In this document: one piece after another, positions 1 through 64,000 of the stretch
Numbering within the stretch: position 1 is the stretch's first letter
Layout: each line of letters opens with the position of its first letter
Origin: Mizuhopecten yessoensis
Lineage: Eukaryota
Assembly (NCBI RefSeq): GCF_002113885.1
Contig: NW_018480066.1
Location: 651,786 to 715,785, forward strand
Direction of reading: 5' to 3'
DNA length: 64,000 nt
Made by a program: the position numbers and the translations under genes
The notes under the pieces: generated by a model
Seen by the model: only the letters and a program-made list of their open reading frames with translations
Told to the model about the DNA's origin: nothing
Database searches by the model: none

Positions 1-12374: not shown

Positions 12375-14530
12375 GTGTCTCTTGAACCTCTCTCGAGTGG
12401 TGGCTGTGGCAATACTGTCTTGGAGGTTGTTCCAAAAACATGTGGTAGAAGGGGAAAAGGACTGCTGATGAGTTTGCATACGAGAGTCAGGCCTGGAAGC
12501 GTAGGCTGTGACCTCTGGTTGTTGTTGAGGCACTCCTAGCTATAGGTATCAAATGTGGCTGTGATATGGTATAGCCACTTGTCTGTTGATTCTGCAATGA
12601 TGATTCTGTACAACATTGTTAGCTTGGACTGCTGTCTACATTGTTGGAGTGTTTCCCACTGGAAATTCTTGAGCATAAACGACACACTGCTCATTGTTAG
12701 CTCACCTGCCCGAAGGGCAAGTGAGCTTATGTTATGGTGCGGCGTCCGTCGGTCGTCTGTCCGGCGTCAACTTTTTACTTTAAACAACTTCTTCTCAATA
12801 ACCAAAAGGCCCAGGGTACTGATATTAGGCCTGTAGGATGCTGGGATGAAGGGTTACAAAGTTTGTTCAAATAAATGACCTTGACCCAATTTCAAGGTCA
12901 CAGGGGTCAAATATGTTAAAATCTTCAAACAACTTCTTCTCAATAACCGAAAGGCCCAGGGTACTGATATTAGGCCTGTAGCATGCTGGGATGAAGGGCT
13001 ACCAAGTTTGTTCAAATGAATGACCTTGACCNNNNNNNNNNNNNNNNNNNNNNNNNNNNNNNNNNNNNNNNNNNNNNNNNNNNNNNNNNNNNNNNNNNNN
13101 NNNNNNNNNNNNNNNNNNNNNNNNNNNNNNNNNNNNNNNNNNNNNNNNNNNNNNNNNNNNNNNNNNNNNNNNNNNNNNNNNNNNNNNNNNNNNNNNNNNN
13201 NNNNNNNNNNNNNNNNNNNNNNNNNNNNNNNNNNNNNNNNNNNNNNNNNNNNNNNNNNNNNNNNNNNNNNNNNNNNNNNNNNNNNNNNNNNNNNNNNNNN
13301 NNNNNNNNNNNNNNNNNNNNNNNNNNNNNNNNNNNNNNNNNNNNNNNNNNNNNNNNNNNNNNNNNNNNNNNNNNNNNNNNNNNNNNNNNNNNNNNNNNNN
13401 NNNNNNNNNNNNNNNNNNNNNNNNNNNNNNNNNNNNNNNNNNNNNNNNNNNNNNNNNNNNNNNNNNNNNNNNNNNNNNNNNNNNNNNNNNNNNNNNNNNN
13501 NNNNNNNNNNNNNNNNNNNNNNNNNNNNNNNNNNNNNNNNNNNNNNNNNNNNNNNNNNNNNNNNNNNNNNNNNNNNNNNNNNNNNNNNNNNNNNNNNNNN
13601 NNNNNNNNNNNNNNNNNNNNNNNNNNNNNNNNNNNNNNNNNNNNNNNNNNNNNNNNNNNNNNNNNNNNNNNNNNNNNNNNNNNNNNNNNNNNNNNNNNNN
13701 NNNNNNNNNNNNNNNNNNNNNNNNNNNNNNNNNNNNNNNNNNNNNNNNNNNNNNNNNNNNNNNNNNNNNNNNNNNNNNNNNNNNNNNNNNNNNNNNNNNN
13801 NNNNNNNNNNNNNNNNNNNNNNNNNNNNNNNNNNNNGGCCTGTAGCATGCTGGGATGAAGGACTACCAAGTTTAATCAAATGAATGACCTTGATCCACTT
13901 TCAACCTGATGTCCTTGTTCGACATTCAAGGTCACAGGCGTCATATATGTTTAAATCTTTTTATAGGTTCTTATGAATCAAACACTGATATTCTGCCTGT
14001 AGCTGTATTTTAGTCCACTTTTAAGATTACAAGTGTGAGATTAATACCAGGTGAGCGATGCAGGCCCATTGGGCCTCTTGTTCTGTAATCTCCATAGACA
14101 AAACATGCAGCTCTCCTCTGGACCATTCTCTAACATGTAACGTTGGTATCCATCTATGTTAAAGGGTCCCAAATAACACAGGCTTAGTCTATAACTGGTC
14201 TGAACGTGGTCCTGTAGTACTGCTCTTTGATCGTGCTTGGGCAGGTGCTGATGTTTTGTCGTAGAAAGGCATTGATGTTATTAGCCTTCTTTGCTATGTT
14301 GTCTGTGTGGGGGGTCCAGCTTAAGTTGCTACTGATATTAAGACCCAAGTATTTAGCTGTTTATGCTAAGGCTAGTGGTACTCGATGGATGGTATAGGTG
14401 GGTATAGTGTCTTTCTTCTGTTATAATACCTCACATTTATCTGGGTTGAACAACATTAGCTAGCTGTCCTCCCACTGCTGCAAGCTGTTGAGGTCGTTTT
14501 GCAAATCTAACTTATCTCAGTCTGATGATT
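12375..14530 (-). mobile_element. Decayed CR1/L2-group LINE RT fragment interrupted by a HINE insertion
   Basis: After removing 12697-14082 the minus strand reads continuously MVQRRAACFVYGDYRTMSSVSFMLKNFQWETLQQCRQQSKLTMLYRII; upstream KYLG and RPVID.ACVIWDP motifs. Confidence 0.8.
12697..14082 (+). mobile_element. Non-autonomous Helentron (HINE/pearl-like) with internal tandem repeats; contains assembly gap 13032-13836
   Basis: 5' ttAGCTCACCTG with hairpin and a GTCC-type microsatellite; 3' subterminal inverted repeat CAGGTGAGC, palindrome aggcccattgggcct and ctcttgtt end; inserted at TT. Confidence 0.85.
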
Positions 14531-15924
14531 CAGGAGTTAAATTTGATGATGACTCTGATTTCTAGTGTCAGTATATGGGAAAAATTGAATTGAGTTTGAA
14601 ACTACTCATGTTTTTGGTATTGTTTGGTATAAAATTTGTCACTATTGAAAGCCACCAAAAAGCTTCCAAATTACACCATCCATTTTGAACCATAAAAAAA
14701 AAAGGAAACCCCTGGCATCCCGCCCCTCTCCCCGTCATCACTAACTTGACTCGGGCACGCCGCTATGCGGCGTGCATTGTAGCCTGCTACTTTTAACTAT
14801 CAACCTGGTATTTTTAAATTTGTGGAGAATACTGTCCTAGAGTCCTCTGGTGTTTTGGACTTCCTGTAGAATAACACAAAGTGATTACATGTATATTATA
14901 TTTCAATGCCAAACTTTAACCATCCTTCCATTCTGGGAGTGGATTCCTCCACCTCCCAATGGTTCCCATACAGAGGCTAAATACAAACATTTATAATAGG
15001 AAACAAAATGCACGTCTGTATTTTTAAACCCAGACATGAACCCACCATGTATTATCTTCACAATATTTATGTGTATGCATATGGTGGAGGTTTTATAGCT
15101 GTTCTGCTTGTTAGCTACAGTAACTCACCCAGACCACATCAGACTAAACTCAAGGCAGGTGAGGTGAGCAACAGGAGTTAAGTGACTTGCTCAACAAAGC
15201 AATGGCATCATGTCACCTGCATGAATCACACCTCTGACTTTATCAGGGGTCGGCATTAACTAGTCCGCTTGTCATGGACAAGCAGATTTTAGCAAGGTCT
15301 AGTGAATCACCTAACCTAACTGGTCCTTTGGACTTGGTAAAAATATGATCATAAAATAAGAACATATCTTTTTAAAATTTAGAAAACAGCTTAAAATAAA
15401 ATGTATTGCAAGCAAAAAAAGTTAATGTCTAACCCTGGCATGTATTAGAGCTTATACACTAGTGGCAGTGCTTTACATGTACTGCCATTTCTTTTAATTA
15501 GTAAATCAATAATTTATACAGGTAATTTAGTATGTCAACATTCTCCTTTGTAAGTCTAGCTAGATGATTGAATTTAAAAGTCAATTTTCATCGCCATCGT
15601 TCTCAGAAAGATTGACATGTTGTTTTATAAGGGCACAGCTGCAAATTATATTTTGGGTAGTAAGTTCATTGTTGTGTTTGTCGACATTGAATAATTGGGT
15701 TGGCTATATTACCTTCCGTATGATGTAGTTATGAAAGAATCTGAGGTTTATTATTTTTACGTTTTAACTTTTGTGATTCCTAAGAATTGTTCTTTGAGGC
15801 AGCATTAGTGAAGCAGAAAATGATTGTAGCCTGTAATATAGCTCACCTTTTACAGCAGAATGATTTAATATTTCAGGATTTTGTACACATGGCTGAAATG
15901 TGATCTCGCTACACAAGCAAGATC

Positions 15925-18900
15925 ATGAGTTGGTGGAATGCTAGCAGCTTCTCGGACCTTGCCTCTCAGGCAATCAAAAATGCACAAAAGAAAATTGACA
16001 AAGTTCTGGAAATTGATGAAGAAGGATTAAAGGAAACAAAACCATGTAAGACTTGGCAAAATAATAGATATTCAATAAGAATTTCTAGGAATGCAAATTA
16101 TGAGTAAATATTCTATCAGAGACAGTGGTAATTTGTATGTTTATAAACGATAGATCAAATAGCAAGCTACAGATATTCATGTAATCTCTAGATTTAATTT
16201 GTTAAATATGAATAGAATTAAATGTTGCACAGAATACAGCTATCCATATAATGAAATGTTTTGGAAAAGATAAGACTACATGTTGTGCCATAGGTTAGAT
16301 CTAAAATAGATATAATCTGTTGAAGAAGTGGTCAGTGAAGGACTGTTTTCAGATTTTAACTGTCTTATTTTTATTATTCTGTTCCTTACAGCTACCATTA
16401 ACAAACCTACAAAGGAAGAGACTTCTAAACAAGAAACTAAAGATGATTTCTGGAACACATGGGTACCTTCTCCCCAGTCTGAGGGGGCAGAGGGAGCAAC
16501 AGAGAAGGAGGGGGCTAGGAGCTCATGGTCCACTATGCCTTGGGGTTCAGTCCATCAAGATCTAGAACCCAAGAAAAAAACAAGTCCAACTTTACCAACC
16601 TCTCCTGAAAGCAAAGGAATGAAGCAGAAAGCATTAGATCCTATATCTACTACAGTGCAACAGTCTGGCGTCAGTAAAAAGGCAGGTCATAGTGCTAAGT
16701 CAGAGGGGAAAAGTTCAAAGCGAAGTACAGACAAGGTTACGAAAAATAGTTCTGACAATGATAGGAAAGCGGTAGGCAATATTCCAGTAGTGGAAAGTAA
16801 AGAAAAGGTGGAGAATTGGGATTCTTCCTCAGCCTGGTCTAGTGAACCACTGATAGCCTGGCAAGGTGAAGGTCAAGAGAGTGGTGCTGACCTTGATCTT
16901 GAAGGCTCACAACATGCATCATTTCAAGGTAAAGGCCAGGAATTAAGGCCTGACTCAAATTATAAAAAGCCAAATAAAGAAAACGAGGAAAGTTTGACAG
17001 ATCTTTGTCCTGGTAACAAGGAATTGAAGATGCTGGAAAAAGAGGATTCAAAAGGAGATAAAACAAAGGAATTATTACCAGAAGATAGTGATCAGACTAT
17101 AAGTAGCAAGACATTAGATAAGGATCTATCTGATTCACTATTGGATGATAAAAGTACTGACTGTAAAACAGACAAATCCAGTAGTATATCTGTGATAGAG
17201 TCTGTAGAAGGGGTGATTTCTTTCAGTGATGACAGTGATGGGAAATGTGACCAGTCCAGCAGTGTGTCACTCCTACAGACTGACTCAGGGGAGATGTTTC
17301 CATGTCATAGTGAGGGAATCGAGGACCACACAATAGATTTAGATAGTGTTGTGATTCAAACGAGCGAAACTCAAGATTCAGGGATGGCATCTTCTGTGAT
17401 GGACCATGAAGTAAAGGAAAGTCCAAATCCAGCAGATACGGGATCTGAATTGGTGATATGTGAAAACATTGACACTGAAAAACATGCAAGTGAAGGGAAA
17501 GATTCTGAAACACAAGATGATAAAGAAGAAGCCTTAAGTGAATCTACAAGTGACCCAGGTAGTGTTATGACAAAAATAGATTTGAAGGAAACTTCAGTTG
17601 ATGCAGACAATGTTCTTGCCCAATCCTCCATTTCCAGTGGGTCAGGTGAAGGCACAATGGAAGAGATTATTAAAGATCCTGGGGTTACTGAAATAGATGT
17701 GTTAGAAAGTTTAGGGAGCGTGCACAGCCCCTCAACTTGTAGTTCTTTGTGCTCATCAGACACTAGTAAACTGGACAGTAGCATGGACACACACACCTCC
17801 GAAGACACAGTGGTGGACAATCGAGGAGAGGACGAACGTGTAGGGGAGATAAGTCAGGAGGAAGAGATCAGTGCAGGGGAGGTAACTCCAGAGGAGGCTA
17901 GTTATAAGGAAGTAACTCAAAATACAATGTCTGGTTCAGTTCAAGTTTCTCAGCAGGAAACTGGTGGTCAGGATTTGGCAGAAATCCAAGATGATTCTCA
18001 TAAAATTACAGATAGCATGTTCAGTGTATCGTCAAGTAGTTCATATGTAAAGTGTATGATAGAAGAAGCTATGGAGGACAACAGCAGAAGTGAGGATAAC
18101 AATAGTGATTGTCATTCCACTGGAGGAGAGAAATCGGAGTGTTCTAGGAGCACCGGAGGACAGGAATCTGGTGATGATATTGACACCACAACATCATCGG
18201 ATATTGAAATAATTTCTACACCAAATTCTATAAATAATGGTGAACCCAACAAAATGGTGGATCTGTCACCACTGAAAATTGCATTACAGAAAACAGCTCG
18301 ACGTGAAAGTCCCACCCACAGAAGGACAGACAGTGCGTCAAGTTCCAGCACCCACAGCCGTGAAGGTCAAGGGGAACAACTGAGTCCTGGTCGAGACAGT
18401 CTGGAGGATGAAAGCCAGTATGGTGAGGACAGAGATCTTCCAATTGACAAGCAAAGTAAATTTTGCTTTTATTGTTACTTTGCTTTTGCTCTTTGCTTTT
18501 TTATTTTATTGAGAACGTTGTATAAAACATAATTATGAAAATGTAAAAACAACTTTTCATTTTTCTAATTTTTGTAATGAAATTGATATGATATGACTGC
18601 TACCTGATCACCAATGTACTACTGATCTGTAAATTCTTTAAATAGTTCCTCCTATAGTCCTTGGGCAATAGACACAAGTATTAACTTTGTACCAGATTTA
18701 ATAATGATGTCAGTTATACTGAATATGTTAACTTATTCTAGACAAATCAACAGGTAGTTAAAACAGTGTGTCAAATTCTTGTAACAAATTTGAAAAAGAA
18801 ATCAGAGTTGATGTAGACATTCATTATTTACACATTTTATTACAGGTAAGGGTCACTAATTTGTAGGATCGTTAATAATATTTAGAACAACTTTCTTCAT

Positions 18901-21900
18901 CTTTGCCCTACCATGTATATTAATCAATCTAGTGTCTACATGTACATACTACATTTGTGTTTGGTTCTATTTGTAGAGCTGGCTCCAGTCCGAGAGGAGA
19001 AGGGAGACCCTTATATGATCCCACAGAAAGTGTTGAAAGTAAGAATAAGTGGTATGGGTACAGGGGTGGGGATCCTATACAAACAACACAGGTGTGATTA
19101 GAGGTGGCACCGTCTCACGTCTCAGACACAGGCTGTGTATTTATACATGTACTGACACACGGTTTGTGTTGTGACACTGATATTTGGGGGCAGGCTTTCC
19201 GTCAATAGGGTTACTGGTACATAGGGAGCTGGTCAAGTGTAAAGAGATCTGTAATGCATGGGTATAAGTTATTTTGTTTGTTATGTTCATGACACTGTTT
19301 ATGTAGGTCATGGAATGTGAAGTAGTTGTATTGGAGTGTCTAACGTTTACAGGTGCATCTGAATGACTTAGAAGCTTCTTTCTTAATTTCATTATTTTGC
19401 CAATTACAGTACTAATTTTGTGTAAGCTTATAAGGCATGTAGTACCTAGGACCGAGTCTTTTTTTGTACCATATATACACCCTGGAGATCCCTACGCATA
19501 CTTGAACTATTATTTGAATTAAAATATAATTATGATGTCCTTGTTTCTTTGGTAAAATGTTTAGACTAGAACTCGAAAAACCTCTGTAACCTTTCATATA
19601 CACCTAACAGGGCTAGAAAATAAGCGTATACCGATAGTCTGGGACTAGTGAAATCTGCTGGACTAGTGGTCCTAAAAACCAGTAGTCCGGTTGACTAGTT
19701 AAAATTTGATATTACTATACTTATCATGTTGAATAATATTTGGTTTGTGGAATTTTCATATGGACTAGTTAAAGTGGAAACTACTAGCCTAACTGATTAC
19801 TGGTTTTGAAAATTATTTTCTTGTCGTGCACTTAATTGCTAACATTCAGGTTGAAAGAGTAACTGTATATGCCTGATAAATGCTAAGTTTGTTTTGAGCA
19901 CAAATGATAATTGAAGAGTTATATGGCAAGCTTTTTTAAAACAGCTATTCCTTTTTGTCAACCAAAGAGTGCAAATGACCGGTGTCTCCACTGGAAACCC
20001 CTTAAAACAGCTCACTTCATACATCTGCCTGAGATTCATTGATAAGTCATGATCATATACTTAAAAGCACAGATTATGATACATTTTAAAAGGTTATTGG
20101 TACTAGCATGTATATTTACATGTACGAGTTCTTGTGGTCTGTATATATATACAATGTATATCAATATCACATGAATGTATATATCTGTCTATACTGCTTC
20201 TTTAGAGGGACTCAATGTAGTCTACTTTGCCAGTCATACATATAGGTGTATATCATAGTTTGCTCTGAGGAAACTTTATATCTAGATCTTTAGACAAATC
20301 TTATTTTTAGTATTGAGAATTTTCAAAAAACTGAGACCTGACATTTTTTCTTGTTTCCCCATAGATAAAGTATTTTCTTGTACTGTCTCTAGCAGGGCTG
20401 CAACAATATGCATACCTTACGTTACGATGCCTATCATGGTATTTTTAAGCTTACGATTCGATATGTATCACGATACACATATCTGCTCACAGGTCAACTT
20501 CATAATTATTGAGTGCAGGATTTTACAGATTTGTCAGAGTTAATTATGTATGCATAGTAAATTGCTGTCAAAAGATATTTTCATATTTAGTACTTTTGCA
20601 CAGACGACCAATAAAAAAAGATTGATTATTTCAGTACTGTTAGTGTAATGCGATACAGGCAAAGGAAATGATTCAAAACGATACACAAGAACGTATCGCG
20701 ATACGATACGGTACAATATATTGTTGCAGCCGGAGTCTCTAGTGGATTTATGTGTGAAGGACAGTTATTTCTAGCTTCCACATTTCAGCCTTGAAAGTCC
20801 AATTGTGTTTTTTTTAAACAGTTACAGATAATTAGTGTGTGAAATAATTTTACACTCTATTCGTCTGCTAACAATATTTTTGTTAAAATATAATTATCTG
20901 CAGTTAGGGTCAGTGTAATGAATATTGTAAGTGACAGTCCATATATTTATTATCCTTTTTTTTGTGTTAACTTGTGAAAAGGTATGTGTGTTGCTATAAC
21001 CTTCAAATGGACATGTACTGAGTGTCCATATTACCTTGAATCCTGTACCTTTACTTCAAAGATCTTGGTTTAATATCAAAAGTAGTTCAAGCAATTTAAA
21101 GCATGTGAAGAACAATGTGTATAATATGCATAGTGCCATTGTTCTTGAATCAAATTTTTTCCCCTATTCAAATTTACTTTCCTTGTATTCATATATAAAT
21201 CTTTACAGTATTAGTTTTAGTCCAATTTTTTTTTTCCAGACCACTATATGGAAATACTTGTCTAGTGACGATACTGAAATTTATGATAGATACTAGAACT
21301 CGTCATTCCTGTTTTGCATCCTCTGCCATTGACCATTGCTCTGGTGACAAATCCACAAGCTTTAAATAGAACATTCTGATATATACAAAGTGTACACATA
21401 CCTAGTACTTTATTATCACATCATAAATCACATGATTTGCTTGTATTTAAAGAAACGGCGCCTTATGAGAGGATGTACTGTAAGTCTTGGAGTAGGGCTT
21501 GTTACCTTTTTAACCAGATATATGGGGGTAGAAGTTTCAAGATTGTAAGTCTTCTGAAAATTAGCAAGGTGTTACCCATGATAGGTTGAACTATATGCAA
21601 TCGATAAAATATCAGCTTTTGGGGAAAAATTGTCATTTTGAGTACAACAATCAAACTGATTCTTCCAGTATTGTATGTCTGTCCATTGCAATTATCACTG
21701 GGTCTTCTAGTTATCATCTTGTAGTCAAAGTTTTGATTGAACTTACAACTATTGGTCCCCTCTGCTTACTCAATAGGCTCTTCAAGAGTTAAAAGAACGT
21801 TCTGCGATATCATTGCCTCAGGGATCAAAGTGATTGAAAGGTTATGCTGTATCAAGTCTTAGAGAAATATCATTTGCGCTAGTGTATGTCATGTGATTAA

Positions 21901-24900
21901 CACTAATAACTTTCACAGCTTTGCCAGGTGTGATGAAACCACTTACCACTTACCTTTGGCATTGTTTGTTTCATTTGTCGTTAGTTTCATTACTTACTAA
22001 TTAGGCCATTGCATGTACCACAGAAAAAGAATTCAATATTGAAAGAGATAAATTACTCGTCAGTTACGAACTGATTATATTTGATAGAATGTTTTTATTC
22101 TTAATTTACTAAAAGTAACGGCGATGGTGAAGTAAGTCAATGTAGGTATACTAGCTGTTGTCATGAGACCAGCGTTACAGGACATGAAGGTGGTATCCTT
22201 AAGACTACTGGAAACAGTTCTAGGTGGTATCCTTAAGACTACTGGAAACAGTTCTAGGTGGTATCCTTAGGACTACTGGAAATAGTTCTAGGTGGTATCC
22301 TTAAGACTACTGGAAACAGTTCAAGGTGGTATCCTTAAGACTACTGGAAACAGTTCTAGGTGGAATCACAAACAAGTGACTAATTCTTCTTAATACAGCT
22401 ATGCTAGGTTGATTTTAGATGTATCAGCAAATTGATTAACCAATAATTATGTTTTAAATTCTGGTAAAAAGTAAACAATTGCTGGGTAAAAAATGAATGA
22501 AAACAGAACGAAACCTACTAAATATGTAACAGGAGAAAGAGAAATATTCGGTGAGACTGGGGTTCGAATCCGGGACCCTCCAAACTTTAGACGGACATTC
22601 CTCCATTCCTCCAACCTTTAACAAAGTGTTCAACCCCGAAGACACACAAGACCCTATACCACCTTCTGTGGGTATATTTCATGGGGCGCCAAATTTGTAA
22701 CAGGAGAAAGAGAAATGCATGGCCAGACCAGGGTTCGAACTCGGGACCCTCCAAACTCTAGATGGATGCTCTACTAATTGAGCAATCTGGTTTCCGACAA
22801 TCGACCCATGGCCAGTCCAGTTCCGACACAAATGTATATAAAGTCATTTTATTTTGCCCTTTTATTTGCAGTTTATAATGACTGCCATGTCATTGCATGC
22901 TGTTTCTCATAACACATACTTCGGACTTGACTAATGAAAATGAGTAAGAACATGAGTAAAAAGGTTTTCCAGTAAATGGTTCAGTAATTGAGAATTTATT
23001 GTGTATTTAGCAGAATACTTATAATCTTGAAACTGTTTCTCAGAGTTTCCCATTTGCGTACTTTAGTTCCATAGGACCTGTTCCAGACTGGCTATCAGTG
23101 TCTGTGATTATCACTTACATGTGTACTTCCCTATCTATATATTGACTTGAACAAGTCTACAGGCTATTGACCAGATATATAGATATATTGATCAACACAT
23201 ATTAGACTTGTTCATGTCTATAGAAAGGAAATCATCATATAGACTGTTAGCCAGTCTGGTCTTATTTGCTTAAGCTTCAAATTGAGGGTTGTTTTCAATT
23301 CTATAGATACATATATAGCTAGGTTGTTGGTTATTGAGATATGTTTTACGTTTCTTATTTACTGCTAATTATACTGTTGTTTAACCTACTGTATATACAA
23401 AAAGATACAATTGTTATAAAGTAGAAAGATTACAATTGTATAACCAAGTAAAGTACAATTGGTAGACTAGGTACAGTAAGATACAATTTTTAAACCAAGA
23501 TAAAAAACAATTGTTGAACTAAGTACAATAATGTACAATTGTTTAGCGAAGTACAATAATGTACAATTGTTTAGCCAAGTACAATAGTGCAAAATTGTTT
23601 AGCCAAGTACAATAATGTACAATTGTTTAGCCAAGTACAATAATGTACAATTGTTTAGCCAAGTGTAATAACTAGCTTGTTATGTCATATGAGTAACATG
23701 TAATCTAAGTACAATAATGTACAATTGTTTAGCCAAGTGTGATAACTAGCTAGGCTATGTCATATGAGTAACATGTAACCTAAGTACAATAATATACAAT
23801 TGTTTAGCCAAGTGTGATAACTAGCTAGGCTATGTCATATGAGTAACATGTAACCTAAGCACAATAATGTACAATTGTTTAGCCAAGTGTGATAACTAGC
23901 TAGGCTATGACATATGAGTAACATGTAACCTAAGCACAATAACATATATGAAAAGAAACTCGCTTAACAGTAGAACTTTTAAGAAAAAAATCAGTTCAAA
24001 TTTTATTTTATTTCGTAATGTTGAAAATAATTGGAAATCTTTAATTGATCTGGAATATGTTATGGACATTTCTACATTACTGGTATTATTCAATATTGAA
24101 ATTATCACTTGATACCAATTTATTTGGTTTTCTGTTTTATTTAGACATGCTATTATTATATAAACATTTCCAATATTTTCCTTAGGGATGATTCATGTAT
24201 AGTTTCCTACCTGGCTAATATGTGTTCTAGTATTTCTACAAGTATGGGGAAATTCACTACCCAGACATGCATGCTTGACCGCAACAATGTATTTTTCCAT
24301 TTAGTGTAGAAAATTTAATCAAAATTACCTATTTCTCACACTTATTGAAATCAACATTTAGGGACATAATTATCTTGTTTTCCAAAAAAAGTTGTGATTG
24401 TGGAGTCTGATAATTTCTTTTTGAATTAAGAGGTATTTCTTGAACTGAATTTTTTGAAGCCTCATAATTATCAGGGATTTATTAATTATACTTTGAAAAA
24501 TATCTAAATTTTTGTAAACTTTGAAATTACATTCACCATTTGTAAAAATAAATGTGAATAAATAAAAATCTGACTGTTCGATTGTAACCTTCCAATTGTT
24601 AGTTAAGACAATTTGATTTGATATTGATATTTATTTTAAAAGTTTCTATCACAATTTAGTCTAAAGGGTGTTAAGATCAACTATAAGTTGTACAGTGGAA
24701 CCTTGTTAGTCTTGACACTTTGGTGTCGGGGAAAATAAATAGAATTTAAAAGAATTAATATTTGCATTTTATTAGTGTTTGTGTTGCTGATCCTGAGGTT
24801 CCATTAATTATTATACCAAGGACTAATCTAAATCAGTTAGGCATAAGTGAGAATGAGGAGATTTAAACAGGTTTTTGATACAGTATTTCATAGAGATTTT

Positions 24901-27900
24901 ATTATATATTATGCCTGTGTTTGTCGTGACAGTTACAGTAGATAGGCTGTGGTATAAGTGCTAGCCTATTTCAGTTACAGACTGTGCCTGAACACACTGA
25001 AGTTCGTCTGACTCGAGACAGCTACTGCGATTCCACATCTACTAGCATGGCCTCCGAGGTTTGGGCGGTCTTTAATTAGCGGTGGCATTATATATCTCTA
25101 ACTTTGTCTTTGTCTTTTTCTCCTGCATCTTGCTTCAGAGGGTGTGTTTTTTTAGCTTGACTTTCCACCTAAGTTTTAAATGTGTGTGTTTTTTTATGTT
25201 GCATGCAATAAAAATGTTGGTATGTTTAATGTATTTGCAGTCGGTAAGAACTAGCACTTGAAAATAATTGTGTGATACGAGACTGATACCTGTTATCTTC
25301 CTTAAAAATGTAACCGATACTTTTCTTTTTAAATTAATATACCTGGTAATCTATTACAGCTAGGTGCAGCTTGTTTATGGAGTGTCATGCAAAACATCCT
25401 CTTGCCCACTAGAAGGGTTACATTGGAAGGGATACTCAGATTCTGTGTAGTTCTCCATGGCACAAGGGCTAGACAACTGACAATTTTCACCACAACAATA
25501 ATGAGATGTCTCGGCGACAGTGAAAATCCTGTCATAAAACTGTCCTGACATTTCAGAAGTCTGGGCTGTTTTCAGCATATTACTGTATGGTTTTTATACA
25601 GAAATGTAGTAATGGGAAACAAATGTACTTCAATCAGCATTTTGGAATATATAAATGGATTCCTATCTGTAGGATTAACTATTTCTAAAATAGCCTAAAC
25701 ATCTTAAGCGTTAAAATATCGATATCTCCTATTCTTGAAGCAATTCAAACCCAAAGGATGAAGTAAGACTATGACATCAGTGTTTTATGTCCGGGAACAA
25801 CAGTTAGGTTTTTAACTCATTCACCCCTGAAGACACATTTGAACTCTTCCAATTCAAAGGTTGGAATAGTTCATTATGAAATTTCAGGGATGAATGAATT
25901 AATGTACCAGCACTGTATTTATACATGGTATTGAGTGTGATAAAATCCACCCCATTGTAACTCAACATGGCATTTTCCTTATCTACATGACAAATCTAAT
26001 TTGGACAGTTTACTATATTTTAACTATAATTTAAACTCATTGTCTATAAACATATATTCCTATAGGGAATGCAATAATATTAATGAACTTGTAAGATAAT
26101 GAACAAAATTTATAATTTAGATATTAATGATATGAAATGCAGTCATTTTTGAAAAGCAATATTCCATCACACTTTCCAAAGATCTCTCGAGGGCTGATCT
26201 ACTCTATCAGCATCATCAGTACTTTTGTCTCACAGCTGGAAGAGGTCAGAGGTCAGATCATGCTGTGCCAACCTCTCACCTCATTAGCTTGGTAATTTCA
26301 CTGAAGAAATTGCAGGTGTGCCGAGTTTTTGGACTACCTCCCTGAAAAGAAAAGTCGAGACAAAAGTGAAGATATACAAATAGTTTTAACAAGTTACTTC
26401 TTTATCTATTAGTAATTGAAATAGAGGTAAATTAATTCAGTAATAAACACTCAGCACAATACTCACTTGGTATATATTATCAATAAATCAGAAATACACT
26501 AACAATTTCCACTATACATGTAATTATTATCTCCTGCAACTACATGCCTATATTATGTGTAGAATTTTACTGCTTCATGCTGTTAATTCATATAACTACC
26601 TAAAACCAAAAATAATGATACACATATCAATGTCTTATTACCCTTGAAAAAGTTGTGAATTTTTCATCAATTTTTAAAATGAAACCTTTTTGTGAATTTT
26701 TCATCAATTTTTAAAATGAGACCTTTTTGAGGAATTTAAAATTTTCTTTTCTGCTTTTTTTTTAATGTGTAAAGAAAGGGAGGAGTTAGCTTAAAGCTTC
26801 AAGGTTTATGCTACATATCTTCAGTGGAACTTGGATAAAGCCCTCAGTCTCACACAGTACATCTACACTGAATATCTAGTATGTACATAAAGAAAACAGA
26901 TCAAATTGTTATAGGTGTGTTTATAAAGGTATTAAACCAGGATATAGGTCTGTAGGCCTTAATGGAGAAAACACAGAGGGAAGAAATCAGCACTTCGAAA
27001 CACAAGAAACCTCTGACTGGATGTAGTTTCTAAAGAAACAGGACTATTTTAATGAATGACCATATTTTAGGCACTGGATATCTTTCATACCTTATTTTCT
27101 GATTAGCAAAAATCTTTTTTTTAGAATGGCAATGTTTCACTTTAGAGCTTACAGGTTAGTGTGAAAGTTGGCTTCTCCTGAGATAATATAATGGTTTTGA
27201 CTGTACAGCAGATCAAAATTTGTACTTGTGAACAGGCTTCCCTAAGGGGGGGGGGTCATAGGGGGTCACTTTATGCAAAATCTTCAATCAACATTTCTTC
27301 TGTAAGTTACTGGTAGATTATGACCAACGTTTTGATGAAATCATTGATTGTTCACTATGTACCCCATTGCACTACACTTGACCCACTGAGCTTTTATTCA
27401 TATGTATTTAGATCTACATAACAGTACATGACATTTTTGGTTTCACTCAGGTGACCATTTATGCCCGTGTACCTCTTGTTTTTTCCCATACATATAATGT
27501 GATAAATGTACTAGTAAATAGGGTGATTGGTAAGGTTAACTGTTTAAAGTGATATATATATATATCTTGTAGAGTACAACTACCAACAACACTCCTACTC
27601 CCCCCATCTCACCTCAGACTGGTATCTCTGCTGGGGGCCAGGTAAGCTGTGTGTCACTTGTCCACACTTCTCTTGCTAGTCCAGACTCTGTGCTTTACTA
27701 TTTGTACAAGTTTCTGCACTTTGTTGTGAGAGTTTTTAACAAGCTAATTATAACCTCATTCCCTACCCCCATATAAGGTAAGGGACATTTTGAAGTCACT
27801 TTGTTCGTTCATCCATGCATCCTTGTCTGTGCTGCAGTTAATACCCTGTCCATACCATTTATCTTTTAACTGGCTTAACCTTTCTTTGTGAAACATCACA

Positions 27901-30900
27901 GACATATTAACAGATTGTGTGTCACATAACACACTTACAAGGTCAAGGTCAGGTCAGAAATCAGATAAGTTTAAAGCTTCCCTGGATCATATCTTCTTAA
28001 TGGCTGAACCTTTCCTTATTAAACAACATACATGTATGTGTTGACCAGTGTGTTGTATAGCACATTCAGAATCATACTCTTAAAGTCAAGTTTGTGACAA
28101 GGGTTCAAAGGTCAAATCTTTAAAAACCTGCCTTATACATTCAGGTCAGTATTAAAGAGTAAGGATATGACAAATGGTCAAAAGCACAAAAATAAATATA
28201 TTAAATTTTTTGTCCAAACCATAGCTTATAATTATCACCTTCAGGTTTTCTTATGAAACTTTCTAGCTATGCTATATCATAGTTGAACACAGTGGTATTG
28301 TGGAACACTCCAGAAAGGTCAAGGTGGCATGACAAAGGGCAAGGTGGGTAAACCCTAGTGAGCCTCATAATCAGCTCACTTAGTTGTGACTGTAAACTTC
28401 ATGCTTTTGTTTATAGCTGGATATATTGACGTTATTTCAGATACTTTATTTGACTTTTGTGTTACTTTATTTGACTTTTGTGTTACTTTATTTGACTTTA
28501 CTTTATTTGATTTTTGTGTTACTTTATTTGACTTTTGTGTTACTTTATTTGACTTTACCTTATTTGACTTTTGTGTTACTTTATTTGACTTTTGTGTTAC
28601 TTATTTGACTTTTGTGTTACTTTATTTGAGTTTTATGTTACTTTATTTGACTTTTGTGTTACTTTATTTGACTTTTGTGTTACTATATTTGACTTTTATG
28701 TTACCTGACTTTTTTGTTACTTTATTTGACTTTTATGTTACTTTATTTGACTTTTGTGTTACTTATTTGACTTTTGTGTTACTTTATTTGAGTTTTATGT
28801 TACTTTATTTGACTTTTGTGTTACTTTATTTGACTTTTGTGTTACTTTATTTGACTTTTATGTTACCTGACTTTTTTGTTACTTTATTTGACTTTTATGT
28901 TACTTTATTTGACTTTTGTGTTACTTATTTGACTTTTGTGTTACTTTATTTGAGTTTTATGTTACTTTATTTGACTTTTGTGTTACTTTATTTGACTTTT
29001 GTGTTACTTTATTTGACTTTTATATTACTTTATTTGACTTTTATAACTCAATGTTATCTCTCACTTTATTAACGCTGTCTCTTCTTGATGTCATATTCTA
29101 TAAAACTTCACAGACTGACTCGGCTACTGGTACATGCTTTTATCCAAAGAAATTTTTGTTAATACTGGATCTGAATATTTTATTTAAAATGATGGATATT
29201 TATTTCATGAACCAACTCAGCATTTTAATGTTTACAATAATCAATCAGTTTCAAAACACTTGACATGTTCTGTGAGACAACAGGGAAGGGAGTCTGTAAA
29301 CCTTGTCTGATATTCAGGCTGTGGTTGGGGAGAATGGCACAGGTCAACTTGTCGTTGATGGCAGGACACATGATTTCACATGTATCTGTTCTGGTGTTAG
29401 TCTCCTATGATGGTCACTCTATTTGGTCATACTTAAGGATCCCTGTACCACTGCCAGAAAACTTGGTAACTATACATTGGGAACTTTTTTCCAGTATGAC
29501 TGTATATTTGATAAATCATTTCTGAAAAGAAAACTATACCTTGTGGAAGTTTTATGATTTTTTTTATATAAAGATGAAATAATCAAAAGAAATCAACTTT
29601 ACTGCAATGAACCAGACCAGGATTCGAACCCAGGATCTTTGATGGTTATACTGTGGCTCTTACCAACTGAACTACCTGCATGGTTAACGGTTGTGTTCTG
29701 GCCTAGTCACGTTACAGTCGTATAAATATGAAATAAATGGGCTGTTACTGCATTTATGAAAAAGTACATCATTATTATACCACAAGGTCATTGTTGTACC
29801 ACAAGGTCATTATTATACCACAAGGTCATTATTATACCACAAGGTCATTGTTGTACCACAAGGTCATTATTATACCACAAGGTCATTGTTGTACCACAAG
29901 GTCATTATTATACCACAAGGTCATTATTATACCACAAGGTCATTGTTGTACCACAAGGTCATTATTATACCACAAGGTCATTGTTGTACCACAAGGTCAT
30001 TATTATACCACAAGGTCATTATTATACCACAAGGTCATTGTTGTACCACAAGGTCATTGTTGTACCACAAGGTCATTGTTGTACCACAAGGTCATTATTA
30101 TACCACAAGGTCATTATTATACCACAAGGTCATTGTTGTACCACAAGGTCATTGTTGTACCACAAGGTCATTATTATACCACAAGGTCATTGTTGTACCA
30201 CAAGGTCATTGTTGTACCACAAGATCATTGTTGTACCACAAGGTCATTGTTGTACCACAAGATCATTGTTGTACCACAAGGTCATTGTTATACCACAATG
30301 TCATTGTTGTACCACAAGGTCATTGTCCTAATACAAGCTGTTCATATAGTTTACTTAGTTTGTGTAATCTAAAACAAAACTTGGTCTTTATTAAAATGCT
30401 GGTACCTACATGTGTTTCTATTAAGTCAAAGTGTTTTCAGTTTTAGGGAATAATGATCAATGCTCTACTATCAGTTAAGTGCTTATACATGCATATTAAA
30501 ACAGCGACAGACTAGAGTATCATTTGGGTGATTTTCAATATAATCATGGTAAAAATATGAATATATATGTACACATATTTTATAGTTGCTAGTTATCCGG
30601 GGTGTAAGAATTCAATCTCGCTCTCAACCTCTGTTTTGCTTAATTGTTTTAGGCAAGTTTATACTTCATTTTTTGTTTAATTATCATTATCCAATTCATA
30701 CAAATAAGATTAAAATAATTGATGATCTCACCACCTGCCCTTCAGCAATGATGGGGTACCTGGCATTAAATATTTATACTTTGTGTGCTGATATCTTCTC
30801 AAAAACAATACATGGTACTTGAATTCTCATTTTGCGTTCCTGAAATAAAAAAATCCCCTGTAAAAATACGCAACTATTTGTTGAACAGTATCCAGTGTCC

Positions 30901-33900
30901 GATGTGTCACAGTCCATGGATTGTGGAAACCTTCAAGGAATCCAGCAAAGAAATATTTTATCAAACTGAAAATGTTCGTTGGTTTTGAGAAACGCTGTAG
31001 GTCCAGTAATAAAACCTGTGAATTAAACAGGATTGCAGTGTACTGATTAACACGCTAACAACGATATATGGGAGTATTTCCTGGACTTATATATTTGAAA
31101 CACTTTTTTCTCTTAATTATTTCTTACTGTTTTCAGTTTACGCTTCAAATAATAAAAATAACAAATTTGCATTACAACTTTAATACAAAAAGATGTTTGT
31201 GTGTTTTTGAAAATAAACCTTAAACATTCTGTAGACCTGCTGCAGTTATATGTATCTGTAATGATGTAATAGGAAGTAATATCTTGATGATTATCTTTAA
31301 TGTTTAATTGATTCCAGATCTAGAAGATATAAATTTAACATCAACGAAATGTTTTACTTTTATAAGGTTTAATGACTAAGTAAAATTAAGGTCAAATTAG
31401 GTTGAGCTGACTTTAACAGCCTCGTATAACTGTTCCTAATGTTAGACAATTTGAGAAATAAAAAGTTATTTCACTGAGTATGAGGAAGCAAGTATTGATA
31501 CAGATTCTATCATAACTACATAACTTACAAGTTTTTGAACACAGCTTAAACCTTATTTGTATATTGTATTTACTCAGTATGTATCTTCTTCTTTTATCTA
31601 ATAACAAGTTTTCATAATTGAAATTTGAATGTCAAATTCTAAACATTGTTTTGAACTGGCAAGATATCTGATATGACTGTAAATAACTGGTACATCCTGG
31701 TAACTTTGAGCTATTTGGAGAGTAGTGATTGACAAGAATCTTGTAAAATATCAGACATGTGCCTTTAAAGTAAATTTTCCGTTACATTCTTCAACTTCAT
31801 GATTTCTTTTACTTAAGATTATAGAAGAACATACATGTATATAGCTTTGTATGTGCATGCAATGTACATGTAGATGACATGCTTTGTAAGGAAGGACTTC
31901 ATATTTCTATTAAAATTGACATATGATAAACTAATCTAAAGAATTAGTGTGTGGTGCGTTTTTCAGAAAATGGCAGAAATGGAAGAAGTTATCCTGGCTA
32001 GAGAAAGTAAACTGGTACAGCTAAGTAAGGAAAACAACGACCTGTTAGAGACCAACAGTATCTTACGCAAGTAAGTACCACATATCTACGCCCAAGCAGT
32101 AATGCTGTTGTCTTTATTGATATAATTTTTAACTCACATCTCAATATTTTATACAGGGGATCTAACACTGAACACAACACAAAGAAGCAAAGAAATTGCA
32201 TCATTTAATAGAAATATTTTGAAGTAGTAGTGAAACCTCTGGTGTTAGTGACTGTTATCTTATCCCACCATTTTAAATTGAATCTGTGTCACTGCAATAT
32301 GCATGTACCAGCAAAACAGTTAGATATTGTGCTTTCTGTTAGTAATGGGATGACAAAAGAGCTTCTTAAAAAAGTAATTGATGTACTGAACATTTCAATT
32401 GTTTCTTTAAACTTTTACAAACCTTTATACATATCTACTTCCTATTTGCATAAAATATGTGTATTCATATGTACTCTGTAATTGGTAAATGTTACTTCTT
32501 TCCACTGTATATTTTTATCTAAATTGAAGTTGAAGTTTTAATCCAGCATATACTCCCCCTTTCTCTTAAAAAATGATCTATTTATACTGTAACTATGACA
32601 TCCTCCATTACAGCCAGATACAGCAGCTGGAAGAAACGCGAGAACTTGAATTGGAGGATGTGAGCAAGGTTTCCACAGAGTTTGCCGGTAGAATTGCAGA
32701 GTCTGAGAAAAAACTAAACAGTGTGATACGGGTACTTTTCAATTTGTAACCTTTCTGAGTAACCAAGGTGAAGGTCAATATGTTAAGTATATATTTGTTA
32801 TTAGTCCCCCACCAGTACTGCTAGAGAGTACTTTAACTTTGCACCCTGTCCATCCGTAGATGATGACAATAAAATCTAGTTGATTTGGCTAGATGTATAA
32901 GCTGTAAGTCTACATACACTTATAAGGTAGCTGACTTGCCTTGTCAATGTTATTGTCATCTTCTACGTGTTATATTTGTTAGTTAACATACTCAGTCATT
33001 TGTCTGATGAAGGTGACAGAACATAGTGTACAAGTCATCAAAATGGAAGATAAACTTTTCACCTGTCATGCTGTATGAACCTTAAAATATTCTCTTATGC
33101 TGGTAAAAGTAAAACTTAATGAGTCACTGCATTTTTTTGGGAAATTCTTGTTTAGAATTGCTTCTTAGGTTCAATGGTCAAAGGTCAAGGTACTATTTAT
33201 TGATGTCACAAAGAGTAGAATTTGATCAGGCAAATATGTCAGTATTCAGAATTAAGGCATGTTATTCCTTAAATTCAACACTGAACGGGAGATTAGTATT
33301 TCTCAGCATTACCTGTTTTTTACAATAAGATCAGTCTGTAAATTCAACATGACTATAAACAGTCCTATTTTAGTAATGCTACAAACCTAACAATGTTTGT
33401 ATCTATATGTGCGTAGTAAAAGTTTTATACTTAACAGAAATTGAGCTGGTCCCTTTTTGTATTGGCAGGAAAGAGATACAGCAAGGAAAGACCTACAGAA
33501 ATCTTTTGATGATTTTGCTAAAAAGTAAGAAACTTTTGAGTGATCATTAGTTTTATATAACACTGAAAATAAAACATAACAACATGCTCACTATTCCTCA
33601 TAAATTATTTTACAATAAGCAAAATTTTATTTTGCATATTGGATGCTTACAATTAGAGAAATAAAACTTAGCTTTCATTTCAAAGCTTAATTTGTACTCT
33701 AAAGCTATTAGTTGGAAGATTATCTAAAGATTTCATTAGAAAATTTAGAAAATTTGGAGGTTTTAGTCAGCTTTTATTTTAAATGTTGTTTTTCATTTTC
33801 AGAGTCCGAGGATTCCAGTCAGAAATAGAAGAGAAAGATCAACAGATAGCAGAACTATTACAGGAAGGTACAAACCTAATAAATTGTCTCCCTGACATCA

Positions 33901-36900
33901 TGATTACACGACACAAATATCTGTCAGACCCAGATTATAGGGTTTTGTTATGATAATTTGATTTCCAGTTTTTCATTGAGATTGTATATATCTGGAGATT
34001 TGTTTGCTGCTCCTAGGAATGTTGGTTCAAGAGCTAATTTTACGAAAATATTGTTGTCCTAGGTGGTTCAAGAGACTTTTGATATGAAAATGATCAGCTG
34101 AATGCCATTTGACATTTTTTACAGGTGAAAAGTTATCTAAACAGCAGCTACAAAGCAACAACATTGTAAAGAAGTTACGAGTGAAGGAGAAGGAAAACGA
34201 CTCACTGTTAACAAGTCAGAAGTAGGTGTCTATCATTAACATTCTGTTTACCTCCCTGTTAACCAGTCAAAAGTCAGTGTCTATTATTAACATTCTGTTT
34301 ACCTATCTGTTAACCAGTCAAAGGTCAGTGTCTGTTATTAACATTCTGTTTACCTCCCTGTTAACCAGTCAAAAGTCAGTGTCTATTATTAACATTCTGT
34401 TTACCTATCTGTTAACCAGTCAAAAGTCAGTGTCTGTTATTAACATTCTGTTTACCTCTCTGTTAACCAGTCAAAGGTCGGAATCTGTTATTAACATTCT
34501 GTTTACCTATCTGTTAACCAGTCAAAGGTCAGTGTCTGTTATTACCATTCTGTTTACCTCCCTGTTAACCAGTCAAAAGTCAGTGTCTATTCTTAACATT
34601 CTGTTTACCTCCCTGTTAACCAGTCAAAAGTCAGTGTCTATTATTAACATTCTGTTTACCTCCGTGTTTATCATGCAGCCTTCATCCTGCAAACCTTTCA
34701 GATTTCATTGCAAGATGTGGTGGGTTCTGGTGGCAAAATCTGAAAATGTCTAAAATGTACATGCAATGACCTCTATTTTTAGCCCACCATCATCTGATGG
34801 TGGGCTATTCAAATCACCCTGCACCCGTGGTCCGTCCGTGGTCTGTGGTCCGTCCTTAAACAATTCTTGTTATCGCTATTTCTCGGGAAGTACTGGAGGG
34901 ATCTTTCTCAAATTTTATATGTAGGTTCCTCTTGGTCCTTAGCTGTACAGGGCAATTTTTGAGACTGATCGGATAAACAACATGGCCGACAGGCAGCCAT
35001 CTTGGATTTTGATAGTGAAAGTTTGTTATCGCTATTTCTCGGGAAGTACTGGAGGGATCTTTCTCAAATTTTATATGTAGGTTCCCCTTGATCCCTCGTT
35101 GTGCATGTTATATTTTGAGACTGATCATAAAAACAAAATGGATTAAAAGAAGAACTAAACAGATCTTTCTCATATTGAAATGATCGATTCTATTTCTTTC
35201 ACATTAAGTACTGTACTAGTAAATATGTGAAATGACAAACTCACTTTGAAGGTTGGCTTTCATACACATCAGTATTAAGTTTAGATCAAAAGTTACCTCA
35301 AGGTGCATTTACTGTTAACATGACTCGATCAAACAGATTAGAGGAAAGAAGAGAAAAGATTGAACTGACAAAGAACTGGTACAAAGGTGGGCGCCAAGAC
35401 CCCTCTGGGATCTCTTGTATAGTATAGTAGCCTTTTTGCACCCTAACTTTTATTTTTTCATTTTTCCAGAAAACAGATCGATGATCAACAGAAAGAGTTG
35501 GACCACCTCAGGACTGTCTGCGAATCCAAGGATGTAATGGAGAAAAAACAGACAGGTCTGGCATAAAATAATAAAAATCTGACATTTCTGTTATTAACAT
35601 ACCAGTCTGTAAAAAGGTTTAACAGTGAAATGTTTTAAGGTGCTTATAAAGATAGGTATAGTTAGTCTTTCATTTTGAAAGAATGCTTCAGGTTATATTA
35701 TTAGAAAAAGAAGTTCATGGGTGTTCACCTGTTTCTTCAAACTTTGGGTCAAATTCCCCAGAAGTTAAGAAAAGAATTCAATTACCGGTATAATGTATCA
35801 ACTGCAAAACTCAACTGTATGAAAATTGTTGCATTTTGAATTCAAGGCAAATCATTTAATTTTCAGATGGCATCACTCAATTGAATTCTGCTGTACAGAA
35901 ACAAGAGAGGGAGATTTCTAAGTTAAAGGTAAAGGACTAACGCATGTGATGATACTTATTGATTTAAGTTCTTGTTATATGTTAGCGTTAGAGCTGAGAC
36001 TTATACTCGCACACTGTGAGCAGTAGAGTTACATAGGGGAAGGGAGATTATGCAGTAACATGGACAGTGTGTAATAAGTAGAAACTATCCTGCGTGTAAC
36101 TTTCAACATATACAGTACACAGTTCATGTAATATTACTGGATGCAGTGTAACTAATTGTATTTAGATATTCTCATGTAACGAAGTCAAATTTTATGTAAT
36201 TAGTAATAATTGAGAAAATAATTCTATGGTGTTTCAGGGAGAGCTGACAGATGCCCAGGAAAGAGTGCGAGGTCTGCAGGCAGCACTGGACAACTCTTAT
36301 AAGTAAGTATGGTGTCTAAACAAAACAATACATATACAAGCCAGACACCTCTACAAACCAGACCTTCAAATAATCAGGTTCCATTGTATCACTATATAAA
36401 TTAAATCTGTGCAATACTAGAAATGAGATTAAGATAGAAACATCTTTTGGTTGTGCTGATATAAAATACTTCGTTGACAACCTTTTTGTGATACTATCCT
36501 ATATGATCTTAGTTGATTGACTGTACAGATGTTATTAGGTTATTAGTCCCTTACCGGTGAAACCGGGGGGGCTATAGTTTTCCTCTCCGTCCGTCTGTGT
36601 ACGTACGTAACACCAATGATTGTCAGCGCTCTAGCGGCTTCATTCCATGAAGGATTTTGATCAAACTTCACACAAATACAATGGATCATAATATCTTGGA
36701 CAAATTCGAGTTTCAAGGTTGTTCGGTCAAGGTCACCGTTTCTATTTTTAGAGAATCCTTGTCAGCGCTCTAGCGGCTTCATTCCTTGATGGATTTTGAT
36801 CAAACTTCACACAATTACAAAGGACCATAATATCTCAGACAAGTTTGAGTTTCAGGGTTGTTTGGTCAAGGGTAACCGTTACTATTTTTAGAAAATCCTT

Positions 36901-39900
36901 GTCAGCGCTCTTGCGGCTTTATTCCTTGAGGGATTTTATCAAACTTCACTCCATTACAAAGGACCATAATATCTCGAACACATTCAAGTTTCAGGGTTGT
37001 AGAGTTGATGTAAAGGCCACCGTTAATATTAATACAAAATCCTGGACAAGTTGAAGCCAGTGATGGACTGATGATCAATATATAATAATAGAACAAAGAT
37101 CGATTTGTCCTGTTCGATTCCGATTATTGATAACAAATTCCATAATCGATATAATCGGTTCATTACGGAACTTAAAGTGTCAAATGTGCATGTAATATAC
37201 AGTATACATGGAAATTCATTTATTCTGATTTTTGTTTACAATATGATTGATGGTAATGTAGAATAGAATAATTTCATTAAAATCAGTTACAAGCTAATTG
37301 TATACTTTTCATTTTACCAAATCAACACCAAAGGGCACCATTTGTATAAATCATTACAGTGTAATAGCTAGCGGGGGCCGGGAGGGGACATGTATTGCTT
37401 TAGCAATACTCAGTATGCTTGTTATCATATGATTACAGAGAGATCGCTGAGCTTCACAAGTCCAAGGCAGCCCAGGATAGCAAAGTGCAGGAGACGGCCT
37501 TGAGTCTGGAGATGTCTGTCCGCGAGGAACTCAAAGCCACTCTGACCAAGGAACAGTTCAGCTTCAAACAGGAGAGAGAGGCCCTTATAGCTCAGGTTAG
37601 GAGATAAAGATCCTTCATTTTCAGGGAATTCCCCAGGGTGAACTTCAGAATATGTTTCAATGTGAAAATCTGAATACTTTCCCCTTATTTTATCCCAAGG
37701 TACTGTTAAAATTAACAGTTTGTGTGTACTTTCTTTCGTGTTTTCGTGATTACCAAATATTTTTTGTTTTACCCTGGATTCTATGACACTTTCCTTGGAT
37801 GTGGTAAAGTTCATTTCATTTATACATAAGTAGAATCTACAACATTTTCAACATTAAATTCTTTTGCATGAATTTCTTTGTTGTTGTTACGTGGTCATAG
37901 TTATACACGTACAATGTATATACTTTTGTTTGCACCTTTTTTTATTGAAATTAAGTACATGTAATTTTAATGTTTTTGTTGTGTATATTATTTCGAGTTG
38001 TAGAAATATTTGTTGTAGTTATATTCGTGAATCCATAGCAACGACAAAAACAACAAAAGTTTATACACAACCAACATTTTAGCTATACAGTAATGTGTTT
38101 GTTGCAAGGGATATTCAGCATTTTATAGCCCCAGTAAAACCAGACTGTCAGTATATAAGACAACGAGGAAGGAAGTCTTAAAATCTAGTCTGCTATATCT
38201 TCCAGGGTGTTGGACCCCAGTGGGGGTTCATGTGGGTCCAACATTTTGTTGGACACCTAATGTACCCATATATACATGTGTTCTTAGTTATGATTCTTCT
38301 CTGCCTAAACATTCCCCATCCACACACAAAGCCTTTAGGAGAACAATGTACAGGAGAGGGAGGATATCACCTACTCTGACATGGGTGATATACCAGTATA
38401 GCAGCATGTTAGTATAGCCACAGAGGTAAAGGAATCAGATGTTGTTTTTAACAGATTGAGGATTTGAGGATGAGTATGTCCCGGATGGAGAAGGAACACA
38501 ACCGGAGGGAGGACATGCTGAGACAGGAAATCTCGGACCTTCAGATGGTAGGTATTTACTTACTGGTGGCTCGGACCTTCAGATGGTAGGTATTTACTTA
38601 CTGGTGGCTCGGACCTTCAGATGGTAGGTATTTACTTACTGGTGGCTCGGACCTTCAGATGGTAGGTATTTACTTACTGGTGGAATCGAAAATTGGGTTC
38701 AGAGGAGAAGGTAGAATACCAAAATAATGTTAAGATAACTTAAAGGGGCTGGTCGGGGAAAAAATGTCATATTTGCTAAAATGTCACACACATGTTTAAA
38801 ATACCTTCTTATGAAATATACCGATACAAATTTTGCTGAAATTCACTCCCTCAGAGTAAAAATTATAATTATATTAAAGAAATCCTAAATCGTCACCTGA
38901 CAGTCTAAAACTCTCAATTGACTCAGATCAGTGATGTGATTTTACCGCACACGCGTCATCAACAAGGCCAAATGTAAACATCGCGGCAAAAGAAATAGAT
39001 GCCTGCAAAAGTCATGACAGGCACGAGGTATCAATACCGTTATATATAAAAGAAATTGATTGACTATAAACATACTTTGATTTATATGCTTTTAATTTGA
39101 TTTGTATGTTTGAAACTATTGTAATAATTTGTTAGATTTTGTTCTGATTAGGGGTAATAAAGTGTTTATAAATTCAGCATTTACAAGAGGATGAGGCCAG
39201 AAATCAAGACCTGACACACAGCGTAACATCAGGTATGTACCAGGTAGATGGAATGAGTCCTACATATTAGTTCTAGAATCTCTTTTACTTATCATGTGAC
39301 ATCTATTTGATGCTTATCCATGTGAAGAGTCATTTATGAATTCATATATTCCACGAATGTACCTTGTAAAAGGGAACATGAGTTTAAAGTGACATCTATT
39401 GACGTCAGTGATAGCTTACTTGCAGAATGTAATCGGTCAATAAGGTTATCATAGTCTTGTTTAGTTTAAATTAACGTAAAATCCATCATCACCTATCCCA
39501 ACAAATTAATGATATGTGAATATTTCATGTGTATCACTGGTTTCGTTGACAGCCACACGACCCCTGCTGAGACAGATTGAGAATCTCCAGAGTACATATG
39601 CTGCCCAGTCTACATCCTGGGAGAAGCTGGAGAAAACTCTCACGGACAGGATAGGTGATCCTCTACTGTTACATAACTCTTGGAGTGGAACCTAGTACTG
39701 GGTTATTCCAGAAATATAATATTCTTTAAAACTGTTAATGGTAATATGAAATATATCCACGTTATTACACAGACGAGCATTTTTGTATGCAGATGTCGAC
39801 TCATCAGAGTTAAAAGTAAACAGATTGAAACTGTACAAATATCATTCTACAACAACATTGACAAGTAACAATTGTCCACTATAGAAATGGTTAAAGTTGT

Positions 39901-42900
39901 TCTGTTTACAGTCGACACTCAGAGCCAGCTGGCCATTGCTGTTGAAAAGGAGCGGTCAGCCAATGAGAATGTGATTGACCTCACGTCCAATGTGACTGCC
40001 CTGGAATCTCAGAATTGTCGTCTGCGTCAGGAGAAGTCACAACACATTGCTCAGCTAGAGATGCTAAAGACACGCGTTGAGGTATTGGAGGATGCCAAAA
40101 ATAGGTAAGTTAAAAGACATGTGACCTATTGTAGGTTGACTGGTGTACTGAAGTGTGAAAAAAGGTAAAAATAATATTTCATAATATTAGGACCAAATGT
40201 CAAGTGGCAAGATCATTACACATGGAATATTCAGAAAAAGCGTTTTTCTCCTGCCCACACAACTCCAACAACCCAGGTGGAGAATAAATTGCCTGTGGTG
40301 GATGTTGCGGTATCTGTGCTGTGCTGTAGCATTCAAGTGAGGTAGCACTATAAATGATGCCGTTGGAAGCATAGTCCCACTACAAACAGAACACAATACA
40401 TCTCCAGCACCCACGCAGGCATACACACATATAAAGCCAGGTGGTATAGGACAAGTATTTAGCACCTGATAAGGCAGCTCCTGCAAATTCCACAAACTTG
40501 TATTGATTAATGTATTTAATAATTGTAATGATTGTATAAATTGTATATCTATGAACTATAAAGCACTTTAGAGTGGCTTGTTCTAGCTAGATAGGGCACT
40601 ATATCAAACGTTGTATATTTATTTATTTATATATTATTATTATTAAACTCCTTCAAATTTCCTCTCTTTGATTTACGACAACGAAATTTCATATTCCTTG
40701 ATCAGAATATTTTTGCCTGTACATGTGTACTAGTGATTTTGAACAGACATGATGATAAATGATGACTTTGTTGAGGGTTATCGGTGCTAGAACGGCAGAT
40801 TTTATGTTTAGTGGTTTATAATTTTGGCTATTTCTTTACAATACGTTCATATTTCAGTGAAACTGCTCAAATTGAAATAGTGAAACACCAGATGTCTCAG
40901 GAATTATCAGAAGTCAAAAAGGAGAAGATGTTTCTGGAGACACAGCTGGACATGGAGAGGACTAAGTTGGACCAGGAGAAGAAGAAGATGGCCATAGCTC
41001 AAGATCAGATAGCCCAGCTTGTAAGTACACCATGAAACAGCAGGCCAAATTGGTAGAGTGCCCATCTCGAGTTCAGAGTGTCCTGAGTTCGAATCCTGGT
41101 CTTGCCATGCACTTTTCCACTCCCATTACACAATTGGTGAGCTTGCCAACCCTTGGTTTATGTACTAGGTGAATACTTGTCAAGGGGATACCCAAACCTG
41201 AGTTGTAAATAGTTGTAACTTCAGAGAAAAACGGAGGGAGGAATGGAGATGAACTAGACATTGTCAATTTCAGTGACCAGGTAGCTGAACTGGTAGAGTG
41301 TCCGTCTAGAGTTAGGAGGGTCCCTGGTTCAAATTCCGGTCTGGCCATGCATTTTTCCAAAGGTATACTCACCTGTATTTTGATTTTAAGGTAAAATAAC
41401 CTGTATTTAGGTAAAAGATAAAGTTTCTTGTATTTTGACTAGGAGCGGGAAATCCAGAGGCCACACTCTCGTGGATCAATGTCTCCCCAGAACCTCCAGC
41501 GGATGGACAGCATGTCAAGCTTTGGTGAACCGTCCGCTCTCAACACGTCCTTTACCCAGGTCTGTTAAATGTTTGTTGTCTTTATTGATAATTGTCTAAA
41601 TAAATATATACATGCTTAGTACAGTAAAAACATGTTTATAACATATACCAAGAGACCTACAAAATGAGTCCTCTTCAGTAAAACATGTTTATAACATACC
41701 AAGAGACCTACAAAATGAGTCCTCTTCAGTAAAACATGTTTATAACATATCAAGAGACCTACAAAACGAGTCCTCTTCAGTAAAAAATGTTTATAACATA
41801 CCAAGAGACCTACAAAATGAGTCCTCTTCAGTAAAACATGTTTAAAATGAACCACAGGGGACTAATAAGTTCTCTTTAGTAAAACATGTTTATAACAAAC
41901 CCAAAGGACCTAAACAATTAGTTCTCTACAGTGAAACATGATATACTGGTAACATTAAATAGTTACCAAAGAATAAGCCCTTTATTGTAAAAATAATAAT
42001 AATGATAAACCACAGGACCTATGAAATTGATTTATTATAAGCATTATTTGTATAAAATCAATGTCCAATAATATGATTTGGTTAAAGCAAGAATCTACAA
42101 TAAGCATAGTAGAACTTAACTTGTTAACTTCTGGTCTTTGTTTAACAGAGACATTGCCGGTAGAATCACTTTGTCCGTCTACATATACCTTTCTAGAAGA
42201 TAACTCCAGTTTTGATAGGCTGATTGGTACCAATCGTCTGATGTTTGTTCATAGTCATTGAAGAGAGACCCCTGTTATTTTTGTGTGGTTGGGAGTTTAT
42301 GTCAAGGTCGCTGTTACTAAGTAGAAGAAAAATGTTAAAGAAATAACTTTCAAACACAACGTGTTGATGACCCCTATTCCTGAGGGTATGAAGTTAAGAT
42401 AAATGTCACTACAACAAGAAATGAAAAAAAATCACCCATTAAATTTCTTCTTTAGGTGAGTTGATGAGGTGGATTAGGAGTAGACCTGAGTTTGACAGTG
42501 GGTAGAACCCATTCATACATACCGATTGGTTAATGGATTCAACACACCTGCGATCTACTCTCTCCTGTCTGTTTGAATACTGAATCTTTTATGCGAGAGA
42601 CTTATAATTAAAAAAGCATCATGTGTCAGTTGACTATGTGTGTCGAGTCATAGTGTGAACTTTCGTGTCAGTTGACTATGTGTGTCGAGTCATAGTGTGA
42701 ACTTTAGTGTCAGTTGACTATGTGTGTCGAGTCATAGTGTGAACTTTAGTATCAAGGATGACCCAGAGTTTAGGTGGACTTTCTAGAATGATGTTGAGAT
42801 TGGATCGATTTTGTTTTCAGGAAAAAATTGCCTTTGAAACTAGTGTTTCTGTGATGTTTTTGAAGATTGTGTTGACTTTGTTATCTTGAATTTGTGTTAC

Positions 42901-45165
42901 TAGGATGACCTTGAAAGGAACTTCCTGTTGTCCCCTGGGAGTAGTGGACTTGGAAGTCTGACAAAGTCCAGTCTGTATGAGAACATCAGACATAGTGGTG
43001 CTGCCAATCTACTGGAGAATCTACAGTCACAGCTAAAACTCCGGGAAGGGGAGATCACTCAGTTACAGGTACGTTCCATAGATTTGTAGAGGTTTGTGAG
43101 GACCTGGAAATGACCTTGTAATCTAGACACTCTGTGTAAAATTTAACTTTCAAAGTCAAATTATTGACAAGTTTTCAATACTCTGTAAAATATTTTCAAA
43201 ATTGATAAAATTCAGTGACAAAAGCATGTTTGAAATTATGCCAGGCTTTCACTCAGGATGCTATGCAGAATGTTGCTCAATAAGAAATGCATCGACATAT
43301 AATAATACACTGCAGTACTTGTCAAAAACGTGTGTATTACTGAGAAAACATTCAGATGGATTTTGTAACGTTGTTTTCCAGAGTGAAATCCAACAACTTG
43401 AGAGGACTAGGGAATCCATGGCTCGAGAGCTTGTCAATCTGACCAATCAGAATGAAGATCTCAAGAGTCAGGTGGAGTCATTACCAGTGATTAAGAACCA
43501 AATGCAGGTGTGTACAACACCCGAACGAGGTGTTTTCTGTTATTTTTTATTTCATTGTTGAATAATGTCAAGCTTTGTCATATCAGTGGAGTTTACCTCC
43601 ATATTCATCAAGAACAGTGTTTAATTGAAATAACCTCCCATGTATTTGTTATCACCAGGATCTAAACCAGAGATACAATGCCATGCTACAGATGTACGGT
43701 GAGAAGGTGGAGGAAGCCGAGGAGCTTAAGATGGATCTCCATGATGTCAAAGAGATGTACAAAACTCAGGTAAAATCTTAGTTGTGTAATTTGATGTCAA
43801 AGAGATGTACAAAACTCAGGGAAAATCTTAATTGTGTAATTTGATTTCAAAGAGATGTACAAAACCCAGGTAAAATCTTAGTTGTTTAATTTGATGTCAA
43901 AGAGATGCACAAAACTCAGGTAAAATATTACTGTGTAATTTGATGTCAAAGAGATGTACAAAACTCAGGTAAAATCTTACTGTGTAATTTGATGTCAAGG
44001 AAATTTACAAGACTGTGGTTAAATTCTTACTAGTGTGATGTCAAGGAGATGTACAAAACTCAGATAAAAATCTTTATATGTAATTTGATGTCAGGAGGTG
44101 TACATAACTCAAATAAAACTCATTCAAAATATACTTACACAATTGACCAATTTCAAAATCATCATCTAATGAGTTACTTGAACATGTAGTGGCGGGCGGG
44201 CGGGNNNNNNNNNNNNNNNNNNNNNNNNNNNNNNNNNNNNNNNNNNNNNNNNNNNNNNNNNNNNNNNNNNNNNNNNNNNNNNNNNNNNNNNNNNNNNNNN
44301 NNNNNNNNNNNNNNNNNNNNNNNNNNNNNNNNNNNNNNNNNNNNNNNNNNNNNNNNNNNNNNNNNNNNNNNNNNNNNNNNNNNNNNNNNNNNNNNNNNNN
44401 NNNNNNNNNNNNNNNNNNNNNNNNNNNNNNNNNNNNNNNNNNNNNNNNNNNNNNNNNNNNNNNNNNNNNNNNNNNNNNNNNNNNNNNNNNNNNNNNNNNN
44501 NNNNNNNNNNNNNNNNNNNNNNNNNNNNNNNNNNNNNNNNNNNNNNNNNNNNNNNNNNNNNNNNNNNNNNNNNNNNNNNNNNNNNNNNNNNNNNNNNNNN
44601 NNNNNNNNNNNNNNNNNNNNNNNNNNNNNNNNNNNNNNNNNNNNNNNNNNNNNNNNNNNNNNNNNNNNNNNNNNNNNNNNNNNNNNNNNNNNNNNNNNTC
44701 GGACAAGTTCGATAACCGCCATTATCCGACCGTAATTATTGGAGTTATTCCCCTTGGTTTCATTAATGCGATGCATGCGTTCCATGATGTTGTATTGCAC
44801 TCATTGATCTACCAGTTATGTTGAATGATTTCTCTTTTAATATCAATTACTCACAAATACTTCATATATTTCAATCATACAAACAACTGCTCATTCAATG
44901 TGTGGCGGGCGTATTATATACCGCCCGCGGTAACCTTGTTTTTTTATCTTTTTGTCATCATGACATGTCATGTGAAATGTGATTGGTGACTTGTCAATAC
45001 CTGGGACAACATATCTATAAATAGTGGTAGTGCTGTAGTGTTAACTGTTCCATATTTTTTTTCGACTTTAACATTTGATGACGGATTGGATCTCTGGAAA
45101 AGTGCCTTGGTAAAATTTAATTAGTTTTGTTTGTTTTGCAGATTGATCATTTACTCACAAAGTGA
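15925..45165 (+). CDS. TMF1: TATA element modulatory factor 1 (golgin TMF/ARA160), complete multi-exon gene
   Basis: N-terminus MSWWNASSFSDLASQAIKNAQKKIDKVLEI; GEKLSKQQLQSNNIVKKLR; ATRPLLRQIENLQ; C-terminal LQSQLKLREGE..YNAMLQMYGEKVEEAEELKMDLHDVKEMYKTQI. Phase-consistent GT-AG exons: 15925-16045, 16392-18455, 18977-19038, 31967-32070, 32614-32731, 33469-33524, 33803-33867, 34125-34221, 35470-35555, 35867-35928, 36238-36302, 37439-37595, 38455-38547, 39178-39232, 39553-39654, 39912-40104, 40858-41020, 41443-41559, 42904-43068, 43382-43507, 43659-43769, 45142-45165. Confidence 0.95.
20393..20734. mobile_element. hAT-type MITE
   Basis: TIRs cagggctgcaacaata / tattgttgcagccgga; exact 8-bp TSD GTCTCTAG (20385-20392 and 20735-20742); subterminal ACGAT repeats. 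Confidence 0.85.
22189..22363. repeat. 34-bp minisatellite, about 5 copies
   Basis: ggtggtatccttaagactactggaaacagttcta repeated. Confidence 0.9.
22525..22830 (-). mobile_element. Near-complete TRIM with tRNA-derived LTRs (Helenus-type), family A
   Basis: Minus strand: 5' LTR TGT..ACA (22830-22696) holding a tRNA-like A/B-box unit; PBS TGGCGCCC (22691-22684); short internal region; PPT ggaggaatggaggaa (22612-22598); internally deleted 3' LTR (22597-22525); flanks AATA/AATG. Confidence 0.85.
23440..23942. repeat. Compound minisatellite: 28-bp units grading into 75-bp units
   Basis: agccaagtacaataatgtacaattgttt repeats, then a 75-bp period (23705, 23780, 23855, 23930) containing the same core. 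Confidence 0.88.
24975..25058 (+). CDS. Candidate TMF1 cassette exon (84 nt, LQTVPEHTEVRLTRDSYCDSTSTSMASE)
   Basis: tttcag acceptor, GAG|gtttgg donor, open, phase 0-0 matching the host intron. Confidence 0.45.
25816..25898. mobile_element. Tiny TTAA-flanked MITE (piggyBac-like)
   Basis: TTAA-ctcattcacccctgaa ... ttcagggatgaatgaa-TTAA. Confidence 0.65.
27573..27641 (+). CDS. Candidate TMF1 cassette exon (69 nt, STTTNNTPTPPISPQTGISAGGQ)
   Basis: cttgtag acceptor, strong CAG|gtaagc donor, open, phase 0-0, GC-richer than flanks. Confidence 0.55.
28444..29043. repeat. 21-bp minisatellite with higher-order structure
   Basis: tactttatttgacttttgtgt repeats with recurring deletion variants. Confidence 0.92.
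29565..29716 (-). mobile_element. Degenerate solo tRNA-derived LTR
   Basis: Minus strand starts TGTaacgtgact; has ggtagttcagttggta and gggttcgaatcctggtctgg as in the family A LTR. Confidence 0.5.
29768..30327. repeat. 19-bp minisatellite, about 29 copies, two interspersed variants
   Basis: accacaaggtcattattat / accacaaggtcattgttgt. Confidence 0.95.
34205..34662 (+). repeat. 51-bp tandem repeat (about 9 copies) whose first copy spans the TMF1 exon/intron junction at 34221/34222
   Basis: Exonic ctgttaacaagtcagaa|gtaggtgtctatcattaacattctgtttacctcc is followed by copies ctgttaaccagtcaaaagtcagtgtct... Confidence 0.92.
34778..35418 (+). mobile_element. HINE/pearl-like non-autonomous Helentron
   Basis: ttttagcccacc hairpin (agcccaccatca..tgatggtgggct), gtcc microsatellite, two internal repeats, 3' ggtgggc + hairpin + ctcttgt. 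Confidence 0.8.
36540..37423 (+). mobile_element. HINE/pearl-like non-autonomous Helentron ending about 15 bp upstream of a TMF1 acceptor
   Basis: ttattagtccc start, tccgtccgtc, about 140-bp internal repeats, 3' ggggac + palindrome gtattgctttagcaatac + cttgtt. Confidence 0.78.
38532..38683 (+). repeat. Four perfect 38-bp copies spanning the TMF1 donor at 38547/38548
   Basis: ctcggaccttcagatg|gtaggtatttacttactggtgg x4 (38532, 38570, 38608, 38646). Confidence 0.97.
40190..40645 (+). mobile_element. Probable SINE or LINE2-type 3' end
   Basis: taaagcactttagag...gggcactatatcaaa followed by a (TTA)n tail. Confidence 0.4.
41041..41358 (+). mobile_element. TRIM with two tRNA-derived LTRs (Helenus-type, family A relative), decayed
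   Basis: tRNA-like unit ending ttACA at 41130; TGG-starting PBS-like site at 41135; purine tract gagaaaaacggagggaggaatggaga; second tRNA-like unit at about 41275-41347. Confidence 0.78.
41620..41940. repeat. 51-bp minisatellite, about 5-6 copies
   Basis: cagtaaaacatgtttataacataccaagagacctacaaaatgagtcctctt. Confidence 0.9.
42623..42750. repeat. 42-bp tandem repeat x3
   Basis: gtgtcagttgactatgtgtgtcgagtcatagtgtgaacttt. Confidence 0.9.
43742..44115 (+). repeat. About 50-bp tandem repeat (7-8 copies) whose first copy spans the TMF1 donor at 43769/43770
   Basis: gatgtcaaagagatgtacaaaactcag|gtaaaatcttagttgtgtaattt repeated, diverging with distance. Confidence 0.93.
44185..44941 (+). mobile_element. 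Probable HINE-like element spanning assembly gap 44205-44698
   Basis: (GGGC)n before the gap; 3' ggcgggcg..ccgcccgcgg hairpin and ccttgtt end. Confidence 0.5.
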
Positions 45166-45446
45166 ACAGGATAGAGATTGGTGCTAAGTGCAATAGAGGA
45201 GAGATGTGGTATTCTCCCACCCTTCACAGGTGTGTCTCCCCGGGAAAGATCAGCTTGTCACCCTCTAGGGGTAGATAGCCTCGTGGCGATTAGCACGTGT
45301 TCAATTGTGACGTCATTAAAATGCGTCATCGGTAATTATGACGTCATCAAAAGTGAATAACGATAGGCATACCCACGTGTTTTTGTTTACAAACATGGCA
45401 GACTACTGTTGGTGGAGCTGTGACTGAAATAATGGGATGGGAGAAA

Positions 45447-45662
45447 AATAATCATCCCCTACCTTGAAGGTGTAACAGAAATCTCAAACCCTCTGGATGA
45501 TTTTTATCTCAAACCCTCTGGATGATTTTTATCTCAAACCCTCTGGATGATTGTTTTGGTTGTCTAACCCCCGGCAGAGCCCCGGGTTAGACAACCAAAA
45601 AACATCACCCCTCGGGTTGGAGAATTCTCTGTCACACCCTCAAGTTAGGGGAAGATTCTATT
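45447..45662. mobile_element. Palindromic (foldback) MITE in the probable TMF1 3' UTR
   Basis: Left arm aataatcatcccctaccttgaaggtgtaacaga..aaccc pairs with right arm gggtt..tctgtcacaccctcaagttaggggaagattctatt; core ttttggttgtctaaccc / gggttagacaaccaaaa. Confidence 0.8.
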
Positions 45663-48509
45663 AATCAACTGGATCTCTACAGCAACATATCTTATGTATT
45701 TCAAATCGTAAGCTGTCATGACGCCTTCAACAACAAACGTGAACAGAGTGGATGTTATGATTTACAGTTCTAAAGATGACCATTTTGTTGTAATTGATGA
45801 CCATGGTGACAGTGAAATTCATTATTGGTTATTTAAAGACTTTGTGAAATGCAATTCTAAATATAATTGTATGCAAGATGAAAATCCAAAATACCGATAT
45901 GGCAAATATTTAAAATATGTTGTGAATTTTATCGACTGATGTGGCTTCAGTCACAGGTGATGTTTGTCTGGTGTTAATACTTATTTATCTTTTGTGTTTG
46001 TTACGGTTATAACTACTAGATACTCCATGTTAGGGAGATCTTGATGCAGTACAGCAAGATATCAGAAGCTGCAGGCTAAACCTTAACCTTATTGGAAGGA
46101 GCAGGATTTAGGTCTAGATCTTTATAAACTGCTATCAATTTTTATTTTAACCAACATTCTCATTTTCTGCACACATTATCTTTTAGCATAATGGCATACC
46201 GACGGAAAATTATTTCACAGGTCTTCTTAGACAGGGAATAAGTCTTTTAATAATGTCAGTTCTAAATTCTTCAAGTAGGTTAACCAGTATCCTTTATAGG
46301 ATGTGTTGCTACACTGATTATATTCTAAACCATGCATGTTAACCAGGACCCGTTCTTATGCAGGGTTGGGGCCATTACTGAAATAAATATTTGGGGTTCG
46401 GAGGTTGATCCAGGTCATGGTGGGGTTTTTGTGACCCCTATTAATCACAATAACTTTTTTCTGCCAGGAAACGCTGTACGAATGCTAACAGTTAAATACT
46501 CTCCATCATCCATATTTTATCAATTACCATGTTCCCCTGCTGCTGATGTATCTGGAACAGTCCTTAAGGGTATCCATGTAATGTTGATTTATTAATACCA
46601 AGGTTTTTTTTAAACCTGTATGTATATGTTAGTGGAATAAGTCATGGAAACATAACCCAGGTTACTCATCATCTATCAAACATAGGTTTATCCTACTTTG
46701 GGCTTTCAACATAAATATAATTATGTTATAGTCGATATATGGAGTAAGTTAGTTTAGTGCAAATATCATCATACATTTTGCATGTATATAGAACTATATT
46801 GCTGTATGAAAATGCTATGCTTTATATAATATCACAATTTATCATACAATTCATCTAACAAATCGAGTGTTTACGATAATCCACCTAGCTAGATAGAAAT
46901 GTTGGTATTATTGTGTACATTAATGCACATGTTGTATAATAGTATCTAACATGGGAAGTTATCGTCTAGTGTGTAGAGAGTTCCATAATTTTTCACGCTG
47001 AATTGTGTACATTCCAAATACACAACATAAATAGAAGTTTTTTGAAAATCCTTTGTATGTGTAGATGTCCTAGCTGTAGTAAAGTCTTGCTGTGATAAAA
47101 ACCATTTAACCTTGTACTGTGTGTATTTTGTGTATATCTTTGCAATTAAAAATTGTGAATACAAGGTACAAATAAATTTCAAATTGAATGGAGCAATTTG
47201 ATTAATTCTGATTTGCATACAAATATGAAGTACCTAACTTGAAAACTGTGTGAGTAGATATCTTGAATGTTACAGTTCTCGATAGTGTCAGTTTACTTGT
47301 ATAATGATGAATGGTACAGGCATATTGTCCAATAACTATAGACTTCCAAAAATGTACACCTGTTATGGGAATGAACCATTACATGAATGTTACACTATGT
47401 AAAACATAGTAAAGTAAAACCAATGTATCTATATAATCGTGGTGTAGTGTAACTATACCCTAGTCTGAGGAGATTACACTTAGCTAAAACATCACCCTTT
47501 ATATCTGTTCAACTTAATATAATCTACAAACATATTGACAATATACCTGTACACTACCAAGGCATGCTTGGCTGGGAATTGAGGAGGCTGGAAACTGAAA
47601 CTTGATAATAGATTATGTTTATCTAAATTAGTCCTGATGGTTAGCTTGCAATCTATTCATGAAGTCAATTTTCCTGACAGTTTTAACAATGCAGGTACCA
47701 TTGTCTGCATGGTAATAAATTCCTTACTGGTAAGTCAGGAAAGTTTTAATATTCAATAACTTCGGCCGCATTCGTTTATCGAGATCCAAACGGTTGAACC
47801 AGTTGGACCAGAGTTGTTCGGTTTATGACTGGAGGTCAGACCTAGTAATCTGATGCTGCTTTCAGGTGAGCCTTGACATAAATGTTTAATGTTTGCAGGT
47901 CCTCCAGGATTTATACCCAAAAATGTTACATTTAAAAACAGACAAACCGGTTGAACCAGATACGCAAAGGGGCCTTTGAGTATACACTGGTTAAATTTTT
48001 CATTTGACATTTTCATTACATAATTTTAAGTACATATAACTGATCATTTCAGGGTATTCAGATTGCTAGGTACTCTTGGGAAGCCTCTTGTCTTATATAC
48101 TTAAAAATTAGCAGGTATATAGTAGTGCTATTAAAATGGTTTAGAACAGGACAGTATCTTTGTACATAGAGGGGACTCTCGTTTAATCAACTTAAAGCCT
48201 CATTTCTGGAAACAATAATACAACTATAGCAAAAACATAAACATGGGAAGCAAATTATTATTTTTATGTTTTTATATTCATTACTTTAAAATGGTGTCCA
48301 GCATTGTGAGTCAGTAATGACCAAGACCTACTTTTACTATTTATTTCAATGGTTAATGCTGTCTGTTTTTGAGGTTAGTCTGAATGTGAACAGGTTTCAA
48401 ATGATGTATGGATGAAATTTCAAGTTCACATTAAAATGTGGGAAATAAATTATTGATTATGGAATGACTGTCTTTGTTTTTGTGTATCACCGTCATTTTG
48501 TTTTCATTG

Positions 48510-49540
48510 AGATACCGGGTACATCTGTCATTAAGATCTAATGTCAGGTATACAATACTAGTGAGATATCCGGCATCTGACATTAAGATCTAATATCAGG
48601 TATACAATACTAGTGAGATATCGAGTACATCTGACATTAAGATCTAATGTCAGGTATACAATACTAGTGATATATCAGGTATTTGACATTAAGATCTAAT
48701 ATCGGGTATACAATACTAGTGAGATATCAGGTATATCTGACATTAAGATCTAATATCAGGTATACAATACTAGCGAGATATCAGGTACATCTGACATTAA
48801 GAGCTGATGTACTACAATACTAGAGAGATATCTGGTACATCTGACATTAAGATCATTTAACAGAAATACAATACTAGTGAGATATTTGGTACATCTGACA
48901 TTAAGATCTAATATCAGGTATACAATACTAGTGAGATATTTGGTACATCTTACATTAAGATCTAATATTAGGTATACAATACTAGTGAGATATTGGGTAC
49001 ATCTGTCATTAAGATCTGATGTTAGGTATACAATACTAGTGAGATATCGGGTATCCGACATTAAGATCTAATATCAGGTATACAATACTAGTGAGATATT
49101 GGGTACATCTGACATTAAGATCTGATGTCAGGTATACAATACTAGTGAGATATTGGGTACATCTGTCATTAAGATCTGATGTCAGGTATACAATACTAGT
49201 GAGATATCAGGTATACAATACTAGTGAGATATCGAGTACATCTGACATTAAGATCTGACGTCAGGTATACAATACTAGTGAGATATTGGGTACATCTGGC
49301 ATTAAGATCTAATATCAGGTATACAATACTAGTGAGATATCGGGTATCAGACATTAAGATCTGATGTCAGGTATACAATACTAGTGAGATATTGGGTACA
49401 TCTGGCATTAAGATCTAATATCAGGTATACAATACTAGTGAGATATTGGGTATCTGACATTAAGATCTGATGTCAGGTATACAATACTAGTGAGATATTT
49501 GGTACATCTGACAGAATGATCTGATGTCAGGAATACAATA
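48510..49540. repeat. 52-54-bp minisatellite (about 19 copies) between the convergent TMF1 and CFAP299 3' ends
   Basis: gagatatcgggtacatctgacattaagatctaatatcaggtatacaatactagt. Confidence 0.95.
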
Positions 49541-49975
49541 GTAGGGAGAAATCAGGATTTCAACACTGGTTGGGAAATATTCAGTACTCAAGGCTTGTTT
49601 TTTGAAGTAACAAAAATGAAAACAAAATCCATTGACATTTGAAAATACATGATTTACTTCAACATAAGTTTATAAATATATTTTAAAGAAATAATCTGGA
49701 GTTTAATATACCCAACTTATTTCTCAATAAACATGAATGCCACACAAACACAGTGTGTGTGACCACTGCTATCACAAGGTTGCCTCTTCTAGGGAAATGC
49801 AGAAGGGACAAGTTTCTGGAAAGATCAGTCTTGGTGAGGTTTTGTCATAATTTATGTAGATAACACATTTTTAAGAACTTCCAGACGTTATGAAGCAGGT
49901 GGAGCCAGATCTTTGTGTACAGATTCTCGCAACTAAAGGATTCTAGAGTGTCAGTTTAATCTTGTAACAAACAAA

Positions 49976-52900
49976 TCATGTCTTTCGCCGTGTGATGTGA
50001 TCATAGATGACTGCCTGAACATACTTGCAGGTTTCAATGACGGTCCGGGTGGAGTTATCACCGGGTGTGGTCACCTGTAAATACACATAGTCCCTTCTTG
50101 TAAACAGAATTCAAAAGTGGTTTGCTGTAATTTAGTCTGAACACTTTCCTTTCAATAAATGCTTTAAGTTGCAGATTCATAAACATTTCGTAACTTAGGA
50201 AATTCCTTAACTAAAGATTTCCAATAGGAAACAGTGATAGAAAATTTTAACAAAATTTAAGATTTTTTTTAACAAAATTTTAGAAAATTTCCTTAAATGG
50301 TATCTGTGTTTGAGGAATGTCCTTAAGTAGAGGAAAGTTTGTGAAACTGGGGTCAGAAGAAATTCATTATTTAGATCTAAATTACAAAAAAAAAAAGAGA
50401 TGACAAAATGTAAAAAAAAAGGCAAGGAAAACCAAACATTCATCCATCCCTCAATAGCAGCAGAGACAATTTATACATTCAGTTAAGTACGACACTTATT
50501 TATACTATCATCATTTGCCAAGTTAATCCTAGCATTTCTTTGTACTTGTTTTATTGTTTGCACTTGTTTATGCTTGTGTTATTGTTTAGAGTGGGAAATT
50601 TCTGATGAATCCTGTCATTATATGCAGCAAATGGTGTAAGGTAAAGATAGCACTGAGCCCATCCTTTCTTTGGTGTCTGCATCGAGTCCCTTACCTTAGG
50701 GTCAACGTTGATGATTTTTCTGTCTCGCTTGTTTTTGAACAACAGTCCAGATGCATTCTCTGCAATGACCTGGTAGTTAGGTGTTGGGTTAGATGTGGAT
50801 GTCTGTGTTTCCCAGTTGTAAAAGCTATAAAATGTCAAAAATTCTTTTACAAATGTGATTAAATCAGGTTTCCTTTTTATTTCAGCCATTATCTCAATTG
50901 AGAAGAAAATGCAATATTTCAACTTACTGTAAATCACATTGTTTTGGAAGTACAACATTGTATAAAAAAACCCACTGTACAAGTAAAAATTCAGAAATAG
51001 ACTTCTTCTTGAATTAAAAGTGAATGCATAATTTACTGGAACAGAACACAGTTATTTCTTTGCTTGGTCATCAAAATACATGTCTACCAATATTAAATTT
51101 AATCATATATGGTGTGTCATCAATAAGTATTTCTGATAAGCTATACCTTAAATCAGACGGCCTAGGCAATAATCTTTTCCTTGCACCAAAGTATGGTTCA
51201 AAATCTTCTGTCTTCAGTCTGTGAGCATAATCTACATAGCCAGAAATCTCCTGTCCTCGAGCATTCTTGTCTCGGATGAAGATGATTGTCTACAAAAACA
51301 AAAATTTAGACAAATCTTGATGATGTTTAATTGTATTTACAATTCTCCCTAAAGATTTGAAGCTTGCACTATTTTCTTAAAAGAATAAGAAATGCCCAAT
51401 TCCATTCCTTAAACAAAATTACAGTGATATGTATATATATACATATATTTTATCTATGCACCGGGAAAATCCTGGAATTTGAGAGCAGTGGGCCATTTCA
51501 GCAATTTTTAGTCAATATCAAAATTAAGAGGGGCCATTGTTTGTAAAATTAAAAGAAAATTGAAACATGGAGGGGTCAATTTCAGTTTTGAGGGGTCAAT
51601 GATTATCCCTGTGATGCATATTTTATTTTCATTTTCAAAGTAAAGAAACTGACAAACGTTTGTTAAACAGAAGGCCTCAACAACATACCATTAGTTCCCC
51701 TTAATATAAATATATTAGCAACGGAATCCCATATCAAGATCATCTTATTCTTGTATATTTTTTCAAAAAGGAAAACCTGTTCCGAAATGTTATATTTTCA
51801 CTGTGCAGAAATGTTCCATTTTCTTCATAACTTACAGTCATTTTCCCGCTCCTGTTTGCCTCTTCTCTATGAGCAAGTGCTTTCAAAAATGGGTCCTTCA
51901 GTTCCTTTCCTGAACTTGCAAGTGTCCTTTATAACATATGCAATTAGATGATTCAAAAATTCGTACAATTTATATTTGACTGTAAATGTGAGATCAAACA
52001 TTTATACAGGTAATGATAACAATTGACGATCGTTGACTTGATGGTAATGTGGAGATACACCAACACTCATAATGTATGTTACTTTCAAAAGTAGTACAGT
52101 CTAGTTACATACATCATTTGACTAAAGGTTTTACATTAAACACCTATACCTACTATATCTTGACATTTTACTTCACCCTTTAAGAATGTCAGCTAAATCA
52201 TGTAGATCTACTGAAGAAGGTAAAGGAAAGGGCCTATCTGGGACTGGTTTGACTGAAAATGGAGTCCTGTGCTACCGTATGGGACCCAAAAGCAGTGAGA
52301 GACTTCTATCCAGACTCCAACATGCCCAAGTGGATAAGATCGAAATGGTATAGGGATGAACAGCCCGGTGGGTCCTTAACAGATATAATAACACCTCCAG
52401 TGTCACAGACGTGCCATCAGATCTAGGAAGGAGGACACTGGAACACTGATGTGCTGACGCCAGACTGACAGTATTCTATAAAATCTGGAACAACCTGGTA
52501 GCCATCAACCCGAAGGATCAGCTCATCTCGTAGCAGAGGCCGTGAACACCAGTACCGGCAGATCCAACCCACCAAAGACTATACCAGATCATCTTTCTAC
52601 CCTCGAACTGTAATCCAGTAGAACAGCTTGCCAAGAGACAGAAGTCTCGAAGATCAACCACAGTTGCCTCATCTAAACTTAAACTTTCTCCCTTCTTACT
52701 TTACTTTCCCTATATATTCACACTTTCCTATGCTTTCGATCAAACTTTGCTTTATTTTTTCCCTTTCGCACATGTTACATCTGGTGATAATCTTCGGATG
52801 AAGGACTACCAGTCAACAGGCAAAAGCAGGTACTACGTAAACATTCCAAAATTTTACTTTAAACATGTACTAGCATAAAGGAAGAAATGGTGGTTGCTCA

Positions 52901-54154
52901 TATTTTAGAACATAATATATGTACATAAAATTTGTTTAAAAAGAGTGTAAAACAACAATGTTGGGTGCTCCTAACTTACTTTTGCTGACTACGTTTAGAC
53001 AGCCGACTGGCCTCTGCTGCCTGTTTCCTTGCCTCAAACTCCTCCCTCTTCAACACCTCCCCACTCCCTCTGTACCCCAATTCCACAACCTGACGTGCCA
53101 ACTCTTCATCCTGTAACAATTAAAACATTAGTATCATTATAATATTTAGATGTTATGTTTTATGTTTTATGGACATTCTTCGTTTCTTTTTTTTTTGTAT
53201 TTTGACTCTCCAAAATAACAGCACTGTTGAAAATATAAGGTTGTAATATGGCTGTGTATATCAATTATCTGTGTCAATATGTTTACCTCAAAACTGCTGT
53301 TTCAATTAATATACATTGTATGTCATTCATACTTGCCAACCCTCCCTATTTAGGAGGGAGACTCCCGATTTTGGACCCTTAATTTTAATGTTTGCAAAGA
53401 GTGAATATGCTGAACTGTCCCTTTAAAAGAAACTCCCCATGGAAATTTCAAAAAGGTGGCAAGTATGGTCATTACTGCTGTCATTTGACCATGTATTTCC
53501 AGTTGTAATGTGTGGACATGAACTTCCAGGATGACACAATAGTTTTGTATTGACTATATGTATGATGATACTGCGGTGTTGATATGACTGTCTCAATACG
53601 TACTGCTGTATCAATATGACAATACTACATGTTGTGTCATTATGTTTGTAAATACTACTACGTCTAAACAGAAGTGTCATTATCTGTCAATACTGCTGTT
53701 CATACCTAAATTCTTACCAATTTATTATTATAAACTTGCATATATTCATGTACACGTACTATACAAAATATCAAAATAAATCTGATGCAAAGTGGTGGTC
53801 TATGGTTTATAAGTTTACATAAATCGACATATACACATACACACCACATGTGTACCATGTCAGTATGATTACTGTAGACACAAACGGTCTCCTTTAATTG
53901 GTACATCAGGATGACAGTCCGGTTCACACTTTGATATTGGTTTTACAGCACCGGTGTATATGGGGAACCGTATAAAGTACAGATAAAGAGATACATAACG
54001 TTTAATTTAACAAAATTCATCGATAAAATAGACATCACTATGTTACCTCTAAGTAAAATAGATCTATAGGTTTTATCTGCGAGTCCAAAAAGTCTTCATA
54101 AGTATTGAATTCTGCGACAATGTTATCGCCTCCACTTGTCACTTCCTCCTCCAT
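49976..54154 (-). CDS. CFAP299: Cilia- and flagella-associated protein 299 (C4orf22 homolog), 233 aa, six exons
   Basis: Exons 54154-54047, 53110-52980, 51926-51836, 51289-51147, 50824-50695 and 50074-49976 total 702 nt, all GT-AG and in phase. Protein [94 protein letters not shown]. Confidence 0.95.
52225..52830 (+). mobile_element. Decayed CR1/L2-group LINE 3' fragment in CFAP299 intron 2
   Basis: [40 protein letters not shown] with stops. Confidence 0.7.
53328..53467. mobile_element. MITE with 6-bp flanking direct repeat
   Basis: TIR catacttgcca / tggcaagtatg; GTCATT on both sides (53322-53327 and 53468-53473). Confidence 0.75.
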
Positions 54155-54750
54155 TTTCCAAGTTGTTTACATGCCTAACAACACCTATAAATTTCACTTT
54201 GCGCATTGAAATATAGTTTTAAGCTTTGATATTTCACTCCCTATTTATTTAAATTTAGATATATAAATACATTTAACAACAATTTCTCATATTAAATTAT
54301 GTCAAAAATATCTTAATTACGTAATCTTAAAGGTTAATCACGTAATTAACAAGAAGAAAATAGTTCTTCAATTTAGCGTAGTAATCGATAGCTTCTATAG
54401 TAACAAAAGCGCGCAAAATCTCGATTAAGAAAATAATTGCAAATGATATGTAATTATTTCGTAACATGTATATAATTTCCCGAACATAATTTTGTTGGTC
54501 TACATATAATTCTGATGCTAAGAAAATATCGTTATTTAAATACTATTTTTGTCTCGCACATCCGATTTGTAAACGAGTCGTCAAGACGACACTGTCATGG
54601 CGGCTGCTGTCGCGATTTAGTCTATTTTGATTTGTGTCAAAGGAGATATTCGTTATACTTGAGGATAACTGCAGATGACAGCTATGTAAATAACCGTTTT
54701 TCAAATAGTTCTAATATCTGATACCGACATATACCGATATACCGCCCGTG
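54155..54750. promoter_or_regulatory. Putative bidirectional promoter (CFAP299 / unknown gene) with X-box-like and forkhead motifs, plus a non-coding first exon
   Basis: TGTTTAC at 54164-54170; X-box-like GCTTCTATAGTAAC at 54391-54404; CpG-enriched 54555-54615; donor GTG|gtaagt at 54751. Confidence 0.55.
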
Positions 54751-55434
54751 GTAAGTGGAAAGTTGCTGAGCAAGCACCTGTTACAGTACCAGACAACTTT
54801 CTTTTTGAAAGTTAAAAAGTCACTTGCACATATATAACAACATACTTTTCATCAATCTAAAGCAAATTCCGTATTTCTGCTCCTGATCGAAGTCTTTATG
54901 TGCCTTTTGGGTTTTTGTTAAGTATATAAACGTCAATTCATTTTAATGCAAAGGGTGCTTAATTTTTACCTCATCAGGTCGTCATTTTAGTCTCAATTTA
55001 CTTCAAAATGTCTCTCCTACCGTAACTCATTTTTTCTACCAATCAATGTCAATATCACCCGGTGCATTTATGTGAATGCCTTAATTTCTAGATCTATAAT
55101 TGTACTTATATTATACCTTGTATTTCACTTTATGGTTAAATTTGCTGAATAAACGAATTAGAGCAACACTTTTGACATTATTAAACAAGTCAGTTTCCAA
55201 TCACTTCCTTTACAATGATAACTTAAGTATTCAACCCTGTCATTCTTGTTGAAGGCGCTGCTATGTGCCCAGTTTCTGTGCCTGTCTGTTTATATCGCAC
55301 ACAATATATATATATGTTGTGATATCCCTACAATAAAAATATGTAATGGGAAAAAATATTTTACACCTTTTTTTCAAGATTTCTATCTACTATTAGTACA
55401 AAAATGCAGCAAAATGTTTTGCACAGGATATAAT

Positions 55435-55630
55435 TGTAGTGGAACTACATGGAGTCGGACTGGGTTGATCGTCTGCGACCAGATCTAGAAAGCTCAATTG
55501 GTAGAGCGTCCGTCTAGAGTTTGCCAATCCTTGTTTCAAGCATTGTGTGATTGCTTAGCAAGGATATCAAACCCGAGTTGTAAATAGTTGTGTCTTGGGG
55601 ACAAAGACTGAGAAAAAGGAGGTAGGAGGG
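55435..55630 (+). mobile_element. Internally deleted Helenus-type TRIM (family A relative)
   Basis: Starts TGTagtggaact; agctcaattggtagagcgtccgtctagagtt; internal segment similar to 41144-41216 (gagttgtaaatagttgt); purine tract gagaaaaaggaggtaggaggg. Confidence 0.7.
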
Positions 55631-56427
55631 TTTATCACTCCACCCTCAAAATCAATAAGGTTATGTCTAAACCTCATGCAACATGATTTTCAAAAGATGA
55701 ATTTAAACTTACCCCTATAATTTTTAGCTAAGCTTTTTTTACATTTTAACTTCTGGGCAATGTAATAGAATCTGGAGACATGCATTTACCAAGAAGACAG
55801 AAATAATCAGCCGTGAAAGAAAAGCAGACTAAAACTGTGTTCAGCATTTCAACTTTTAAAATCAATATTTCAGCATTCAGATCAAAGTCTTTTTCCATCT
55901 TCTTTGACATGCCCCTTACCGGCCGTTCTCTTTATTTTCGTAGTGTTGTTATATTTGTAAAATAACACGTAGCCTGACATCATATTTATCTACATTAACT
56001 AACATTACAAACATGATATAAAACATGTATTGTGCTAATTCTACTGACAATGTAATGTATTATAACTAGCTGCTAGTCTGTTACAAATTACATGATGTCT
56101 GCATATATTCACCACTTTTTTAAGTACATTACCTAAAAAGACTTTGTTTGGGTCTAAAATAGAAAACAAAAGATTGAAGAGTGTTATTGATTTCGATTCA
56201 GTAAATCACCAGGAGTCAGATAGCTTAGCTGGTGTATTGCATCAGTATAGAGATTGGGACATGTCATTAGGTAGCCTAGGTGATGTATTACATCTGTGTA
56301 GATTTTAGAAGTCCCAAGATAAAATCTTAAAATATGGCCTTAGGTATGATATTTAATACTAAGTAGATGCAGGCGTCTAAGGTCGTGTGATATAAATATA
56401 TGTATAATAAGAGACGCTATCTCTGTC

Positions 56428-56458
<31 letters not shown>

Positions 56459-57796
56459 TTTAATTCCAACACAAGGACTTCTCAATGTTTTCTTTGTATA
56501 ATAAAGTATATTCATGGATGACCGTTGAATTTTACTTTGCAAAATGAAATGTTATGTACTACAGGATATCAGTGTTCTGGGTATAAAAATTCAGTGCGAC
56601 TTGACCAGGAATAAAATCCTGCACATTCAATTTTTGTACTTTTACCAATTGAGCTATATCTGGTGAACGGAAGTGACCTTGCCAAACAGCTCTACAGTTA
56701 TATCCGAAACAAAATTAAGGGGAGGTTACTGAATATACAAAAAAGGGTAAAAACCTCTACAGTGTAGTATTTTGCTTGCAATGGGAAAGTGGTGTTAAAG
56801 TTGATATTAAGTAATATATCAGATATTCCCAGTACATATAGCTCTCTACTGATCTACTGCCATGAGTGTTACTACCTGATTATATACAACATATATCTCC
56901 ACTAAATGTTATAAACAGTAATTTAATTAATGACACATTTCAAAGTTACAAAAGAAATAATTATTTGATGGCAGTCTCTGGTCATTCTGAGTAATGAGTG
57001 GCTTTTATTGAAGACGACTGTACGGAAATTTAAGTACCAGCAAAGGTATAGTGTTGGAAGGTAATATGTATCCTTTAATAAGATTAAGTTCTGGTAGATA
57101 TAAAAAGTGATTGAATCTCTCATAGATCAAAATTAAATTTCCAGACCAGATATTTTGTTTGTTTAATGGAAGTTTTCAATTTAATTGATTGTTACCCAGG
57201 CAAAGGACCCTATGGATTGACCATTAAGTAGCATACTTGTGGCTTATAATCTAACATTGACTTGATAAATCTTGTCTATAGCGTTTGACCGGCACTTTGT
57301 GGTGTTGATTTATATTGTTTACATTAAACACTTAGAACATTTGTGGAATGTTGACATAGCCAGGTTACAAGATTGAAGTTATCTGTTAAATTTATTGTGA
57401 GAATTATAGTTCAATAAAAGTACATTTATGGATGTGCTTGTTATAATAATATATGTATTAACTCTTTTATTTGCAAAACAGGATATACTGATACAGTCAT
57501 TTTTACGTTAAATTGTATTTACCTATAGCAGTTGTGAGAGAAATATAAATTATTAATAGGTTAACACAGTTGGGGTATTATGGGATAGAACTGTTTTGTA
57601 TTGATATTTGTTTACACGTTTATTATGCTTTGCTGAACATTTGTTCCAGGCTGATGATCTGCTGATCCATTGTTTCCCTAGCATACCTGAATTATTAAAG
57701 ATGCTGATGCTCACCTCAACTCTGCTGGTATTTGAAGATTAAATGTTAACCCTTCCGTTTGTCTGTTTCTAGTGTTGGGACATAACAAACCTCAAG

Positions 57797-60700
57797 ATGG
57801 TGCTGACAGATCTTCCTTTTGAACATGGTGCTCTGATCCACAGCAGATACACCACAATCCGCAGGCCTGACAGTGCTCCAGCTGGCATCAAAGAGGATGA
57901 GGAAAGGCGGCAACGTCAAACTAAATCTTATGCTACATTTTTAAGGTAAGACAGGAAGCAAGGGCACAATAGCTACCTTTAGATCATAGTCCTGTCAACA
58001 TGGCTACTCTGGATTGATATGAAAGAGAAAATACACTCAAAGCTTCTGTGCAATATATCACACATATAAAATAATTCAGATTAATTACTTTTAGAGGTAA
58101 AGCTTTGTAGAATAGGGGAAAATTCAGATTGGTGAATGAAGAGCTCATCCATCAGTAAAGCCTTGTGAAATAGGTATCCTCTATCACATTATTTGTATTT
58201 GTAATGAATAAGATTCTGAAACTGTAATTTTAATTGTTATTTTTTTGTGTTTTTCATTTCTAGAGAACAAGAAAGAAAAGTAGGCCCAGAAGGATTCCTC
58301 GATTCAAGTAGATATTCTCATTCTTTTGTGGTAAAGAAAGATAAATCAAAACAAAAGTTACGAAAATCAGCAGATTCAGGCATTCCTAGCCGTCCTTCAG
58401 TTGTGGCCTTCAGTGCCCGAGTGGAGAAGGATGGAAAAGACCACAAGAAGAGAATGAAGGTGATCGAGGTGAGTGTTAAGACTTAGGGAAGTCTCCTGTA
58501 TTCAAAGTGCCTGCATGAGTGCATAGTGTTATACATTTAATCTGTAACCTGTTAGGCAATATGCATGCCTCCGTATGGATCGATTTTGTTATGCATGTGT
58601 TCCAATCCTTATAGTTTATTACAAGTGATTTTAGTTAGTGGGGAAGCAGGTTGGGGCTCAGATTAAGAACTGACCTGTCCAAACACAAATTTAAATACAA
58701 ACATTCATTTTTTTTATAAAATATAATACAGGTATAGATTGAAAGAAAGAGACAAAAACAGAAAAAAGAAAGTTTTTTTTTTCATTCTGAAATTGTCAAT
58801 TAAATGTGTTTTGTGTGGTAATAATATTTGTTGTTTTCTATAGTATACACGTACATGTAAGTTTCAACTGCATTATGGATGTATTTTATTCCAAGTAAAC
58901 ATTTTTAATAATTTACAGATTTAAATTTGACTGAATTTGGAAACAGATTCTGCCATTTCTGAATGATGATATGCAGTAAAATTGAATAACTGAATTTAGA
59001 ATTGCTTCAAGTCAGTAACACTCTTTATAGGTGCATGTTTCTTTAAATGTATTAGGTGGAATTTTTTGTTGAAGTCAAAATGGTGTTGTCTTTTTTGATT
59101 TTGTACTGGTACCTTGTATTAAGGATATATAATGGGATCTTCATCTCTTCGCCAAGAGACGTTTACTTTTAGAATGATGTTAAATCTTTTATAAGTGGAA
59201 ATCATAATTAAGTCATATAATTTGTGCAGAAAGCTAACACTCCAGTAATTCTGATGTAAAGCATGCTGCTGAATTAAATATCTTATAAGGGAGGTAAACA
59301 TTTACTGGTATAATGTGTAAGGTAAGGTAGGATATATCCTTAATGTACAGCATGGTGCAGCATGCAATCAGTTCATTTAATAAAATGTGCTGAAAACACC
59401 ATTTCCACAGGAAGGCCAGATGTCCCTGAGGGTAATTATAGCCATTCTGTTACTCTGTAGTGGTGAACACTGACCATGTTAGAACAATACTCCATTGAAT
59501 TCAGATCTTTTCCCCAATGGACCTGGTATATTTATCTTAACATAAAAGATACAAAACTAATATTTGTCATCAGACCGTAGTTGTGAACTTGTAATAATTG
59601 AAATCAGATATTAGAATCTCATCATTTCTTGCATATAGAAATCATATCCTGTCCTACCTTTGGTGTAAGATGTCGTTCCTGTAGAGGTTTCTGTTGGCTT
59701 CTTTTTTCATTCTGGATCATGCAAGTTTCTAAATAGTTGTTTTATCCAGATCATGTATGTAAAGGTGGTATTTGTGACAATATTGTTATAATTTCCATTG
59801 TCCTTTCCTATAATCCTTTTTACCTCATATTCAAAATTTTGCAGTCATACTAATTGTAGCATATCTTTAGAATTTTACATTGTAGAAAGATACTTAGTAA
59901 TCATGTATTTAAATGTATAACCTTTACTGGAATACATGGAAAATACATTTTGCACTCTGATGATATATAGTAGTAATACAACAGGCTGGGCATTGAGCCT
60001 CCCTCCCTGCAACCCTGTAGGAACCGATTCCCTTCCTTCCACCCTGTATGAACTGATTCCCTCCCTGCAACCCTGTAGGAACCGATTCCCTCCCTGCAAC
60101 CCTGTAGGAACCGATTCCCTTTCTTCCACCCTGTATGAACTGATTCCCTTCCTTCCACCCTGTATGAACTGATTCCCTTCCTTCCACCCTGTATGAACCG
60201 ATTCCCTTCCTTCCACCCTGTATGAACCGATTCCCTTCCTTCCACCCTGTATGAACCGATTCCCTTCCTTCCACCCTGTATGAACTGATTCCCTTCCTTC
60301 CACCCTGTAGGAACCGATTCCCTTCCTTCCACACTGTAGGAACCGATTCCCTTCCTTCCACCCTGTAGGAACCGATTCCCTTACTTCCACCCTGTAGGAA
60401 CTGATTCCCTTACTTCCACCCTGTCTAGTATGATTCCCTACCAACCTGTTTAAACTGTCTTCCTTCCTACTGGTACCACCCTGTATAAACTGACTCATTT
60501 CCTCCCATCCTGTTTAAACTGACTCCTTTCCTCTGACCCTGTATAAACTGACTCCCATTCTATCACCCTGTATAAAGTGACTCCCATTCTATCACCCTGT
60601 ATACACTGATTCCCATTCTATCATCCTGTATAAATTGATTCCATTTCTTTCATCCTGTATAAACTGATTCCATTTTTTTCATCCTGTATAAACTGATTCC

Positions 60701-63700
60701 ATTTCTCTCATCCTGTATAAACTGATTCCATTTCTCTTATCCTGTATAAACTGATTCCATTTCTCTCATCCTGTATATAGTGATTCCCATTCTATCATCC
60801 TGTATAAACTGATTCCATTTCTCTCATCCTGTATAAACTGATTCCATTTCTCTCATCCTGTATAATCTGACTTTCTTCCTCCCTTCCTGTATAAAGTGAT
60901 TCCCATTCTATCACCCTGTATAAATTGATTCCCATTCTATCACCCTGTATAAACTGTTTCCCATTCTATCACCCTGTATAAACTGTTTCCCATCCTTTTC
61001 TTCCTGATTCCCATTCTACCATTTTGTATAAACTGATTCCCATTCTATTACCCTGTATAAACTGATTCCCATTCAATCACCCTGCATAAACTGATTCCCA
61101 TTCTACCACCCTGTATAAACTGATTCCCATTCTATAGCCCTGTATAAACTGATTCCATTTCTCTCATCCTGTATATAGTGATTCCCATTCTATCACCCCC
61201 CCTAAATTGATTCCCATTCTATCACCCTGTATAAACTGATTCCCATTTTATCACCTTGTATAAACTGATTCCCATTCTATCACCCTGTATAAACTGATTC
61301 CCATTCTATCACCTGTATAAACTGATTCCCATTCTATCACCCTGTATAAATTGATTCCCATTCTATCACCCTGTAAAAACTGATTCTCATTATATCACCC
61401 TGTATAAACTTATCTATCACCCTGTATAAACTGATTCCTTTTCTATTACCCTGTGTAAACTGATTCCCATTCTATCACCCTGTATAAACTTAATCCCTTT
61501 CGTTACTCCTGCACTGTTTAAACTGACCCTTCCATCCTCCCGACATCTATAGTCTATACACTGACCCTTCCATCCTCCCGACATCTATAGTCTATATACA
61601 CAATCTCTTTCTCTAACTTGGCCTGTTTAAAGTTCTACTTTCCTCTCTCCTGTATAATCTCTCCCTCCCTTTCTCCTAAATAAACTGTCCGTCCCTTTCT
61701 CCTATATAAACTCTCCCTCCCTTTCTCCTAAATAAACTGTCCCTCCCTTTCTCCAGTATATCGTCATTACCCTTTAGCCTATGTATAAAATGACCATACT
61801 GCAGTGTACAAATAGACAATGTCATCCTTAAGTCATTAGCTACAGTACATTTTGACATTTAAACTTTCCTACCAAGTCATTTTCTAGGTGGTAAATTATC
61901 ACATGCAGTCAAGGCATTTCTGTCATTTGTTTACATTTTAAACTAGATTTAAGATTTTAGCCTTTATTTGATAATGAAAATTAAATAGACATAATGCACA
62001 GGTGAAAATCTATTGATGGTATTTTTAAAAAAAATTTTTGATAATTTTCACTTCTTTTGACTCCACTAACCTTTTTAGAAATTGAACATTTATATATTCC
62101 TTTTACATGTAATTTTGTTTAAACAAAAATCTGTAATATTATTTATGACTATAATATTGCACTTTGTTAATTGATAACAATTTAGAAAAAAAATTGTAAG
62201 ATACACATGTTAGCAAGTGTATCAGGGCTTGTTTACAGGTAAAATAAGTCATGTGAAATAATTATAGATTTGACGCTTTTACATGCATGGTCAAACTCAT
62301 GACACTGCTAAGTTATAATTTCTGATTTCCATTTCATTATATGAAAATTTAGTTGTTTACTGATTCCAGCCATTCAGCAGCTTTCGTTTCCTTACTCAGT
62401 TTAGGGATGATCTATATAGCTGCTATAACACATATTTCCAAGGATCAGAATTTCTTGGTTTGGATCAATAGTGAACTATGAAGTTAAGGCTCCATGAACA
62501 TTTCCATTTACACAAAAACATACGGCAAAATTTAGTGTAAAATGTCAAATGACATACCGTGCAGTATCCTCTTCATACCGTGCAGTATACTCTACATATC
62601 GCGCAGTATACTCTACATACCGTGTAGTACACTGTACATACCGCACAATACGCTGTACATACCGCACAATACGCTGTACATACCGTGCAGTACACTGTAC
62701 ATACCGCACAGTACACTGGACATACCGTGCAGTACACTGTACATATTGCGCAGTACACTGGACATACCACGCAGTACTCTGGACATACCGCGCAGTACAC
62801 TCTACATACCATGCAGTACACCGTACATACCGTGCAGTAAACTGTACATATCGTGCAGTAGACTGTACATACCACGCAGTACACTTTACATCCCACGCAG
62901 TACACTGGACATACCTTGCAGTACACTGGACATACCGTGAAGTACACTGTACATATTGCGCAGTACTCTGGACATACCGTGCAGTACACCGTACATATTG
63001 CGCAGTACACTGGACATGCCACGCAGTACACTGGACATACCATGCAGTACCCTGTACATATTGCGCAGTACTCTGGACATACCGTGCAGTACACTGCACA
63101 TACCGTGCAGTACACTGCACATACCGTGCAGTACACTGTCCATACCGTGCAGTACACTGGACATACCGTGCAGTACACTGTACATACCGTGCAGTACACT
63201 GTACATACCACGCAGTACACTGTACATACCACGCAGTACACTTTACATACCATGCAGTACACTGTACATACCGCACAGTACACTGTACATACCGCGCAGT
63301 ACTATGTACATACCGCACAGTACACTGTACATACCGTGCCATACACTTTACATAATGTGCAGTACACTGTACATACCACGCAGTACACTGTAATACTGCG
63401 CAGTACACTGTACATACCGTGCAGTACACTGTACATACTGTGCAGTACATTGTACATACCGTGCAGTACACTGTACATACTGCACAGTACACTGTACATA
63501 CCACACAGTACACTGTACATACCACGCAGGACACTGTTCATACCATGCTGGACATACCGCACAGTACACTGTATCCCTTCTTTAAGGCTATTTTTGACAA
63601 TGCATCCAGTAAAAGTCCAAAATCAAAATATGTTTAATCTGGAATAGATTTAAAGTTGTAAATATTGGTGAGGTATTTTGGGTTATAGGTATTGTATACA

Positions 63701-64000
63701 GTGTTTAAGATCTGGAAAAGTCAGATTGATCAGAAACATATAAACTGGTTTCCTTTTGTACAGATATATGACACAATGTTAGCGGAACCTTGGAAATGCA
63801 TGTCCAAATAGTGTCATGTCCTTGTCATTTAAACAGTTTATAAAAACAATTTTCTGGTAAAAAAATGTTTTCACTTCTTTCATTCATGAATCAATGGCTA
63901 TAATTATTTTTTTGTCTTATTTGGGTTCAAATTGAAACAATATAGTTCTAACATTGACCTGTTTATAGGATCACATGTGGCAACACAAACAAGAGGAGCG
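57797..64000 (+). CDS. Unidentified spliced protein-coding gene, 3'-partial (basic/charged, probably coiled-coil)
   Basis: Phase-consistent exons 57797-57945 (AG|gtaaga), 58264-58468 (GAG|gtgagt) and 63969->64000: MVLTDLPFEHGALIHSRYTTIRRPDSAPAG...KDHKKRMKVIE|DHMWQHKQEE. Confidence 0.8.
59997..61500. repeat. 29-bp minisatellite, about 50 copies, with blocks of sequence subtypes
   Basis: accctgtatgaaccgattcccttccttcc grading to atcctgtataaactgattccatttctctc and accctgtataaactgattcccattctatc. Confidence 0.93.
62552..63572. repeat. 21-bp minisatellite, about 48 copies
   Basis: cataccgtgcagtacactgta; accounts for the many repetitive ORFs on both strands. Confidence 0.95.

Follow-up and report, generated by a model that had tools for sequence, protein, structure and literature searches.

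A tRNA-bearing Helenus-type TRIM in the scallop Mizuhopecten yessoensis and a sister subfamily with a different primer

On the minus strand of the window (the whole stretch of 64,000 nucleotides that was analysed), the 306-bp element at positions 22525-22830 carries two head-to-tail tRNA-like units, and the question it raises is whether such a structure is a pair of joined SINEs or a TRIM and, in the latter case, how its RNA would be made, primed and inserted. The element is a TRIM, not a SINE. We hold with high confidence that it is an old, decayed, non-coding Helenus TRIM, characterized by tRNA-derived LTRs, a primer-binding site (PBS) of the tRNA-Lys type and a 4-bp TSD, and that intact copies of its family are likely transcribed by Pol III and mobilised by Gypsy-type elements.

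Anatomy and setting of the window copy

All coordinates of the element refer to the minus strand. The 5' LTR (22696..22830, 135 bp, TGT...ACA) runs from a TGT at 22830 to a TGTTACA terminus at 22696, and it differs from the 128-bp LTR of the family by a 6-bp insertion and an older type of 3' end. Directly after it come AATT and then TGGCGCCC at 22691-22684. The PBS (22680..22691) is complementary to the 3' end of host tRNA-Lys(CTT) at 10 of 12 positions, compared with 12 of 12 in younger copies. The internal part (22598..22695) is non-coding and 87.5% identical to the 88-bp internal part of the young copy L015. It measures 98 bp from LTR to LTR, or 90 bp if the duplicated GGAGGAAT is taken as an eroded LTR start, and not the ~75 nt of the first-pass annotation. 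It includes a decayed copy (22626..22643) of a pre-PPT hairpin common to this and a related family, and ends in a PPT (22598..22619), in whose purine tract GGAGGAAT occurs twice. The PPT abuts the 3' LTR (22525..22597, 73 bp, TGT...ACA), which lacks ~55 bp after its TGT and with them the A box. The TSD copies read CATT beside the 5' LTR (22831..22834; AATG on the plus strand) and TATT beside the 3' LTR (22521..22524; AATA on the plus strand), with three of four letters alike. This layout is the one that the first-pass annotation had described, with TGT-LTR-ACA, AATT followed by a tRNA-Lys-type PBS, a PPT abutting the second TGT and an internally deleted second LTR; its reading of the flanks as a 4-bp TSD also holds, a length that is fixed across family copies.

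The tRNA-like unit of the 5' LTR (22720..22792) matches Rfam RF00005 with 33.1 bits (gathering score 29). Its A-box-like motif (22774..22785) has one or two changes relative to younger copies, and its B-box-like motif (22732..22742) is changed as well. In the 3' LTR, a B-box-like motif at 22561..22571 is the sole box remaining. The boxes are therefore distributed as first reported, but they are not full in the 5' LTR, where both are changed. A functional tRNA gene at 22720-22792 was considered and rejected, as ARAGORN calls no tRNA anywhere in the window, this unit included, and acceptor-stem positions are unpaired in the Rfam alignment.

The changed boxes of the 5' LTR and the PBS match of 10 in 12 show that the window copy is decayed, and it is old. 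It has no coding capacity and is 306 bp long, compared with ~344 bp for intact copies. Because the 3' A box is lost and the PBS has changed, the copy is unlikely to be mobile today. The shared 3' parts of the two LTRs are alike at 58 of 70 ungapped positions, with 10 transitions and 2 transversions, and a separate comparison gave 83% identity over 76 nt. Both LTRs carry the older 3' end, which none of 18 young copies has, and this fits LTR identity at the time of insertion. The copy joins an old-type LTR to a Lys-type internal part.

The window copy is antisense and probably intronic to a TMF1-like gene. It is flanked by a 738-aa frame (16316-18532) on one side and, on the other, by exons with weak TMF matches, namely TMF_DNA_bd at 34124-34222 and TMF_TATA_bd in 43127-43561, both below cut-off. 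As the 738-aa frame has no Pfam match, we infer its assignment to this gene. No empty allele was seen at the locus in contigs of four runs from four studies, which span both junctions, although contigs drop rare variants. A minisatellite with a 34-bp unit in 5.3 copies (22188-22367) lies 160 bp from the element, and no link between the two was seen. Elsewhere in the window are a broken non-LTR retrotransposon (~4500-7800, plus strand) with an RVT_1 match in 5579-6148, and an exon with a DUF4464 match (50551-51051, minus strand) that belongs to a second gene, encoded on the other strand. A 110-nt Rfam tRNA match of 49.8 bits (11260-11369, minus strand), likely an intron-bearing tRNA gene, lies ~230 bp away from where a gene may start, near 11597.

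Copies in the host genome and their transcription

The best 40 of 2571 candidates from a DNA search of the host genome yielded 84 matches, and exact junctions between the LTR end and the Lys PBS occur at 60 places, with 0 for the control. The 75 loci fetched include 16 that duplicate a place already covered and so represent 59 distinct loci. Thirteen of these were left out as truncated, one-ended or without match, and the remaining 46, which include the window copy, were scored; this sample is biased to well-kept copies. Intact copies consist of a 128-bp LTR, an 88-bp internal part and a second 128-bp LTR, and the median identity of LTR pairs in the 46 loci is 0.90. The young subfamily has a 2-nt spacer before the PBS, versus 4 nt in the window copy. 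Six of the 46 loci are tandem arrays, each with two to four internal parts. The array at locus L003 (C1665, 994 bp) has five LTRs and four internal parts with a period of 216 bp; its outer LTRs are alike at 125 of 128 positions, and ARAGORN calls five tRNA-Ser(AGA) genes within it. Ten tRNA-like units in four younger loci are called by ARAGORN as tRNA-Ser/Tyr genes, so younger copies can inflate tRNA gene counts.

Judging from their sequence, intact copies are likely transcribed by Pol III from the 5' LTR, with a start at the tRNA-like unit, near LTR position 32. In the standard LTR cycle, the template spans the R region of the 5' LTR to that of the 3' LTR. Four or more T residues end Pol III transcripts. 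A template made by Pol III would consequently have to run past the T-run behind the tRNA unit of the 5' LTR but stop at the corresponding T-run in the 3' LTR, and the tRNA-like unit would then be the R region. The minus strand would be primed by host tRNA-Lys(CTT) and the plus strand by the PPT, and a Gypsy integrase would make the 4-bp duplication. In the 46 5' LTRs, the T-run has at least five T in 28 cases, four in 11 and at most three in 7; the window copy has three T in both LTRs. A run of at least five T could end transcription by Pol III before the PBS is reached, and the three T of the window copy could be too few to halt the enzyme. The T-run therefore offers a concrete test of whether and how Pol III makes the Helenus template past the element's own terminator-like run. 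The paper on Helenus mentions termination for Cassandra only (PMC10886601). A contig run labelled as RNA covers the element and its flanks, with an element-to-flank depth ratio below that of DNA runs, although contigs cannot show transcript ends.

The same TRIM might instead replicate through RNA made by Pol II, either by read-through from a host gene or an array or from a weak LTR promoter, with the A and B boxes being a relic or serving only to make short tRNA-like RNAs terminated at the first T-run. Most young copies do have a run of five or more T behind the tRNA unit, like the T-runs behind host tRNA genes, and Helenus has yet to be put to a Pol III test (section 4.1 of PMC10886601). However, in a 128-bp LTR any Pol II promoter would have to fit into the ~30 bp that precede the tRNA unit, and in the families presented in the available parts of PMC10886601 the A and B boxes are recognisable across bivalves, brachiopods, nemerteans and wasps. 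We consider a Pol II origin unlikely, although it retains appreciable weight, and prefer transcription by Pol III.

Insertion features and described relatives

Two head-to-tail tRNA-like units are also what a dimer of tRNA-derived SINEs mobilised by a LINE would present, and tRNA-headed SINEs are common in bivalves according to the accessible portion of PMC4758252. The genomic copies make this origin highly improbable. A 4-bp TSD is exact in 19 of the 46 loci and has at most one mismatch in 34, whereas shuffled flank pairs gave exact matches in 32 of 2070 cases (1.5%) and near matches in 10%. Exact duplications of 2, 3, 5, 6, 7 and 8 bp were found in 4, 1, 1, 0, 1 and 0 of the same loci, and the TSD match is two letters or fewer in 12. 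Copies begin with TG in 40 loci and end with CA in 42, TGGCGCCC is retained in 33 and TGGCGCCCAAC in 28, and a PPT abutting the 3' LTR holds across family copies. The arrays alternate LTR, internal part and LTR, and in 1 of the 46 loci the 3' end has six A residues within 12 nt. The TSD length fixed at 4 bp, the TG..CA ends and a PBS and PPT that abut the repeats refute the SINE dimer. The first-pass annotation had preferred a TRIM and had proposed that the ends and TSDs be confirmed in genomic copies, as they now are; the poly-A tails and variable TSDs that it had named as marks of an ordinary SINE do not characterize the family.

Helenus was defined by Kojima 2024, where 51 bivalve families are listed (PMC10886601), and the assignment of our element to this group, already proposed by the first-pass annotation, is borne out by its tRNA-derived LTRs, its 4-bp TSD and its homology to published scallop Helenus families. 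Two of these, Helenus-2_PeMa from Pecten maximus and Helenus-1_ArIr from Argopecten irradians, have LTRs of 129-130 bp and internal parts of 90-93 bp in the accessible entries of PMC10886601 (Data S1 / Table S1). They share the Lys PBS and the 4-bp TSD and, compared by eye, are co-linear with the window family in LTR and internal part. When aligned by eye to the printed supplement, the 3' LTR of L015 agrees with Helenus-2_PeMa in 117 of 130 columns, and the window 5' LTR with 108 of its 129 published letters. On this LTR match of ~90%, we take the family to be the counterpart of the described scallop family Helenus-2_PeMa. The 4-nt spacer before the PBS is common to the window copy and both published consensus entries, from which the young subfamily differs by its 2-nt spacer, 128-bp LTR and 88-bp internal part.

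The proposal that the family may be undescribed stands only in part. The available supplement of Kojima 2024 has no exact entry for it, and four 21-22-nt family motifs have 0 matches there (PMC10886601), but the co-linear families with ~90% similar LTRs are known from two scallops. Helenus-1 to -4_MiYe, as given in the accessible part of PMC10886601, belong to the same group, but their LTRs are 151-159 bp and differ in sequence, and none is the window family. The group and the scallop lineage are thus already in print, and what is new is an unlisted member and an Arg(ACG)-primed sister subfamily, both unlisted relative to PMC10886601 only. The literature on TRIMp3 and on scallop non-autonomous LTR elements gave no later description, and the accessible portions of PMC6934838, PMC7215508, PMC13570524 and PMC4758252 add none. 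Copies like the printed Helenus-3_MiYe are also present in the host genome (by eye), and the window itself holds a second Helenus family at 12127-12371 (plus strand), a 5'-truncated copy with an internal part and one LTR that resembles the printed Helenus-4_MiYe by eye and so indicates that the host is a scallop.

Cassandra of plants is like Helenus in having a Pol III-type unit in each LTR and in forming tandem arrays, according to the accessible text of PMC7215508, but its unit is 5S-derived and not tRNA-derived, and its transcription has been shown, whereas here transcription is predicted. The bivalve element biv-TRIM also occurs as arrays and solo repeats, as here, but differs by its 202-218-bp repeats and the lack of a clear PBS, and the accessible text does not mention a tRNA-like unit (PMC6934838).

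Primers, a sister subfamily and candidate helpers

The tRNA-Lys 3'-end pattern occurs at eight places in the host genome, and of six such loci fetched, ARAGORN calls five tRNA-Lys(CTT) and one tRNA-Glu. The older 3' end of the window LTR, together with the 4-nt spacer, is found at 65 places, and most of the 30 viewed enter another internal part. These represent a sister subfamily, whose PBS pairs over 14 nt with host tRNA-Arg(ACG); the 3' end of this tRNA occurs at 18 places, and five loci were checked by ARAGORN. There are 24 exact junctions of LTR and Arg PBS in the host genome, of which 12 were scorable. A 4-bp TSD is exact in 3 and near in 7 of these 12 loci (3/132 and 20/132 in the control), the median LTR identity is 0.82, and internal parts are 95-136 bp. 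Lys and Arg LTRs are 0.84-0.85 alike, and Arg LTRs are 0.84 alike among themselves. Both subfamilies share the 3' portion of the internal region, including the small hairpin and the PPT. The Arg-primed sister subfamily is older and has the same LTR with a different internal part. Since two PBSs accompany the same LTR and a shared 3' internal part, one LTR lineage holds two primers, tRNA-Lys(CTT) and tRNA-Arg(ACG). Decayed Arg-type copies are also present in the window at ~41045-41365 and 55437-55630, both on the plus strand.

In a tree of 38 LTR copies, the subfamily labels cluster, with 7 changes versus 15.4 when shuffled, part of the older groups having been chosen by the very 3' motif that is counted. 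No branch is strongly supported, and we therefore claim no order of events or direction of primer change. Primer changes have been described in Helenus generally (PMC10886601), and the Arg(ACG) subfamily is a clean case of such a change on one LTR. Its PBS motif has 0 matches in the available supplement of that paper, whose Fig. S2C has no Arg primer for bivalves. A tentative extension, which we regard as possible though not probable, is that a Helenus lineage switched its primer, and hence its helper, by a swap of the 5' internal part, and that the template RNA arises through a leaky Pol III terminator, passed in the first LTR and respected in the second, with the length of the T-run tuning activity. 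The LTR, pre-PPT hairpin and PPT would have been kept in such a switch, and the whole tRNA-like unit would, if this is true, be the R region. Priming by the tRNA-like unit of the element's own LTR, which does sit just upstream of the PBS, is the least probable of all these readings and can be excluded, because the 3' end of the unit pairs with only the first 4 PBS letters (12 for host tRNA-Lys, 14 for tRNA-Arg), and two different PBSs go with the same LTR.

A Gypsy-type element would likely supply the enzymes for copying and insertion. Among 45 Lys-PBS matches, the 20 viewed include coding elements with a PNMA-like gag, RT, RNase H and integrase in Gypsy order, and locus L165, a Gypsy-type element that shares this Lys PBS, has termini of the form TGT..ACA and a TSD of 4 bp. 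The search for an autonomous Gypsy partner that the first-pass annotation had suggested thus yielded coding elements with the same PBS, but eight Lys-PBS loci extended to 9.9 kb have no similarity to the TRIM beyond it; one of the eight contains an unrelated inserted copy. Among loci with the Arg PBS, no coding element was found, and one locus is outside the family. This locus (L174, on C76724, the same as L163) is an LTR element of ~3 kb with an Arg(ACG) PBS. Its LTRs are 87% alike and ~2.7 kb apart, and the sequence between them contains no open frame of 120 aa. It and the Arg subfamily have ~22 letters at the PBS in common.

Five Helenus-3_MiYe-like loci (L142, L145, L151, L155 and L158) have a PBS perfectly complementary to tRNA-Lys(CTT) over 17-18 nt, in contrast to the imperfect PBS of the consensus in the accessible published entry, although the search pattern selects perfect matches. 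A perfect PBS of this length would be expected if the primer tRNA had been copied during reverse transcription.

Whole internal regions fold no better than shuffles in five of six sequences, and we therefore kept only the small pre-PPT hairpin as a lead. A pattern for this hairpin, with a 7-bp stem and a free third pair, matches 367 sites versus 7 for the control, counted regardless of whether they lie in a Helenus copy. In the first 50 sites listed, the third pair is C-G in 24, G-C in 22 and mismatched in 4 by hand count. The C-G hairpin is the form of the window family and the G-C hairpin that of the printed Helenus-2_MiYe (by eye), so this contrast is a single change between two families. 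In the Gypsy-type loci L164-L166, a short inverted repeat of other sequence lies ~10 nt before the PPT, which is the position of the Helenus hairpin.

Follow-up and report, generated by a model that had tools for sequence, protein, structure and literature searches.

The window, the whole stretch of 64,000 nucleotides of the scallop Mizuhopecten yessoensis that was analyzed, contains a gene for TMF1 (TATA element modulatory factor, a golgin), whose coding span of 25 exons and 4386 nt covers positions 15925..45165 in a spliced GT-AG model; this and all other features lie on the + strand unless stated otherwise. Translation of the 25-exon GT-AG model gives exactly RefSeq isoform X1 (P0014). The large exon matches the M. 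yessoensis RefSeq 'TATA element modulatory factor-like' proteins at 100%, whereas against three other scallops the identity is 62-70% and the junction peptide is unchanged; Pfam domains PF12325 and PF12329 are found on proteins identical to the TMF1 of the window. The presence of PF12329 and PF12325, the long coiled-coil protein and its orthology to named TMF1 argue together for assignment of the predicted product to the TMF1 golgins. RefSeq isoforms X1-X10 differ only within 18426-27641, in the alternative donor that closes the large exon and in cassette exons of 9-28 residues, and none differs at the repeat described below.

Coding exon 16 (38455..38547) is 93 nt long, of phase 0-0 and purine-rich, and its joints are present in all four RNA runs; its acceptor partner is coding exon 17 (39178..39232, 55 nt), and the two are separated by intron 16 (38548..39177, 630 nt), RNA joints and the gene model supporting both exon 17 and the intron. 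At this exon-intron boundary lies a minisatellite (38532..38683), found by tandem-repeat and sequence inspection and multi-copy in other animals as well. The four perfect copies reported in the earlier note are indeed there: the array holds exactly 4.0 units of 38 nt, 100% identical, starting at 38532, 38570, 38608 and 38646, and every copy agrees at 38 of 38 positions. Each unit consists of the last 16 exonic and the first 22 intronic nucleotides. The first unit (38532-38569) spans the true boundary and includes the RNA-supported donor, and three further unchanged ATG/GTAGGT sites follow within the intron, so that identical donors do stand at 38548, 38586, 38624 and 38662, with the same 16 exonic nucleotides ahead of each, just as had been claimed. 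Donor 1 (38548..38549) is authentic and the sole donor observed, on the evidence of RNA joints and of RefSeq and scallop proteins; pseudo-donors 2 (38586..38587, +38), 3 (38624..38625, +76) and 4 (38662..38663, +114) are read from the sequence, and their use was not seen in the RNA runs. A weaker site, TAG/GTATTT, missed earlier, lies 4 nt further on in every unit (38552, 38590, 38628 and 38666).

By U1-like pairing, for which the consensus motif is used, ATG/GTAGGT is the second-strongest of the 24 donors of TMF1 (-10.7 kcal/mol). Over each donor there is a wobble-palindromic core (38546..38561 in the first unit) with a predicted inter-unit pairing of 14 bp and -13.4 kcal/mol. The part of exon 16 upstream of the repeat (77 nt) is 70% purine, and such sequence precedes donor 1 alone. 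A genome search points to one locus only, 38400-38730 matching nothing but itself.

Intron 16 also harbors a truncated copy of a high-copy dispersed repeat (38740..39049, strand not assigned), separate from the minisatellite and recognized by genome matches and very high contig depth. It represents the left part of the element, with a conserved end, and stops at 39049 where other copies go on; at other loci, inverted copies of the end are found 400-1100 nt off, as in a non-autonomous DNA transposon. An ATTAAA lies inside it, at 38873. Elsewhere in the window, positions 4500-7870 carry frame-broken reverse-transcriptase-like ORFs, judged by eye to belong to a non-LTR retroelement.

Coding outcome of splicing at each donor

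Translation of each alternative product confirmed that donor 1 alone keeps the ORF, and that read-through meets a TAG after 13 codons (38587..38589). One correction to the earlier note concerns this codon, which overlaps donor 2, so that the +38 product drops it; that product is frame-shifted instead and stops at a TGA at 39212, in exon 17. The +76 and +114 products both retain the in-frame TAG at 38587, the latter being in frame by its length but with the stop inside, and products of the +4 sites are all unproductive. Every downstream-donor product thus carries a premature stop with 8 or more exons still to follow, and because of these stops neither steady-state RNA nor RefSeq can separate a donor that is not chosen from one that is chosen and whose product is then degraded.

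Donor use in mature RNA

The RNA set comprised four of the seven RNA-type runs, one per study. At exon 16, a single joint was found, 38547>39178, in four of the four runs (4 studies) at low depth; no joint corresponding to skipping of exon 16 was present in these four runs. The donors had been presented as competing, and products lengthened by 38, 76 and 114 nt were proposed as the sign of it: at the low depth available, mature RNA shows no competition, with donor 1 only in all four runs, and none of the +38, +76 or +114 products appears in any of them.

Three runs give further detail. In X19 (raw reads, 19% read), 4 reads cross 38547>39178 versus 5, 5 and 4 at neighboring introns, depth over 38622-38715 is zero, and no read fits two places; the 4 junction reads limit downstream-donor use only to less than 53%. 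Contigs lose rare variants, and X11 and X12 are therefore indicative of donor-1 predominance, not exclusivity. X11 has an intron contig beginning at 38654, a sign that this run carries the multi-copy state, and its mRNA forms a single unbroken contig of 2036 nt through donor 1 at depth 36.4. X12 retains intron contigs at depth 3-5, and donors 2-4 leave neither a branch nor a break in its 187-nt contig, which runs from 38518 through exon 17 into exon 18 at depth 28.9. At the low depth available, donor 1 is thus the predominant donor of mature RNA. The junction peptide QM/HLQE, present in 10 of 10 M. yessoensis RefSeq isoforms and in 5 of 5 proteins of the three other scallops, says little on exclusivity, since annotation omits decay-prone forms.

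The X11 intron contig behind the array (38654-38765) has a depth of 8.08, compared to 2.2-4.7 in three other introns, which may reflect slower removal of intron 16, or noise. Neither X11 nor X12 covers the 3' part of this intron; the part is polymorphic, and holes there prove nothing.

Presence and copy number in other animals

Nineteen sequencing runs were listed, with a best share of 0.80, and the DNA set was made of four of the 10 runs with a share of at least 0.70, one per study. In DNA run X1, a contig terminates at 38561 and a second one begins at 38654. In a simulation with k=31, precisely these ends arise for any pair of alleles of which at least one is multi-copy, whereas 1/1 alleles yield one unbroken contig with a joint instead; joints skipping 38, 76 or 114 nt were found in none of the four DNA runs. 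The depths of X1 (26.9 at the junction and 37.1 in the core, a difference of 10.2, with flanks at 11.4 and 8.7) lead to an estimate of about 3.6 copies (3.3-4.0 from rounding). In each of X6, X3 and X5, summed depth is above what a single copy would give, with estimates of about 3.1, 1.9 and 1.7 copies that depend on an assumed (best-fitting) contig placement. Contig depth is no true copy number, and the estimates suggest some 2-4 copies.

The multi-copy signature is direct in X1 and X11 and comes from depth in X3, X5, X6 and X12. Animals other than the assembled one, those of X1 and X11, do carry the multi-copy state, and the depth arithmetic indicates that copy number is probably variable, that is, that the array is a VNTR. 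A single copy, which in raw reads was to overturn the earlier note, is not what the contigs indicate: the ends and depths of X1 are those of a multi-copy array.

Age and origin of the array

Among 203 tandem arrays (period of at least 25, at least 3 copies) in 1.26 Mb, composed of the window and 1.2 Mb of the genome, just two are 100% identical, the median being 88%. Judged by identity between units, the 38-nt array appears young or recently homogenized relative to neighboring arrays; at a divergence of 0.8%, the probability of zero mismatches in 114 nt is 0.40. Over the adjacent 758 letters, the flanking contig of X1 and the window disagree at 6 positions, two of which lie no more than 130 nt from the array. 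Linked SNPs in exons are present at 37478, 39222, 39985 and 40030. Multi-copy alleles are thus found on two divergent haplotypes, which argues against a fresh private event.

A GGAATC-like microhomology had been noted at both boundaries. We found 0 nt of exact microhomology at either end, and the longest shared word, of 4 nt, is equalled by 55% of 20,000 random position pairs, that is, chance level; the junction between units, GGTGG/CTCGG, is also without GGAATC-like microhomology. Microhomology-mediated tandem duplication was rejected for these reasons (0 nt exact match, 4-nt word at chance level). The array may have originated by a local tandem duplication devoid of microhomology, and slippage or unequal exchange between units would then have extended it.

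Sister arrays and genome context

Two other arrays of TMF1 have the same build. The first (34201..34668) comprises 9.2 units of 51 nt at 91% identity, with a real donor, GAA/GTAGGT, at 34222 in unit 1; eight AAA/AAG-type sites followed by GTC(A/G)G lie downstream, with AAA/AAG before GTCAGT as the reading of these copies, and a TAG at 34223 blocks read-through. The second (43742..44118) comprises 7.7 units of 50 nt at 83% identity, with a real donor, CAG/GTAAAA, at 43770; the identical CAG/GTAAAA is found again at 43870, 43920 and 43969, other copies being decayed, and a TAG lies at 43779. The 38-, 51- and 50-nt arrays are an age series of one build in one gene, the two sisters being older. 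We considered the 50-nt array, in the last intron, as a decay-free control and rejected it, since from the stop at 43779 it is still some 90 nt to the following intact donor.

Of the 11 arrays in TMF1, 3 contain a real donor in their first unit, against 0.42 expected under a placement null (P 0.007); when the 38-nt array, itself the selected one, is left out, the count is 2 of 10 (P 0.052). In this calculation, one acceptor was 2 nt off and the donors were correct. A crude exon caller, trained on TMF1, recovered the 3 of 3 donor-anchored arrays of the window. In 1.2 Mb elsewhere it detected no donor-anchored array among 736 array orientations, for 0.6-2.1 expected (low power), and one acceptor-anchored array, for 0.7-2.5 expected. 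Genome-wide enrichment of donor-anchored arrays gained no support from this low-power survey (0 versus 0.6-2.1 expected), and we do not propose it.

At about 626,900-627,000 of contig G000:C76739 (L027), a duplication of 2 x 50 nt lies over the acceptor of a crudely called exon of ankyrin-repeat-like type, the 3' counterpart of a donor-spanning array. Tandem-repeat clusters make up some 24-26% of the DNA in the flanking 400 kb, and with such a proportion, boundary-spanning arrays are expected by chance in the scallop genome.

Choice among identical donors

The repeat is a real minisatellite, likely copy-variable, whose first unit straddles a TMF1 donor, and we consider it probable that mature RNA is spliced at copy 1, likely by exon definition, the other copies being silent. 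This account builds on what was observed directly: the array itself, found in further animals too, the model of the TMF1 gene, the donor-1 joints in RNA, and stops in all alternative products. Donor 1 is transcribed first and alone stands behind a complete purine-rich exon, and exon definition would fix it; its commitment would precede the copies, leaving those in the intron as silent pseudo-donors. For this upstream-first mechanism we draw on the analogy with human F7 (Borensztajn et al. 2006, PMC1557585), where splicing in 50 minigene constructs was confined to the intact site lying furthest upstream, whatever the number of units between 1 and 12; this held even for pseudo-sites scoring as high as 91 in consensus value, among them TGG/gtaggt, which did not compete. 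That TMF1 tolerates two older arrays built in this way was counted in favor of silent copies. The array is likely harmless, and would be near-neutral.

The main rival to upstream-first choice is use followed by decay: downstream donors would be used substantially, following an intron-proximal rule, and products with premature stops destroyed, a copy-number-dependent leak on TMF1 output. Between strong duplicated 5' splice sites, intron-proximal use rises beyond about 30 nt and reaches about 100% at 45 nt or more (Hodson et al. 2012, PMC3413131), a rule that would favor scallop donors 2-4. The donor is strong (second of 24 in TMF1), the spacings of 38, 76 and 114 nt span and exceed the threshold of about 30-45 nt (PMC3413131), in all alternative products 8 or more exons lie beyond the stop, and the CBS and 6-16 minisatellites do leak (cited in PMC1557585); the X11 intron contig (8.08 versus 2.2-4.7) is a weak hint of slower splicing. 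Against this, no downstream joint was seen in any of the four RNA runs, two of which retain low-depth intron contigs, the described F7 experiments, which examined 50 clones for each construct, yielded no such joint and saw no influence of copy number (PMC1557585), and multi-copy alleles are common among the animals sampled, which argues against a large cost. We regard such a leak as unlikely.

An extended form, to which we give a low probability, holds that a segregating VNTR of 2-4 copies, in which a strong donor recurs at just the spacing (30-45 nt) where intron-proximal choice sets in, tunes TMF1 output, through the loss of some transcripts to stop-containing products that are rapidly degraded or through a donor-masking helix, and that with the two older arrays it forms a decisive natural series.

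RNA structure could also contribute to donor choice, as folding models suggest. The wobble-palindromic cores would pair between units, donor 1 would be briefly open before unit 2 is made, and later donors would emerge beside a pairing partner. The predicted 14-bp inter-unit helix over the donors is indeed stronger than U1-like pairing (-13.4 versus -10.7 kcal/mol), in the model donor 1 costs 2.8-5.0 kcal/mol to open as long as the transcript is short of 38591 while donor 2 emerges at 7.8, and in the full transcript donor 1 is predicted to be the cheapest to open (6.4 versus 7.1, 9.1 and 8.4). These differences are within model error, however, and donor 4 emerges at just 3.7; two single-copy TMF1 donors have stronger self-pairing cores, and the same behavior is seen in F7 and the two sister arrays, which lack such a helix. 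Moreover, of 500 control arrays made by repeating a shuffled unit, 95 were as stable as the real one, which thus shows no excess stability. We rejected a special stability of the array RNA on this control of repeated shuffled units (95/500); a plain shuffle gave a z of -3.5 but destroys the repetition, and is hence an improper control. As the determinant of donor choice, structure is very improbable.

A very recent private expansion through microhomology-guided slippage, as advanced in the earlier note, has very little left in its favor. The rarity of perfect identity, found in just 2 of 203 comparable arrays, upholds the idea of recency, but there is no exact microhomology and the 4-nt match is at chance level, the array is multi-copy in independent animals (X1 and X11 directly, X3, X5, X6 and X12 by depth), and in X1 it sits on a different, divergent flanking haplotype. 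A private event is largely refuted by these observations, whereas the increase to four copies from a lower number may be recent. Finally, it is hardly conceivable that the species has a single copy which the assembly wrote four times, and this artefact was rejected, for although the assembly is fragmented with gaps and the exact count of four in the assembled animal rests on it, the X1 contig breaks match simulated multi-copy alleles and this loop signature goes with self-consistent X1 depths of about 3.6 copies.

If splicing at copy 1 with silent downstream copies is the correct reading, the upstream-first rule for reiterated donors extends from mammals to a mollusc, and the tolerance of splice-site-copying arrays in a genome rich in tandem repeats is explained; this would be a confirmation rather than a new principle. 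The import would be larger if copy number altered TMF1 output. Breeders' populations would then be a ready dosage series, placed at a spacing where the published models disagree (upstream use in F7, intron-proximal use in Hodson et al.). Were the array to tune TMF1 output, the allelic and age series would be the first outside vertebrates in the literature searched, and would decide between upstream-first and intron-proximal choice.

Comparison with known donor-spanning repeats

The idea that such an array is a natural test of how a donor is chosen among identical sites is a fair one, but the test has already been run in mammals, on human F7 in 2006 (PMC1557585). A donor-spanning minisatellite in a bivalve (or mollusc) was not found in the literature searched, mostly without subscription papers, and the accessible parts of PMC10078293 and PMC8724738 held nothing on donor-containing repeat units.

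The other human minisatellites cited in PMC1557585 also span donors. Those of LMNB2 and PDGF introns use the authentic donor only, the one donor also seen in use in scallop, whereas in CBS intron 13 and 6-16 intron 2 the two nearest pseudo-sites are also used, a use of which none was seen in scallop at low depth. Their arrays are longer, with 10-25 units as cited there, compared to 4 in scallop. The duplicated sites of Hodson et al. (PMC3413131) resemble the scallop ones in that the competing donors are identical, and the scallop spacing of 38 nt falls inside their 30-45 nt transition; they differ in that the intron-proximal site wins at 45 nt or more, while in scallop mature RNA it is the most distal one that is seen in use. 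With respect to TMF1 golgins, the scallop protein shows no difference, the array leaving the protein unchanged.

The closest system is the minisatellite of human F7 intron 7 (IVS7), a 37-bp unit across the boundary in 5-9 copies, whose identical pseudo-donors are functional yet silent (Borensztajn et al. 2006, PMC1557585). It differs from the scallop array in several ways: F7 is a mammalian gene and the scallop a mollusc; each unit carries 4 exonic nucleotides in F7 and 16 in scallop; there are 5-9 copies versus 4, the scallop units being identical throughout; a donor-donor helix is predicted in scallop and none was found in F7; and two F7 pseudo-sites, as reported, are stop-free while none is so in scallop, so that decay could hide use in the latter. 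The likenesses are that the first unit spans the exon-intron boundary in both (PMC1557585), that identical donors are repeated in the intron at spacings of 37 nt in F7 and 38 nt in scallop, that the donors are similar (TGG/gtgggt in F7, and the mutant TGG/gtaggt differs from the scallop ATG/GTAGGT only at -3 and -2), and that only the most upstream donor is seen to be used in both. A boundary-spanning unit, a reiterated donor and, at low RNA depth, upstream predominance, the three testable features of the F7 IVS7 type in the published description, are all present in the scallop array.
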